Origin: Bacteroidota bacterium
GTDB taxonomy: Bacteria; Bacteroidota; Bacteroidia; Bacteroidales; UBA4417
Reading direction: 5' to 3'
DNA: 64,000 nucleotides
Assembly (NCBI GenBank): GCA_013376995.1
Contig: JACAAZ010000021.1
Coordinates: forward strand, 9,952 to 73,951
Below, in pieces: positions 1-64,000 of the stretch (its first letter is position 1; each line of letters opens with the position of its first letter). The translations under genes and the position numbers were made by a program. The notes under the pieces were generated by a model. It was not told where the DNA came from. It saw only the letters and a program-made list of their open reading frames with translations, and searched no databases.

Positions 1-427
1 TGAAGACAAGGATACAGCTTTACGATCTATTAAAGAGGCAGTGCTGGCTTTTTACAAGGATGAACACCCGGACGTACTTGCCAAAGAAGGAAAGCGCATA
101 AATAAAGCAATTACTACCATCCAGGGCGAATATCAACTCAATGCATTTCCTTTTATGCGCGCTGATGCATCACGTTATCTTAACCATATTGGCCATATTG
201 AATCCGATGGTTGTTTCCGCTGTCACTCCGACAGGCACAAAACTGCTAAAGGCGAAACGATTTCACGAAATTGTGATCTCTGCCATTCAATTATTGCGCA
301 GGGCAAGACTGGAAATGTCACCTATGGTACAGCTAATAAATCCCTCGAATTCGTCCATCCAACAGAGATCAGGGGTAAATGGAAAACAGCCTTCTGCTCT
401 GAGTGCCATAAGGAACTCTATAATTAA
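1..427 (+). CDS. Multiheme cytochrome c, C-terminal part (5' partial)
   Basis: Frame open from base 2; three CxxCH motifs (CFRCH, CDLCH, CSECH). Confidence 0.8.
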   Translation, partial: EDKDTALRSIKEAVLAFYKDEHPDVLAKEGKRINKAITTIQGEYQLNAFPFMRADASRYLNHIGHIESDGCFRCHSDRHKTAKGETISRNCDLCHSIIAQGKTGNVTYGTANKSLEFVHPTEIRGKWKTAFCSECHKELYN

Positions 428-452
428 CAATTGATTCCGTCTGCATGAAATT

Positions 453-1883
453 ATGAAAGTGTTGCTTACCGGGAGTACCGGTTATATTGGGAAGAGACTT
501 CTGCAGAACTTGCTGGAACAGGGGCATGAGGTTATTTGCCTGGTCCGGAACCTTGAACGGCTTGATACCGGTGAAGATTCTATGGAAGGTGTACAGGGGA
601 TTGAAGCGGATCTCCTCGACCCGGTTCCGGAATCACTCTATTCTCTCGAGTTTGATGTTGCCTTTTATCTCATTCATTCCATGTCGACCTCCATTGGCGC
701 TTTTATGAACGAGGAGGCACGTTCTGCAGCTAATTTTGCACATTTCATAAAGCAAACCAATTGCAGGCAGATTATCTACCTAAGCGGGATATCCAATTCT
801 GAGAAACTGTCACGGCATTTGCAATCCAGAAGGAATGTCGAAGATGTACTCAGGAATTCAGGGAAACACCTTACTATTCTGCGCGCCGGCATTATCGTTG
901 GCAGCGGAAGTGCATCCTTTGAAATTATCCGGGACCTGATGGAAAAAATGCCCTGGATAATTGCCCCCCTCTGGGTGAAAACCCTTTGCCAGCCTGTTGC
1001 AATTACCAATGTCATACTTTACCTTACCGGATGTATGCTCAATCCTGAGACTTTCGACCAGGTATTTGACATTGGCGGGGCAGAAATCCTTTCCTATAAA
1101 AATATGCTGCTGCAATATGCCGAAGTGAGGGGGTTAAAGAGGAAAATCTGGGTAGTTCCTTTTATCAATCCAAGGATCTCATCTTATTGGCTCTATTTCG
1201 TAACATCTACTTCTTATTACCTCGCTGTCAATCTTGTCAATAGTATGAAAGTGGAAGTGGTATGCAAGGATACCCGGTTGAAAGATATCCTCGGAGTTAC
1301 CCCGCTTACATACAAAGAGGCCTGCAGAAGAGCACTTGAAAGAATCAACCTGGATACTGTCCAATCAAGCTGGACCGATGCTGTTTCCATGAAAAATCCG
1401 GGTCAGCTTTTTCAACGCCTGGATGTTCCTGGTTACGGGGTGCTCCGCGACAGGAGGAAAATTGAAATCAACGGTGACCCGCGAAGGGTACTGAATAAAG
1501 TCTTCTCCATTGGAGGTGAAACAGGATGGTATTATGCCAACTGGATTTGGCAGATCAGGGGAATGATGGATAAAATGGTTGGTGGTGTTGGCCTGCGAAG
1601 GGGGAGGAGAAATGCTACGGAGCTTAGACCTGGCGATTCACTTGATTTCTGGAGAGTACTGATTGCAGATAAAGAAAATATGCGACTGCTGCTATTTGCA
1701 GAAATGAAAGTACCGGGTGAGGCCTGGCTAGAATTCAGGATATTGAAAAAGAATGATAGCTACTTTCTTTATCAAACGGCTACCTTCATGCCAAAGGGAC
1801 TTAGCGGAAGATTGTACTGGTTCATTCTGCTCCCAATCCACCTCCTGATGTTCCAGGGAATGATAAGAGCCATAGGGAGCTAG
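453..1883 (+). CDS. SDR/NAD(P)-binding oxidoreductase with C-terminal DUF2867 (YbjT-like)
   Basis: N-terminal TGSTGYIG Rossmann motif; C-terminal GDSLDFWRV...AEMKVPGEAWLEF typical of DUF2867. Confidence 0.85.
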   Translation: MKVLLTGSTGYIGKRLLQNLLEQGHEVICLVRNLERLDTGEDSMEGVQGIEADLLDPVPESLYSLEFDVAFYLIHSMSTSIGAFMNEEARSAANFAHFIKQTNCRQIIYLSGISNSEKLSRHLQSRRNVEDVLRNSGKHLTILRAGIIVGSGSASFEIIRDLMEKMPWIIAPLWVKTLCQPVAITNVILYLTGCMLNPETFDQVFDIGGAEILSYKNMLLQYAEVRGLKRKIWVVPFINPRISSYWLYFVTSTSYYLAVNLVNSMKVEVVCKDTRLKDILGVTPLTYKEACRRALERINLDTVQSSWTDAVSMKNPGQLFQRLDVPGYGVLRDRRKIEINGDPRRVLNKVFSIGGETGWYYANWIWQIRGMMDKMVGGVGLRRGRRNATELRPGDSLDFWRVLIADKENMRLLLFAEMKVPGEAWLEFRILKKNDSYFLYQTATFMPKGLSGRLYWFILLPIHLLMFQGMIRAIGS

Positions 1884-1927
1884 GAATTTTCATACAAGAA
1901 CAAGTTAATTCAGGGAAATTTTATGTC

Positions 1928-2311
1928 ATGTTAAGAGTGGGAACAATTCTGGAAGTATCGGTAACCAATCCATGGATTATAGGTTCTGTCATTGTTTTTG
2001 TCATCCTGATCCTGTATTCGCTTGTGAAATTCTTTTCCGTTTTCTTTGAATTCATCCAGGCAAAAGGCTGCATGACTGTTGGATTACTGGCTATTGTTGG
2101 ACTTCCCGGATTATTCATTCTTAGCCTTGTATCCGGGTCAACCTGGATGTCCTCTTTGCTTATGGTTTTAGCTGCCATCGGGGTGGTAACCGGCTATATT
2201 GTCCGTGATTCTGAAGGTAATGTTGGGAAGTTCGGCTTGTTTATCATGATCGTATCTAGCGTAACACTCGTTACCGCCATACTATTCACATGGGTATTTC
2301 ATATTATTTAA
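1928..2311 (+). CDS. Small integral membrane hypothetical protein (about 4 TM)
   Basis: 127 aa, four hydrophobic stretches. Confidence 0.6.
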   Translation: MLRVGTILEVSVTNPWIIGSVIVFVILILYSLVKFFSVFFEFIQAKGCMTVGLLAIVGLPGLFILSLVSGSTWMSSLLMVLAAIGVVTGYIVRDSEGNVGKFGLFIMIVSSVTLVTAILFTWVFHII

Positions 2312-2404
2312 AGCAGAATTCATTTAATTCTTTAAAAGTCATTCCAGGCTATTTCTAATCAAGCCTCCCAGGTCTTTGTATCATTTCCGAGAGCACCATG
2401 TTTT

Positions 2405-2431
2405 AATCAGTTTCATCTGCGAAATCTGCGT
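2405..2431. repeat. Three degenerate 9-mer units (AATCAGTTT CATCTGCGA AATCTGCGT)
   Basis: Read directly; intergenic. Confidence 0.4.
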
Positions 2432-2529
2432 CCTCTTGTCTTTTTTTAAGTGATCACAGTGCACCTATTTATTCCCAATAGTCTAAAAATCAAGCATATA
2501 AATTTGTCTCGAAATATTATTATTTCATA

Positions 2530-2574
2530 AACTAAAAAAATAGTTGCATAACTAAAAAATTAGTTGTACTTTTG
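2530..2574 (+). promoter_or_regulatory. Two AACTA-N6-TAGTT palindromes (putative BlaI operators) plus Bacteroidota -7 promoter TACTTTTG
   Basis: Palindromes at 2530-2545 and 2550-2565 (20 bp period); TAnnTTTG at 2567-2574, just upstream of blaI. Confidence 0.7.
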
Positions 2575-2592
2575 TTTCATCAACCTTGAATC

Positions 2593-3012
2593 ATGACCCC
2601 GATAAAAAACCAGCTATCCCCCAAAAGCCCCGAACTCACCCGGGCAGAAGAAGAAATCATGCAGATCTTATGGAAAAAAGGTAAAGGATTTGTGAATGAC
2701 CTGCTTGAACAATTCGCCGAACCAAAGCCTGCCTATAATACCGTCTCAACCATTGTCAGGATTCTTGAAAAGAAGGGTTTCATTGGTCATAATGCATTTG
2801 GGAAAACCCACGAATACTATCCCCTGATCTCCAAGGAAGAATATACCCGCCAGTTTATGGGTAATGTAGTGCAGGGATATTTTGATAATTCACTCCGGAA
2901 AATGGTCTCCTTTTTCACAGGCGATGATAAGGTTTCGATGAAAGAGATGGAAGAGATCCGGAAAATCATTGATAAACAAATCGAACAAAAAAAAGCATCC
3001 GGCAATGATTGA
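2593..3012 (+). CDS. BlaI/MecI/CopY family transcriptional repressor
   Basis: LTRAEEEIMQILW...PAYNTVSTIVRILEKKGF...YYPLIS signature. Confidence 0.92.
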   Translation: MTPIKNQLSPKSPELTRAEEEIMQILWKKGKGFVNDLLEQFAEPKPAYNTVSTIVRILEKKGFIGHNAFGKTHEYYPLISKEEYTRQFMGNVVQGYFDNSLRKMVSFFTGDDKVSMKEMEEIRKIIDKQIEQKKASGND

Positions 3013-4447
3013 GATTCTGCTATACCTGGTAAAAAGCATCCTGGCAGGGGCAATCTTCTTTGGGTTCTACCTGCTTTTTATGCGAAAGGAGTCATACCTG
3101 CTGCTGAACCGGTACTACCTTCTTGTTTCCGCATTACTGATGCTTTTACTCCCTTTACTGGGGAATTTCCTTGCACCATCGCATTTCAGGATTGGCAAAC
3201 AAGCGCCTTTGCCGATTATCACCCTCCCCGAAATTGTTATAACTGCCCATCGGGTTGTTACACCAGAACAGGAAAAGGTCCTGGTTAACTGGGCACTCAT
3301 CGGGTACCTGGTGATTACAGCAGCCATGTTGCTTGGTTTGATATACAGCATTTTCCGCATAATCAGGTTTTACAAATCGGCAATGAAAGCGGAAAGGTTA
3401 AAAGACAACATATACCTGGTTCCGGAAAACGGAAGCCCTTTCTCATTTATGGGGAGAATATTTATTTCAAGCAGGTACGCAGATCATCCCGGGCTGGGTA
3501 GCATCCTGATCCATGAGAATGCCCATATCCATCAGAAACATATACTTGACCTTATTTTGCTTGAGCTTTTGTCCAGCATTTTCTGGTTCAATCCTTTCTT
3601 TTTCCTTATTAAAAAAGCAATCAGGGAAGTGCATGAATACCTGGCAGATCGTGAAGTAATCAGGAAAGGTGCAGAACCGCTGACCTATCAACAGCTTTTA
3701 TTCAACGAAGTTTCCGGAAACCCGCAATATATCATTGCAAACAATTTCAATCTTTTAACTAAAAAACGAATAGTCATGTTACTGAAAAAATCCGGTAAAA
3801 GTGCAGCAATACGCATTGGCATTATGATGCCAGTCTTGCTGACAACTGCATTCATTATAGGTGTAGTTCAAACCAATAACCTGAATGCGCAAATAAGTGA
3901 ACCTCCTTCATCCGTTGCAACTGTTCAAGAGCCAACGCCTCCGGCACCTCCTGCAACCCCGGGTGAAGCATTGATCCCAGAGCCTCCTGCTCCTGCAGCA
4001 GCGCCCGCAGTCCCTCAAAAGGCAGATCCACCTGCAAAAAAGTCAACACCTGCTGCTAAAACTACCTATCCTGTAAAACAGAAGTCTGAAGTTAAGTATA
4101 CCAAGCCTGTAGTAAAGGAAGATGATGGCAAAACAGTTTACAAAGTTGTTGATAAGATGCCTGAATATCCCGGCGGTCCTGACGCTATGTCAAAATACAT
4201 GGTCGGTGCAATTAAATATCCTAAAACTGCTGTAGAAAAAGGCATAATGGGGACTGTCTATATTACCTTTGTAGTCGAAAAGGATGGAGCCATATCTAAC
4301 GTGAAAGTACTTCGAGGTGTTGGTGGTGGTTGCGATGAGGAAGCACTTAGGGTTGTTGGTGAAATGCCGAACTGGATTCCCGGGAAGAACAAAGGGAAAG
4401 CCGTAAGGGTACAATTTAATCTGCCCGTCAAATTTGCCTTGAGCTAA
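3005..4447 (+). CDS. M56 (BlaR1-like) metallopeptidase fused to Pro-rich linker and TonB C-terminal domain
   Basis: TM segments, HENAH and HEYLAD zinc motifs, P/A-rich linker, MPEYPGG...CDEEALRVV...VQFNLPVKF; ATG at 3005 overlaps blaI end. Confidence 0.88.
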   Translation: MIEILLYLVKSILAGAIFFGFYLLFMRKESYLLLNRYYLLVSALLMLLLPLLGNFLAPSHFRIGKQAPLPIITLPEIVITAHRVVTPEQEKVLVNWALIGYLVITAAMLLGLIYSIFRIIRFYKSAMKAERLKDNIYLVPENGSPFSFMGRIFISSRYADHPGLGSILIHENAHIHQKHILDLILLELLSSIFWFNPFFFLIKKAIREVHEYLADREVIRKGAEPLTYQQLLFNEVSGNPQYIIANNFNLLTKKRIVMLLKKSGKSAAIRIGIMMPVLLTTAFIIGVVQTNNLNAQISEPPSSVATVQEPTPPAPPATPGEALIPEPPAPAAAPAVPQKADPPAKKSTPAAKTTYPVKQKSEVKYTKPVVKEDDGKTVYKVVDKMPEYPGGPDAMSKYMVGAIKYPKTAVEKGIMGTVYITFVVEKDGAISNVKVLRGVGGGCDEEALRVVGEMPNWIPGKNKGKAVRVQFNLPVKFALS

Positions 4448-4550
4448 GCAGTAAACAAAGTATCTGGATTAACCATGCTTCAGGATCAGTTAAAAACAAT
4501 CATCTGATTTGAGTTCTCAAATAGTTGGAGTTATGACAGAATGCCTATCA

Positions 4551-5054
4551 ATGAACCTAAAACTGGTAAAAGTTTTCTGTATTGCCGCTGTCCTCTTGTG
4601 TTACTCGGGGTTAACCAGTGGCAGAAATTCCAGGACAGGAATTATATCTCATGGTTTGGTTTCTCCTAATATTCCTCTTGAAAGGATACAGGATACTGCC
4701 AAAAATAAGGACCGGGTTTTTGCCCTGGTTCAGGAAATGCCTGTCTTCCCGGGAGGTAATGACGCCATGGCAGCATATTTTAAAGGAGCTGTTAAATATC
4801 CTGAGGAAGCTAAAAAGAAAGGAGTACAGGGGCCAGTTTATATCATCTTCATTGTCGAAAAGGATGGTTCCCTTTCAGAAACTAAGGTTTTAAAGGGAAT
4901 TGGATCTGGCTGCGATGAAGAAGCCCTGAGGGCTGTTAAGTCTATGCCCAAATGGCAACCCGGTAAACAAAACGGAAATCCTGTGAGAGTGCAATTGCAT
5001 ATTCCCGTCAATTTTAAGCTTGATGCGCCGCCTGCCCCGAATAAGCCCAAGTAA
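4551..5054 (+). CDS. Energy transducer TonB C-terminal domain protein
   Basis: MPVFPGG...VKYPEEA...CDEEALRAVK...VQLHIPVNF; N-terminal hydrophobic segment; start uncertain. Confidence 0.85.
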   Translation: MNLKLVKVFCIAAVLLCYSGLTSGRNSRTGIISHGLVSPNIPLERIQDTAKNKDRVFALVQEMPVFPGGNDAMAAYFKGAVKYPEEAKKKGVQGPVYIIFIVEKDGSLSETKVLKGIGSGCDEEALRAVKSMPKWQPGKQNGNPVRVQLHIPVNFKLDAPPAPNKPK

Positions 5055-5496
5055 AGCAGCTCTCTGCCTGTTGTTTGTCATCCCGTTGATAGGTCATTGC
5101 CAGTGGTTTCACCGCAAGATCAATCAATGGGATGATAAATTCCACCCGAATGGCCTGTGGATTGGCTGGAAGGATGATCAGAACAAGGTAAAAGCATACA
5201 GGATCTGGTACAAACATGGGCTTGAGTACCGTATTTCACGGTATTACCATGATAATGGAAAAACCAGAGTGAAATACAGGTTCCTTGGCGACAGCATTGT
5301 AATGGTGAAATACTTTGATGAAAACGGCCGCCTCACCGACAAGGGCAGGGCTCTTCGCTTCTATACGAATTCAGATTACCGTTTCTGCTGGGATGGAACC
5401 TGGAAGCATTATGATGAACATCACCATATGGTGAAGCCTACCATCTACCGGAAGGGGGAGGAGATGATTAAACCTGACAGGTCTGATCAGAATTAA
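5020..5496 (+). CDS. Exported hypothetical protein with MORN-variant-like short beta repeats
   Basis: Signal-like N-terminus; YYHDNG / YFDENG / WKHYDE repeats. Confidence 0.55.
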   Translation: MMRRLPRISPSKAALCLLFVIPLIGHCQWFHRKINQWDDKFHPNGLWIGWKDDQNKVKAYRIWYKHGLEYRISRYYHDNGKTRVKYRFLGDSIVMVKYFDENGRLTDKGRALRFYTNSDYRFCWDGTWKHYDEHHHMVKPTIYRKGEEMIKPDRSDQN

Positions 5497-6677
5497 TACA
5501 GGAAATTATTATACGGATACCTTATCACATGCAGCTTCCGGACCTCCTCATAAAGCAATTTCCTGAATGCATCAATGTTCACCTTTTGCTTGGCAGAAAT
5601 AAAAATTGCTGGTGAATTTGCTTTTGCCATCCACGTATTCTGCAACTCTTCCAGGGTTATGTTTTCTTTTGTAGGTGGAGCCAGGTCAAAAGGATCTTTT
5701 TCTACGTGTGAATAGGCATCCATCTTATTGAATACCATGATGGTGGGCTTGTCAGAACAGCCAATCTCAGAAAGTGTCTGCTGCGCAACTTCAAGCTGTT
5801 CCTCAAATGCAGTGTGGGAAATGTCAACAATATGAAGCAACAGGTCTGCTTCCCTAACTTCGTCCAGTGTTGATTTGAATGATTCAACCAGGCTGTGGGG
5901 CAGCTTCCTGATAAAACCAACAGTGTCGGTCAGCAGGAATGGCAGGTTTTCTATAACTACTTTCCTGACGGTAGTATCCAGGGTTGCAAACAACTTATTC
6001 TCCGCGAATACTTCACTTTTACTAATAAGGTTCATCGTTGTGCTCTTCCCGGCATTGGTATATCCTACTAGTGCTACCCGGATGAGTTCTTCCCGGCTCT
6101 TACGCTGGGTCATCTTTTGCTTGTCAATATCCTTGAGCTTTTCCTTCAGTAAGGTGATCTTATCTCGGATGATCCGTCGGTCAGTTTCAATTTCCTTTTC
6201 ACCAGGTCCTCTCATGCCAATGCCCCCGCGTTGTTTTTCAAGGTGGGTCCACATTCGGGTGAGTCTTGGCAACAGGTACTGGTATTGTGCAAGTTCAACC
6301 TGTGTCCTGGCAATGCTGGTCCGGGCACGTTTGGCAAAAATATCCAGGATAAGTAAGGGCCTGTCCAGCACCCGGCATCCCAAGACATTCTCAATGTTAC
6401 GGGTCTGCGATCCGCTCAGTTCATCATCGAAAACCGCAAGGTCTATATTTGCGGCCTTAACATATTCGGCAATTTCATCCAGTTTCCCGGCTCCGACGAA
6501 AGTCCTTGAGTCAGGCATGGATAACTTCTGTATGAACCGTTTGTCAGGAATTGCGCCTGCAGTATCCAGGAGAAACTCCAGCTCATCAAGGTAATCATGC
6601 ACACTACCCTCATCCTGCCTGTTAGTAATAAGGCCAATGAGAATCGTTTTTTCAGGTTTAATATCGGATGCCAGCAT
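5493..6677 (-). CDS. hflX: GTPase HflX
   Basis: GYTNAGKS, LFATLDTT, DTVGF, NKMD, GPGEKEIETDRR; ATG 6677 lies downstream of a TACCTTTG -7 box (6695-6702). Confidence 0.95.
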   Translation of the reverse strand: MLASDIKPEKTILIGLITNRQDEGSVHDYLDELEFLLDTAGAIPDKRFIQKLSMPDSRTFVGAGKLDEIAEYVKAANIDLAVFDDELSGSQTRNIENVLGCRVLDRPLLILDIFAKRARTSIARTQVELAQYQYLLPRLTRMWTHLEKQRGGIGMRGPGEKEIETDRRIIRDKITLLKEKLKDIDKQKMTQRKSREELIRVALVGYTNAGKSTTMNLISKSEVFAENKLFATLDTTVRKVVIENLPFLLTDTVGFIRKLPHSLVESFKSTLDEVREADLLLHIVDISHTAFEEQLEVAQQTLSEIGCSDKPTIMVFNKMDAYSHVEKDPFDLAPPTKENITLEELQNTWMAKANSPAIFISAKQKVNIDAFRKLLYEEVRKLHVIRYPYNNFLY

Positions 6678-6694
6678 TCGAAGGAATTGAGGCA

Positions 6695-6773
6695 CAAAGG
6701 TACCAAACAAAAAGGAACCAGCGAAAATCACTGAATCTATAGACCTGGCTTATAATCCACTTCCTTACCTTTG
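6695..6773. promoter_or_regulatory. Divergent Bacteroidota -7 promoter boxes (hflX and esterase)
   Basis: TACCTTTG on - strand at 6695-6702 and on + strand at 6766-6773. Confidence 0.6.
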
Positions 6774-6795
6774 TTCAACTTCAATACCCGAACGT

Positions 6796-7941
6796 ATGAA
6801 AATTACAGGTTTTACAGTTTTGATGCTCCTGGTTGCCAATCTTGCTATGTGCCAACCTTTAGGCTCCTGGTTTAAGGATCTTGAATCAAAACCGCTGGCC
6901 GAAAGGACCAGGAAAATAGACTCATTGTTGTCAGTTTCGTCCCGCATCCCCATCATTGAATCCGACACCAATGTTTACTTCATTTATAAAGGGGATGCTG
7001 GTTCCGTTTTCATTGCAGGTGATGCAACAGGTTGGGCTCCGGCTCTCGCTATGCACAAAATTGGAGGAACCGATACATGGTATTGTATGGAAAGCTATGA
7101 GGCCTCAGCAAGGCTGGAATACAAGTTTGTAATTAACAAGTCTGAATGGATACTGGACCCACTCAATCCGAGGAAAGTTACGGGAGGAACAGGCCAGAAT
7201 TCGGAAATCCTTATGCCTGCTTATGAATACCCGCATGATATTGATGAACGCGATGTGGTTCCCTGGGGGACCGAGTTCGATACCCTCATTCACAGCAAAT
7301 ACCTGTCTGAAAACCGCGCATTCCGAATCATTCTTCCGGCCTCCTATGATAAAGGAAATAAAAGTTATCCTCTTGTATTTTTTCATGACGGTTATGACTT
7401 TTTTAAGTATACAGCCGCCAGGAATGTCATAAACAATATGATCTTCGAAAGGAAGATACAGCCTGTAATAGCTGTTTTTGTGGAACCCGTGCACAGGGAT
7501 GATGAGTATTCAGGGAGATTGCAAAAAAACTATACCCGCTTTATGGTCAATGAGCTTATCCCGTTTATGGACAGGAATTACCGAACTGAGGCCAGGGCTG
7601 AATCCCGTGCACAGATCGGGATATCAAATGGTGGAAATATCGCTCTCTGGCTGGTAGCTTCCCAGCCTGGAAAGACGGCTAAAGCTGCTGCAATGTCCAG
7701 CAATGTTATGAAGAATGTTGGTAACGCATTTCAGAAAGGAGGATGCCGGAATCAAATGATATACTTGCTGTTAGGGAAATATGATCTTCCTCCGTTGATC
7801 CCAATGGTAAGAAACCTGAATGAACAACTCAGGAAACATGGCTGCCAGGTTAGCTATCACGAATATCCCGAAGGACACAGCTGGAAATACTGGGAAAAGT
7901 ATTTGCCGGATGCGCTGGAGTATTTTTTCCCTGCGAAATAG
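6796..7941 (+). CDS. Secreted alpha/beta-hydrolase esterase (Fes/CE1-like) with N-terminal CBM48-like domain
   Basis: Signal peptide; IAGDATGW...YKFVIN...DPLN Ig-like module; GISNGG nucleophile; GHSW His. Confidence 0.8.
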   Translation: MKITGFTVLMLLVANLAMCQPLGSWFKDLESKPLAERTRKIDSLLSVSSRIPIIESDTNVYFIYKGDAGSVFIAGDATGWAPALAMHKIGGTDTWYCMESYEASARLEYKFVINKSEWILDPLNPRKVTGGTGQNSEILMPAYEYPHDIDERDVVPWGTEFDTLIHSKYLSENRAFRIILPASYDKGNKSYPLVFFHDGYDFFKYTAARNVINNMIFERKIQPVIAVFVEPVHRDDEYSGRLQKNYTRFMVNELIPFMDRNYRTEARAESRAQIGISNGGNIALWLVASQPGKTAKAAAMSSNVMKNVGNAFQKGGCRNQMIYLLLGKYDLPPLIPMVRNLNEQLRKHGCQVSYHEYPEGHSWKYWEKYLPDALEYFFPAK

Positions 7942-7964
7942 ATCCTTTACGGAGAATATTATGC

Positions 7965-8960
7965 TTAGAAAGCTTTAAATCCAATGATCTCGCGCACCTC
8001 CTGTACTGTCTTCGAAGCACTTGCGTGTGCTTTCTCCTTACCCATGTTTACAACTTTACTTAGGTAAGCCTCATTTTGCAGCAGATCAAGGATCCGTTCA
8101 CGGAATGGAGTAGTGAACTTGATAACATCTTCTGCAAGCTGCTTTTTCATATCACCGTAGCGAATGGAACAAGCCTGGTATTGATTTTCGAAAAACTGAA
8201 GTGTATCGGGTGTGGATAGAGCCTTCATCAAACCAAAAAGATTTTCAATTGCTTGTGCTTTCGGTTGATTGGGTTCAGTAGGGCCTGAATCGGTAACTGC
8301 CTTCATCACCTTCTTTCGGATTACTTCGGGAGCATCAAAAAGGAAAATAGCATTCCCTTCCCCTTCACTTTTGCCCATCTTTGTGCTTCCATCCAGGCCA
8401 GGGATCTTAACCAGCTGCTCGCCGAAATTGTAAGCCACAGGTTCCGGGAAGTAATCCACTTTGTACATTCGGTTGAAACGGTTGGCAAAAGTCCTGGTCA
8501 TTTCGAGATGCTGCTCCTGGTCCTTACCAACAGGCACCTTATGGGCCTTGTGAATAATAATATCTGCAGCCATAAGGGTAGGGTAGGTCAGGAGTCCTGC
8601 ATTCACATTGTCAGGCTGGCTGCGTATTTTATCCTTGAAGGAAGTACAGCGTTCAAGCTCACCCGTATAGGCATTCATGTTAAGGAAGAGATATAACTCG
8701 GCAGTCTCAGGCAGATCACTCTGAAGATATAAAGTGGACTTCTCCGGATCCAATCCGCACGCGAGGTATTCCACCAAAACCTGTTTCACGTTCCCGTGCA
8801 GGTCGGCAGGGGTTGGATGCGTGGTAAGTGAATGATAATCGGCAATAAAAAAATAACAATTACTGGTATCCTGCATCTTCACAAAGTTCTGCATGGCTCC
8901 AAAATAATTTCCAAGATGAAGGTTACCGGTCGGCCGGATCCCGCTTACAACAATTTCCAT
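7965..8960 (-). CDS. trpS: Tryptophan--tRNA ligase
   Basis: SGIRPTGNLHLGN (HIGH-like), VPVGKDQEQH, KMGKS. Confidence 0.96.
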   Translation of the reverse strand: MEIVVSGIRPTGNLHLGNYFGAMQNFVKMQDTSNCYFFIADYHSLTTHPTPADLHGNVKQVLVEYLACGLDPEKSTLYLQSDLPETAELYLFLNMNAYTGELERCTSFKDKIRSQPDNVNAGLLTYPTLMAADIIIHKAHKVPVGKDQEQHLEMTRTFANRFNRMYKVDYFPEPVAYNFGEQLVKIPGLDGSTKMGKSEGEGNAIFLFDAPEVIRKKVMKAVTDSGPTEPNQPKAQAIENLFGLMKALSTPDTLQFFENQYQACSIRYGDMKKQLAEDVIKFTTPFRERILDLLQNEAYLSKVVNMGKEKAHASASKTVQEVREIIGFKAF

Positions 8961-9040
8961 ATTCCTTTTAATTCAGATGTTACAAATCTTTTTTTACTTG
9001 ATCTAAGCCTAAATCTATTCCAGTGAATTTCAACAAAACC

Positions 9041-9078
9041 CTTAGTGTATTCTTTGTGGCTTAGTGTCTTTGTGGCAA
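9041..9078. repeat. Alternating 8-mer repeat CTTAGTGT/CTTTGTGG, two pairs
   Basis: cttagtgt-att-ctttgtgg-cttagtgt-ctttgtgg read directly upstream of trpS. Confidence 0.6.
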
Positions 9079-9279
9079 ATATTCTTACTATGCAGAAATG
9101 AAGCTACTTCTAAACGAATTTGTTCTTTTCCCCTACTTCTCAGGATCAAATAAATCAAACTTTCTTAAATTTATTTAGCTTAAACCCTGTTAAAGAAGTG
9201 CAAAAATAGGGATTTAAGTTCAATTGAAGATTTTACCGCTGCCAGAAGCTTCAAAAGTAAAGCCTATAAATATTTAACC

Positions 9280-9293
9280 TGCAAACGATTGCA
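9280..9293. promoter_or_regulatory. Putative LacI-family operator TGCAAACGATTGCA
   Basis: Near-perfect palindrome with central CG, upstream of -7 box TATCTTTG (9330-9337); near-identical copy at 21246. Confidence 0.75.
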
Positions 9294-9358
9294 AAGATTT
9301 CAGATACTTTTATCTGGATTCTTTTCCCATATCTTTGCAGGTGTTAAAACCTGATCGT

Positions 9359-11200
9359 ATGAAAAAGTATCTCATTATTTCATTCCTAATTATTTATTAT
9401 TCAAATACATATGCCCAGGTCACCATCGACCATGTAGAACCACCCAATTGGTGGATTGGCATGAAGAACAAAACGGTCCAACTCATGATTCATGGAAATA
9501 ACATTGGCCGGACCGATCCTTCTGTCAGTACTAAAGGCGTTAAGATCAAGAAATCGCACAAGGCGGGTTCTGATTACCTGTTCCTGGACCTCCAGATATC
9601 CGGGGATTTAAAACCCTGCACTGTTCAGCTTAGTTTCAATGATGACCGCAAACCTCTTGCAACCTGGAACTATGAGTTGAAGGCCCGTTCCCAGGGTTCT
9701 GCTGAAAGGAAGTCTTTTACTACTGCTGATAATATCTACCTCATTATGCCGGATCGCTTCGCTAATGGAGATCCTTCAAATGATGATATGCCGGGAATGA
9801 AAGAACGATCCGACAGGTCAAATCCGAACGGCAGGCATGGTGGCGACATCAAAGGTATCAGCGATCACCTCGATTACCTTCAAAAACTCGGGGTTACAGC
9901 TATTTGGTGTACACCGGTTCTCGAAAATAATATGCCGCACGCTTCATACCATGGTTATGCAATCACTGACCTGTACAAAGTTGATCCACGTTTTGGAACC
10001 AATGAATCTTTCCGCGACCTGGTCAGGGATGCACATCAAAAGGGAATGAAGACCATCATGGATATGGTATTTAATCACTTCGGCACGGAGCATTGGTGGA
10101 TGAAAGACCTGCCTCAGAAAGACTGGATCAACCAATGGCCTGATTTCACCCGCTCCAACTTTCATGGAGTTTCAAATATCGATCCTCACGCCTCAAAGTT
10201 CGATAAAGAAAGAATGGTAAACGGATGGTTCGACAATACCATGGCTGACTTTAACCAGCAGAATCCTTTTGTTGCCAACTACCTCATCCAGAACAGTATC
10301 TGGTGGATCGAATATGCAGGTTTGGACGGAATCCGCCAGGATACCTATCCATATTCTGACCAGCAATTCATGACTTCCTGGATGAAAAGGCTGAGAGAAG
10401 AATATCCTGATTTTAAAGTTGTTGGGGAAGTATGGCTGAATAGCCCATCAGAAGTCGCATACTGGATGGACAATTCTCCAAATCACCCCGAATCTCGAAC
10501 ATTCCTCACGAATGTTTTCGATTTTCCGCTCGCGTTTGCCATACAAAAGGCTTTTGTCGAAGATGATGGCTGGGATACTGGTATGGGAAGGCTATACGAT
10601 ATTGTTAGCCAGGATTTTTTGTACAGTAAACCTTCAGAGTTAGTAGTATTCGCTGATAATCATGATATTGAAAGGATGTATGCTGTGCTCAAGACTGTTG
10701 ACAACGTAAAGATGGCATTGGCATTTATTTGCACAACCAGGGGAATTCCATTGATATATTACGGCACAGAAGCTTTGAGCGACAGGGGATCTCTTGAAGG
10801 TGATTCCGGCAAGCGCAAAGACTTCCCGGGAGGATGGGCAGGCGATAAGACAAATATGTTCACTACTCAGGAACTTTCGAACGACCAACAGGCTTTGTAC
10901 CAGTACACCACAAAATTGCTTAACTGGCGAAAGAGTAATAAGACAATCCAGGAAGGAGTATTAACTCACTATATTCCTGAAAATGGTATTTATGTATACT
11001 TCAAAACTCTGGGGGATAACTCGGTAATGGTTATCCTTAATAATAGCAACAAGGAAAAGAATGTTGAAACAAAACGTTTCAGGGAGAATCTTGATGGATT
11101 CAGGAATGGGAAGGACGCCCTGGATGGTACAACAATCAGGGACCTGGACAAAATCAATGTTCCGGCTAAAACAGCCAGGATAATTGAACTATCAAAATAA
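9359..11200 (+). CDS. GH13 cyclomaltodextrinase/neopullulanase (SusA-like)
   Basis: Signal peptide; HVEPPNWWIGM N-domain; YLIMPDRFANGD, DMVFNH, GIRQDT, GEVW, DNHD. Confidence 0.9.
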   Translation: MKKYLIISFLIIYYSNTYAQVTIDHVEPPNWWIGMKNKTVQLMIHGNNIGRTDPSVSTKGVKIKKSHKAGSDYLFLDLQISGDLKPCTVQLSFNDDRKPLATWNYELKARSQGSAERKSFTTADNIYLIMPDRFANGDPSNDDMPGMKERSDRSNPNGRHGGDIKGISDHLDYLQKLGVTAIWCTPVLENNMPHASYHGYAITDLYKVDPRFGTNESFRDLVRDAHQKGMKTIMDMVFNHFGTEHWWMKDLPQKDWINQWPDFTRSNFHGVSNIDPHASKFDKERMVNGWFDNTMADFNQQNPFVANYLIQNSIWWIEYAGLDGIRQDTYPYSDQQFMTSWMKRLREEYPDFKVVGEVWLNSPSEVAYWMDNSPNHPESRTFLTNVFDFPLAFAIQKAFVEDDGWDTGMGRLYDIVSQDFLYSKPSELVVFADNHDIERMYAVLKTVDNVKMALAFICTTRGIPLIYYGTEALSDRGSLEGDSGKRKDFPGGWAGDKTNMFTTQELSNDQQALYQYTTKLLNWRKSNKTIQEGVLTHYIPENGIYVYFKTLGDNSVMVILNNSNKEKNVETKRFRENLDGFRNGKDALDGTTIRDLDKINVPAKTARIIELSK

Positions 11201-11260
11201 TTTCCGAATATTCAGGCTCAGCCTTGGAGTTAACTTAGCCAAATGCAATCCTTTGTTCAA

Positions 11261-14110
11261 ATGAGAATAAGAATTTTAACCAATCGCTTGACCGGTTTTG
11301 CCCTGGCTCTTGCCCTGATGCTGCTTACTTGGCCCAATCCACTTTCTGCCCAGGTAATTCGGATTGAGCCCCCTAGTCCTGCAGTGAATATCGATGCTAC
11401 GTTATACTATGATGCTTCTCAGGGAAATAAGGCATTGAAGAACTATAGCGGGGATGTCTATCTCCATACCGGTGTTATAACCAATAAAAGCCTTGATGGT
11501 CACGACTGGAAATATGTAGTTGGAAATTGGGGAAAGCCGGATAAGCTGGTCCTCATGAAAAGAGAAGGTCCCAACCTCTACTCTTTCAAATTACAGATCA
11601 AATCCTTCTATAAACTGGGTGATCAGGATGTTGCTCAGCAATTAGCTTTCGTATTCAGGAACGAAGATGGTACAATAGTCGGGAAAACCACTGAAAATGA
11701 AGATATCACCATACCCGTTAATGGATACAAGGTTCCCGAAAAGAAGTCCCTTAAAATTGTTAATGAGAAAAGAAAGGTTATTTCTATACAGCCCGTTGGT
11801 GTCGGTTGGAATGTGACTACTGACCACGGAATGGTCACGATTCGTACATATGCTGATAATATTCTTGGAATTGGTTTTTCTCCATCAGGTAATGTAAACG
11901 AAGATTCATCACATGCTGTCGTTGCAAAACCTGTTGCTATTTCAAGCAAGTCTTGCAAAGTTGGTAAAGGCGAAATTCTGAAAAGCGGGGATATCAGCGT
12001 GTATGCCAATTCGGATCCATATTACCTTGCCTTCATATACAAGGGGGATACTATCCTGCAGGAAGAAGACGGATTCTTTCAACAACCCGGAAACAGTGGG
12101 GTAAGGTTCAGGCTTGGTAAAGATGAAGCCATCTATGGTGCCGGGGAAAGGGCATTACCTATGAACCGCCGGGGAAATCGCTTCTCATTATACAATAGGC
12201 CTTTCTATGGGTATGAATATGGTGCCGCAATGCTCAATTATTCTATGCCATTAACGTTCTCCTCCCGGAAATATGCTGTATTATTCGATAATCCAGCCAA
12301 AGGTTATGTTGATATCGGGAAAACAGAATCCAACGTCCAGGAATGGGGTACGTCCGGTGGAACTCTCCGGTATTTTGTAATCGCGGGGAAGGATTGGCAG
12401 GAAATAACCAAATCTTATACAGCCCTTACCGGCCGGCAATCGCTGCCGCCTCGCTGGGTATTTGGTAACCTCCAAAGCCGGATGGCCTACCGGAATCAGT
12501 TAGAAACAGACAGCATTGTTTCCCTGATGCGGAAAAAGAATTTCCCGGTTGATGCTGTAATCCTTGACTTCTATTGGTTCGGTGACAGTATCCAGGGGCA
12601 TCTTGGCAACCTCGACTGGTACAGGAAGGCTTGGCCCGACCCCGTTGGAATGATAAACAAGTTTAAGAAGGAAGGAATCAAAACCATCCTGATCACGGAG
12701 CCATATGTTATTGACACGGTTGCAAATTACGCGGATGCAGCTTCTAAGGGCGTTTTTGTAACCGATAGTTTAGGCCATCCTTACAAGGATAAGCAATTCT
12801 ATTTTGGTACCGGAAGCCTGATCGATATTTTCAAGCCGGAAGCCAGGGACTGGTTCTGGAGCAAGTATAAAAAGCAGATCGACAATGGAGTAGCTGCCTG
12901 GTGGGGCGACCTCGGTGAACCAGAAAGCCATCCGGCAGATATCCATCACAGCATTGGCACAGCTGACCAGGTTCATAACATTTTTGGACATTACTGGGAT
13001 AGGATGTTGTTCGAAAAATACAAACAGAATTATCCAGGCACAAGGCTATTCCATCTGCAACGTTCCGGTTTTGCGGGATCGCAGCGTTATTCAGCATTCC
13101 CATGGACCGGTGATGTGTCACGAAGTTGGGGAGGACTGAAAGCACAATTACCGTTGCTCTTAACTATGAGCATGAGTGGCCTAGGCTACATTCATTCTGA
13201 TGCCGGAGGCTTTGCACAGGGTTTGAAAGATGATGAACTTTATACCCGTTGGCTTCAGTTTGCTGTATTCACTCCAATTCTTCGGCCCCACGGATCTGGC
13301 ATTCCGTCTGAACCTGTTTACTGGAGTGAAAAAACACAGGATATTGTGCGGAAGTATATGGAACTCCGTTATTCATTGCTTCCTTATAATTATACCCTGG
13401 CCTGGGAAAATGCTACAAGTGGCACTCCTTTAATGAGGCCTTTATTTTATAATTACCCGGGAGACACTACTGCTGTCGCAATTGGTGATCAGTATATGTG
13501 GGGTGATCATATGATGGTGGTTGCTATTACGGATAAAGGAGCAACAAGTAAGAAAATCTACCTTCCTGCCGGAAACTGGATAGATTTCAATACTGCTAAA
13601 CAGTATAAAGGGGGTGAATGGATAGATTATCAGCTAAGTATAGAAAATATTCCTGTATTCGTGAAAACCGGTAGCTTCATCCCAATGACAAAGCCTGTTC
13701 ATTCAACGGATCTTTATACATCCGAGGAATATATTGTCAGGTACTATCCTTCCCAAGCCGCTGAATTCACGCAATATGAAGATGATGGAACCGATAACCA
13801 GGCAATGGCGAAAGGAAAGTTTGAACTTATTCATTATGAAGCGAAGCAGGATTCCCACATCATTGTTATCAGTCTTTCAAAAAAAGGTAATTGGACAGGT
13901 ATGCCTGTAAACCGCAAAATGACCTTCAAGGTATTCCGAGATATCGCACCAGCTAAAGTCCTCATTAATGGGAAGCCGATCCCTGTTTCACATTCAACTA
14001 AAGCAGGTGTAAGTTCCTGGCAACTTAAAGATGGTTGGTTGGATATCTCTTTTTCATGGAACGGACAACCCGTTAAAATCCAACTAACCGATGCTGTTTC
14101 TAACCCCTGA
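11261..14110 (+). CDS. GH31 alpha-glucosidase/transglucosylase with extra N-terminal module
   Basis: WWGDLGEPE, WTGDV, HSDAGGF, ELYTRWLQF, LMRPLF motifs; signal peptide; start uncertain (11243 or 11261). Confidence 0.88.
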   Translation: MRIRILTNRLTGFALALALMLLTWPNPLSAQVIRIEPPSPAVNIDATLYYDASQGNKALKNYSGDVYLHTGVITNKSLDGHDWKYVVGNWGKPDKLVLMKREGPNLYSFKLQIKSFYKLGDQDVAQQLAFVFRNEDGTIVGKTTENEDITIPVNGYKVPEKKSLKIVNEKRKVISIQPVGVGWNVTTDHGMVTIRTYADNILGIGFSPSGNVNEDSSHAVVAKPVAISSKSCKVGKGEILKSGDISVYANSDPYYLAFIYKGDTILQEEDGFFQQPGNSGVRFRLGKDEAIYGAGERALPMNRRGNRFSLYNRPFYGYEYGAAMLNYSMPLTFSSRKYAVLFDNPAKGYVDIGKTESNVQEWGTSGGTLRYFVIAGKDWQEITKSYTALTGRQSLPPRWVFGNLQSRMAYRNQLETDSIVSLMRKKNFPVDAVILDFYWFGDSIQGHLGNLDWYRKAWPDPVGMINKFKKEGIKTILITEPYVIDTVANYADAASKGVFVTDSLGHPYKDKQFYFGTGSLIDIFKPEARDWFWSKYKKQIDNGVAAWWGDLGEPESHPADIHHSIGTADQVHNIFGHYWDRMLFEKYKQNYPGTRLFHLQRSGFAGSQRYSAFPWTGDVSRSWGGLKAQLPLLLTMSMSGLGYIHSDAGGFAQGLKDDELYTRWLQFAVFTPILRPHGSGIPSEPVYWSEKTQDIVRKYMELRYSLLPYNYTLAWENATSGTPLMRPLFYNYPGDTTAVAIGDQYMWGDHMMVVAITDKGATSKKIYLPAGNWIDFNTAKQYKGGEWIDYQLSIENIPVFVKTGSFIPMTKPVHSTDLYTSEEYIVRYYPSQAAEFTQYEDDGTDNQAMAKGKFELIHYEAKQDSHIIVISLSKKGNWTGMPVNRKMTFKVFRDIAPAKVLINGKPIPVSHSTKAGVSSWQLKDGWLDISFSWNGQPVKIQLTDAVSNP

Positions 14111-14169
14111 TAACTTAATTCATGAATAATAACGTGCTTTATCATTCCCCCATTATCTCTCCTTTTATC

Positions 14170-14239
14170 TGACAACCAATAACTAATAACCAGTAACTAA
14201 TAACCAATAACCAATAACTTATAACTCATTACCGATAAC
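14170..14239. repeat. Ten tandem degenerate heptamers (consensus YAATAAC)
   Basis: tgacaac caataac taataac cagtaac taataac caataac caataac ttataac tcattac cgataac. Confidence 0.85.
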
Positions 14240-14263
14240 TGTTAAACAACCTAACAAAAAAAC

Positions 14264-15634
14264 ATGAGAAACTTTTACAAAAAGCTGGCAATGATAGGGT
14301 TAGCTCCCTTTTTATTGCTCTCCTGCAAGGAGAAGCAGATTCCTGCTAATTACCCGGATTGGGCTAAAAATGCAGTTATTTATGAGGTTAACACTCGTCA
14401 GTACACTCCTGAAGGAACCTTCAAGGCTTTCGAAGCTCACCTTCCCAGACTTAAGGAACTGGGTGTTGACATTCTCTGGTTCATGCCTATTCATCCAATT
14501 GGAATTGTAAAACGTAAAGTTCCCGAAGGAAGGACAGAAAGCCTCGGCAGCTACTATTCAGTTAAAGATTATAAGGGGATAAATCCAGAGTTCGGAACTG
14601 AAGCAGATTTCAAGGAATTGGTTGATAAGGCTCACTCCATGGGTTTCAAAGTTATTATCGATTGGGTTGCTAACCACACAGCCTGGGATAACGCCTGGAT
14701 CACTGAGCACCCGGATTGGTATAAGCAGGATAGTGCGGGGCATATTGTATCTGCCTTTGATTGGACTGATGTTGCCAAGTTGAATTATGACAACAAGGAC
14801 ATGCGGAAAGCAATGATCGAATCTATGAAGTATTGGATCGATAAATGTAATATTGATGGCTTCCGTTGCGATGTAGCCGGTGAAGTGCCTGCCGATTTCT
14901 GGGATCAGGCCCGTGCTGAACTTGAGAAAACAAAACCATTGTTTATGCTTGCTGAGAACGAGGATAAACCGGAATTATATAAAAAGGCATTTGACGCTGC
15001 ATATGGATGGGGAATGCACTCTATTATGCACGAAGTATACCAGGGCAAACGTCCTTTTTCAGATATCGTAAAGCAGGTTTTCAAGGTTGACTCAATAATG
15101 CCGAAATATGCATTACAGATGAACTTCGTCACCAATCATGACGAGAATTCATGGAACGGTACTGCCTGGGAAAAATTTGGGACCGGCCTGGATAATTTTA
15201 CAATACTTACCTACACTCTTCCTGGAATACCTTTGATATACAGCGGACAGGAAGTCGGCCTCGACAAACGTCTGCAGTTCTTTATTAAAGATAGTATAGA
15301 TTGGAAGGGAAAAGATTTGAGTCCATTCCTGAAAACCTTGAACGATCTAAAACACAATAACGAGGCTCTCTGGAATCCTCCATTTGGCGGCAAATTTATT
15401 CCGATCGACAATACAGAGCCTGAAAAGATTTTGACCTTCATGCGGATTAAAGGCAAACATCATGTTCTGGTTGCTTTAAATATGAGTTCTGAGGAGGTAA
15501 AATTCAGGTTCAAAACCTCAAAAGTTGATGGAGAGTATACCGACATTTTTGCTAAGGTTAATATATCAGTAAATAGCTCAAATCTAGATCTTTCTTTACC
15601 ACCATGGGCTTATTGGGTGGTCGAGTCAAAATAG
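14264..15634 (+). CDS. GH13 alpha-amylase family lipoprotein
   Basis: Lipobox LLSC; DWVANH, GFRCDVA, LAE, TNHDEN. Confidence 0.9.
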   Translation: MRNFYKKLAMIGLAPFLLLSCKEKQIPANYPDWAKNAVIYEVNTRQYTPEGTFKAFEAHLPRLKELGVDILWFMPIHPIGIVKRKVPEGRTESLGSYYSVKDYKGINPEFGTEADFKELVDKAHSMGFKVIIDWVANHTAWDNAWITEHPDWYKQDSAGHIVSAFDWTDVAKLNYDNKDMRKAMIESMKYWIDKCNIDGFRCDVAGEVPADFWDQARAELEKTKPLFMLAENEDKPELYKKAFDAAYGWGMHSIMHEVYQGKRPFSDIVKQVFKVDSIMPKYALQMNFVTNHDENSWNGTAWEKFGTGLDNFTILTYTLPGIPLIYSGQEVGLDKRLQFFIKDSIDWKGKDLSPFLKTLNDLKHNNEALWNPPFGGKFIPIDNTEPEKILTFMRIKGKHHVLVALNMSSEEVKFRFKTSKVDGEYTDIFAKVNISVNSSNLDLSLPPWAYWVVESK

Positions 15635-15661
15635 CAGCAAGGCTTTAATGCATCTCTGATA

Positions 15662-15701
15662 AAAGAAAACGCCTGCCGGAAACCTGGCAGGCGTTTTCTT
15701 T
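15662..15701. terminator. Bidirectional intrinsic terminator
   Basis: AAAGAAAACGCCTGCC-ggaaacct-GGCAGGCGTTTTCTTT between convergent genes. Confidence 0.85.
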
Positions 15702-15716
15702 GGCTTACAGGCCGGA

Positions 15717-17003
15717 TTATTTTTTCTCCTTGATGATCAAAGCACAGCATCCTCCAAGGATCATTGAGCAGCCTGCCATTACTATGCAAAGCATTGCGTT
15801 TTCATTGAACAGGTATTTCAGTATCAATCCTGTAAATACACCGCTTATGATCTGGGGGATGGTAATTGACATGTTAAACAGGCCCATGTAGATTCCCATC
15901 CTTTTAGGCGGGATGCTACTGGCAAGCATGGCATATGGCATGGCCAGGATGCTGCCCCAGGCGATTCCAATTCCTATCATAGGCAGAATCAGCCAGTCTG
16001 CATTCGGAATGATGAGGAACGACAGGAAAGATAGACCACCCACAGCAAGTGCGAGTGCGTGTGTGAACTTTTTCCCGATTCTCTTGGCCAGGATAGGAAG
16101 CAACAAAGCCACAACAGCAGACACCCCGTTATAAATCCCGAAAAGTATACCAACCCAGTTTCCGGCTTCCTGGTATCCGGTTGAACTTGGATCCGGGCTA
16201 TGGTAGAAATAGAAAGCAACTGCAGGAGTAGTATAAACCCACATGGAAAAGAGTGCAAACCAGGAAAAGAACTGAACCAGTAGAAGCTGCACCATAATTC
16301 GAGGGATCACAACTTTCTTTGGCTTTTCATCTTCAATCTCCTTATCATAGTACTCAGGTGGATATTCAGATGTGCCGATTACCGTTACTAAGATTGAAGT
16401 GATCAGAACGAATGCTCCTACATAAAAGGAAATATATACATTGGGGGGGACAAGGCCTTTTCCGGAGGCTTCTTTAGCTATTCCAAACCAATTTCCAAGG
16501 ATGTAAGGCAACCATGATCCAACTACAGCTCCTATTCCAATCAGTAAAGTCTGGACTGAAAATCCAAGGGTATGCTGTTCCTCGGGTAACTTTTCAGCAA
16601 CCAGTGCCCTGAAGGGTTCCATCGAAATATTGATGGATGCATCCATAATCATCAGCATGCCGCCACCAATAAACATGGGAGCCAGGAATGTTGCCAGGTG
16701 AGGTGCATTGGGCATCAGGATAAGAGCTGTACTGGTTAAAATGGCACCAGCCAGGAAATATGGCCGCCTTCTGCCAAGCCTGCACCAGGTCTTATCACTA
16801 AAGTAACCTATAATGGGCTGAACAATCATGCCCGTAATGGGAGCTACCAGCCAGAACCAGCTGAGATGATCCACTTCGGCGCCAAATGTTTGGAGAATTC
16901 TGGAAGCATTGGCATTCTGCAATGCAAATCCAAATTGGATACCCAGAAACCCGAAACTCATGTTCCAAATCTGCCAGAAAGTAAGTCGGGGTCGTTTTAC
17001 CAT
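15717..17003 (-). CDS. MFS/SLC45-type maltose transporter
   Basis: IWNMSFGFLGIQFGFALQ, GRRRPYF, MEPFRALV, MGIYMGLFN; multi-pass hydrophobic; ATG 17003 follows TACATTTG box (17023-17030). Confidence 0.9.
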   Translation of the reverse strand: MVKRPRLTFWQIWNMSFGFLGIQFGFALQNANASRILQTFGAEVDHLSWFWLVAPITGMIVQPIIGYFSDKTWCRLGRRRPYFLAGAILTSTALILMPNAPHLATFLAPMFIGGGMLMIMDASINISMEPFRALVAEKLPEEQHTLGFSVQTLLIGIGAVVGSWLPYILGNWFGIAKEASGKGLVPPNVYISFYVGAFVLITSILVTVIGTSEYPPEYYDKEIEDEKPKKVVIPRIMVQLLLVQFFSWFALFSMWVYTTPAVAFYFYHSPDPSSTGYQEAGNWVGILFGIYNGVSAVVALLLPILAKRIGKKFTHALALAVGGLSFLSFLIIPNADWLILPMIGIGIAWGSILAMPYAMLASSIPPKRMGIYMGLFNMSITIPQIISGVFTGLILKYLFNENAMLCIVMAGCSMILGGCCALIIKEKK

Positions 17004-17234
17004 ATAAAAAATGTTGATGCCGCAAATGTATAATTTCATTTTAATTTATTCACATTCAGGCCTAATTCTTTGCCGAACTTGTCCTCTTGGTTAAGAATTG
17101 AATACCCAGGATATGTTGTATGATTGAGAATGAATTACTTTTGTACACCAAAAAACTAAATATTCAATTAGTGAAATCAACATTCCGCAACTACGCAGCC
17201 AGCTAATTGACCTTAATCTTAAAATTATTTAAGG

Positions 17235-20042
17235 ATGAATAAGAGAATCTACCTATCGACATTATTTGCTTTCCTCCTGTTTTACGGAGCATACTCCCAG
17301 ATTATCACGGTCACCCCCCCCTTACCTACTGATGCCGACGGTGTTGAAGTGGTCTTTGATGCTACCCAGGGGAATGCCGGCCTTCAAGGGTATACGGGCG
17401 ATGTATATGCTCATACAGGTGTAATTACCAATCTCAGTACTGGTCCTTCGGATTGGAAGTATGTAAAATCTCCCGGCTGGGGGATAAATACTCCTGAGTG
17501 TAAATTATCCAGCCTGGGTAACAATAAGTGGAAGCTCGTTATTGGTCCTTCAATCAGGGAATATTATGGCGTACCTGCCAGTGAACAGATCGAGAAGCTT
17601 GCTTTTGTATTCAGGTCAGCTACCCAGGTTGGCGGAGCCTGGCTTGAAGGTAAAACAGCCACAGGCGGGGATATCTTCTATGATGTTTATCCTTCCGGTG
17701 TCAGCGTCAAAATAACCAACCCGGATCAGGCTCTCATATTTGCCCAGCTAAATGTTCCCTTCTCGGTTTCAGTATCATCAGTTATGGCCGATACTACAAT
17801 TCTGTATAATAATAATATTAGGATAGCTACAACCACCGGAAATTCAATCACTCAATCCATTACTCCTACAGAATACGGCCGTTATCTGATAAAGGCAATT
17901 GCTAAAAGTTCAACAGGGATAATTGCTGACTCTTTTTATTATTATGTCCGGCCAGCTTCCCCGGTAGCCGAATTACCTCAAGGTATGAAAGATGGGATAA
18001 ACTACCTGAATGACACCACAGCGCTCTTATGCTTGTATGCTCCTCTAAAGGAATATGTTTTTGCAGTTGGTGATTTCAACAATTGGCTGCCTGATGAAGC
18101 AACCTATATGAACCGGACACCGGACGGTAAGAGATACTGGATTCAACTTAACCATTTGATCAAGAAAAAAGAATACATCTTCCAATACCTCGTTGATGGC
18201 AGTATCAGCATTGGTGATCCTTATGCTGCGAAAGTGAGTGATCCCTGGAATGACAGTTATATAGATGTAGCAACCTATCCTGGCCTTATCCAGTATCCAA
18301 CCGGGAAAGCAAGTGGTGTGGCAACATTTCTCCAAACAGCACAGACGCCATACACTTGGCAAAGCACAAACTTTACACCTGCTGCAAATACTGACCTTGT
18401 TGTGTATGAATTATTGATCCGCGATTTTACTGCGAAACATACTTTCCAGTCATTAATTGATACTCTGGGCTACCTTGAAAAGTTAGGAGTGAATGCCATC
18501 GAACTCATGCCGGTAAATGAGTTTGAAGGTAACCTCAGTTGGGGTTACAATCCTAACTACTATTGCGCTTTGGATAAATACTATGGCCCGGCAGATACAT
18601 ATAAGAAATTCATTGATAAGTGCCACCAGAAGGGGATAGCAGTCCTGATGGATATAGCTCTGAACCATTCCTTCGGAACTTCTCCCTATGTAAAGCTTTA
18701 CTGGGATGCTGCCAATAATCGCCCCTCTGCTCAAAGCCCGTTTTATAATCCGGTTCCCAAACATGACTTTAATGTCGGCTATGATATGAACCATGAGTCA
18801 GCTGATACAAAAGCCTATGTTAACAGGATTTTAGAATACTGGATAACCGAATTCAGAGTAGATGGTTTCCGGTTTGACCTTTCTAAAGGATTCACCCAAA
18901 ATAATACTCTTGGTAATACAGCAGCCTGGGGCAATTATGATGCCTCCAGGATCAATATCCTGTCGGGTTACCATGATGTTATGACAGCAACAAACCCGAA
19001 TTCTATCCTCATTCTCGAACATTTTGCCGATAACTCGGAAGAAAAAGAACTTTCAAACCGTGGTATGCTTTTGTGGGGTAATATCAATAATAATTACTCC
19101 GAAGCTGCCATGGGATATGCCGCTACCAGCGACCTTTCGTGGGGCTCATACAAAGCAAGGGGATGGACAAATCCTAACCTGGTTAGCTATATGGAAAGCC
19201 ACGATGAAGAACGCCAGATGTTTAAGTGCATTACCTATGGTAACGCGAGTGGAACCTATTCAACGAAAGATACTACAACAGCAATGAAAAGGGCAGAGCT
19301 GACAAGTGCATTCTTCCTGACAATCCCCGGCCCGAAAATGATATGGCAATTTGGAGAAATGGGTTATGATTACTCAATTAATTACCCAAGTGGAACATCC
19401 GATTCGCGTACTGACAGCAAGCCCCCCCGTTGGGATTATATGAGCCAGTACCGTAGGAGCCACGTTTACAAAACATATGCAGGACTAGCTAAACTGAAAG
19501 TCGAAAATGCCGCTTTCAGATCAACAGACTTTACCACTGATTTAACGGGTGGTATGAAAAAGATCAAATTACAGAGTGGTGATGACAAGGTAGTTGTTCT
19601 GGGGAATTTCGGCGTTACAGATGCAAATATCACACCCGATTTCTTCAACTCCGGTGTTTGGTACGACTACCTGACCGGCGATTCTATTACAGTATCTGTC
19701 GTAACAAATCCTCTGAAACTGAAGGCCGGCGAAGCAAGGGTTTACCTTAACAAGCATCTGGCAAATCCTTTTGGTTTTGCAGATAATGACAAAGCCATTG
19801 CAGAACTTACTGTTTTCCCGAACCCGGTTGTTGATTTCTGCAGGATTCATATAAAATATCCTGGAAACGAGTTATACCAGCTGAGATTTCTCTCACTGTC
19901 AGGCTTGGATGTGGACAACCCGGTAATCGGAGAGGTCAATAAGGACCAGGAATTCCTGTGGAAACCAAAATCATCTGGATTATTCCTTGTACGGCTCCAG
20001 ATTGGAGAAAAGGTGGTTGTTAAGAAGGTACTGGTTCAATAA
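17235..20042 (+). CDS. Secreted GH13 alpha-amylase/pullulanase-like enzyme with T9SS type A CTD
   Basis: Signal peptide; VYELLIRDF, DIALNH, GFRFDLSKG, SHDEER; C-terminal VFPNP...GLFLVRL...KKVLVQ. Confidence 0.88.
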   Translation: MNKRIYLSTLFAFLLFYGAYSQIITVTPPLPTDADGVEVVFDATQGNAGLQGYTGDVYAHTGVITNLSTGPSDWKYVKSPGWGINTPECKLSSLGNNKWKLVIGPSIREYYGVPASEQIEKLAFVFRSATQVGGAWLEGKTATGGDIFYDVYPSGVSVKITNPDQALIFAQLNVPFSVSVSSVMADTTILYNNNIRIATTTGNSITQSITPTEYGRYLIKAIAKSSTGIIADSFYYYVRPASPVAELPQGMKDGINYLNDTTALLCLYAPLKEYVFAVGDFNNWLPDEATYMNRTPDGKRYWIQLNHLIKKKEYIFQYLVDGSISIGDPYAAKVSDPWNDSYIDVATYPGLIQYPTGKASGVATFLQTAQTPYTWQSTNFTPAANTDLVVYELLIRDFTAKHTFQSLIDTLGYLEKLGVNAIELMPVNEFEGNLSWGYNPNYYCALDKYYGPADTYKKFIDKCHQKGIAVLMDIALNHSFGTSPYVKLYWDAANNRPSAQSPFYNPVPKHDFNVGYDMNHESADTKAYVNRILEYWITEFRVDGFRFDLSKGFTQNNTLGNTAAWGNYDASRINILSGYHDVMTATNPNSILILEHFADNSEEKELSNRGMLLWGNINNNYSEAAMGYAATSDLSWGSYKARGWTNPNLVSYMESHDEERQMFKCITYGNASGTYSTKDTTTAMKRAELTSAFFLTIPGPKMIWQFGEMGYDYSINYPSGTSDSRTDSKPPRWDYMSQYRRSHVYKTYAGLAKLKVENAAFRSTDFTTDLTGGMKKIKLQSGDDKVVVLGNFGVTDANITPDFFNSGVWYDYLTGDSITVSVVTNPLKLKAGEARVYLNKHLANPFGFADNDKAIAELTVFPNPVVDFCRIHIKYPGNELYQLRFLSLSGLDVDNPVIGEVNKDQEFLWKPKSSGLFLVRLQIGEKVVVKKVLVQ

Positions 20043-21056
20043 TCAGGCGGATTGCCTGATGATGAGAGAAGGCTTAAAGGATTTGGTTTGGAAATTAATA
20101 TCTGCCGCCGGATTATTAAGCCTTCTTAGCATCAGTTTAATGCTTTCACGGCCCATTTCATAGCCCTTTTGCACGATGGTGGTAAGTTCGGGGTTAATGA
20201 TGGTTGCATTTGGACCATCTCCATACCCAATCACAGCAATATCTTCTGGTACCCGGTAGTTGTTATTTTGTAATATCTGGATAGCTGCAATGGCAGTGCT
20301 GTCATTTACGGCAAATATGCCGTCAATCTCAGGGGCAAGGTTCAACATATGATTCTTCAGGGTCATCACCTCTTCACGGGTATCACATTTTAAAATACGG
20401 TCTTCCCTGATTTCCAGGCCATTGCTTTTTAAGGCTTCACAATATCCATTTCTTCGGTTCTTTCCAATCTGCAGATGCTGGGGTGCAGCCAGGTGCACAA
20501 TATTCTTACAGCCCCTGCTGATAAGATGGTTTGTGGCAATCCTTCCGCCTTCAAAATCATCCATGATTACCTTGTCGCTTTCAATTTCATCGGCAACCCT
20601 GTCGTAAAAAACGATGGGTATACCATTGTCAATCGCTTCCCTGAAATGATCAAATGATTGGGTGGTTTTACTTAACGAAACTAGAATCCCATCAACCCGG
20701 TGATCAACCAGGGTCTGGAGATTTATGGCTTCCCTGTGATGATTCTCATTGGATTGGCAAATAATGAGATTATAACCCTCTTTATAAGCCAGGTCCTCAA
20801 TGCCACTGATAACAGATGAAAAGAAATGATGTACAATGGCAGGTATGATCAACCCAATGGTGTTGCTTTTTTGTCTCCTTAAACTCAATGCAAGCACATT
20901 CGGCCTGTAGTTTACCTCTTCAGCATAGGCCTTGATCATGATCTTGGTCTCAGAGCTTATATCCGGGTGATCCTTCAGGGCTCTCGAAACAGTAGATATC
21001 GAAACACCCAGGTTCCTGGCAATGTCTTTAATCGTTAATGGAGTAGGTTTGCTCAT
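20043..21056 (-). CDS. LacI family transcriptional regulator
   Basis: TIKDIARNLGVSISTVSRAL HTH; periplasmic-binding-fold effector domain; divergent from susC. Confidence 0.95.
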   Translation of the reverse strand: MSKPTPLTIKDIARNLGVSISTVSRALKDHPDISSETKIMIKAYAEEVNYRPNVLALSLRRQKSNTIGLIIPAIVHHFFSSVISGIEDLAYKEGYNLIICQSNENHHREAINLQTLVDHRVDGILVSLSKTTQSFDHFREAIDNGIPIVFYDRVADEIESDKVIMDDFEGGRIATNHLISRGCKNIVHLAAPQHLQIGKNRRNGYCEALKSNGLEIREDRILKCDTREEVMTLKNHMLNLAPEIDGIFAVNDSTAIAAIQILQNNNYRVPEDIAVIGYGDGPNATIINPELTTIVQKGYEMGRESIKLMLRRLNNPAADINFQTKSFKPSLIIRQSA

Positions 21057-21245
21057 AGTTTACATAGAACTGGGACTCTAAAGTAGTTATTTTTTCGTAT
21101 CTTACACTGAGATTGATATTAGTTAAGTTACCCCGGCTAATTCCAGTACTCGGTGAAATAAGGAAAAAATACTGGATTATAAGATTTAGCAGGACTTTGA
21201 AAGTTATGCTTGAAAAGGAAATAGTAAATAGGAGCTTACATTTTT

Positions 21246-21271
21246 TGCAAACGATTGCGAAAACGATTTCA
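21246..21271. promoter_or_regulatory. Tandem putative LacI operators TGCAAACGATTGCG / CGAAAACGATTTCA
   Basis: In the lacI-susC divergent region; matches the 9280 site; -7 box TAGTTTTG at 21337-21344. Confidence 0.75.
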
Positions 21272-21470
21272 GAAAAAAAATTTCAGAATTATTTAATATT
21301 CATTGAAATAAGGAGTTATATTAGATTTTTATTTTTTAGTTTTGAGGCTGTTTATATAATTAGGAGCTCGTTATACTTAAGTCCATTGAAAAATTTCCCA
21401 CATTAAAACGAATTCACACCTCAAGTTCAATATAAATTAACAATTGTTTAACCACAAGAAAGCCAGATCT

Positions 21471-24428
21471 ATGAAGAAACAATTTACTTCTTTCAAGGTC
21501 CTGTTTCTTTTCCTGGTATGGGCATTCAGTACGCATGCCTATGCTCAGGAGGTAAAGATTTCAGGAAAAGTTACTGACGCAACGGATGGTAGTTCGATAC
21601 CAGGCGTTACCGTGCTTATCAAGGGGACTAGTAAGGGAACAACAACTGACATTGATGGGAAATACGACATCAATGCCAATGCTGGTACCATACTGGTATT
21701 CTCCTATATCGGATATTCCCAACAGGAAGTAGCTGTTGGCACACAAAAATCCATCAACATTTCTCTCAAACCAACTGCAACCGGTCTCAACGAAGTTGTT
21801 ATCATTGGTTATGGTCAGGTTAAAAAAGGAGATGCAACAGGATCAGTTAACACTATTGGCACCAAAGATTTTAACCGCGGAGCCATTACCTCACCCCAGG
21901 AACTGTTGGTGGGTAAAAGCGCCGGTGTTGTTGTTACAACATCAGGCGGAGCACCCGGAGCAGGAGCACAAATTCGTATCCGCGGCGGTTCTTCACTAAA
22001 CGCCTCCAATGATCCATTAATTATTATCGATGGAATTCCCCTGGATAATAGCGATGTTTCTGGTAGCTCTAACTTCTTGTCAATCATCAATCCAAATGAC
22101 ATTGAAACTTTCACCGTACTAAAAGATGCTTCCGCTACCGCTATTTATGGATCGAGAGCTTCTAACGGTGTTATCATTATTACTACAAAGAAAGGCCAGT
22201 CAGGCTCTACCATGAAGCTGAACTACGATGGAAACACCTCCTGGTCAAGCGCAGTAAAATACCTCGACGTCTATTCAGGTGACCAGATGCGTAAAATCGC
22301 CCTGGACCATAAAGACCTGTTCGATCCGGCAAACTTTACAAGTCTCGGAACTGAAAACACCAACTGGCAGAAAGAAATTTACCGTACTGCCGTCTCCCAA
22401 AACCACAATGTAAGTATATCAGGAGCTGTTAAGTCTCTTCCTTATAGGGTAGCCCTTGGTTATACTGATGACAATGGTATCTTAAAAAACACCGATTATA
22501 AAAGGATAACAGGCTCAATCAACCTGAATCCTTCTTTCTTGCATAACGACCTGAAAGTTGACATCAATGCAAAAGCCATGAGCACCGATTGGAACTTCGG
22601 TGACGCTGGTGCCGTTGGTTCTGCTATCAATATGGATCCAACCCAGCCGGTTATGGACGGCAATACAAGCACTGCAGGCTATTTCCAATGGCCTACTTAT
22701 GGTGCTAACCTCGGAACTCCAAATCCTGTTGAACAACTAATGGCAGCTGACAATACTTCCAAAGTAACCAGGATGATTGGTAATATCCAGTTAAACTACA
22801 AACTTCCGTTTATTCCTAACCTGCACGCCACTTTAAACCTGGCTACAGATAAAACAGATAGTAAAGGCCATAACAACCGCCCAACCACATCTCCTTCAAC
22901 ACTTACATCTCCTTACTGGGGCAAGTTGAGTGATTACAATGCACATAACAAGAATGACCTGTTGGATTTCTACCTGAATTATACCAAGGACCTGAGCCAG
23001 ATCAAGAGCAAGATCGATCTGACAGGTGGTTATTCATGGCAGCATTTTCAACATAAAGGAGATCATTGGACTCGCGGTAATTACGATGAAAACCATCTTT
23101 ACCAGACTCCTGACAGTTCATCCTACATTTCTGAAAACTACCTGGTATCATTCTTCGGCCGTTTGAACTACACCCTCATGGATAAGTATTTACTTACTTT
23201 CACTCTCCGTGATGATGGTTCATCCCGTTTCTCAAAAGGTAACCAGTGGGGTCTTTTCCCATCAGCAGCCTTCGCCTGGAAGATCAACGACGAATCATTC
23301 CTGAAGAATGTTAAGGCTGTCTCAAATCTGAAACTGAGATTAGGCTGGGGTGTTACCGGCCAGCAGGATATTCAGGGTAATGACTACCCGGCTCAGGCTC
23401 TGTATAGCCAATCCTATATGGGATCATACTACATGATTGATGGTGAATACCTTCCAACTCTTCGCCCGGGTGCTTATGACCCCAATATTAAATGGGAAGA
23501 AACCACAACCCAGAATGTTGGCTTGGATTTCGGCTTCCTGAACGACCGTATTAACGGTTCATTTGACCTCTACAAACGCACTACCAAGGATCTGTTGAAC
23601 CTGGTTACTATCCCGAGCGGTAGCAACTTCTCCAATAAACTGATCACCAACGTTGGTAGCCTTGAAAATAAGGGTGCTGAATTTACCTTGAACCTGGTTC
23701 CTATTTCAAAGAATGATATGAACCTTACAATTGGATTCAACGTCACTTACAACCAGAATAAGATTACTAAACTTACCATGACAGATGATCCTACATATAT
23801 GGTTCCCGAAGGTGATGCTTTCACAGGCTTCAAACAGGTTATCAAGGTAGGTTATCCTGCTCACTCATTCTTCGTAAACAAACAGGTTTATGATGCCAAT
23901 GGAAACCCGATCGAAGGATTATATGTTGATCTTTCAGGTGAAGGTGGTACCGTTAATGGTGACAATGCTGATAAGTATATCTACCACAACCCGACCCCTG
24001 ATTATCTGCTGGGATTCTCTTTCCGCTTTAATTACAAGAATTTCGATCTTGCTGCTTCAAGCAGGGGTAGCATAGGAAACTATGTTTACAACCAGGTTGC
24101 CGCCGGATCTTCCTACGACCAGATGTCACAGATAGGATATTGGAAAAACTTCCCAACATTCCTGGATGACACCAAATTCGTAAAACGTCAGTTTACCAGC
24201 GATTACTTTGTTGAAAACGCTTCCTTCTTCAAATTGGATTACCTGAGTTGCGGATACAAATTCGACAATCTCGTAGGCAAACTGAGCGGCCGTATCAGCT
24301 TTACGGTTCAGAATGTGCTTACCATAACTAAGTACACAGGAATTGATCCTGAAGTTTCAGGCGGTGTGGATAACAACTTCTATCCCAGGCCACGTACCTA
24401 TATGGTTGGTTTAAGTTTAAGCTACTAA
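21471..24428 (+). CDS. susC: SusC/RagA TonB-dependent transporter
   Basis: CarboxypepD-like N-domain, VLKDASATAIYGSRASNGVIIITTK plug motif, KWEETT, terminal YPRPRTY...LSY. Confidence 0.96.
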   Translation: MKKQFTSFKVLFLFLVWAFSTHAYAQEVKISGKVTDATDGSSIPGVTVLIKGTSKGTTTDIDGKYDINANAGTILVFSYIGYSQQEVAVGTQKSINISLKPTATGLNEVVIIGYGQVKKGDATGSVNTIGTKDFNRGAITSPQELLVGKSAGVVVTTSGGAPGAGAQIRIRGGSSLNASNDPLIIIDGIPLDNSDVSGSSNFLSIINPNDIETFTVLKDASATAIYGSRASNGVIIITTKKGQSGSTMKLNYDGNTSWSSAVKYLDVYSGDQMRKIALDHKDLFDPANFTSLGTENTNWQKEIYRTAVSQNHNVSISGAVKSLPYRVALGYTDDNGILKNTDYKRITGSINLNPSFLHNDLKVDINAKAMSTDWNFGDAGAVGSAINMDPTQPVMDGNTSTAGYFQWPTYGANLGTPNPVEQLMAADNTSKVTRMIGNIQLNYKLPFIPNLHATLNLATDKTDSKGHNNRPTTSPSTLTSPYWGKLSDYNAHNKNDLLDFYLNYTKDLSQIKSKIDLTGGYSWQHFQHKGDHWTRGNYDENHLYQTPDSSSYISENYLVSFFGRLNYTLMDKYLLTFTLRDDGSSRFSKGNQWGLFPSAAFAWKINDESFLKNVKAVSNLKLRLGWGVTGQQDIQGNDYPAQALYSQSYMGSYYMIDGEYLPTLRPGAYDPNIKWEETTTQNVGLDFGFLNDRINGSFDLYKRTTKDLLNLVTIPSGSNFSNKLITNVGSLENKGAEFTLNLVPISKNDMNLTIGFNVTYNQNKITKLTMTDDPTYMVPEGDAFTGFKQVIKVGYPAHSFFVNKQVYDANGNPIEGLYVDLSGEGGTVNGDNADKYIYHNPTPDYLLGFSFRFNYKNFDLAASSRGSIGNYVYNQVAAGSSYDQMSQIGYWKNFPTFLDDTKFVKRQFTSDYFVENASFFKLDYLSCGYKFDNLVGKLSGRISFTVQNVLTITKYTGIDPEVSGGVDNNFYPRPRTYMVGLSLSY

Positions 24429-24448
24429 TGATTTAATACTCAACAGAT

Positions 24449-26086
24449 ATGAATAGTAAAATAATAATCTTGGGAGTTTTACTTTCTGCATTGATGGTTA
24501 CATCATGTGTGAAAGATTTAAACATAACGCCAAAAGACCCGAATAAAATCCTCGCAGGAAACTTGAGCGACGATCCCGTTTATATGAAGGAAGTATTAGG
24601 TAAAATCTATGCCAGCTTTATCATCTCCGGTCAGGGAGGTGGACTGGGCGATGATATCGTTGCTTCTGATGGAAACTTCTTCACTACTACCAGGGCTCTC
24701 TGGAATTGCCAGGAAATTACCACAGATGAAGCTATCTGTGCATGGGGCGACGTTGGTATTGCCGACCTCAACACCCAGACATGGAGCTCCAACAATCCTT
24801 TTCTCACTGCTCTCTATCAACGTCTGAGCCTAAGTATTACTTATGCAAACGACTTTATCAAACAGACCAATGGTAACTCTGACCCCAAAGTTATTCGTTA
24901 TAATGCTGAGGCTCGTTTCCTCAGAGCATTGGCCTATACATGGGAAATGGACCTGTTCGGAAATCCTCCTTTCGTAACTGATGCTGACGGTGTTGGCAAA
25001 TTCTTCCCCAAGCAGCTGGATCAGGATGTTACCGTTGCCCGTCCTAAACTGTTCAATTATATTGTTTCAGAACTACATGGAATTGAAAGCAAGTTAGGCG
25101 AACCCGGATTCTCATATCCTCAGGCTGACCAGGGTGCATGCTGGATGCTGTTAGCACGCCTTTATCTGAATGCCCAGGTGTTCACCGGCACTGCTAAATG
25201 GGATAGCTGCAAAATCTATTGCGATAAAGTAGTTAGTAGCGGTAAATATTCACTTGCTCCTGACTATCGCCAGAACTTCAGCGCCGACAATGACGGCTAC
25301 CATAATCCTGAAATGATCTTCGCATGGGAACAAGACGGCAATTATACCCAGGGCTATGTTGGAACAACTTTCATCATCGAGTCAAGCAGCGATGCTACAT
25401 ACATCAGGGCTGAAGATTTCCATGGACTTACTTCCAATACTAACTGGAACGGTAACAGGTCAAGGAAACAATTTATGAATGTCCTGGTTGACACACTTGC
25501 TACCTATGGAAACAATCCTGTCCCTTACGATACTGACCCAATGTTCACCCAGTGTAAGGACAAACGCGTTTTCCTCAAATCAAAGAAGAGCCCGGATATC
25601 CCTTCAGCTTCCTCTAATGGCGATTACGGTATCGGCGTATATAAATTTACTGCCAAGAATGCCGATGGTTCCCAGGCTGCAAACTATAATGCTGCATTTG
25701 CCTGCACAGATTTCCCAATATTCCGTTATGCTGACGCATTGTTAATGAGGGCTGAATCTCTGCACAGGTTAGGTAATGATGCAGATGCAGTTGCTGATAT
25801 TAATGCTGTTAGGCAACGGGCATTTGGTGAGAACTACGTTCCTATTACCGCTTCAGAAGTTACCGATCAGTTCCTTTTAAATGAACGCGGTAAGGAATTC
25901 TATTATGAAGCACAAAGAAGGACCGACCTCATCCGCTTTGGACAGTTCTCAAACGGTACTTACAAATGGGCTTGGAAAGGCGGAGTTGCCAATGGTACTC
26001 AGACCGACAGCCATCTTAACCTTTTCCCAATCCCGGGTGCTGAAGTTTCTGCTAATCCAAACATTCATCAAAATCCTGGTTACTAA
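24449..26086 (+). CDS. susD: SusD/RagB lipoprotein
   Basis: Lipobox VTSC; AEARFLRA, FRYADALLMRAE, ERGKEFYYEAQRRTDLIRF. Confidence 0.95.
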   Translation: MNSKIIILGVLLSALMVTSCVKDLNITPKDPNKILAGNLSDDPVYMKEVLGKIYASFIISGQGGGLGDDIVASDGNFFTTTRALWNCQEITTDEAICAWGDVGIADLNTQTWSSNNPFLTALYQRLSLSITYANDFIKQTNGNSDPKVIRYNAEARFLRALAYTWEMDLFGNPPFVTDADGVGKFFPKQLDQDVTVARPKLFNYIVSELHGIESKLGEPGFSYPQADQGACWMLLARLYLNAQVFTGTAKWDSCKIYCDKVVSSGKYSLAPDYRQNFSADNDGYHNPEMIFAWEQDGNYTQGYVGTTFIIESSSDATYIRAEDFHGLTSNTNWNGNRSRKQFMNVLVDTLATYGNNPVPYDTDPMFTQCKDKRVFLKSKKSPDIPSASSNGDYGIGVYKFTAKNADGSQAANYNAAFACTDFPIFRYADALLMRAESLHRLGNDADAVADINAVRQRAFGENYVPITASEVTDQFLLNERGKEFYYEAQRRTDLIRFGQFSNGTYKWAWKGGVANGTQTDSHLNLFPIPGAEVSANPNIHQNPGY

Positions 26087-26105
26087 ACCTAAAAACTTCT
26101 GAACA

Positions 26106-27176
26106 ATGAAAAGAAAACTAATTATATATATAGCCTTAATTGGGATAATCGGTCTGTTGTCCAACTGTAAAAAGGATGAGACAAAGGTTGTATTATCCTC
26201 AAATCCGGTGCCGCCTACTTTAACCTTACCGGATAATTTGACGTTGCTGAGGACACATGCTGGCGATACACTCACCTTTACAGGTACTGCAGTGGATCCG
26301 GGATTTAATGCTTCAGCAAACTATTTTGTAGAAGCATGTAAGGCTGGCTCTGGTTTTACAGATGTCATCACACTTTTTACCGGTGTTAAAAACAACATCT
26401 TTAAAATCTCAGCAGGGGACCTTAATAACATCCTTCTCAAAAAACTTCCTGCAGATGAAGCAACATCTCTTGATTTCAGGGTAAGATCAGTATTTGTAAT
26501 TGACGCAGGTACCGGATATACTCCGATTGAGGTTACTTCAGCTATTACAACTGCTACTGTTACAACTTACGGACCCCCAACTTTGGCCCTCACAACTGCA
26601 GGGACACTTCAGGGTGTTATCTCTCCAACTGACAATGGTTTCTATTCAGGTTGGATCTATACCGACGGAACTCCTTTCCATTTCACCAACAAGGATAATG
26701 GGAAAAATTACGGTGGTGATGCCGGTACTGGAGTTCTGACAGAGAATGGTCCAGATCTTACTCTTGATGCCGGTGCTTATAATATCACCGTTGACCTTAC
26801 CAATCTTTCCAGTATCACTATGACGAAAGAAGATGTAACTATCGGTATTATCGGTGATGCAGTTGGTGGATGGGATAACGATACAAAGATGGTATTCAAT
26901 TTTACAGATCGTAGCTGGAATATACATAAAGCAGTTACTGCCGGAGGTGTCAAATTCAGGACTCACGGCGGATGGAATAAAGTGAATGTTGCATATCGCC
27001 CCAATAATCATGATCTCAACAACCTCTATCAAAGCCATGGATTGTTAAACGGTGTTCAACTTGAACCAGATCTTGGCGATAGTCAGAATATTGACGATAT
27101 AGCAGCTGGTAACTATGATATCAAGTTTTTCTTGGAATCATCCCCAATGAAAGCTGTTTTCACTCCTGCAAAATAA
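26106..27176 (+). CDS. SusE-like outer membrane glycan-binding lipoprotein
   Basis: Lipobox LSNC; SusE-type N-domain; IGIIGDAVGGWDND...KFR CBM-like module. Confidence 0.8.
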   Translation: MKRKLIIYIALIGIIGLLSNCKKDETKVVLSSNPVPPTLTLPDNLTLLRTHAGDTLTFTGTAVDPGFNASANYFVEACKAGSGFTDVITLFTGVKNNIFKISAGDLNNILLKKLPADEATSLDFRVRSVFVIDAGTGYTPIEVTSAITTATVTTYGPPTLALTTAGTLQGVISPTDNGFYSGWIYTDGTPFHFTNKDNGKNYGGDAGTGVLTENGPDLTLDAGAYNITVDLTNLSSITMTKEDVTIGIIGDAVGGWDNDTKMVFNFTDRSWNIHKAVTAGGVKFRTHGGWNKVNVAYRPNNHDLNNLYQSHGLLNGVQLEPDLGDSQNIDDIAAGNYDIKFFLESSPMKAVFTPAK

Positions 27177-27180
27177 AAAG

Positions 27181-27309
27181 TTGAGTTGACAGGTCCGGTC
27201 TGTCCGGGCCTGGCATCAATTCTCAGGGAGTTTCTGCATAATAGAAATTGAGTTCTTTTACAACGTGTCAAAAAGGTTTACAGAAGTTTTCCCGTGTGGA
27301 GAACTCAAT
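27181..27309 (+). other. Multi-hairpin intergenic element between susE-like and susF-like genes
   Basis: Stems CAGGTCCGG/CCGGGCCTG (27190-27212) and ATTGAGTTCT/AGAACTCAAT (27247-27309). Confidence 0.5.
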
Positions 27310-27349
27310 CCGCAGATCGACATTTTTTAAACATTAAAAAAAACATCAA

Positions 27350-28912
27350 ATGAAAAGAAAAATATTTTCAAAAATCTTGACTGTACTGGTCCTGGCTACG
27401 CTGGTTTTTGTTTCTTGTACGAAAGAAAATTCAGAGGTTCGTCTTGATCCTACGCTCGCAACATCCCAGGTTTACGGAGTCACACATGACTCTGCTACCG
27501 TCGTTGGATTTGTCGTAGCATCAGGAAGCGGATTCTCAGAAAGAGGCGTTTGCTATAATACCTCAACTTCTCCTACTGTTGATAATAGTAAGGTTGTTTA
27601 TACCGGCGAAAGCAGAACAGCTACCTTCGTTGTTGACCTTGGTGGTCTGAATTATGCTACCACATATTATGTGCGCGCATATGCAACAAATGCAAGTGGT
27701 ACCATCTACGGTGATGAGTATTCTTTCACTACAGATCCAATTGCTCCTAGTGTTAGCACTGCTGAAATAAAGGATATTACCGGAACAACAGCTACCGGTG
27801 GTGGCACCATTACAAATACCGGTGGAGCAGCTATCACTGCAAGGGGTATTTGCTACAGCACAAGTGAAAATCCTACAGTTGCTGATCATAAAACATCCGA
27901 CGGCACTGGTGATGGAGCTTTTGTTAGTTCAATGTCTTCATTGCTCGGCCTTACTGATTACCATGTTCGCGCTTATGCCACCAACAGTGCTGGTACATCC
28001 TATGGCGAAGATGTTAAATTCACAACCCTGGTTTCCGTGCGCACATGGAACGTGCCTGGTGACTATGTTGGTGACAGCTATCCTGGAACCACACTTGCAA
28101 ACTGGGATCCGGCTAATTCACCACAGGTTAAGAGTAACCTGGCTGCTCCTAACTCACTCGAAGGATATGTCTATATGGCCAATGCAACAAACCAATGGAA
28201 GCTTGCTACACAGACAAACTGGAACGGACCAAACTATGGCGCTGGTGCAACCGGTGTTCTTGATCCTAATGGTGGTAACTTCCAATCACCAGCTGGCTAT
28301 TATAAGATCAATGCTGACGCTATCAATCTCACCTACACTGCTGTTGCAACTGTTTGGGGTGTTATTGGAAGTGCTACTGCCAATGGATGGAATGATGAAA
28401 CCGGATTGACCTATGTTCCGGCTATGAGAACCTGGAGAGGTGGTATTCACCTTGCTGCCGGCGAATTCAAATTCCGTGCAAACCACGATTGGGGACTAAA
28501 CTATGGTAGCACAGCCGGAAACGCAACTCTCGATGCTGGTGGTAGCAATATTCCTGCTCCCTCTGTAGAATCAGATTATTACTTTGCACTCGACCTCAGC
28601 ACTCCTTTAACTTATACCTACACCGCTGACAGGTGGGGTATTATTGGAGATGCTACAGCAGGTGGCTGGTCAGATGACCAGAACATGACCTGGGATGCAA
28701 CCAATCAGGTTCTCACTGCAACCATTCCTCTTACTGTTGGAGCCATTAAATTCAGAGCTAATGATGACTGGGCAGTCAATTATGGTGGTCCGTTAACAGC
28801 CCTGACACAAGGTGGTGATAACATTCCTATCGCAGAGGCCGGCACCTATGTAATTACGCTTGACCTTGGCAAAGTTGTACCTTCTTGTACAATCACCAAA
28901 CAAAAGAAATAA
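27350..28912 (+). CDS. SusF/SusE-like lipoprotein with two FN3-like N-terminal modules and three CBM-like modules
   Basis: Lipobox FVSC; two RGxCY...YxVRAYATN..G..YG modules; WGVIGSATANGW / WGIIGDATAGGW...KFRAN.DW repeats. Confidence 0.8.
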   Translation: MKRKIFSKILTVLVLATLVFVSCTKENSEVRLDPTLATSQVYGVTHDSATVVGFVVASGSGFSERGVCYNTSTSPTVDNSKVVYTGESRTATFVVDLGGLNYATTYYVRAYATNASGTIYGDEYSFTTDPIAPSVSTAEIKDITGTTATGGGTITNTGGAAITARGICYSTSENPTVADHKTSDGTGDGAFVSSMSSLLGLTDYHVRAYATNSAGTSYGEDVKFTTLVSVRTWNVPGDYVGDSYPGTTLANWDPANSPQVKSNLAAPNSLEGYVYMANATNQWKLATQTNWNGPNYGAGATGVLDPNGGNFQSPAGYYKINADAINLTYTAVATVWGVIGSATANGWNDETGLTYVPAMRTWRGGIHLAAGEFKFRANHDWGLNYGSTAGNATLDAGGSNIPAPSVESDYYFALDLSTPLTYTYTADRWGIIGDATAGGWSDDQNMTWDATNQVLTATIPLTVGAIKFRANDDWAVNYGGPLTALTQGGDNIPIAEAGTYVITLDLGKVVPSCTITKQKK

Positions 28913-28927
28913 AAGACTCTATTCAAT

Positions 28928-28958
28928 AAGGGGTGGGTCAAAAGCCCACCCCTTTTTT
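28928..28958 (+). terminator. Intrinsic terminator ending the susCDEF transcript
   Basis: AAGGGGTGGG-tcaaaag-CCCACCCCTT followed by T-run. Confidence 0.85.
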
Positions 28959-29085
28959 CAATTACTCCCCACTATCAGTTATTTACTTCTTTTGCTAAAC
29001 CTGGTTTCTGAAACTCCGGATTACCACGTTCAACTTATGCTTGATTAGTACCTGATTCTTTTGATTTATACCAAATCAACTTACG

Positions 29086-30771
29086 ATGCCCAACATAAGT
29101 AAATTGTTTGAATATTGGCGAAAACTATATCCCCATGTGTCTGAACAGATTCTGGGAAATTACCTTCAGACAATTGAATTTTATAAAACCTTTACCCAAG
29201 TAAATGAAGAACAGGTTGACTGGTATAAGGACGCCATAGTATATTCACTCTACACAGATTTATTCAATCAAAATTTTGAGGGTATCATCGAGAAATTGGA
29301 CTACCTGCAGGATCTCGGTGTAAACTGTATATGGTTATTACCTGTAATGCAGTCACCCATGCGAGATGCAGGATTCGATATTTCAGACTTCCTTAATATT
29401 CGTCCTGAACTTGCCAACAACGACCCTTCTCAAAGCACAGCAGTTTTCACCGGATTTCTGAAAGAAGCTCATAACAGGGGCATCAAGGTTATTTTCGATT
29501 TTGCAATTAACCATATTTCGGATCAACACCCATGGTTTCTCGAAGCCAGGAAAAGTAAGGATAATCCATACAGGCAATTTTTTATCTGGAATACGGATAC
29601 CTCAACATATAGCAAGGCACGAATCATATTTAAGGGGATAGAAGACTCTAATTGGGAGAAATGCGGAGATGAATACTATTTCCATCGTTTTTTTAGTTTT
29701 CAGCCGGATCTGAACTATCATAACCCGGAAGTGCTTCTTTCCATGTGCCGGTTCTTACTTTATTGGCAGAATGTGGGAGTTGACGGATTCAGAGCTGATG
29801 CAATACCCTATCTCTGGAAAGAAGAAGGAACAGAATGTGAAAACCTTCCCCAGACCCACCTGGTGGTAAAATTCTTCAGGGCTCTCCTCGATTATGTTAA
29901 ACCTGGTTCCTTGCTATTAGCAGAAGCCTGTCAGAAACCTAATAGGGTTGTAGAATACCTGGGTAATGGTGATGAATGTCACGCAGCTTATCATTTTCCA
30001 TTGATGCCACGCATATTCAAAGCTATAGCTCAGCATAGCGGAAAACCAATCGAAGAAATTCTTTCACGGGATGTAACACCCGAATTGCCAGAGAATGGGC
30101 AGTGGTTTACATTCCTTCGTTGCCACGATGAACTTAGCCTCGAACTGGTTTATGTCACAGAAGAGGAGAGAAAGTTCATACACGAAAACTATTGCCATGA
30201 TCCAAAGTGGGATTTCCGCATGGGTGAAGGAATCTCAGCCCGACTCTCCGAACTGATGGATCGCGATCCCAGGAAAATTCACCTGGCTTACTCCTTGATT
30301 CTAACCCTGCCCGGAACCCCGGTAATATATTATGGTGATGAGTTCGGCAAACTGAATGATGAAGATTATTATAATGAAATGATTGCCCTAACTGGAAAGG
30401 ATGATACCCGCTTCCTGGTCCGGGGTAAGATTGATTGGAAATCCCTGGAAAAGGACCTTTCCAATCCTGCCAGCTTCAGCAGTATTGTAAACAGCAAGCT
30501 GAAAAAAATGATGAAGACCAGGCGTCAATTCAAGGCTTTTGGCAGGGGATCACTGGTCTTTAGCAATCTTACCGATAATTCTGCAGGGAAAATCCTGGCA
30601 TTCGTGAGAGAATTCGAAAATGAAAAAATATTGGTCCTACATAATATGACAGAAAATCCTGTCGAAATCCAGCTTCCAGCTGGCCTGACATCAGGTAAAG
30701 AACTCCTCCAGCAATCCTGGTCCTCACGGATGACGCTCGAACCATACGGTTTCAGATGGATTTACTCATGA
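29086..30771 (+). CDS. treS: Trehalose synthase TreS-like GH13 (maltose alpha-D-glucosyltransferase), cytoplasmic
   Basis: WYKDAIVY, HRFFSFQPDLN, GFRADAIPYLWKEEGTECENLPQTH, LLAEA, FLRCHDEL; no signal peptide, no maltokinase fusion. Confidence 0.75.
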   Translation: MPNISKLFEYWRKLYPHVSEQILGNYLQTIEFYKTFTQVNEEQVDWYKDAIVYSLYTDLFNQNFEGIIEKLDYLQDLGVNCIWLLPVMQSPMRDAGFDISDFLNIRPELANNDPSQSTAVFTGFLKEAHNRGIKVIFDFAINHISDQHPWFLEARKSKDNPYRQFFIWNTDTSTYSKARIIFKGIEDSNWEKCGDEYYFHRFFSFQPDLNYHNPEVLLSMCRFLLYWQNVGVDGFRADAIPYLWKEEGTECENLPQTHLVVKFFRALLDYVKPGSLLLAEACQKPNRVVEYLGNGDECHAAYHFPLMPRIFKAIAQHSGKPIEEILSRDVTPELPENGQWFTFLRCHDELSLELVYVTEEERKFIHENYCHDPKWDFRMGEGISARLSELMDRDPRKIHLAYSLILTLPGTPVIYYGDEFGKLNDEDYYNEMIALTGKDDTRFLVRGKIDWKSLEKDLSNPASFSSIVNSKLKKMMKTRRQFKAFGRGSLVFSNLTDNSAGKILAFVREFENEKILVLHNMTENPVEIQLPAGLTSGKELLQQSWSSRMTLEPYGFRWIYS

Positions 30772-30955
30772 TCAATACGTCACACCGCACTAAAAAATCT
30801 TGCTTTAGAAGTCAATATTTATCCACCTTAGTCTAAATAAATCAAAAAGCAAATCTGTTAAAGGCAGTAAATCTGATGAATGCATTCAAAGTATTGTATC
30901 AATGCAATAGTTATAGGGCATTTAAAGACAACACAAATTGACACCAAATAATATA

Positions 30956-31381
30956 ATGAAAGGATTTAAAATAATAACTTCTGACAACCAAGAAATAAAA
31001 TTTGAATTTTATTTAGATGCTGCACCTGTGACATCAAATGCGTTTAATGGCATTTTGCCATTTACAAGGACTTTTTATCATGCAAAGGTTTCTGGACAAG
31101 AAATATGGATAGACAATGTTCCAAAGTTGGAAATCATTCAAGAGAATGCATCTGTATTCACTGAGCCAGGTGAAGTTGTGTTTGGACCAACAATGCCTAT
31201 CAGAACAAAGACTGCAAACTGTTTCGGAATATATTATGGTGACGGCAAAGGACTTGACGCTTGCAACATTTTCGCAAGAGTAATCGAAAGTGACAAACAA
31301 AAATTGATAGACCTTGGAAATAGTATTTGGAAAAACGGTTCACAAGATTTGACAATTTCAGCAATAGACACAACTAAATGA
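30956..31381 (+). CDS. DUF3830 (cyclophilin-like) protein, probable cassette cargo
   Basis: APVTSNAF...LPF...HAKVSGQEIW...ENASVFTEPGEV...CNIFA pattern; visibly AT-richer than neighbours. Confidence 0.7.
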   Translation: MKGFKIITSDNQEIKFEFYLDAAPVTSNAFNGILPFTRTFYHAKVSGQEIWIDNVPKLEIIQENASVFTEPGEVVFGPTMPIRTKTANCFGIYYGDGKGLDACNIFARVIESDKQKLIDLGNSIWKNGSQDLTISAIDTTK

Positions 31382-31410
31382 CAGACATCGCAACGATAGA
31401 AAGAAAAACT

Positions 31411-31543
31411 CCCTGTTACAGCACTTACCCAAAAGGCGGAGTTCAGTGTTCCAAAACAGTTATGTGGTTAATCAAACAGTAGTTTTTCAAATCAGGTTTT
31501 GTGGCTAAAGTCCCGCCCTTCGGCTAGCGGCAAACTGTTGGAA
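31411..31543 (+). mobile_element. Degenerate attC-like imperfect palindrome (about 130 bp)
   Basis: Left arm TTACAGCACTTACCCAAAAGGCGG pairs imperfectly with right arm CCGCCCTTCGGCTAGCGGCAAACTGTTGG; GTT core at 31537; another GTT core-like site at 30910 before the ORF. Confidence 0.55.
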
Positions 31544-31682
31544 CTATATGCAAAAAGTATCATGATTGAATGGATTAGTATGATACATTGTGTGATTAAT
31601 TTGAAGCCTCAGATCGCAGTAATTTGAATTTGGCAATTTAATATTGCTCATTTTGCATTCAAACAATACCAATCAAAAGACC

Positions 31683-34600
31683 ATGTCAAAATTAAATTTT
31701 GATGCCGTTATCTTTGACCTGGATGGCGTAATCACTCAGACAGCCCTTGTGCACGGCAGGGCCTGGAAAAAGATGTTTGATGATTACCTCAAGGGTAGGG
31801 CAACTTCACTTGGGGAGCCATTTCGTGAATTCACGCAGAAGGACGATTACCTTCCCTATGTTGATGGAAAACCCAGGTATGAAGGTGTTCGTTCATTCCT
31901 GGAATCAAGGAATATTCATCTGCCTTTTGGTACACCTGGCGACAGCGTTGAGCAGGAAACAGTCTGTGGCCTGGGTAACAGGAAAAATATTGCATTCAAC
32001 GAAGTATTGGATAAGGAAGGAGTGAAAGTGTATGAATCTACTGTTGATCTCATTCATGAACTTCGGAAAAACGGTATTCACGTGGGTGTAGCTTCTTCAA
32101 GCAAGAATTGCTATGCAGTGTTGAAAGCTGCCGGACTGCTTGATCTCATAGAAACCAGGGTCGATGGTGAAGTATCAGCAGAAATTGGTTTGAAAGGTAA
32201 ACCAGAACCTGATATCTTTCTTACAGCTGCTAAGAATCTTGGAACAGATCCATCAAGATCAGTAGTAGTTGAAGATGCAGTTTCAGGCGTTGCTGCGGGC
32301 AGGAAAGGTAATTTCGGTTTGGTCCTGGGAATTGCACGCGAAGAGAACGAGGATGAACTTTATGAAAATGGAGCTGATATTGTCGTTTCAGACTTATCAG
32401 AGATATCCATCGATGACCTGGATGTTTGGTTCGATGATGATGATGGGGAGGAAAACTGGGATGTTTGTTATACAGAATATGACCCCTCTAAAGAAAGAAC
32501 CCGTGAAGCACTGCTGACTGTCGGGAATGGCTATTTCGCCACACGTGGGGCTTTGGAGGAAACTAAGTCTAACCCTGTGAATTATCCCGGCACTTACATA
32601 GCCGGTTTATATAACAGGCTGATTACCCCGATTTCTGGTAAAGACATAGAAAACGAAGATTTTGTAAACTGTCCTAATTGGTTACCGGTTACATTCAGAA
32701 TAGAAGACGGAGAATGGTTTGATATTAATAATACTGAAATCCTATCATTCGAAAGAACATTATCACTTGGGAGGGGCTTGCTTGTTAAGCAAATGACAGT
32801 GAGGGATGCGGCCGGAAGAGAGACAGGAATTGTTTCAGAACGGTTCGTTTCTATGCAAAATCCACATCTTGCAGGCCTCCGGTATTGCGTTACTCCTTTA
32901 AATTACTCGGCTAAAATCGAAATGAAAACAGGCCTTGATGGGGCAATTATCAATGATGGAGTTGAGCGTTATAAAGCTTTGAACCAGTTACATCTAAAGC
33001 CTGTCAAACAAGGTGCTGACCGGAACAGGCACTTTCTTTCTGTTGTTACAACCCAATCAGGTATTACTATCGCCGAGGCTGCTCAATACGAGTTTCTTGC
33101 CGATGATGAAGCATTGGATCTGGAACTGAAATCCGAAACCGCTCCTGGAATGGTCACCGGAAAGGTCGTTTTCGAAGGAATGGAAGGTGTTGAATATTCC
33201 ATGGAAAAACGTGTTTCCCTATTTACTTCCAGGGAAGATGATGTAAAGGAACCCTTGGAAGAGGCTATGAAACTTCTCGATGAAGCCGATGATTTTGACC
33301 TGCTCCTGTTCGAAAGCATTGATGTTTGGAATGAGATATGGAACGATATGGATATGATCATCGAAGATGATTCTGAAGCCCAGAAACTGGTCCGGCTACA
33401 TCTGTATCACCTGGTAGTTTCAATGTCGCCGCATAACAGTAGTCTTGATGCTAGCATTACCGCCCGCGGTCTGCATGGTGAAGCCTATCGTGGCCATATA
33501 TTCTGGGATGAGCTATTCATCCAGCCTTTGTACAACCTTCATTTGCCTGAAACAGCCCGTGCAATGCTTATGTATCGCTATAGGAGGCTGGCGATGGCCA
33601 GGAAGTATGCTGAAGAATATGGTTATGAAGGTGCAATGTTTCCTTGGCAAAGCGGGTCTGATGGGAGGGAGGAAACACAAACCATCCACTTGAACCCCCT
33701 TTCAGGTAAATGGGATCCCGACCATAGTTCTCTTCAGAGGCATGTTTCGCTGGCTATCGCTTATAATACCTGGCAGTATTATCACATTACTGCTGACATT
33801 GAGTTCCTTCGTGAATATGGTGCTGAAATGTTTCTGGATATATGCCGGTTTTGGGCCAGTAAGGCAAAGTTCAATGAAAAAACTGGCAGATACAGCATTG
33901 ATAAGGTAATGGGCCCAGATGAATTTCATGAGCAATACCCGGGTGCGGCTGAAGGTGGAATAAGAGATAATGCCTACATTAATATTATGATAGCCTGGTC
34001 TTTCGAAAAAGCCGGGAAAATTTTAGATATCATAGGAGAAACATCAGTCAGGAAAGTCAGGGAAAAACTGGCACTTAGCGATAATGAAATCAGGCAGTGG
34101 GCTGAAATAGCTTCCAAGCTTACTCTTTATATAAACGCAGACGGTATCATTGCGCAGTACGACGGCTATTTCAATCTAAAAGAACTGGATTGGGAGCTTT
34201 ACAAAAAGAAATACACGAATATCTACAGGATGGATAGGATCCTGAAAGCTGAAAACCTGTCACCGGATGAATTCAAGGTTGCAAAGCAGGCTGATATGCT
34301 GATGACTTTCTACGTTCTTGAAAAAGAAGAGGTTGATCAGATCTTAAGGAAAATGGGATACACTCTTCCTGCTGACTATCTTCAACGTAACCTTGACTAT
34401 TATTTGAAGCGCACATCACATGGTTCAACATTAAGCAGGGTTGTCCATTCAAGGTTGGCCCTTCTTGCTGGTTACGGTGAACTCAGCTGGCAACTTTATT
34501 CAGAAGCCCTTGCCAGCGATTTCAATGATATCCAGGGAGGGACAACAGGAGAAGGTATCCATGCTGGTGTTATGGCAGGGACATTACTTATTGCACTAAC

Positions 34601-34823
34601 TACTTATGCCGGTGTAAATTATCAGGGAGATGTGTTGAGAATTAACCCAAAACTTCCTGAAAAATGGGAAAAGATGGAGTTTGGGCTGAATTTTAAAGGT
34701 ATTAGATTTGGATTCCAAATATCAAATAATGCAGTAAAAGTTTTAGCAGATAAAGCTTGCAAGGTTATGATTTTTGAGAAAATGGTAAATTTGGAGGCAA
34801 ATTCAGAAACGGATATAAATTAA
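31683..34823 (+). CDS. Beta-phosphoglucomutase-like HAD fused to GH65 phosphorylase
   Basis: FDLDGV, GKPEPDIF, VEDAVSGV HAD motifs; GNGYFATRG, ARGLHGEAYRGHIFWDE, GPDEFHE, KQAD, HGSTLS GH65 motifs. Confidence 0.92.
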   Translation: MSKLNFDAVIFDLDGVITQTALVHGRAWKKMFDDYLKGRATSLGEPFREFTQKDDYLPYVDGKPRYEGVRSFLESRNIHLPFGTPGDSVEQETVCGLGNRKNIAFNEVLDKEGVKVYESTVDLIHELRKNGIHVGVASSSKNCYAVLKAAGLLDLIETRVDGEVSAEIGLKGKPEPDIFLTAAKNLGTDPSRSVVVEDAVSGVAAGRKGNFGLVLGIAREENEDELYENGADIVVSDLSEISIDDLDVWFDDDDGEENWDVCYTEYDPSKERTREALLTVGNGYFATRGALEETKSNPVNYPGTYIAGLYNRLITPISGKDIENEDFVNCPNWLPVTFRIEDGEWFDINNTEILSFERTLSLGRGLLVKQMTVRDAAGRETGIVSERFVSMQNPHLAGLRYCVTPLNYSAKIEMKTGLDGAIINDGVERYKALNQLHLKPVKQGADRNRHFLSVVTTQSGITIAEAAQYEFLADDEALDLELKSETAPGMVTGKVVFEGMEGVEYSMEKRVSLFTSREDDVKEPLEEAMKLLDEADDFDLLLFESIDVWNEIWNDMDMIIEDDSEAQKLVRLHLYHLVVSMSPHNSSLDASITARGLHGEAYRGHIFWDELFIQPLYNLHLPETARAMLMYRYRRLAMARKYAEEYGYEGAMFPWQSGSDGREETQTIHLNPLSGKWDPDHSSLQRHVSLAIAYNTWQYYHITADIEFLREYGAEMFLDICRFWASKAKFNEKTGRYSIDKVMGPDEFHEQYPGAAEGGIRDNAYINIMIAWSFEKAGKILDIIGETSVRKVREKLALSDNEIRQWAEIASKLTLYINADGIIAQYDGYFNLKELDWELYKKKYTNIYRMDRILKAENLSPDEFKVAKQADMLMTFYVLEKEEVDQILRKMGYTLPADYLQRNLDYYLKRTSHGSTLSRVVHSRLALLAGYGELSWQLYSEALASDFNDIQGGTTGEGIHAGVMAGTLLIALTTYAGVNYQGDVLRINPKLPEKWEKMEFGLNFKGIRFGFQISNNAVKVLADKACKVMIFEKMVNLEANSETDIN

Positions 34824-34854
34824 TAATTGCTAAACCACTAGAAAATCGAGAGCA

Positions 34855-35496
34855 ATGTTAGGTGACATTCTACTAATTACTGAAAAACATCAGAAAGCTG
34901 GTGAAATCATTATCGAAAAGATCCTTGCAACAAGGAAGCCCAAAATGATTATAGCTATATCTGGTGAATCCGGTTCCGGGAAGTCGGAATTGGCTCATGT
35001 TATTGCAAAAGGGCTCAGGAAACATGGGATTTTTGCCAAACCATTGCATATCGATAACTACTACCGGGTTCATCCACTTAAACGCACAGAATGGAGGAAA
35101 GAACAAGGAATCGAAAATGTTGTCGGGTTTGGTGAATACGATTGGGTAACCATCGACAGGAATATTGCTGAGTTCATGGAAGGAGTTGAATCAACAGGGC
35201 CTTGCGTTGACCTCGTAACCGAACAGGTGGATCAATTGACAACTGATTATTCAACTGTTGATATGCTAATCATCGACGGGCTATACGCGATAAAGACCAG
35301 TGGGGTTGACTTGAGGATTTTTATTGAACTCACCTACCATGAAACTAAGAAAGCCCAGGTAGTAAGAGGTAAAGAACCACAAAATGAATATCGGATGAAT
35401 GTGTTGGAACAGGAACACAAAATGGTTCAATCACTCAAATCAATGGCAGATATGCTCATCAGCATGGAATATGAAGTGGTTGAAGTAAAGAAATAA
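34855..35496 (+). CDS. Uridine-kinase-like P-loop kinase of unknown substrate
   Basis: IAISGESGSGKS Walker A, HIDNYY, LIIDGLYA; 31 bp after the GH65 fusion. Confidence 0.75.
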   Translation: MLGDILLITEKHQKAGEIIIEKILATRKPKMIIAISGESGSGKSELAHVIAKGLRKHGIFAKPLHIDNYYRVHPLKRTEWRKEQGIENVVGFGEYDWVTIDRNIAEFMEGVESTGPCVDLVTEQVDQLTTDYSTVDMLIIDGLYAIKTSGVDLRIFIELTYHETKKAQVVRGKEPQNEYRMNVLEQEHKMVQSLKSMADMLISMEYEVVEVKK

Positions 35497-35530
35497 TACG
35501 GAACTTTTCTGGAAGGCATTGAGGACGGGA

Positions 35531-37087
35531 TCACATTTTGATCTCGTCTTCTGTTTTATTGAAGAAATGATATTCAAGCAGGTGGTAGGAATTCACCGGC
35601 ATGAGTTTGATCCACTTCTTGTATTTGAAATACCATTTCCATTGGATGGAACGGAAAAGGCCATTCTGAATCAGGAATGAATAAGTGAATGGATGTACCC
35701 CAATCTTGAGGAAAGATTCGTTTTGATCCTGTAACAGGTAACGAATATTATTCTCAATTTCATCTGTCAGAAGAATGCTTGGTTTAATCTCACCGGTACC
35801 TTCACAGGTTGGGCACTTTTCGAGGATCTGAACATTTGTTTCAGGCCTTACACGCTGACGGGTAATCTGCACTAAACCAAACTTGCTTGGAGGAAGGATA
35901 CTGTGTTTGGAATGATCCTTATCCATTTCATCCTTCAGCTTTGAGAATAGCTTTCGGCGATTCGAGCCTTCATGCATATCAATAAAATCGACCACAATGA
36001 TTCCACCCATATCGCGAAGGCGCAATTGACGTGCTACTTCTATGGCCGCTTCAATATTCACAGATAAGGCATTATCCTCCTGGCTGCTGTCACTGTTCAC
36101 CTTATGGCCACTGTTCACATCAATGACATGAAGTGCCTCAGTGTGTTCAATGATAAGGTATACCCCGCTTTTTATGGTAACGATCTTTCCAAACGAATTC
36201 TTGATCTGTTTGTCGATACCAAAATGTTCGTATATGGGGATCTTCCCTTTGTACTGCTTAACTATGTCAAGCTTGTCGGGGGCATTGGTCCTGATATAAT
36301 TCTTTACTTCTTCACAGACCATCGGGTCATCGACATGGATATTGTTGAAAGATTCATTCAACATATCCCTAAGAATGGCGGATGTCCTGTCAAGTTCACT
36401 GACGATCTTCTGGGGTGCTTTGGCGCTGATGAGTTTCTGTGCAACAGATTCCCATTTCTGAATAAGATTATTAAGGTCAGTATCCAGGTCGGCTACTTTT
36501 TTATTCTCAGCCACTGTACGGATAATAACTCCGTAGTTTTTTGGCCGGATACTCATAATTAGCCTTTTAAGGCGATTACGTTCCTCGCTGCTCTTAATTT
36601 TTTGGGAAATGGATATCCTGTTGGAGAAAGGCACTAATACAAGGTACCTGCCTGCAAAGGATATTTCTGAGGATATCCGGGGGCCTTTTGTCGAAATAGG
36701 TTCCTTTGCAATTTGCACAAGGACAAGCTGGTTCGAAGTAAGTACCTGCGTTATTTTACCGGTCTTTTCAATGTCAGGTTCCGAGATAAATTCGGGCATG
36801 GACAATTGAGCATCCCTGCCTGTGAGGGCAAGTTTGGTATATTTTAACAGGGAATTTATCTGGGGCCCTAGATCAAGATAATGCAGGAATGCATCTTTTT
36901 CATATCCCACATCAACAAAAGCCGCATTCAGGCCGGGCATAATTTTCTTAACACGGCCAAGATACACGTCGCCTACTGCGAAACTGCTGTTGGTTTTTTC
37001 TTTGTTAAGTTCAACCAGCACTTTTTCTTCCAGCAGGGCAATGTTTACTTCCGAAGAGCTAGCGTTTATTATTAATTCTTTATTCAC
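35531..37087 (-). CDS. Rne/Rng family ribonuclease
   Basis: S1 domain GLNAAFVDVG, KEPISTKGPR, VIDVNSG, LRLRDMGGIIVVDFIDM, CPTCEG; GTG start. Confidence 0.94.
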   Translation of the reverse strand: MNKELIINASSSEVNIALLEEKVLVELNKEKTNSSFAVGDVYLGRVKKIMPGLNAAFVDVGYEKDAFLHYLDLGPQINSLLKYTKLALTGRDAQLSMPEFISEPDIEKTGKITQVLTSNQLVLVQIAKEPISTKGPRISSEISFAGRYLVLVPFSNRISISQKIKSSEERNRLKRLIMSIRPKNYGVIIRTVAENKKVADLDTDLNNLIQKWESVAQKLISAKAPQKIVSELDRTSAILRDMLNESFNNIHVDDPMVCEEVKNYIRTNAPDKLDIVKQYKGKIPIYEHFGIDKQIKNSFGKIVTIKSGVYLIIEHTEALHVIDVNSGHKVNSDSSQEDNALSVNIEAAIEVARQLRLRDMGGIIVVDFIDMHEGSNRRKLFSKLKDEMDKDHSKHSILPPSKFGLVQITRQRVRPETNVQILEKCPTCEGTGEIKPSILLTDEIENNIRYLLQDQNESFLKIGVHPFTYSFLIQNGLFRSIQWKWYFKYKKWIKLMPVNSYHLLEYHFFNKTEDEIKM

Positions 37088-37172
37088 AACAGCTAAATTG
37101 CATATGCAGATATTCCTGCGAGTAATCCTATACCTAATAAGGTCTCAATGAAACGAATAGTAAAGGTACTCG

Positions 37173-37219
37173 AAAAAAATTTCATCACATGAAATAAACC
37201 TAATTCCATGTGATGAAAT
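37173..37219 (-). terminator. Intrinsic terminator after HU-bS22
   Basis: ATTTCATCACATG / CATGTGATGAAAT stem followed by T7 on the - strand. Confidence 0.75.
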
Positions 37220-37239
37220 CGCCAAAAGGAATAAGAAAA

Positions 37240-37329
37240 TTATTTCTTCTTGTGTCTGTTCTTGCGCAAACGTTTTTTACGTTTGTGCGTGGCCATTTTA
37301 TGTCTTTTTCTTTTCTTACCGCTGGGCAT
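37240..37329 (-). CDS. Small basic ribosomal protein bS22 (AURKAIP1/COX24/mS38-like), 29 aa
   Basis: Hand translation MPSGKKRKRHKMATHKRKKRLRKNRHKKK*; missing from ORF track; between HU and rng. Confidence 0.88.
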   Translation of the reverse strand: MPSGKKRKRHKMATHKRKKRLRKNRHKKK

Positions 37330-37358
37330 GGTCTGAGTTTTTTATAGAATTCTTCGGA

Positions 37359-37643
37359 TTATTTCACCTTATGTTTCACTTCATTAACGAAAACCTTAGC
37401 AGGTTTAAATGAAGGAATATTGTGAGCTGGAATGATAATAGTTGTATTCTTGCTGATGTTCCTGCCGGTTTTTTCAGCTCTTTTCTTAACAACAAAACTA
37501 CCAAAACCTCTGAGGTAAACGTTTTCGCCGTTAGCCATCGCACTTTTGATGGCATCCATAAAGGCTTCCACAGTCTGCTGAACAGCAACTTTTTCAATGT
37601 TTGTCTTACTGGCAATTTCAGTAACGATTTCTGCTTTCGTCAT
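37359..37643 (-). CDS. HU/IHF family DNA-binding protein
   Basis: MTKAEIV...VYLRGFGSF...GRN...IPSFKP; TATATTTG -7 box at 37691-37698. Confidence 0.95.
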   Translation of the reverse strand: MTKAEIVTEIASKTNIEKVAVQQTVEAFMDAIKSAMANGENVYLRGFGSFVVKKRAEKTGRNISKNTTIIIPAHNIPSFKPAKVFVNEVKHKVK

Positions 37644-37840
37644 CTTTGTATCGGTTTAATGAATTGATACTAAATTTCTTAAATGGGCTGCAAATATAGG
37701 GTTTTTTTTCAACTTCAAATATTTTGACAGCTTTTTTTGCGAAATATCATCATGAAATTGAATTTTTTTTTGGAAGGGAGAAAAATCTCAGATTTCGCTT
37801 TCAGTTTCAAAAAATATTTTACCTTTGCAATCCCAATTAA

Positions 37841-37916
<76 letters not shown>

Positions 37917-37924
37917 AGATGGTT

Positions 37925-37955
37925 GAAGGATTGGAAGCAAAATTTCCAATCCTTC
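37925..37955 (+). terminator. Hairpin after tRNA-Phe (terminator or att-arm structure)
   Basis: GAAGGATTGGAA-N7-TTCCAATCCTTC. Confidence 0.6.
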
Positions 37956-38065
37956 TGATTTTCAAGGGTTTCGTAATGTCGGCGAATAACGTTCGGAACC
38001 TTTTTTCCAAAGTTTGCGGTAATTTTTTTCACCATTTTTTCACCAAAGAATGAGAGGAATTACCC

Positions 38066-39220
38066 ATGAACAAAACCCACATCAAATTTCAATTGCGCAT
38101 GGATAGGTCAAATGTCGATAGGCTTTACCCAATCTACTTGTATGCAAATGTCAACGGCAAGGTGAAATATTTCACCACAAATCATGCTGTTGCCGAGAAA
38201 GCCTGGAACCCCAAAAAACAGGAGGTAAGTGGATCTTACCCAAACGCTCAAACTATCAATAATGACATTGCCCGTTATAGAAGCTGGGCAGAAAAAATCC
38301 GGATCGATGCAGATCAGGATGGAGCCAATATAAACCTATTCGAATTTGAGAAGATATTTCGGGGAGGAGCTAAGGATCTCTCAGATGTTTTCGAGTTTAT
38401 TAAGAATGACCTTCAGGAATTTAAAAACACATATGCTAAGGATACGCTTAAAATGTATCAAAGCCAATCTAAAAAGTTGAAAGGCTTTAGAGCAACACTT
38501 TCATTTACTGAAATCACACCTTTTTTCTGGAAGCTTTACGACAGCTACCTGATCAAGCTTGGGAACAATGCCAACACAAGGTGGAAAGCGTTTAGGACAA
38601 TCAAGACCTATATCAATAAAGCCATTGAAGCTGGAATCCTGAAAACTGATCCACTCAGGGGGGTGAAGGTAAGGAAACCCGAAGGGAATCGACAGTTCCT
38701 AACCCAGGATGAATTGAAAAGCCTGGAAATCCTTTACAAAGGATTCTTAACCAAAGACCTTAAAACCGTACTAACTTATTTTCTCTTTTCCTGTTATACA
38801 GGACTGCGATATGAAGACGTCAGGACCTTGAAATATAGTAATGTCTTTATAGAACCTGGGAATTCTTACCTGCAATTCACACAGCATAAGACGAAACAAG
38901 CGGAAAACATGCCACTTGGATCAAAGGCTATAAGCCTTATTCCCAAGAATGGGTTGCAAAACCAGCCTCTTTTTAAGGTTTATACAAATCAGGTTACAAA
39001 CCGGCATTTAAAAAGCCTGATGACTTTGGCAAAGATCAACAAAGACATATCATTCCACTGTGCAAGACACACTTTTGCAACAATCGGGTTGGAATTAAGC
39101 GGGGATATTGCGACCGTCAGCAAGCTTCTTGGACATAGAAAAATCCAGACTACACAGATTTATGCTAAGGTACTGGATAAATCGAAGAGAGGAGTGATCG
39201 ATTTGATGGATGCAATCTAA
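38066..39220 (+). CDS. Tyrosine site-specific integrase (Bacteroidota Arm/SAM-like type)
   Basis: FSCYTGLRYED (R), HKT (K), HCARHTFAT (HxxR), LLGH, TTQIYAK (Y). Confidence 0.95.
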   Translation: MNKTHIKFQLRMDRSNVDRLYPIYLYANVNGKVKYFTTNHAVAEKAWNPKKQEVSGSYPNAQTINNDIARYRSWAEKIRIDADQDGANINLFEFEKIFRGGAKDLSDVFEFIKNDLQEFKNTYAKDTLKMYQSQSKKLKGFRATLSFTEITPFFWKLYDSYLIKLGNNANTRWKAFRTIKTYINKAIEAGILKTDPLRGVKVRKPEGNRQFLTQDELKSLEILYKGFLTKDLKTVLTYFLFSCYTGLRYEDVRTLKYSNVFIEPGNSYLQFTQHKTKQAENMPLGSKAISLIPKNGLQNQPLFKVYTNQVTNRHLKSLMTLAKINKDISFHCARHTFATIGLELSGDIATVSKLLGHRKIQTTQIYAKVLDKSKRGVIDLMDAI

Positions 39221-39811
39221 TCTTGATGGGGCGGGTTCACCGCAAGCCTGGGGTGAAAAAAATAATTCCCTTGACACTCTGCTTTTATCGGAGAGGTCAT
39301 TTATTTGTTCAATAATTGACGCAATAAATAGTCCGTTTTCGCCTTTGCCATCCAAAACTATTCTATGTTAATTAGCTAAACATATCAGACTATTGATATT
39401 TATGCATTAAATAATTGGCAGATTAGAGGAATAGTATAAATATATTTTATATTTGTTCCACTTCTAACAGTTTTGATTCCATACTTCCTTATCTAGTAAA
39501 CAACTATAGTTGATTTAGAGAAAGCACCGGCAGTTGTGTCAACTATCAGTTATTTAATGTATTAAACATTCATACTTAATTCAAGCACTGTTTTGATAAC
39601 CATTTTTTGGAATAAAGTACATAGTATTTGATTTAATCAAACTCTCTCAGATTACGAAAACTTATGATTTAGCATAGATGCAGATTATGCTCATGCATTG
39701 CTATTCTCCAGCTTACCTGCGACTATTCAATAACGTAGAGAAAATCGTAGATCAAAATCATATAACCAGTATCTCCTGATAACCAATAAAACCCAATCAA
39801 ATATTTATACC

Positions 39812-40936
39812 ATGAAAAAGCAGATTAATCTACTCTCAATCCTATTTATGCTTATTACATTTAATTTGCATGCCGCTATCTTAACAGTAAGTAATAACAC
39901 TAGCAATCCAGGGCAATACTCCAGCCTTCAGACAGCCATAAACACGGCATCAGCTAACGATACCATTTTAGTAGCAGGCTCATCAACTTCATATGGAGAT
40001 ATCTCGATTGGTAAAACGTTAATCTTATTCGGAGCTGGTTACCATAATCAATATGGCAATAATACAACTATTGGGAATCTAACTTTATATAGAACTAATT
40101 TGTATATTAGTGCAAGTGGTTCAAAAATTGTTGGGTTCATTGCCAGCCAAATTTTTGCTAATGGAAATTTTTCTGGTAGTGTTGATACTACTGCCACTAT
40201 TAATAATATTGTTATTGAAAGATGCCAAATAAGCTTAATTACATTCGGAGGAACTTCTATTCAAAAATCTTCATTCAATAATGATACTATCCGTAATTGT
40301 ATCATCTCATCAGGAATTAATACAGGTGAATACTGTCAATATAATGGTAACTGCACTTATCTTACTTCTGTTTTAAAATTTCGAAATATTTATGTGCATA
40401 ATAATATTTTCAATGGTGCTAGTATATCATCTGATCATGCAACATTCCCCTCTGTTGTTAGCGGATTTTATGTGAGAAACAACGTCTTTATTAACAGGCT
40501 TTCAAATTGTTTTGGAACGGCCTTTCCATCGATTGTGATTGAAAATAACATTTTCTATGCTGCTTCTCCACAAGGAGGAGCTACCTGCTCCCTGACAAAA
40601 AACATTACATTCATGTGCCTGGATAATAATATCCCAGGCTCTGGCAATTTGGGAAGTGGAAACAAAATCAACCAGAACCCTCTTTTTGTCAACTATCCTC
40701 TTGCTGGAGCGGTTGCTTTCAGCTATAACCATGATTTTCATCTTCTGGCAGGCTCACCCGGCAAAAATGCAGGTACAGATGGCACGGATATAGGAATTTA
40801 TGGAGGATGGTCACCATTTGATGTAGGTGCTAACCCATACATCCCTCAAATGATAGAATTAACTCTTCCCAGCGGAAGTTCAGTGCCTGCTGGCGGAACT
40901 TTAAACGTGCATTTTAAGGCCAGGAAACAGAATTAA
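39812..40936 (+). CDS. Secreted right-handed beta-helix protein (partner A1)
   Basis: Signal peptide; SLQTAINTASANDTILV cap; Asn-ladder repeats (HNNIF, RNNVF, ENNIF); DFHL..GSP...AGTDGTDIGIYGG tail. Confidence 0.75.
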   Translation: MKKQINLLSILFMLITFNLHAAILTVSNNTSNPGQYSSLQTAINTASANDTILVAGSSTSYGDISIGKTLILFGAGYHNQYGNNTTIGNLTLYRTNLYISASGSKIVGFIASQIFANGNFSGSVDTTATINNIVIERCQISLITFGGTSIQKSSFNNDTIRNCIISSGINTGEYCQYNGNCTYLTSVLKFRNIYVHNNIFNGASISSDHATFPSVVSGFYVRNNVFINRLSNCFGTAFPSIVIENNIFYAASPQGGATCSLTKNITFMCLDNNIPGSGNLGSGNKINQNPLFVNYPLAGAVAFSYNHDFHLLAGSPGKNAGTDGTDIGIYGGWSPFDVGANPYIPQMIELTLPSGSSVPAGGTLNVHFKARKQN

Positions 40937-40945
40937 TTACTGGCC

Positions 40946-43900
40946 ATGAAATTGCCTGTTTTTTGGATAATTTTCCTGATACAGATAGTAACCGTTAGTC
41001 TCCAGGCGCAAAGCCTGATACAGGCGGAATACTTCCTGGATGCAGACCCGGGTCCTGGTTACGGTATACCCGTAAGTTTGGTTAGTTCTGATTCATTAGA
41101 TATAAACTTTGCCTACAATCTGGGAAACCTCTCAAAAGGCTGGCATACACTATCGCTTCGCACAAAAGACCAAATTGGCCGTTGGAGCAATGTTAAGAGT
41201 AATACCTTTTATGTGTATGATTGTACCTCGCATATCCTCTCCTCCTCTGCGAGCAGGATTATCAAGGCCGAGTACTTCTTTGATACTGATCCTGGTTTAG
41301 GAAAAGGAGTAAATATTCCAATTATTCCTGGGGAGCAAACAGATGTGAACAGGTTCTTTGAATTGAATAATCTTAGCGTTGGCAACCATACAGTAAATCT
41401 AAGAGTTCAGGATGAATTGAACAGATGGAGTATATGTAAAAGTATAGCATTCACCATTAATCCATCAACTTGTGCATTTCCAAAGGTCAATTTCTCCAAC
41501 GATACGGTTACCTATGGAACTCCAATAACTTTCACCAATCAATCTTCTAATACCTTACCTGGATCAAAATATTACTGGGACTTTAATAATGATGGTATCA
41601 CAGATGATACTTTATCTAACACAAATCATACTTTCTCATTGCCGGGCGTATATCCGGTTAAGCTCAGAGTTGCTAATTCACTTTCTTGCAGCTCATCTAT
41701 TGTCAAGGATGTTGTAACCGGCCCATTGCCAAGGAAAGACATTATTATTATTGGGAATCAGGTGTTTTGTGAAGGAGATTCTGTAATACTCACATCCGAC
41801 AATAATCCTCCGGGATATAATTTCCGCTGGAATACAGGAGATACTACACAAGCCATTACAGTAAAATCTTCAGGCAGATACTATACCTGGATTACTAATA
41901 GCTATGGAATGCTAACAAAGTCCTTGGTGGTTGATGTTGTCGTTCATCCTAAAGTGACCACGTTAATTGAAGCTGATAATCCTACAGGCGGGGCCTCTAA
42001 TGGTAGAATTGCTATCATTGCGACAGGTGGTAGTGGGAATTACAATTATGGATGGTCAAATGGTGCAACCTCACCAGTAATTAATAATCTATTTCCAGGG
42101 TCATATTCAGTTATTGTGAATGATGGATATTGTCCAGTCTCACTAAGTGCTGACCTTACCAATATCCCAGTTTTAAGTGGCAATCTTATAAAGGCTGAAT
42201 ACTTTTTTGATACTGATCCAGGTGTAGGCAAAGGAGTTTCCTTACTGCTAAGAGCTAATGATTCTATTGAATTCCCAGCTTCTTTAGGTGTAAACGGTTT
42301 ATCAATTGGGTTCCATAAATTGAATGTAAGGACTTGCAATACTTCAGGCAACTGGAGTCTAAGTCTAAGCAAAGATTTCTACATTTTTAATGAAAGCCCC
42401 CAGGTTGTGGTGCCGCCACAAATTCAGCCGGGAATAATATCTTCTGAATACTTTATTGGCAACGATCCGGGAGTTGGTCATGGTATCTCTATGGTGTTGA
42501 ATGCTGGAGATAGTCTTTCTTTTAATTCAGGGATTCCTATAGTAAACGTACCATACGGACTAAATACTATTTCAATAAGAACAAAGGATGCCTTAGGCAA
42601 ATGGAGCCTTAATATGGGTACTTCATTCTTTGTTTATGATAGTGTTCCCAAAACACTTGTACAAAAAACTAGTAAAGCTATTCAGAGAGCTGAATACTTT
42701 TTTGATTCTGATCCGGGTGTTGGGAATGGCACTGCTATCTCCTTTAACACAAGCGACTCCGTGACTATTGAACGCTTTTTAAGGGTCTCAGGATTAACAG
42801 ATGGGAATCATACTGTTTATGTTAGAGTAATAGATGAAGCTAGCAAATGGAGTCTTTGGTTAAGAAAGGATTTTACTGTTCAGCATGTGAATTGTACCTG
42901 CCCTGTAGTTGAGTTCACTGCTGACACGGCAAGGGCAGTCGGACTTGCTACCCATTTTACTAATCTAAGTACAGGTGCTTCAACTGAAGCCACTTATGAA
43001 TGGGATGTGAACAATGACCATATTGTAGATTATACTACACAAAATATTTCTCATGTTTACAGTCAGGCAGGGATATATCAAGCCAAGCTTACTGTACGCA
43101 ATTCTGCTTCATGTTATGCATCTTTTCTTAAGGAAGTTGTTGTTAGCCCAATTATAGACACTTCACTTATAATAAATGGCAATCAAACCTTTTGTGAGGG
43201 TGATTCTGTAATCCTCACAGCACAAACAGGATATTCCTATATCTGGAGTAATGGATCAACAGCTCGATCTATTACCATTAAAAATGCTGGTATTTATTCA
43301 GTCAGACTAACCAATGTTTATGGTGTGCAAGCTCATTCAAGAATGGTGGAAGTGGTTGTAAATCCAGTTCCCATCGTAAGTCTTAGTACTATCGATGCTA
43401 CGAATGGGAATGCAAATGGCACAGCTGTCTGTACTGTTAATGGAAACTCTGACCAATACACCTTCTCTTGGTCATGTGGGGGAGATCTGCCTATTAGGAA
43501 CAATCTGGCTGAAGGAGAATACCAGTTAACTGTAAGCAATGGGTTGTGTCCTGTTAATCAGGAGTTTCATATATCAAATCATTCTCTATCTGAAGGAGAT
43601 ATTGCAGGTGCAGAGTACTTTTTCGATACTGATCCAGGAGCCGGGAAAGGAATTGAATTAAACATTGCTGGGGGTGATTCCATTCGATTCGAAACTTATA
43701 TACCCATGAATAATTTGCCGGTAGGACTTCATATTCTTTATATTAGAGTCCGGGATACCCATAATTTATGGGGGGAATATCTGAGTGAGCCCTTTTTTAT
43801 TTATCCAAAGTCAGAAGACAGCACTCAAAATTCTGATGTCAATCAGCCTCAGATTATCAGTGCTGAATATTATTTTGACTTAGATCCGGGACCTGGTAAA

Positions 43901-46900
43901 GGCCATCCGATTATGTTGAATAAAGCAGATGAAATAACTGAGGATTTTGCTGCAGATATAGACGGATTATCAGTCGGTAATCATAGTATAGGCTTGAGAG
44001 TTATGGACAGTATAGGTAAATCGAGCCTGCAATTGACAGAGTTCTTTTTTGTTTATGATTCAGTCCGGCAAAACATTACAGTTGATCAAACAAAAATTGT
44101 AGCTCTTGAATACTTTTATGATCTCGATCCTGGAGCAGGTAAAGGTGTAAACATCCCTTTTACTCCGACATCAAACCTGGTTGAGAAAGAATTGTATTTC
44201 CCCGTAACTGGCTTAGCGTATGGGGAGCACTCAATTTATGTCAGGGCCAAGGACGAAGCCGGGGCATGGAGTGTATATAATTCTGAATTATTCAATATTG
44301 ATAGTGTGAATTGCGCCTGCCCCTTACCATCGTTTCTTGCAGACACAGTTAATCCCGGCGCTGCAACAACCTTTGTAAACAGTTCCGGTAATACAAGTGG
44401 TTCAACAGCTTATGAATGGGACATCAATAATGATGGGACAATTGAGAGTACATCTAGGAATCTATCCTTTGTTTTCCCCCGTAGTGGTGTATATGATGTC
44501 AAGCTTCGAGTGATTAATAACAGCATTTGCCAGGCTTCTGTTATACAGCAAGTAATAGTTGGGCCAGTACCCGATAGGTCAATATCTATAACAGGCAATA
44601 CTATTTTTTGTGAAGGTGATTCGGTTATTGTTACGGCCTCTCCAGGTTATAATTACCATTGGTGGCCAAACGGTGAAACTACCCGGTCAATAACAGTCAA
44701 GCAAACTGGATTGTATTATGCCTGGATCACTTCTGGAGCAGGGATTGAGGTAAAATCAGAAACTGTTAGTACGATTATGCATGAAAAGATAATTGTTCAC
44801 CTTACAGTCTCAAATGCAAGCGGTGGAATTAATAATGGGAATGCCTTTGTTGAAGTGAGCGGAGGAAATGAATTATATTCCTATTCATGGTCATCAGGTT
44901 CAAATACGAGCTACGCCAATGCTCTTGCACCTGGGAGATATTCAGTTGATGTCACTGATGGAAACTGCCCCGTAACTGAAAATTTTGTTATTGAGAATGA
45001 ACCTTTCCATAATGGTGAGATCATAGCTGCAGAAGCATTTTTCAATTCAGATCCGGGAATCGGAAACGGCATCTCAATCCCAATTTCTTCTGGCGATACG
45101 GTTAATATGCTCACAGGGCTATCTGTAGCAGGGTTATCAAATGGGATTAATTTCTTATATGTGCGAGTACAAGATACCTATCACCAATGGTCTTTATATT
45201 CTCAGCAAATATTCTATGTCTACGCGGAAGATACAATTGTAAATCAAAAGACTATTATTCAGCCACCTTTAAGTGTGATTGAGTATTTTGTTTCATCATC
45301 AGATCAAAACAATGGAGATCCCGGGGTTATGAATGGAGTTAGGATTGACTTCCCTGTTGCAGATAGTCTTATTGGCTCGTTCAATTATAGTGCTGACAAC
45401 ATTTCTCCAGGCTTTTATACTATTAATCTTAGACCAGGTGATGTTGAAGATAAATGGGGGATTTCAAAGACTTCTGATTTCTACGTATATGACACAACTC
45501 ATCAAAACCTCCTTAAAGAACAGCCGATAATTCTTGCAGCTGAATATTTCTTTGATTCTGATCCGGGACTTGAAATGGGAAACCGGATTGAGATTTCATC
45601 AGGCAATCAAGTTGAATGGACAGGGAGAATTAGCATTGGAGCTCTCAGTTTGGGATCTCATAAAATTAACATTAGAACGAAAGATCTACACAATCAATGG
45701 AGTATCACTAAAAGTGCGGAGTTTACAATTTATGACTGTGTTCAACCAACAGCGAATTTCAGCTTTTTGCAAACCTGTCTTGAAACACCAATTGTATTTA
45801 ATGACATTTCAACGCATGTAGCTGAAAATGCAACTTATCAATGGGATATAGATGATGATGGAACAGTAGACAACACAACACATGGGAGCATTACTCATCA
45901 ATTTTCATTACCTGGCAACCATGATGTCAAGCTAAAAATTACTCATAATGTTGCTTGTATTGATAGTATAACTAAAACAGTAGTGTTCCCTGTTGTCCAC
46001 TTACCTAATGACACAACGCTCTATACAGACCAATCATTAGTCTTAGATGCAGGTCCGGGATATTCCTACCTCTGGAATACAGGTGCTACCACTCAAACGA
46101 TCACAGTGGATGGTGCAACAGTTGGTATTGGTTTGCATAATTATTCGGTCGTAGTTACCAATGAGTTATCATGTGTAGCCAATGATGAAATTAATGTAAC
46201 CGTAATCCTTCCTCCCAGGGACCTTGTGATTGCCAGTGCATCAGCAATTCCTGATACCATAGCTGTTGCCGGTGACAGCATAAGTGTTATGAGTTCAATC
46301 CAGAATATTGGCAGTGTTTCAGCTATTGCAAGTGTTGTAAACTATTACTTGTCGCAGGATACAGTTCTTAATTCTTCTGATCAATACCTTGGATATGCAA
46401 TTGTGCCTGCGCTTCCTCCAGGCTTTGCTCAGGATGTTACCAGCAGAGTTTCAATTCCAGCGGGCAGTAGCGGGGGAAAATTGTATATTCTTATTAAAGC
46501 AGATGGAACTGAAATAGTTGTTGAAAGTAACGAGAACAATAATACAAAGGCTTTCCCCATATACTATGCTCAGGTTCTGCAAAATCTGCTTTCAGGTAAA
46601 GTTTTCCTCGAAGGACTGTTTAATCCACTTACACATACAATGAATAAAGCCCGCGATGAGAATGGTGAGCATTGGCCGGGAAATGTAGCTGACCAGATCA
46701 GTGTTGAACTTCACTCAGACATATTCCCCTATTCGACTGTTTATGAGCAATCGGGCATTGATTTGATGGTTGATGGCGCACTCTCTTGCCTAATTCCGGG
46801 TACAGTTTCGGGAAGTTATTATGTGGTAATCCGCCATAGAAACAGCATCGAGACATGGAGTTCTTACCCTGTTACATTTGGATCAAGCACAATACAGTAT

Positions 46901-47158
46901 GATTTCACAACTGGAATTGCACAAGCCTTCGGAAATAATATGAAAGGAATTGGCGGTCAATTCGTTCTATTTGGAGGAGATGCAACGCAAGATGGTGTTG
47001 TGGACGGCTCGGATATGGCAGTAATTGACAATGCAGCAACTGGAATATTAATAGGTTATTTTCCTGAAGATGTTAATGGTGATGGTGTTGTTGATGGTTC
47101 TGATATGGCATTGATAGAGAATAACTCAACGAATCTGGTTCAGGTGAGAAAACCCTAA
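40946..47158 (+). CDS. 2070 aa secreted repeat protein: 11 EYFFDxDPG repeats, 4 PKD, SprB-like, CARDB, C-terminal dockerin-like module
   Basis: Signal peptide; repeats counted in translation; WDxNNDG PKD motifs; ESNENNN CARDB; two DxxxDGxVDGSD Ca-loops. Confidence 0.8.
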   Translation: MKLPVFWIIFLIQIVTVSLQAQSLIQAEYFLDADPGPGYGIPVSLVSSDSLDINFAYNLGNLSKGWHTLSLRTKDQIGRWSNVKSNTFYVYDCTSHILSSSASRIIKAEYFFDTDPGLGKGVNIPIIPGEQTDVNRFFELNNLSVGNHTVNLRVQDELNRWSICKSIAFTINPSTCAFPKVNFSNDTVTYGTPITFTNQSSNTLPGSKYYWDFNNDGITDDTLSNTNHTFSLPGVYPVKLRVANSLSCSSSIVKDVVTGPLPRKDIIIIGNQVFCEGDSVILTSDNNPPGYNFRWNTGDTTQAITVKSSGRYYTWITNSYGMLTKSLVVDVVVHPKVTTLIEADNPTGGASNGRIAIIATGGSGNYNYGWSNGATSPVINNLFPGSYSVIVNDGYCPVSLSADLTNIPVLSGNLIKAEYFFDTDPGVGKGVSLLLRANDSIEFPASLGVNGLSIGFHKLNVRTCNTSGNWSLSLSKDFYIFNESPQVVVPPQIQPGIISSEYFIGNDPGVGHGISMVLNAGDSLSFNSGIPIVNVPYGLNTISIRTKDALGKWSLNMGTSFFVYDSVPKTLVQKTSKAIQRAEYFFDSDPGVGNGTAISFNTSDSVTIERFLRVSGLTDGNHTVYVRVIDEASKWSLWLRKDFTVQHVNCTCPVVEFTADTARAVGLATHFTNLSTGASTEATYEWDVNNDHIVDYTTQNISHVYSQAGIYQAKLTVRNSASCYASFLKEVVVSPIIDTSLIINGNQTFCEGDSVILTAQTGYSYIWSNGSTARSITIKNAGIYSVRLTNVYGVQAHSRMVEVVVNPVPIVSLSTIDATNGNANGTAVCTVNGNSDQYTFSWSCGGDLPIRNNLAEGEYQLTVSNGLCPVNQEFHISNHSLSEGDIAGAEYFFDTDPGAGKGIELNIAGGDSIRFETYIPMNNLPVGLHILYIRVRDTHNLWGEYLSEPFFIYPKSEDSTQNSDVNQPQIISAEYYFDLDPGPGKGHPIMLNKADEITEDFAADIDGLSVGNHSIGLRVMDSIGKSSLQLTEFFFVYDSVRQNITVDQTKIVALEYFYDLDPGAGKGVNIPFTPTSNLVEKELYFPVTGLAYGEHSIYVRAKDEAGAWSVYNSELFNIDSVNCACPLPSFLADTVNPGAATTFVNSSGNTSGSTAYEWDINNDGTIESTSRNLSFVFPRSGVYDVKLRVINNSICQASVIQQVIVGPVPDRSISITGNTIFCEGDSVIVTASPGYNYHWWPNGETTRSITVKQTGLYYAWITSGAGIEVKSETVSTIMHEKIIVHLTVSNASGGINNGNAFVEVSGGNELYSYSWSSGSNTSYANALAPGRYSVDVTDGNCPVTENFVIENEPFHNGEIIAAEAFFNSDPGIGNGISIPISSGDTVNMLTGLSVAGLSNGINFLYVRVQDTYHQWSLYSQQIFYVYAEDTIVNQKTIIQPPLSVIEYFVSSSDQNNGDPGVMNGVRIDFPVADSLIGSFNYSADNISPGFYTINLRPGDVEDKWGISKTSDFYVYDTTHQNLLKEQPIILAAEYFFDSDPGLEMGNRIEISSGNQVEWTGRISIGALSLGSHKINIRTKDLHNQWSITKSAEFTIYDCVQPTANFSFLQTCLETPIVFNDISTHVAENATYQWDIDDDGTVDNTTHGSITHQFSLPGNHDVKLKITHNVACIDSITKTVVFPVVHLPNDTTLYTDQSLVLDAGPGYSYLWNTGATTQTITVDGATVGIGLHNYSVVVTNELSCVANDEINVTVILPPRDLVIASASAIPDTIAVAGDSISVMSSIQNIGSVSAIASVVNYYLSQDTVLNSSDQYLGYAIVPALPPGFAQDVTSRVSIPAGSSGGKLYILIKADGTEIVVESNENNNTKAFPIYYAQVLQNLLSGKVFLEGLFNPLTHTMNKARDENGEHWPGNVADQISVELHSDIFPYSTVYEQSGIDLMVDGALSCLIPGTVSGSYYVVIRHRNSIETWSSYPVTFGSSTIQYDFTTGIAQAFGNNMKGIGGQFVLFGGDATQDGVVDGSDMAVIDNAATGILIGYFPEDVNGDGVVDGSDMALIENNSTNLVQVRKP

Positions 47159-47323
47159 ACTGGTAGACTGTTTTATTCTTTTATAGTATGTGCTCCAATG
47201 GATAATTCCAAGGGGGGGGGTAATCAAATTGATGCATGCAATTTGTAGATTTGATGTAAAGGAAACGGAATATCTAGTTTGATTGATTAAATCAGCCGAT
47301 AAATTAGTGGATTGCTGCTTTGG

Positions 47324-50158
47324 TCATGGCTTCTTCACTTGAATCAAAGACGTAGAATTATTATCAACGATTGACATATCAGAGGCATCCACAACCCCAT
47401 CACCGTTAGCGTCTGTATTTAAGTATCCGCGTAGAATTCCTGTAGATGCATTGTCTATCAGTGCCATATCTGAGCCATCCACAACCCCATCCTGATTTAC
47501 ATTACCACCATAGATACAGTATTTACCACTTATAAGTTTGAGGTTGTTACCATAGGCTTGACTCAAGGCTTCTGAAAAACTATAATTGATGATACTTCCA
47601 CTAAACGATAAAGGAGAAGCTGACCATGTTTCAATACTATTCCTATGTTTAATAACTAAATAATAGGAGGATGTCAATGTGCTAGGAATACTTACTTCGC
47701 ATGAACCAGACAAAGTAACATTTAGATTGCTCAAGGATTGGATTAGAGGATAAGGGAACACATTTTGCCTGATTTCAAGAGAAATTTGATCTGCTACTTC
47801 ACCAACAAAATGATTTCCAAATTCATCTTGAGCATGATTCATGAGTCCTGTTGTAGGGTTATACAATCCTTCAAGTAAAAGAGTCACATTCAATGGCTTA
47901 GTAGTAAACGCTGCTGTGCTCACTAAGCTCCATTTACCACTATTATCTCTGGATCGAACATAAAGTAAGTGATTTCCTGAAGTTAAGTTATTGTAAGGGA
48001 AAGAAAACAGAATTGTAGAATTTGGAGAAGATGGTAAAACAGGAATATGGACACCTGATCCAAAACCAGGATCTGAGTCAATGTAGTATTCTATTTGATT
48101 AATATTTGGTTGGGAGATTGCATTGAACTTATAAATCGGCGTATTCGATAATAAACTCCATCTTCCATTTGAATCTTTCGCTCTGACAAATAAAGTGTGT
48201 ATTCCATTTGTAAGTCCTGTGAGTCCGATGCTAAAAGTTTTCACTTCATTTTGAGAGGAATTTAGACTAATGACTGTACCATGTTCAAACCCCGGATCCG
48301 AATCGAAAAAGTACTCTACTTTACTCAAAGTAACTAAAGGATTGTCATTCAATTTATAAATTGGAGTAGATTGAACTACACTCCATTTCCCGTAATTATC
48401 CTTAACTCTGATATAAAGAGTATGAATACCTGATGACAGAGAATTTAATGGAATATTATAAGATAAGGATAAATATTGATTCGCTGAAATTTGAATTTCA
48501 TGTCCCCTGCCAAAGCCTGGGTCGTTATCGAAAAAATACTCAAGCCTAGCGAGATTAGGGTCACTTGTCAAATATCGATAAAATGGTATTTTTTGAGTTT
48601 GGCCCCATATTCCACTAATATTTCTTGCTCTGACGTATAAGCTGTGAATCCCGGTCATTAAATCCATCATAGGCAAATTAAGGTCAAAGGTCAAAATTGA
48701 ATCTGGTTCACTTTCGATTACTGTCCCATTCCCTATACCTGGATCGGAATCGATAAAATATTCCATACTTTTAACATAATTCGGATTATCAACACAATAG
48801 GCGTTTATGCATAGATCAAAGTTTTCATTTGTGCCAGATCCTATCTGTGTCCATATATTTCCATCCGGACTTGTCCAACATTTTCCGGATTCAATAACTG
48901 GACTGGCATAATTGTCTATTGCCTGTTCGCAGGGTAAAGGGAAAATAGTATAAGGTGTTGTATACTTTATTTTGATAAAGAAATTTTGACCTCTGTTAAT
49001 AGTTGACTCAAACGGCAAATCAAATGTATAGAATCCGGGGTTTTCACAAACGAGATTATACATTGATACAATTGGATTAGATAGGGTTGTACCATCAAAA
49101 TCATGGAAAACCTCAATATCAATTGTTGAGTTTTCACTTATTACATACGTGGATATTTTTGATAATTGGATTGACCTTAAAGTTGTAAATTTTACGAGGC
49201 CACATGCAACGTTAGTATTATACCCACGGTAAGTTGTCGCTCCTAAATCATCATAACCAAGTATTTTCGCATTGCTAGTATAAGAAATTCTCGTGGGGAA
49301 ATATGCAGCACCATCTGTTAGTATCCTATTGTCAAGGTAGGATACATAAAAGTATCCGGCCTCACCAAAATTTTCCCAACTATTCTTTACTATCCAAGCA
49401 CCATTTCCGGCAGGGGTAATTTTTGAGTTATCCCACCCTACAATGATAACAGCATGATTTGGGGCCTTAATTCCATTATACCAATAACTATAATTGGAGG
49501 CATTATAGGAGCCATCCTCCCAGCGCATGGAAGTATATAACCCCCCATAATCCATGATAGCCTTTTTAATAATATTAATACCGCTATTTGATCTCCATTT
49601 GATATATCTCACATCAGAGACAAAGGCTAAGGGAGGTACGTTTGAAATATAGTAATTTCCGGAAGGATTATAAGGATCACTAGTTGAATCGATTGGACCT
49701 GCCATTCTTGCAAGATAAGCAATTGACTTGTTCAGGTTTCCCCCATTACAAGGTGAGCCTAAAAATTTGTTCCCATGAATCAAATTATTCTCAGATAGAT
49801 TATAGGTCCCATAGCCCGCAACTTTCCACTCTGATTCAAGGGCACCCATGGTCGCAAATGCCCAGCAACTTCCGCATGAACCCTGATGCTTTACTGGAGT
49901 AACGTTGTTTGTATTCCTTAAGTCAAAGCTAGATGGGAATGGTCCTGTAATATCAGGTGAATTGCTAAATGCTATTGAATAGGGTGGAGGGATATTACCC
50001 AATAAATATCCAGTTCCGGTGATAAATGACCAAAACCCATTTGAGAGATCATTAATGTAACTCAGGTAATTGCTACTATTGGGTGCTTGGATAGTCTGTG
50101 GGATGGCATAATCGATTATCTGAATTAAAAATATCAGTGACAGAATGATTCTTTTCAT
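47324..50158 (-). CDS. Secreted papain-family (C1A) cysteine peptidase with lectin-like domain, 4 EYFFDxDPG repeats and dockerin-like C-terminus
   Basis: QGSCGSCWAF, NHAVIIVGW, VKNSW catalytic motifs; ATG at 50158, 2 bp after upstream stop. Confidence 0.88.
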   Translation of the reverse strand: MKRIILSLIFLIQIIDYAIPQTIQAPNSSNYLSYINDLSNGFWSFITGTGYLLGNIPPPYSIAFSNSPDITGPFPSSFDLRNTNNVTPVKHQGSCGSCWAFATMGALESEWKVAGYGTYNLSENNLIHGNKFLGSPCNGGNLNKSIAYLARMAGPIDSTSDPYNPSGNYYISNVPPLAFVSDVRYIKWRSNSGINIIKKAIMDYGGLYTSMRWEDGSYNASNYSYWYNGIKAPNHAVIIVGWDNSKITPAGNGAWIVKNSWENFGEAGYFYVSYLDNRILTDGAAYFPTRISYTSNAKILGYDDLGATTYRGYNTNVACGLVKFTTLRSIQLSKISTYVISENSTIDIEVFHDFDGTTLSNPIVSMYNLVCENPGFYTFDLPFESTINRGQNFFIKIKYTTPYTIFPLPCEQAIDNYASPVIESGKCWTSPDGNIWTQIGSGTNENFDLCINAYCVDNPNYVKSMEYFIDSDPGIGNGTVIESEPDSILTFDLNLPMMDLMTGIHSLYVRARNISGIWGQTQKIPFYRYLTSDPNLARLEYFFDNDPGFGRGHEIQISANQYLSLSYNIPLNSLSSGIHTLYIRVKDNYGKWSVVQSTPIYKLNDNPLVTLSKVEYFFDSDPGFEHGTVISLNSSQNEVKTFSIGLTGLTNGIHTLFVRAKDSNGRWSLLSNTPIYKFNAISQPNINQIEYYIDSDPGFGSGVHIPVLPSSPNSTILFSFPYNNLTSGNHLLYVRSRDNSGKWSLVSTAAFTTKPLNVTLLLEGLYNPTTGLMNHAQDEFGNHFVGEVADQISLEIRQNVFPYPLIQSLSNLNVTLSGSCEVSIPSTLTSSYYLVIKHRNSIETWSASPLSFSGSIINYSFSEALSQAYGNNLKLISGKYCIYGGNVNQDGVVDGSDMALIDNASTGILRGYLNTDANGDGVVDASDMSIVDNNSTSLIQVKKP

Positions 50159-50160
50159 GG

Positions 50161-51165
50161 TCAATGGGTCTTGGCTTTAATGGTAACATTGATGCCATTC
50201 GTAGATGAGCCAGATGCTGGCATATTCAAATAATAGATAGCTGGAATCTCAGGTAAACCAGATAGTACATAAGGTGTCACCCCGCCAAACATCCCGCAAT
50301 CTGAGCCATCGTTGCCCGCTCCAATGGCTGGTGATCCTGTTTTTAATCTCCACTGTCCATCTGTAGAATTCCCGGTTGCACCCATAAAGACATCGGTCAT
50401 GCTTACATTTTGTTGATTACCGTTAACCAGAGGGAACTGAGTATGGTTGCATATATTATTGAAAAATGTATTATCGGTTGGAACAAGAGTATTATTGGTG
50501 CCAGTAGTGAGCAAATTGTTCATTATCAAAAAATTGTGAACATTAAGACTATATGCACAATCAAAAACATTGTTGATGATGGTTCCTGAAAAATTGGTTG
50601 CTAGATTTATTGCATTGTTATTATAAGAACCACTAAATCTTGTATAATTATTACTAATAATAATGTTGTTAACCAGTGAAGTACCTGTATTATTTTCAAT
50701 CCCCCCATAAATATAGTTCTGAGCAATCATAATGTTTTCATAGGAAGTTGTACAATTAAAATATATCGATTTGGTATAATTTCTTTTGATAGTGATGTTG
50801 CTCTCTCCGATCGTAATATAACCAGTCACCTCCAATCCAGATATAATTGTCCCAGAACAACCTGTATTAAATACTACGTTGCCAAATTTTGCAGTCGCTA
50901 AATTTACCTGTGTCTCTGGATTCTCACTTAGGAAGTAACCTGGACCAATTATCACCAGTGGTTTAGTAATGGTTATGTTCCCATAAGAAACCGTGGAACC
51001 TTCAAAATAGAGTGAATCATTTGGTGTCGCTGCACTTTGGGCAGCAGTGAAGTTGGTAAAGTTGGCACTGATTCCGGGATTATTGTTAACTCTCCAAATG
51101 GTAGCAGTTGATTGGGAATAACATAATCCAACGATGATGATTGAGATGATAATTCTTTTATACAT
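50161..51165 (-). CDS. Secreted right-handed beta-helix protein (partner A2)
   Basis: Signal peptide; FTAAQSAATPNDSLYF cap; Asn ladders; WRLKTGSPAIGAGNDGSDCGMFGG tail; paralog of 39812 gene. Confidence 0.75.
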   Translation of the reverse strand: MYKRIIISIIIVGLCYSQSTATIWRVNNNPGISANFTNFTAAQSAATPNDSLYFEGSTVSYGNITITKPLVIIGPGYFLSENPETQVNLATAKFGNVVFNTGCSGTIISGLEVTGYITIGESNITIKRNYTKSIYFNCTTSYENIMIAQNYIYGGIENNTGTSLVNNIIISNNYTRFSGSYNNNAINLATNFSGTIINNVFDCAYSLNVHNFLIMNNLLTTGTNNTLVPTDNTFFNNICNHTQFPLVNGNQQNVSMTDVFMGATGNSTDGQWRLKTGSPAIGAGNDGSDCGMFGGVTPYVLSGLPEIPAIYYLNMPASGSSTNGINVTIKAKTH

Positions 51166-51510
51166 TGCAAATAGTATTAGAGGTTATTATTTATATAAAT
51201 TGATTTACATCATCTAATAGGAGCCAATCACATATAGCACATCTAAGTTAATGAAATATTTGCCATAGGATTTAGTATCTTGCAGTTACCTGAGGTTGGA
51301 TTAAGTCCATCAATCTCATGGAATTTATTTGCAAAAAAAAGATGATGTATTAGAATACATTCTTATCACATAAATCATTTAAGGAGAAAATTTAATCATT
51401 TATAAATAACCTATTCCAGTAGTTTCGTAAACCTCTTTAGTCAATCAAACTCTTAGCGCTTTATAACTAATTTAGAGATATTGCTTTATGTCGTAATATT
51501 TATTAAACAA

Positions 51511-54500
51511 TCAATTATTATCATCTTTCATACAGCGAACACTCATATATTCAGAGCGATAACCATAATCATATGCAATAAAGTCATCCGAATAAGAGGA
51601 GAGTTCCCACATCCAACTTCGATCGGAGAAAGTACTGGTTGAGGCCCAGAAACTAGTATAACTACCCATTGTGTTTGGCAATGCTGAAAAGCCACTGGCA
51701 TTAGTAGCCCCTATATTAGGTAGGACCCATGTTGCACTTCCAACTTCTTTCATGCTTCCTCCGGCAAGGGGTTGGCCTCCAAGATAGTTTGAAAGTACTG
51801 TCCAATCATCTTGTGAAGGGATGTGCCAACCAGCAGGACAAATACCCTGAGATCCTGAAACAGTACTATACTGCATTGCTTCATCCCATTGATATAATCC
51901 ACCAGATATTTCACAATTATAATCCAAGTTATCTTCACAATATTTTTCGAGGATTCCATTATTTGTTTGATTCAGATCATAGCGAATTGAAACCCCTATA
52001 TTCAGGTTCTCTCTTAACCAACATTGGTCACCAATTTGGACTGTTTTATAACTTTTCCCTTCATAAATGATTGAATCTATTCCGGGACATGGAAAGCCAA
52101 AAGTAGCAGTCGAAAAATATCGTTCGCTTCCATACACAATACCGGCACCATTGATAGCATATGCCCGAACAAAATAGATAGTATCGGCTTGTAAATTTGT
52201 TATAGTACACTCAAAAAAACCACTTCCAACACCACTACTGATGTGAGAATCAGACGTTGTCGGGTTGTGACTAAAACTCCAGCAAACCCCACGTTCAGTA
52301 GCCTTCGTTCCACCTCGGGGAATAACTTCTCCACCAGTTTTTGCTGAGTGAGATGTAATATTTCTAATAGGTGATGTTGTAATCCCTGGAAATACTAGAC
52401 TATCATCTCTTAAACATCTTACACTCATTTTAATGTAAGGGTAAACCAGGGATTTTCCACAACCCATATTCACTTGAGCCTCTTCTAAATAACTACTCAA
52501 AGCTAATGTAGAAACAATATGAGGGGGGGGCCAGTATATACCACATAATGTTGAGGAAAACCATGATCCGTAATCACCTTTGCCTTCAGCGTTTGGATTA
52601 ATAGGTAATGCTGTAAATCCAGTTTCATTCGTAGCATCTGTATTCGGATAAAGCCAATGTGAATTACCGGCTTCCTTCATTTTGCTACCTGCAACAAAGC
52701 CAAGTAGATTCTCTAGATAGTAAAAGTCACTAAGCGAAGGAATATGCCATCCATCTGGACAAATACCTTGATCGCTTTGATAAGTTGAGTAATTCATCAT
52801 TTCATCCCATTGATATATCCCCCCAAAAACTGTGCAGTTAGAGTCCAGATCGTTCCAACAAAACTTTTCAATCAAATTATTATTTGTAGAGCTTGAATCA
52901 TTATCAATACGATTCCCAACATTCAAATTCTCTTTCAACCAACATTGATTCCCAATTTTGACTGTGTTGTATACCTGACCAGAATAGTATAATGAACTGA
53001 TTCCAGGACATGGCGTACCCATAGAAGGGGTGCTAAAGGTAAAAACGTTACCATACGCGGTATCACTGGAATTGATTGCATATGCTCTTACAAAATATGT
53101 TGTTGCACCATTCAATGAATTAATAATACTTGTATAATTCCCAGGTCCATTCCCATCAGTGGTATGCTGTGAATTAATAGTGGGATTTGTGGTTGTATTC
53201 CAACAGACTCCTCGTTTGATTATTGGGGAACAACCCTCGAATATAATATTCCCACCTGATTGTGCAGAACTGGATGTAATATTAGTTATCGGTGAGGTTA
53301 TAACAAATAATGAATAGGGTAGCTTGGACTTTACTATAGATGTTGAGTTGTTATCTACTAATGCCATGTCACTTCCATCAACAATTCCATCTCCATTTGC
53401 ATCATCAGAAACATAGCCTTTGGTGAGCGATGTTGACGAATTATCGACCGCCGCCATATCTGTTCCATCGACAATACCATCTTGATTTATATCACCTCCA
53501 TATATTGCAAATGTATTGTCATTCATTTGATTCAGGTTATTTCCATATGCTTTTGTTGGAAGATCGAAAGTATAGTTGATGACACCATCTGTAAATGAAA
53601 CAGGAAAAGCTGTAGTAGTTTCAATATGGTTTCGCTGTTTGATGGTAATGTAGAATGAACCTGTTAGTATGAGGGGTATTGCTACGGTTGCATTCCCATC
53701 CATACCTAAAACAACATTGGAGGTTGAGAATAAAACGTTATTATAATTCGTTGCACTATGCAATTCAACGGTTAGTTGGTCAGCAACACCCTCGCCAAAA
53801 TGGGGACCGAGGTTATCATTGGCTTGTCGCATTTGGTGGTTTCCAGTATATAAACCTTCAAGGAACAATGTCAGGTTGAGTGATTTGCAGGGATTAACTG
53901 CAATTGAGGAAATTGCACTGTTTGAACATATGCCATTATTGTATTCGTAAGAAAGAGTAAATACTCCGGGGCCAGATATTAATGGATCGAAATGATCACC
54001 TGTAACTCCAGGGCCGGTGAATGTACCACCATGAGGAGATCCAACAAGTAAAACAGCATTGTTTAGGGCACAAACAGGTTCTAGTGGAGCGAACGAAACA
54101 GTTGGTAGATCAGAAACGATAACAAATGTACTAGTCATTGAAGAGCATCCAACATCATCGGTAACTTCCAGATAATATGTACCGCTATCTTGAATTAAGA
54201 CATCATTTATGCTAGGATTCTGTGCATCTGACGTAAAGCCATTTGGTCCTGACCAAATATAGGATGTCATATCAGCCGGAGTTCCAATTAATTGAAGTGT
54301 ATTATGAAGACATATAGGGCTATTGCTTGAAGCTGATGGAGTAATATTTGGAAGAACTGTTACTGTTAGCGGAATGCAGTCCGAAAATCCACAGTCATCT
54401 TCCCACCTGGCAAAATAGGTTGTTGTTATTTCAGGTGAAGGAATAGTAAGATGATTCCCCGATCCAATTGAAATGCCTTCGCAGCTACCAGAAAACCAAA

Positions 54501-57500
54501 GCATATTGTTTCCACTTCCACCGTTAGCAGTCAGTTCAATTGACCCATTATCATCTGCACAGATACTATTACGATTACTGGATGCTGATTCTGGGGTGAC
54601 AGGCAAAGCTTTCACAGTAAGATCCATCATTGAACTCGCCACGCCACATGGACCTATACCATCAGGATCGTTTGCTGAAAGAGTAAGTGTAACAGTACCA
54701 CTGTTTATATCCGGAGTGTATTCCGTTGATAATGAACCGGGATCAGAGAAGCTGCCAGTCGGGGCACTCCAGTAAGTTGTTGTGTAGAAACCTCCGATGG
54801 TTCCATTCAAGTGAATAGTTTCTCCTTCACAAGCAGTTTGTGGCAAACCTGCAAAAGGTGTTGCTTGAGGGCTAAAAGTAATATCAATATCATCTGCTGA
54901 AATACAGGAACCTGAGAAAATGTTTAGCGATAGAGTAACAGTCCCATTCAAAATATCCTCTTCACTTGGGACATATTCTGCATTTAGTATATTGGCATTA
55001 TCAAATGTTCCAGTTCCAACACTTGTCCAGAGGGCAATTGGTGAACCTGAATATGGAGAATAAGAACCACTCATAATAACATTTGGAGAACCGGAACATA
55101 CAGTTTGATCAGGACCGGCATACGCAACTTTTAGAGTGGACACTACAATCGATAGATTCCGTGCTGTACTTGATCCACAACTATTGCTGGCTGTAACACT
55201 AAGTGTTCCATTAGTTGCGTTGGCCAAGAAATCCATTGTTATGTTGCTAGATCCATTTCCATAAATGACACCCCCGGTCCCGCTATAATTCCAATTGTAT
55301 GTCACACCCTCAATATTATTGACAGAATATACGACTCCTAATACTTGGGCACATATAAACTTGTTTGATGCAGGTGAAATTACAGAAGGCAAAACTGGAA
55401 TGGATTTTACATCGACATAGTATATAACAGGCTGTTGGGCCGAACATCCATTGGCATCACTATAGTTCACACTGACTGATTGAACACCTGAAGAAGTCCA
55501 GGTAATAGTGGCAGTATTACTATATCCTGTTCCACCGGCAGTAATTGTTCCACCAACTACGTTCCAGACATAACTAGTCATACCGACTTGGGTAGTATAG
55601 ACGTTTCCTGTTGAATTAAGACAGCCTGTCGATGGACCTGAAATTGTAGGTGTCGGAAGTGGGTTGACCGGTACATATAATACAAAAGGAGCTGCCCCAG
55701 GACAACCATCCGGGTTGGTGAAGTTAACGCGGACTGATTGATTACCTGATAAAGTCCAAGAAATAATAGCAGTTGCATCAGATCCAGATCCACCAGATGT
55801 AATTGAACCGCCTTCCGCACTCCAGGTATATCCTGACATGCTGGCTTGGGTAGTGTAAACATTACCCGTTGAGTTAAGACAAGCAGGCGAAGGCCCAGAG
55901 AGCGTTGGAGAAGTTAAAGGATAAATATTAACAGAGGAAGTTGTAACCTGTGAAGCTTCACCACAACTATTGCTCGCTGCTAAATAATAAATTCCGGCTC
56001 CAGCCATAGTTATATTTGGGATAGATGAATTTTCTGCAGTGGAAGTAAATCCGGCTGGTCCAACCCAGCTCCAACTGCTAGCTCCAGACGCACTGCCCGT
56101 CAAATACAATGTATCACCTTCACAAATTGGATTTGGAGACACAGAGGCTGTTAATGAATTAGGAATATTGTTTACCGTTAATAAACGACTTCTGAGTGGG
56201 GCGGTACCACAAAGATTTGATGGGGTGACACTTACAGTTCCACCTTCAGATCCTACAGTGACGTTCACAGAGCTCGTACCTTGTCCTGAAGTAATTGTCC
56301 ATTCTGTTGGAAATTCCCAGGAATATGTAGTTCCTAAAATATTGGTGACATTGTAGGATTGAGCAGAACCATAACAAGGAGATGACATACCTACAATATT
56401 GCTTGGTTGCGGAAGAGGTGAGACAACAGTGATATCTGTTGAATTATTTGTAGTGATAAGGCTATTACAATTTTGAGCACCAGTCCCGGTACCTGTTCCT
56501 GAAGCTAAATTTGTTATAGTAATGGTAGTAATACCCGGATTTGTTAAGTAAACTGTGTTGAATGACCCTATACCAGCATTAGTCACTGTCATCGATGCAG
56601 TTTGTCCAATAGCTGCATTTGGAGTACTCAAATTATATGTAACAGTGTATATGCCTACTGGAAGACCATCAGCAGTGCCTGAAAGATTTATTTGACTGTC
56701 GCTTCCTGCGCAGACTGAAGAATTTGCCGAGGTACTCATTATGTTATAATTAGGGCAATTCCAGCTAATTATTACAAGTCCATTTGCACCAGAACCTCCC
56801 CATGGAAGAAAAGGAATCCCCAGCATTGTGCTTGATCCGCCACCCCCTCCACCATAATCATTTCCATTTCCTCCAGGGCCTGTACCTTGATATCCTGATC
56901 CACCAGATCCTCCAAATTGTGGAGTTCCAAGACCGCCTGTTTGAATCAAAGCATTGCCACCAGCACCATTTGTACCAGCTCCACCACCGCCACCACCACT
57001 TGATTGGTAGCTTGTACCATATGCGCCATCACCACCTTTATAACTCATATTTCCAATACAATTGGAGATACTTCCACCTTCACCTCGAGTATTGGAATTA
57101 TACAATGCTCCAGCGCCACCAGCCGCTCTAACTGTGTTAATATTGAAGCTCGAATTTTCGCCCGATGTGTTTGCTGCTCCACCTGCACCAACAATTACAC
57201 TATAATTTATACCAGGAATAACAGAAACCGTTGAACTGGCATATGCGCCACCTCCACCTCCTCCACCATTTCTGCTGAGACTCGTGATTGATGAGCCACC
57301 TCCACCTCCGCCCCAGGCATGAACTGTAATACTTGTTACACCAGCAGGAACTGTAAAAGATTGACCGCTTCCTGTTGAAGTGAATGTCTGTGATTGTGTA
57401 AATGCCTGGCTACTTAGAATAATCATCAACAGAAATAAAAGGGCTCTGACTAGGTTCTTTGATGCTCTTCTGCATTTCAGTTTTGATGGAGTGTTCTGTT

Positions 57501-57504
57501 TCAT
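51511..57504 (-). CDS. 1997 aa secreted adhesin-like protein: glycine-rich domain, PKD/Ig-like repeats, internal dockerin-like module, two (FN3-like + FISUMP) units
   Basis: FTVPAGVTSITVHAWGGGGGG; SWTGPxGFTS-type repeats; YxTVxIGxQCWLxENL...GICPxGWHIPS...SVRC twice. Confidence 0.82.
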   Translation of the reverse strand: MKQNTPSKLKCRRASKNLVRALLFLLMIILSSQAFTQSQTFTSTGSGQSFTVPAGVTSITVHAWGGGGGGSSITSLSRNGGGGGGGAYASSTVSVIPGINYSVIVGAGGAANTSGENSSFNINTVRAAGGAGALYNSNTRGEGGSISNCIGNMSYKGGDGAYGTSYQSSGGGGGGAGTNGAGGNALIQTGGLGTPQFGGSGGSGYQGTGPGGNGNDYGGGGGGSSTMLGIPFLPWGGSGANGLVIISWNCPNYNIMSTSANSSVCAGSDSQINLSGTADGLPVGIYTVTYNLSTPNAAIGQTASMTVTNAGIGSFNTVYLTNPGITTITITNLASGTGTGTGAQNCNSLITTNNSTDITVVSPLPQPSNIVGMSSPCYGSAQSYNVTNILGTTYSWEFPTEWTITSGQGTSSVNVTVGSEGGTVSVTPSNLCGTAPLRSRLLTVNNIPNSLTASVSPNPICEGDTLYLTGSASGASSWSWVGPAGFTSTAENSSIPNITMAGAGIYYLAASNSCGEASQVTTSSVNIYPLTSPTLSGPSPACLNSTGNVYTTQASMSGYTWSAEGGSITSGGSGSDATAIISWTLSGNQSVRVNFTNPDGCPGAAPFVLYVPVNPLPTPTISGPSTGCLNSTGNVYTTQVGMTSYVWNVVGGTITAGGTGYSNTATITWTSSGVQSVSVNYSDANGCSAQQPVIYYVDVKSIPVLPSVISPASNKFICAQVLGVVYSVNNIEGVTYNWNYSGTGGVIYGNGSSNITMDFLANATNGTLSVTASNSCGSSTARNLSIVVSTLKVAYAGPDQTVCSGSPNVIMSGSYSPYSGSPIALWTSVGTGTFDNANILNAEYVPSEEDILNGTVTLSLNIFSGSCISADDIDITFSPQATPFAGLPQTACEGETIHLNGTIGGFYTTTYWSAPTGSFSDPGSLSTEYTPDINSGTVTLTLSANDPDGIGPCGVASSMMDLTVKALPVTPESASSNRNSICADDNGSIELTANGGSGNNMLWFSGSCEGISIGSGNHLTIPSPEITTTYFARWEDDCGFSDCIPLTVTVLPNITPSASSNSPICLHNTLQLIGTPADMTSYIWSGPNGFTSDAQNPSINDVLIQDSGTYYLEVTDDVGCSSMTSTFVIVSDLPTVSFAPLEPVCALNNAVLLVGSPHGGTFTGPGVTGDHFDPLISGPGVFTLSYEYNNGICSNSAISSIAVNPCKSLNLTLFLEGLYTGNHQMRQANDNLGPHFGEGVADQLTVELHSATNYNNVLFSTSNVVLGMDGNATVAIPLILTGSFYITIKQRNHIETTTAFPVSFTDGVINYTFDLPTKAYGNNLNQMNDNTFAIYGGDINQDGIVDGTDMAAVDNSSTSLTKGYVSDDANGDGIVDGSDMALVDNNSTSIVKSKLPYSLFVITSPITNITSSSAQSGGNIIFEGCSPIIKRGVCWNTTTNPTINSQHTTDGNGPGNYTSIINSLNGATTYFVRAYAINSSDTAYGNVFTFSTPSMGTPCPGISSLYYSGQVYNTVKIGNQCWLKENLNVGNRIDNDSSSTNNNLIEKFCWNDLDSNCTVFGGIYQWDEMMNYSTYQSDQGICPDGWHIPSLSDFYYLENLLGFVAGSKMKEAGNSHWLYPNTDATNETGFTALPINPNAEGKGDYGSWFSSTLCGIYWPPPHIVSTLALSSYLEEAQVNMGCGKSLVYPYIKMSVRCLRDDSLVFPGITTSPIRNITSHSAKTGGEVIPRGGTKATERGVCWSFSHNPTTSDSHISSGVGSGFFECTITNLQADTIYFVRAYAINGAGIVYGSERYFSTATFGFPCPGIDSIIYEGKSYKTVQIGDQCWLRENLNIGVSIRYDLNQTNNGILEKYCEDNLDYNCEISGGLYQWDEAMQYSTVSGSQGICPAGWHIPSQDDWTVLSNYLGGQPLAGGSMKEVGSATWVLPNIGATNASGFSALPNTMGSYTSFWASTSTFSDRSWMWELSSYSDDFIAYDYGYRSEYMSVRCMKDDNN

Positions 57505-57973
57505 AATAAATAATAATTATGGGATTGAACTCGAATAAAGTAAATGGCTGATTTATAAGTAGAGTGGTGTTGGGGGAGTAATAATGGCGAAAATTAAACA
57601 ACCTCAAGTCGAGAATAATAAGACAAGAGCTCTTAAAAAGTTGAATAAAGTAGACAGGTTTAGTATGTAAGATAATTTCACATAAATATAAGGTTATCTC
57701 ATATATGTGGTAAGGTTTGGTCAGGATAATTTATAAAATAAGTTCAATGTGAAAAGATAACACTGATAGACGCATTGTGCGTGTATGAGTTGTCTGAATA
57801 CAGGAAGTTTGACAATAATTGGTAATTGTTGTCATTCCCTGCCACAAATCCTTTCGATGTATAAATTCCGTTTCCGGTCTTTAGATATAGCTAATTGCGA
57901 AATTACATAACCGGCATGTACTTTTTAAGTTATTGGCAGACAGCTCCAGTTGATTTTATTAAAAATATTCCGT

Positions 57974-58936
57974 CTATAAGTAAAGTCTCCTGATTTTGTT
58001 AAATCCTGTGACAACATACAAAGGCACATCCCTGTCATTACTTGAAAATTCACCTTTTACAGTGAATAGATCAGGTAGTATTGACTCCGGTTTTACTTTC
58101 ATTTCTTTAATCTGTGAAGCGAAATAGAGTTGTGCTTTATTAGGCCCCCCATATGATTCACAAGCATGATCCCGGTAACCGGAGGGCATATTTTGCAGGT
58201 CCCAGCTGTATACTTTCTGTATCCGTTGGAGTGGCATATGAGATCTGTTAGAAACGAGTAAGCTATTCAATACTGTTGCTTCTGCAAGTGCTTCTGATAG
58301 CCAGTTTGGTGAATGATGGACTTCCTTGTCAATTTCTGCAAGGGCTTTATAATGTGATCTGTGTGTTGTTAATTCGAGCTTGGTAGCATAACGTTCCGTT
58401 TGATAATGATATAGTTCATGTCGATATACAGCGAAGAAATACATGAGAAGTGTTTCTTCCCGAGTATATTTATCAGTTTTGAAATATTCAAAGAGATCTT
58501 CCGCGTGTTTCTTCAAAATTTCCGGGAAGAGATATATACCCCAATCACAATTGTGGTAATAGTGGAAAGGTAAATATAACCCAAATGCCTCTGTGCCATA
58601 TAAAGAAACCAGATTACGGATCGCTTGTGGATCTAAGTCTGAGGAACCAATCTTATCTAAGAATTCTATAAGTTTATTGGCATCATAGATTTCAGTATCT
58701 AATAACAAGGAAGTATTAATCTGCTCTATGTGTAACTCAGGTGATACTGGGGATATGGTATCTAGATTTTCCGTCCAGGGAACTATTGAATCGATGAATC
58801 CCTCAGGAAGCAACGTTTGAAACGATTGACGACGAGCACATTGATTGTCAAGGGCATGGGGTATATATTTATTAAGATAAGCATACTCGGGACGGAAGGT
58901 TGTTTCTGCTTTGTAGAAGGACCAATGGTTTTTCAT
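57974..58936 (-). CDS. Hypothetical cytoplasmic protein with HExxH zinc-metallopeptidase-like motif
   Basis: RHELYH followed about 35 aa later by SEALAE (gluzincin-like). Confidence 0.6.
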   Translation of the reverse strand: MKNHWSFYKAETTFRPEYAYLNKYIPHALDNQCARRQSFQTLLPEGFIDSIVPWTENLDTISPVSPELHIEQINTSLLLDTEIYDANKLIEFLDKIGSSDLDPQAIRNLVSLYGTEAFGLYLPFHYYHNCDWGIYLFPEILKKHAEDLFEYFKTDKYTREETLLMYFFAVYRHELYHYQTERYATKLELTTHRSHYKALAEIDKEVHHSPNWLSEALAEATVLNSLLVSNRSHMPLQRIQKVYSWDLQNMPSGYRDHACESYGGPNKAQLYFASQIKEMKVKPESILPDLFTVKGEFSSNDRDVPLYVVTGFNKIRRLYL

Positions 58937-59010
58937 GAGTTTAATATTTGATAAACAAAAATTATTTTAGTGAAACTACTATGGTTTTTTTATTCAGAAT
59001 TAAAATGAAG

Positions 59011-61368
59011 CTATTCATTGTTAGGAGGACATTCCCAACCTAACAATTCAATTGCCTCACCAAATTTTTCTTTGTAATCAGCAATATCCTTTAGATCAAT
59101 GAAATCCTGTAAATTCATTTCGCGCCATCCAAGATCATTATTGACCTTTTTTCCATCAAATTTTCGATAAATATTCAACGCTTCCTCTTTTCTCCCAGAT
59201 AACAAGAGGTAATGGGCATAATTACCGGCGGTGTACAGATCTGTTTCTTTCATATACGATGGAATAAGCTTTGATATGAATTCACATAGCCGAAAATCGT
59301 TTTTAATTAATGGATACCATAAAGCCGCTTTAAATGATTGTATGTTTCCAATTCCAAAATATTTCATATCAAAGAGTTGAATTGCTCTTATCCTGTGTAT
59401 GTAAAAATTTCTCTCTGCATTCCTGAGATTACAAAATGCAACAATTAAAGAGTCTTTTTCATCATAATAGTTTGCCCACTGTTTATCTCCATAATAATCT
59501 TGTGAATCAGACCGGTAACTTACAAACATGATATTCCTAAAGGTGATTGCTAACTTGGCATCACTATATTCTATTCGTATTGGACTATAACTATATATCG
59601 CTTCTTTAACGAGTTCTATTAATTTATCATCAGTTATATTATCGGGATTATTGTAAAGAGGATATTTGAAGGGGGAATCCAGCCCTTCAACATCAAGAAT
59701 CACCTCAAAGGGGAAAAAAGTGATTTTCTCTTCAACTAAGTCAAATCCTGAAATTCCAATTTTGTATACTTGTTTTTTGATCTCATAATCTTCAAGTATT
59801 TGATGATCTTCGAAAGGGTAGGTAGTTAACCTGATATATTTTTTATTGATTTGGTTTAATTTACTCTCAAGCTCAGAATAGTCAACCAGAGGAAGGATAT
59901 CTTCTCCAGGAGGTACTCCTGTGAAAGGTGAGTCATCAAAAAATGGATCATTAAAAACATCTGCTGAATCTATGTTTAAATATTTTTCTCGATAGTTATC
60001 GCTTGCATATCCTTCAGCTTGCTCATAGCTCCATCGGGGTACAAATTCCGGATGAAAGTCCTCTATTAAGGAATCAAATAGAGACACATCGGTTATTTTT
60101 TTTAATATCGAGGCTATATATTTTACACAGTCTTCCCTATTCAAGTAGACTAGCTCTTCACTGAACCGAATAACAACCCAACCTTGATTTACAAAATAGA
60201 GATTGCGAAGGTAGTCCTGAGATCCTTTGTAATGAATTGGCTTGCGGGTTACAATATCATAAGGCTCGTCGATTTCGATATCAATACACAAGTTATATTT
60301 CTGCCAAAAGAGGGCAAGATCGGGACGATAACTGTAATCTCTGTTTTTAATACTAAGATTAATATTTTCAAGAATTTCTAAATCTGTAGCATATGTTTTT
60401 AGTATTTGGAGGGCCTCGGCCAATAAGGGCTCAGTAATACCTGTAGTAATGTTTGATTTTGCGTCATGCCATTTCAAAATGGGTGTATTCAACTTAGGAT
60501 AAAAAACATCTGGAAAGTTATCGCTATCACCTTTATTGAATTGCCTCATATTAAATAGAAACACCCCCAGGTATTCAAATTCCGTTAACTCTCTCTCAAT
60601 ACTATTTTTAGCACGTTTCCCAACATTTATTCCTTTATGTTGAATAACAATACCTTCTATTTTCTGCAGCTTATTTAAGGCGGTTTCCTTAGAATGTTCA
60701 ATTTCTGCTTTAGTAAGGCTTTGATCCTTTAATAGGTTCAATTCAGACTGGAGACTTGTAATTTGTTCCCAGCTCTTGTCAATGGTCTGTTGTAAATTTA
60801 TAATTATTTCACTTTTTTCTCTGGAATTTGCAAGTTCAGTTTGATTTTGGCTTAATGTTTCTTTTAAGCTACGAACCAATTCCAATTGTTTTGACTCAAT
60901 ATCTCTGTAAGAATCTATTTCAGATTCTATCTGAAGAATAGTATTTCTCTGGCTTTCGCATTTTTTCTCAACATCTTTCAGTTTAGAATTAACATATTGA
61001 ACCTTATCTGTTTCTACATGTAATAATTCAACAAGTTTCTCCCTTTCGCCAGATAATTCTTGATTTTCGCGCTTTATTTCTTCATATTGTTGTAGTATTT
61101 CCCTATTGCTAGCGAGTAAATCATCATTTTTAGATTTAACTTCTCCATTTATTTTTTGAAGGATATTAATTTCATTGTTATTTCCTTGAAGAATAAGTTC
61201 TTTATGATGAATTTGTTCGTTTAATAAATCCTGCTGTTCTAAAAGTTCTGTGTTTAATTGTTTATATGAATCATTTGAAGATTGAAGTGACTGGTTAATA
61301 GATATTAATCCTTGAATATCAATCCTAAAGAAAAATTTTATAATTCTATAAACTATTTTTTTTATCAC
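59011..61368 (-). CDS. Coiled-coil + DUF559/Vsr-like nuclease + WYL + TPR-like protein
   Basis: About 230 aa heptad region; YRPDLAL...DIEIDEPY...RNLYF..QGWVVIRFSEE; AI.....IRIEYSD...AFCNLRNAERNFYIHRI (WYL); NYAHYLLLSGRKEEALNIY. Confidence 0.72.
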   Translation of the reverse strand: MIKKIVYRIIKFFFRIDIQGLISINQSLQSSNDSYKQLNTELLEQQDLLNEQIHHKELILQGNNNEINILQKINGEVKSKNDDLLASNREILQQYEEIKRENQELSGEREKLVELLHVETDKVQYVNSKLKDVEKKCESQRNTILQIESEIDSYRDIESKQLELVRSLKETLSQNQTELANSREKSEIIINLQQTIDKSWEQITSLQSELNLLKDQSLTKAEIEHSKETALNKLQKIEGIVIQHKGINVGKRAKNSIERELTEFEYLGVFLFNMRQFNKGDSDNFPDVFYPKLNTPILKWHDAKSNITTGITEPLLAEALQILKTYATDLEILENINLSIKNRDYSYRPDLALFWQKYNLCIDIEIDEPYDIVTRKPIHYKGSQDYLRNLYFVNQGWVVIRFSEELVYLNREDCVKYIASILKKITDVSLFDSLIEDFHPEFVPRWSYEQAEGYASDNYREKYLNIDSADVFNDPFFDDSPFTGVPPGEDILPLVDYSELESKLNQINKKYIRLTTYPFEDHQILEDYEIKKQVYKIGISGFDLVEEKITFFPFEVILDVEGLDSPFKYPLYNNPDNITDDKLIELVKEAIYSYSPIRIEYSDAKLAITFRNIMFVSYRSDSQDYYGDKQWANYYDEKDSLIVAFCNLRNAERNFYIHRIRAIQLFDMKYFGIGNIQSFKAALWYPLIKNDFRLCEFISKLIPSYMKETDLYTAGNYAHYLLLSGRKEEALNIYRKFDGKKVNNDLGWREMNLQDFIDLKDIADYKEKFGEAIELLGWECPPNNE

Positions 61369-61514
61369 AAGCGTTTAAGAGTTAATGAATTATAAAAGTT
61401 TAACCTACTCATTTAAGGGCAGCTTTCGTTATATTTTTGAGCTAGAAGGAATTTTTTCCAAATCTGGCATATACTCCTTCAATCTTCTCCAAAGTAATTC
61501 TCTAATTTGAATTC

Positions 61515-64000
61515 CTAATAATACTCCTTTATATACCCATACGCCCTATCAAACAGCACCTGGTCCTTGTGCAATTGGTATTTCAAGAGAGCTTTCCGAA
61601 GCGATTGCTGGACTTCTCTCTCGCCTGATGTAGTGTTTTGCCAACCAGGAAAGCTTACAACCCTCACGATAGCATCGATATCTGTGACAATCCGTTCAAC
61701 AACAGCAGGAGTCTGATCAGATTTTAATTCCAGGAAGAGTTCGGTTAATGCGGCTTTGGGCGTTTTTTGCTGTAGTAGAAGTTCCAGTTCTTTTTCGGCC
61801 TGGACGGTTTCTTTGGCGAGTTTGCAAAGTTCCTTTACAAACTCTATGGATGTAATCAGGCCCTGTTCAGCTTTATCGCGTAATTCTTCCAGGCGTTCAC
61901 TGAGCTTCTTGAATTTAGGATTGCCGGGAAATTTCTGGAATCGTTTGATCAGGATCTTCTCAAGCTTCTTAGCGTTTTTGGGATCCGGGTTGTTAAAGAT
62001 GTTATCAATCACCTCGGCATCCAGAAGGAATTCATCTAACTGGTGAATTTCTCCTACATGTATGTTCTCATGGATCAGTTTGGTTGTCTGAGCACCCAAA
62101 GAGAACCACAACAGCTTTCCTATAGTGTCAACCGCAGGCTTTACAGATACAAATACCTGGCTCAGCCATTTGTAATCCTGGTTATAGGGATTGAGAACTT
62201 GATCCGGGGAAAGGGATTCCCATAGGTTATATAAGTACTTGAAATCCTTCGCAAACGCATCTTTCTTCTCGTTGGTATTGATGGCATTCTGGGCAGTTTC
62301 AAGTCCTTCAAATCCTTCTATAGTCCGGTCAACTCCCTCAAAATGCCTGAGTGCATTTTCCATGGCCTCGGGCAATTCTTCACTTAAGCGTGCGAGGTTG
62401 GTAATGATGTTATTCATGCTTTTCTCATCAAACTCCAGGGCTTTGGCGGCATTATCAAATACTCCAAAGTAATCCACTATGCGCCCGAAGGTTTTGTTGG
62501 GAAATTTCCGGTTGGTTCGGCAAATGGCCTGCAATAGCGTATGATCTTTTATTGATTTGTCAAGGTACATGGTCTGCAAAAGGGGGGCATCGAAGCCGGT
62601 AAGCAATTTTGCAGTTACAATAAGGAATTTCAGATCAGAATTGGGATCATTGAAATCATCAGTTATCTTTTCCTGCTGGGCCTTATCAATACCCCATTTC
62701 TGCTTGAAGGAGTATTCGTCATTGGCCGACGTAGAAATTACCACCTTGCTGGCTTCAGCGGGCAAGTACTTATCCAGTTCTTCCTTGTACTGAACACAGG
62801 CAAACCGGTCAGGGGTGACAATCATGGCTTTGAATCCCTGGGGAGCCACTTTTTCTTCGTAATGTTCTGCAATGTCTTTAACTATCCTGGCAACTCGTTC
62901 CGGAGCTTTTAAAAAGGCAGCCATTTTCGCTGATTTCCTGTTCAGGGCATCGGCTTCTTCATCGCTTAAGGCTGCGCTTTCCTTAAATTCTTCAAAGGCT
63001 TTGTCTATCGTTTCCCTGTCAACATGCACATCCAGCAGGCGTGGCTCAAAGTGCAATGGCAAAGTAGCCTCATCCCGCAAAGAATCCTGGAAAGTATAGC
63101 GTGAAAGATACCCTCCCTGGTCTTCAGTTGAACCGAAAGCCCAGAAGGTGTTTTTATCTGCCTTATTCACAGGGGTCCCTGTTAAGCCAAACAGGAAAGC
63201 ATTGGGCAAGGCGGCACGCATTTGACGGCCCAGGTCTCCTTCCTGGGTACGGTGTGCTTCATCAACCAGGACAATGATGTTTTCCCGGGTATTCATATTT
63301 GGCTTCGCGTCCTTGAATTTATGGATGGTGGAGATGATAATCTTCCTGGTATCCCTTTCCAGCATAGTTTGTAATTCATTTATGCTGTCAGTCGATTCCA
63401 CATTTGGGATATCGGCTGCATTGAAAGTGCCGGTTATCTGGGTATCCAGGTCGGTTCGATCCACCAGGACGATGACTGTAGGACTCTTTAATTCCGGGTC
63501 TCTGCGAAGCTTTTGTGCAGCAAAGACCATCAACAGTGATTTGCCTGAACCCTGGAAATGCCAGAGCAATCCTTTCTTTATCAGACCTTGCTTCACTCTC
63601 TCGACAATCAAGTTTGCACCTTCATATTGCTGGAAGCGGCAAATGATCTTGATCCTTTGTTTCTTTTTATTGGATGCGAACAAGGAAAAATTCCGAAGTA
63701 TGTCCAACAACCTCTGTGGACTGAGCATATCGGAAATTTCTTTCCCTATTTCACCGAGACCAAGTTGTTTGGCTATTGCATCCTCATCACCTTCGATACG
63801 CCAGGGAGCCCATAATTCCAGGGGACAGCGGATAGCACCATAAAACAGCTCCTTCCCCTCGGATGCAAAAGATAAGATATTGGGGACAAACAATTGTGGG
63901 ACTGCATTTTCGTATACATCATGTATTTCGTGGGCTCCATCCAACCAGCTGACAGATGGACGGATAGGTGTTTTGGCTTCGCCGATCACAACCGGGATTC
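61515..64000 (-). CDS. hsdR: Type I restriction endonuclease subunit R (5' partial)
   Basis: IGEAK nuclease motif, WHFQGSGKS, DEAHR, TGTP, LLTGFDAP, QAICRTNR; frame runs off the window. Confidence 0.93.
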   Translation of the reverse strand, partial: IPVVIGEAKTPIRPSVSWLDGAHEIHDVYENAVPQLFVPNILSFASEGKELFYGAIRCPLELWAPWRIEGDEDAIAKQLGLGEIGKEISDMLSPQRLLDILRNFSLFASNKKKQRIKIICRFQQYEGANLIVERVKQGLIKKGLLWHFQGSGKSLLMVFAAQKLRRDPELKSPTVIVLVDRTDLDTQITGTFNAADIPNVESTDSINELQTMLERDTRKIIISTIHKFKDAKPNMNTRENIIVLVDEAHRTQEGDLGRQMRAALPNAFLFGLTGTPVNKADKNTFWAFGSTEDQGGYLSRYTFQDSLRDEATLPLHFEPRLLDVHVDRETIDKAFEEFKESAALSDEEADALNRKSAKMAAFLKAPERVARIVKDIAEHYEEKVAPQGFKAMIVTPDRFACVQYKEELDKYLPAEASKVVISTSANDEYSFKQKWGIDKAQQEKITDDFNDPNSDLKFLIVTAKLLTGFDAPLLQTMYLDKSIKDHTLLQAICRTNRKFPNKTFGRIVDYFGVFDNAAKALEFDEKSMNNIITNLARLSEELPEAMENALRHFEGVDRTIEGFEGLETAQNAINTNEKKDAFAKDFKYLYNLWESLSPDQVLNPYNQDYKWLSQVFVSVKPAVDTIGKLLWFSLGAQTTKLIHENIHVGEIHQLDEFLLDAEVIDNIFNNPDPKNAKKLEKILIKRFQKFPGNPKFKKLSERLEELRDKAEQGLITSIEFVKELCKLAKETVQAEKELELLLQQKTPKAALTELFLELKSDQTPAVVERIVTDIDAIVRVVSFPGWQNTTSGEREVQQSLRKALLKYQLHKDQVLFDRAYGYIKEYY

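What the first reader, a model, noticed from the sequence alone, without database searches (positions are those of the whole stretch)
39812..51165. Two beta-helix / 'EYFFDxDPG'-repeat gene pairs: candidate split-Ig, strand-complementation scaffold system
Seen: the same two-gene unit occurs twice, convergently and highly diverged. A secreted beta-helix protein is followed within 9 bp or 2 bp by a large secreted protein with 11 or 4 copies of an ~85 aa repeat (IxxAEYFFDxDPGxGxG...LxxGxHxLxVRxxDxxGxWS). Both small proteins end in the same orphan tail (PYIPQMIELTLP...GGTLNVHFKARKQN; PEIPAIYYLNMP...NGINVTIKAKTH), i.e. two beta-strands. In the 2070 aa protein the first repeat starts right after the signal peptide, and linkers between repeats are short (~10-18 aa). 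Inference: the repeat looks like strands C-G of an Ig/FN3-like sandwich lacking A and B, and the tail looks like strands A+B. Each repeat could therefore dock one beta-helix subunit, giving a scaffoldin-like multivalent surface complex (up to 11:1 and 4:1, one armed with a protease) and letting a subunit with no visible T9SS CTD hitchhike. I know of no description of this system, but cannot search.
Basis: partly seen in the sequence, partly recalled or inferred. Interest (0 to 1): 0.85.

Follow-up and report, generated by a model that had tools for sequence, protein, structure and literature searches.

The report
Beta-helix protein paired with repeat-bearing surface protein
Two copies of an undescribed gene pair common in Bacteroidota sit here: a secreted beta-helix protein is encoded just before a large sorted surface protein that carries small repeated beta-sheet modules, and the two proteins probably work as one complex.

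Summary
The window has two convergent gene pairs. Each is a ~350 aa secreted beta-helix protein (BH) followed by a large protein with 11 or 4 'EYFFDxDPG' repeats. The repeat core is 70-76 aa, not 85.

The pairing is close to a rule. BH is followed by, or fused to, a repeat protein in 102 of 107 loci in one sample. In a second sample 131 of 157 are paired, and 18 of the rest are cut by contig ends. The median gap is 12 bp.

Partners are mostly T9SS cargo: 113 of 148 carry Por_Secre_tail and 20 of 148 carry CHU_C. None of 60 BH proteins has a sorting domain. BH is fused in front of the first repeat in several forms.

- The repeat has only the FN3-like strands C-C'-E-F-G, and strand E has no ladder partner.
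- The BH tail is a hairpin that couples to the first rungs of its own helix. This goes against a free donor tail.
- Co-variation between tail and repeat was not significant once relatedness was allowed for.

Best reading: a heteromeric surface complex in which BH rides on its partner. Strand complementation stays open, at about 0.25.

The parts
39812..40936 (+). bh1: secreted right-handed beta-helix protein, 374 aa. It has an N-terminal signal peptide (about residues 1-21, judged by eye) and no sorting domain.
   Evidence: ORF. No Pfam or NCBIfam family. 402 homologues of similar length. Atlas model pTM 0.83, with NosD/Beta_helix structural neighbours. Rung ladder at i,i+22 in DCA.
40829..40933 (+). 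bh1 C-terminal tail (residues 340-374): a conserved amphipathic beta-hairpin that follows the 'TDIGIYGG' end of the helix.
   Evidence: Family consensus. Hairpin couplings 328-348 and 326-347, and couplings to the first rungs.
40946..47158 (+). big1: 2070 aa secreted protein. Layout: signal peptide, then 11 EYFFDxDPG repeats in blocks of 2+3+3+3 separated by PKD/SprB-like Ig modules, then CARDB, then a 181 aa C-terminal module.
41009..41476 (+). big1 repeats 1-2, directly after the signal peptide.
42179..42898 (+). big1 repeats 3-5.
43595..44314 (+). big1 repeats 6-8.
45014..45748 (+). big1 repeats 9-11.
46613..47155 (+). big1 C-terminal ~181 aa module ('LEGLYNP...' followed by dockerin-like DxDGxVD loops). 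It takes the place of a T9SS CTD.
   Evidence: the same module is in 40 ORFs of this genome and ends within a few residues of the C-terminus in 57 of the 58 full-length matches listed. Dockerin_1 is a weak hit in big2. No Por_Secre_tail hit.
47324..50164 (-). big2: 946 aa secreted protein. Layout: Peptidase_C1 (res 77-276), Lectin_like (303-456), 4 repeats (462-760), and the same C-terminal module (766-946).
47885..48781 (-). big2 repeats 1-4, period 74-75 aa with no linkers.
50161..51165 (-). bh2: second beta-helix protein, 334 aa, 29% identical to bh1.
50164..50265 (-). bh2 C-terminal tail (residues 301-334).
   Evidence: Sequence. It aligns to the family tail.

Best explanation
Each pair is one copy of a widespread, unnamed two-gene cassette of Bacteroidota. 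The cassette most likely makes a two-subunit surface complex.

The downstream protein is the carrier. It has a signal peptide, then 1 to 11 or more copies of a ~72 aa five-strand FN3-like module at the mature N-terminus, then variable passenger domains. The passengers here are PKD/CARDB in big1 and a papain-like protease plus a lectin-like domain in big2. A C-terminal sorting domain ends the protein. That domain is a T9SS CTD in most relatives and a 181 aa dockerin-like module here.

The upstream protein is a non-enzymatic-looking right-handed beta-helix with a signal peptide but no sorting signal. I infer that it binds the N-terminal repeat module of its own partner. The binding surface would be the end of the helix where its conserved C-terminal hairpin is held against the first rungs. 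BH would then cross the outer membrane and be displayed by riding on the carrier, at the end farthest from the carrier's anchor.

What is shown: the gene coupling, the fusions, the domain order, the sorting domains, and the co-variation-derived strand pairing.

What is inferred: the physical binding, the docking surface, the co-export and the stoichiometry.
For: (1) Synteny. In 401 sampled genomes of the class, BH is in 80 and the repeat in 88, and 73 have both. In 12 of the 15 'repeat-only' genomes a diverged or split ~400-480 aa BH with the same kind of tail lies upstream of a repeat protein. Of 107 BH loci, 95 are followed on the same strand by a repeat ORF and 7 are fused. Of 157 further loci, 131 are paired and 18 are cut by contig ends. 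The median gap is 12 bp (n=293), and 232 gaps are <=30 bp.

(2) Fusions. BH+tail+linker+repeat(s) occurs in one ORF in L053, L058, L059, L082, L072, L099 and L113. It also occurs in P0150, P0151, P0203 and P0218, which are 4 of the best 150 representatives. Fused forms carry a CTD at the far end: P0121 has PF18962.

(3) Position of the repeats. The first repeat starts within 70 residues of the start in 91 of 97 unfused partners.

(4) Sorting domains. Partners: Por_Secre_tail in 113 of 148, CHU_C in 20 of 148, Dockerin_1-like in 5 of 148. BH: 0 of 60.

(5) Loss together. The two full-length BH homologues with room downstream and no repeat partner there (L097, L102) both lack the tail.

(6) BH DCA (495 sequences, Neff 446). 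The chain returns along the helix: 296-245, 300-204, 311-181, 313..316-158..161, 317-130 and 322-106. The hairpin couples to residues 22-83. 15 of the 20 best tail-core pairs fall in 20-110, which is 29% of the core columns.

(7) Subfamily differences. The BH columns that separate the two subfamilies, defined by the partner's W10 or F10, lie almost entirely in the tail or in residues 21-81. That covers 14 of the top 20, and the other 6 lie right next to these regions.

(8) No catalytic signature. No invariant acidic or basic residues beyond D50 of the cap motif in 60 sequences.
Against:
- Gene adjacency and fusion show functional linkage. They do not show a stable complex between separate chains.
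- Co-variation between proteins is weak. The best pair, tail 349 with repeat 53, exceeds 12 of 12 shuffles and all 9 other BH segments tried. However, it tracks one deep subfamily split. In 9 independent contrasts the repeat trait moved the same way in 2.5, the other way in 0.2 and did not move in 6.3 (median p 0.5).
- DCA contacts between the tail and the first rungs could in principle be between molecules.
- Co-export of a CTD-less subunit by T9SS is not described in the literature I could search.
- In this window the carriers lack a recognisable T9SS CTD.
Confidence: 0.5

Rival explanations
1. One reading: donor-strand docking. Each repeat is an incomplete FN3-like sandwich (C-C'-E-F-G). 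The BH tail hairpin supplies strands A and B and pairs with strand E. Every repeat then holds one BH, up to 11:1 and 4:1.
For: - Repeat DCA shows b1 paired with b2 and b4, and b4 paired with b5. b3 has only turn contacts to b2 (26-34, 27-32, 28-31) and core contacts to F53 and F11.
- Units as short as 69 aa leave no room for more strands.
- In most fusions the tail sits 3-9 residues before strand b1, which is the length and order of an FN3 B-C connection.
- The two best tail-repeat couplings join hydrophobic-face residues of tail strand 2 (343, 349) to core-face residues of the repeat (68, 53).
- The number of repeats is at least the number of BH genes in 238 of 240 operons.
Against: - BH DCA puts the same hydrophobic face of the hairpin (323, 325, 329, 345) on the first rungs of its own helix.
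- The tail-repeat couplings are not significant after allowing for relatedness.
- The repeat columns that differ between subfamilies are in b1, the DPG loop and b5, not in strand E.
- One BH gene stands before 11 repeats in 12 operons, and before at least 14 repeats in L144. In g59-type fusions 2 tails face 6 repeats.
Confidence: 0.25
2. BH is a dedicated periplasmic chaperone or export helper for the repeat array. It would cap the open face until export, then be released and stay behind, rather like PapD in chaperone-usher pili.
For: - Tight, translationally coupled operon.
- BH has a signal peptide but no sorting domain.
- The repeat looks open-faced by DCA.
Against: Several different fusion forms place BH permanently at the N-terminus of the exported cargo. 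That is hard to square with a helper that must be released. Arrays of 2-6 BH paralogues per operon are not expected of a chaperone.
Confidence: 0.12
3. The two proteins are functionally linked but do not bind each other. For example, both might recognise or act on the same external polymer, with the repeat's aromatic-rich face working as a carbohydrate-binding module.
For: - Beta-helix proteins are often polysaccharide-active (established knowledge).
- One face of the repeat carries F10, F46, Y50, Y63 and Y69 plus a conserved DxDPGxGNG loop.
Against: No conserved catalytic residues in BH. The strict order and spacing, the N-terminal position of the repeats and the repeated fusion at one fixed junction argue for physical assembly.
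Confidence: 0.1

Closest known systems
Cohesin-dockerin scaffolding (cellulosomes)
   Same: A large secreted protein carries tandem small beta-sandwich modules. A partner carries a short conserved C-terminal element. The idea of multivalent loading is shared.
   Different: There is no Cohesin family hit, and the tail is a beta-hairpin rather than a Ca-binding helical dockerin. There is one dedicated partner gene in the same operon, not many dispersed enzymes. The partner is a beta-helix with no catalytic signature.
Donor-strand complementation in chaperone-usher and type V (FimA/Mfa) pili
   Same: An Ig-like module lacking strands could be completed by strands from another chain. A Bacteroidota precedent is Mfa4 (PMC4789730; I saw only its title and the start of its abstract in the listing).
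   Different: No pilin, usher or lipoprotein-pilin features are present. The incomplete modules are tandem repeats in one chain. The donor would be a folded 35 kDa beta-helix. By DCA the donor hairpin appears to be held on its own protein.
Type IX secretion cargo (type A and type B CTD proteins)
   Same: 113 of 148 partner C-termini match Por_Secre_tail and 20 of 148 match CHU_C. The organism has at least 150 Por_Secre_tail ORFs.
   Different: The window's own carriers end in a different 181 aa module. An obligatory CTD-less companion subunit did not turn up in the T9SS literature I searched.
FN3 / Y_Y_Y (PF07495) Ig-like domains
   Same: The C-terminal half of the repeat matches Y_Y_Y positions 28-57 and strands E-F-G of insulin receptor FnIII-3 (E 0.009). 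DCA gives the C'-C-F-G sheet.
   Different: There is no equivalent of strands A and B. The unit is 69-76 aa. The conserved EYFFDxDPGxGNG head has no counterpart. No solved structure matches at E below 0.009.
Tat 'hitchhiker' co-export (for example PaoABC)
   Same: A subunit without its own export signal is carried by a signal-bearing partner across a translocon that passes folded proteins (abstract of PMC4273604 seen).
   Different: A different membrane and a different machine. Here co-export is inferred, not shown.

Membership tests
Right-handed parallel beta-helix (Beta_helix PF13229 / NosD-like) | Stacked rungs of ~22 residues, with contacts from one rung to the next | tested here: met
   DCA ladders 137-160, 160-182, 182-205, 205-226 and others. 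71 of the top 353 couplings have a spacing of 19-27.
Right-handed parallel beta-helix (Beta_helix PF13229 / NosD-like) | Match to the curated family profile | tested here: not met
   bh1 and bh2 have no Pfam or NCBIfam hit. 1 of 60 family members reaches E 5.7e-4 for PF13229. Atlas structural neighbours are NosD/Beta_helix with TM 0.50-0.66; this is a lead only.
FN3 / Ig-like sandwich | Seven strands A-B-C-C'-E-F-G in two sheets | tested here: inconclusive
   The C'-C-F-G sheet and an E-like strand are recovered by DCA. No A/B strands are present within the unit. No 3D model could be made.
Y_Y_Y domain PF07495 | Profile match over the whole domain | tested here: not met
   The summed score passes the cut-off in big1 (36.8 bits) and big2 (43.6 bits), against 26.6. 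Each match covers only profile positions ~28-57 of 65.
Cohesin-dockerin | A cohesin module on the scaffold and a duplicated Ca-binding dockerin on the partner | tested here: not met
   No Cohesin hit in big1 or big2, and no Dockerin hit in bh1 or bh2. The dockerin-like loops are on the large proteins' own C-termini.
T9SS cargo (type A CTD) | C-terminal Por_Secre_tail / TIGR04183-type domain | tested here: not met
   Not met for big1 and big2 in this window. Met for 113 of 148 partner proteins elsewhere.
Papain-family cysteine peptidase (big2 N-terminal domain) | Peptidase_C1 profile, plus a catalytic Cys in 'CGSCW' and a His in 'NHAV' | tested here: met
   PF00112, E 1.9e-34, residues 77-276. 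Both motifs can be read in the translation. That they are the catalytic sites is recalled knowledge of the family.
Chaperone-usher / type V pilus donor-strand systems | Pilin subunits with an usher, or lipoprotein pilins processed by a protease | not tested
   No such Pfam families appeared among the hits for the four proteins. The neighbourhood was not searched specifically for them.

The most novel reading that the evidence does not exclude
A split-FN3 docking system. Each ~72 aa repeat would be a five-strand half-sandwich, closed only when the C-terminal hairpin of a beta-helix subunit inserts as strands A and B. The carrier would then become a multivalent scaffold loaded with up to 11 beta-helix subunits. 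The CTD-less subunit would leave the cell by hitchhiking through the type IX (or a related) pathway. This would be a new protein-protein docking principle and the first piggy-back cargo of T9SS.
Probability: 0.25. Interest if true: 0.9.

Novelty: new variant of a known kind. Interest (0 to 1): 0.7.

Why it matters
The BH family has 2,430 representatives at 50% identity with E<=1e-30. Neither it nor the repeat is captured by a dedicated family: bh1 and bh2 match nothing in Pfam or NCBIfam, the repeat gets only a partial Y_Y_Y match, and the one search for its motif found no relevant paper. Yet the two are coupled more strictly than most known operon partners.

If they assemble, this would be a common, unrecognised way for Bacteroidota to build surface complexes, with a constant beta-helix-plus-repeat head on variable bodies such as proteases, LRR, PKD and lectins. 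It would also show that the type IX pathway can carry a subunit with no signal of its own.

If the tail really completes the repeat, it would add a compact natural split-domain docking pair, of interest for protein engineering.

Tried and rejected
The Atlas held no model for a natural fusion, so no 3D evidence exists beyond the Atlas summary for bh1.

The PDB sequence search with repeat profiles gave nothing better than insulin receptor FnIII-3 at E 0.009, which fell to E 1.6 with the deeper profile. The BH profile hit only generic beta-helix and LRR chains.

DCA on tandem repeat pairs was uninformative. The top inter-repeat couplings are all between the same position in neighbouring repeats, which reflects homogenisation of repeats rather than contacts.

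Inter-protein DCA on full BH plus repeat (Neff 251) gave scores of at most 0.58, partly between near-invariant columns. I treat those as artefacts. The tail-only version gave one outlier, 349-53. I traced it to the W10/F10 subfamily split and could not confirm it by independent contrasts.

R1 and the later repeats have essentially the same consensus, so there is no R1-specific docking signature.

I considered that the tail might be a remnant T9SS CTD because of its K-rich end. I dropped the idea: the BH-II tails end differently and no BH hits a CTD profile.

I looked for a copy of the 3' end of tRNA-Phe to bound a possible island, and found none in the window.

Literature. Four searches found no description of the motif, of the pair, or of T9SS hitchhiking. 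I read passages of PMC9251779. A term search of PMC10202324 returned no matches. For all other papers I saw only listings and the start of abstracts. Supplements were not opened.

Full report
WHAT IS IN THE WINDOW

The four ORFs are as described. bh1 is at 39812-40936 + (374 aa) and big1 at 40946-47158 + (2070 aa). On the other strand, bh2 is at 50161-51165 (334 aa) and big2 at 47324-50164 (946 aa). The pairs converge and are separated by 165 bp. bh1 and bh2 are 29% identical.

A motif scan and an alignment find 11 repeats in big1 and 4 in big2. The invariant residues are E7, D13, P14, G15, G19, G44 and R51. The conserved core is 70-76 aa, not about 85. The period is 74-75 aa in big2 and 81-87 aa in big1.

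Pfam gives big1 four PKD modules, CARDB and SprB. It gives big2 Peptidase_C1 (E 1.9e-34) and Lectin_like. The C-terminal half of the repeat touches Y_Y_Y (profile positions 28-57 of 65). bh1 and bh2 have no family in Pfam or NCBIfam.

In the whole 5.05 Mb assembly these are the only two BH genes and the only two repeat proteins.

THE PAIR IS A WIDESPREAD, STRICT CASSETTE

BH has 402 homologues of similar length in the word-indexed library. In the full HMMER scan it has 2,430 representatives at E<=1e-30.

In 401 sampled genomes of the class, BH occurs in 80, the repeat in 88, and both in 73. Related genomes are not independent, so I give no p-value weight to this.

I looked at the 15 'repeat-only' genomes.
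- In 12 of them a diverged ~400-480 aa protein stands upstream of the repeat protein. It ends in the same kind of tail ('...ARVYxVxAPRRVxxGxTINIKAxxFDR').
- In G212, one of those 12, this gene is split in two.
- In G348 a single internal repeat has no such neighbour.
- In G055 the repeat protein starts at a contig edge.
- In G069 nothing was found with the deeper profile.
- In G179, one of the 12, only a weak partial match interrupted by a stop was found, and I did not fetch that locus.

I fetched all 107 BH loci of the first sample. In 95 a BH gene, or an array of 1-4, is followed on the same strand by a repeat ORF. In 7 the two are one ORF. Two are cut by contig ends, and three have no partner: L097, L102 and L111. 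L111 has only about 590 bp before its contig end.

A second sample of 157 loci from metagenome and genome contigs gave 131 paired and 18 at contig ends.
- Eight remained. L159 and L242 are paired on inspection. L169, L185 and L301 are partial BH ORFs at a contig start, with repeats downstream.
- L209, L268 and L284 lack a partner.
- L270 counts as paired and appeared unpaired only under the stricter gap rule.

This sample spans Bacteroidales, Flavobacteriales, Cytophagales, Chitinophagaceae and Sphingobacteriales by record title. It includes the cultured Flavobacterium taihuense NAS39 and Pontibacter sp. 13R65.

The median distance from the BH stop to the partner start is 12 bp (n=293), and 232 distances are <=30 bp.

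ARCHITECTURE OF THE PARTNERS

In 91 of 97 unfused partners the first repeat begins within 70 residues of the start, right after the signal peptide. big2 is one of the six exceptions.

Of 148 distinct complete partner C-termini, 113 match Por_Secre_tail, 20 match CHU_C and 5 match Dockerin_1. 77 of the 240 partner ORFs were cut by the locus end and were left out. None of 60 BH proteins matches a sorting domain.

In the window, big1, big2 and the neighbouring 1997 aa protein carry a different ~181 aa module. It occurs in 40 ORFs of this genome, and in 57 of the 58 full-length matches listed it ends within a few residues of the C-terminus. The genome also has at least 150 Por_Secre_tail ORFs.

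NATURAL FUSIONS

BH, tail, linker and repeats occur in one ORF in L053, L058, L059 and L082 (one genus, six repeats in the complete ones). They also occur in L072, L099 and L113, and in P0150/P0266, P0151, P0203 and P0218, each with one repeat.
- The tail is kept in most of them. The profile match stops short of the tail end in L072, L113 and P0151.
- The stretch to the first strand of the repeat is only 3-9 residues in the others. It is 20-34 residues in L072 and L113.
- The g59-type fusions end in a T9SS CTD (P0121: PF18962).

So BH can be a permanent N-terminal part of exported cargo. This favours a co-displayed subunit over a chaperone that is released.

THE TAIL

The tail follows the 'TDIGIYGG' motif. 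From memory, that motif corresponds to the usual C-terminal 'DIGAYE' end of such beta-helix domains. The tail is conserved across both BH subfamilies.

The only two full-length BH homologues with room downstream and no repeat partner there (L097, L102) also lack the tail. This is 2 of 2, a small number.

STRUCTURE WITHOUT FOLDING TOOLS

Repeats (819 distinct repeats, Neff 710):
- b1 (3-12) pairs antiparallel with b4 (46-56). The couplings are E8-R52, D12-H47, 7-53, 5/6-54, 4-55 and 3-56.
- b4 pairs with b5 (59-72). The couplings are 50-65, 46-69, 48-67, 54-60 and 53-61.
- b1 pairs with b2 (20-29). The couplings are 8-20, 7-23 and 3-27/29.
- This gives the sheet b2-b1-b4-b5, which is the C'-C-F-G sheet of an FN3 fold.
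- b3 (30-38) has only turn contacts to b2 (26-34, 27-32, 28-31) and side-chain contacts to F53 and F11 on one face of the sheet. It has no long ladder partner, as expected of an E strand without B.
- With units as short as 69 aa, the repeat holds no A or B strand.

It cannot show whether the open face is closed by loops, by neighbours or by BH.

BH (495 sequences, Neff 446):
- The map shows the expected rung ladder at i,i+22.
- It also shows a coherent return path of the C-terminal segment along the helix: 296-245, 300-204, 311-181, 313..316-158..161, 317-130, 322-106 and 320-78/80.
- The tail forms a hairpin (328-348, 326-347, 331-346).
- Its odd-numbered, hydrophobic-face residues couple to the first rungs: 323-72/22/52, 325-56/33, 329-51, 345-74 and 353-67/32.
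- Of the 20 best tail-core pairs, 15 have their core partner in residues 20-110, which is 29% of the core columns.

So the hairpin appears to be held on its own protein at the N-terminal end of the helix. The caveat is that DCA cannot tell intra-chain contacts from contacts between chains.

DO TAIL AND REPEAT CO-VARY?

I ran DCA on the tail plus the repeats of the cognate partner (289 BH genes).
- The pair tail 349 with repeat 53 scores 1.74. That is higher than the maximum of any of the nine other 36-residue BH segments tried (at most 1.19) and of 12 of 12 random re-pairings (at most 1.20).
- The next pair, 343-68, also joins a hydrophobic tail residue to a core-face repeat residue.
- The states follow a deep split into a 'W10' and an 'F10' subfamily.
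- On a BH tree built without the tail columns, 9 independent contrasts in position 349 gave 2.5 changes the same way, 0.2 opposite and 6.3 none (median p 0.5). I count this as inconclusive.

Looking at that split from the BH side, the columns that separate the subfamilies lie almost entirely in the tail and in residues 21-81. 14 of the top 20 fall there, and the other six lie right next to these regions. On the repeat side the separating columns lie in b1, the DPG loop and b5 (positions 10, 7, 17, 20, 15, 62, 16, 70, 50, 63), not in strand E.

This is a single evolutionary event. Even so, it points to the hairpin-plus-first-rungs end of BH as the part that changes together with the partner.

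STOICHIOMETRY

In 240 operons the number of repeats is at least the number of BH genes in 238. However, one BH gene stands before anything from 1 to 11 repeats. R1 and the later repeats share the same consensus.

READING

The coupling, the order, the fusions and the sorting domains make a two-subunit surface assembly the most likely function. BH would ride on its carrier (confidence 0.5). I place the docking site at the hairpin end of the helix.

Strict donor-strand completion of every repeat remains possible (0.25). A released periplasmic helper (0.12) and linkage without binding (0.10) are less likely.

No paper describing the motif, the pair or T9SS piggy-back export turned up in four searches. 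I read passages of one review. A term search of another found nothing.

CONTEXT

A tRNA-Phe gene (37841-37916) and a tyrosine integrase (38066-39220) lie just upstream. G+C drops from about 0.42-0.45 to 0.35-0.40 over 38-62 kb. The cassettes may therefore sit in an integrated island, although no second copy of the tRNA end is in the window.

Noticed in passing
window 37841-39220 and 38000-62000: tRNA-Phe (37841-37916, +) is followed by a tyrosine integrase (38066-39220; Phage_integrase, SAM-like and Arm-DNA-binding domains). A stretch of lower G+C follows (0.35-0.40 against 0.42-0.45 upstream). This layout suggests an island integrated at the tRNA and carrying the two cassettes. No second copy of the tRNA 3' end lies in the window.
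   Followed up: partly
window 46613-47155 (+), 47327-47869 (-), and inside 51511-57504 (-): A ~181 aa module ('LEGLYNP...' followed by dockerin-like DxDGxVD loops) is present in 40 ORFs of this genome, most of them large secreted proteins. In 57 of the 58 full-length matches listed it ends within a few residues of the C-terminus. It is internal in the 1997 aa neighbour. It looks like a second sorting or anchoring domain alongside the at least 150 T9SS type A CTDs in this genome. It matches no Pfam or NCBIfam family apart from a weak Dockerin_1 hit.
   Followed up: partly
window 51511-57504 (-): A 1997 aa protein carries Gly_rich_2, three PKD_6, Ig_7 and two Fib_succ_major domains, with the 181 aa module in the middle (residues ~1221-1400). 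It has no EYFFD repeat and no BH partner.
   Followed up: no
L139-L151 (for example L139:3531-7334, L146:2313-3593): A second BH subfamily of ~400-480 aa has a tail of the form '...ARVYxVxAPRRVxxGxTINIKAxxFDR'. It pairs with repeats of the form 'AEYFWDTDPGQGNGT...WGPVF'. The two members scanned have no Pfam family. It occurs in arrays of up to three.
   Followed up: partly
L144:4272-12001 (G231:C1): A giant ORF (open frame 9780 aa) has at least 14 repeats starting at residue 37. It is preceded by a single 430 aa tail-bearing BH-like gene.
   Followed up: no
repeat positions 8-20, all loci: The near-invariant 'EYFFDxDPGxGNG' head forms a loop. By DCA it packs on strand b5 (15-70, 17-63, 18-60), next to an aromatic-rich face (F10, F46, Y50, Y63, Y69). 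From memory, it resembles a metal- or glycan-binding loop. This was not tested.
   Followed up: no
L288, L290, L299: Weaker BH matches (27-40% identity, some partial) come from records titled Desulfobulbaceae, Ignavibacteriae and Desulfuromonadales MAGs. All three have a repeat-bearing ORF downstream. This could be spread outside Bacteroidota or a binning error.
   Followed up: no
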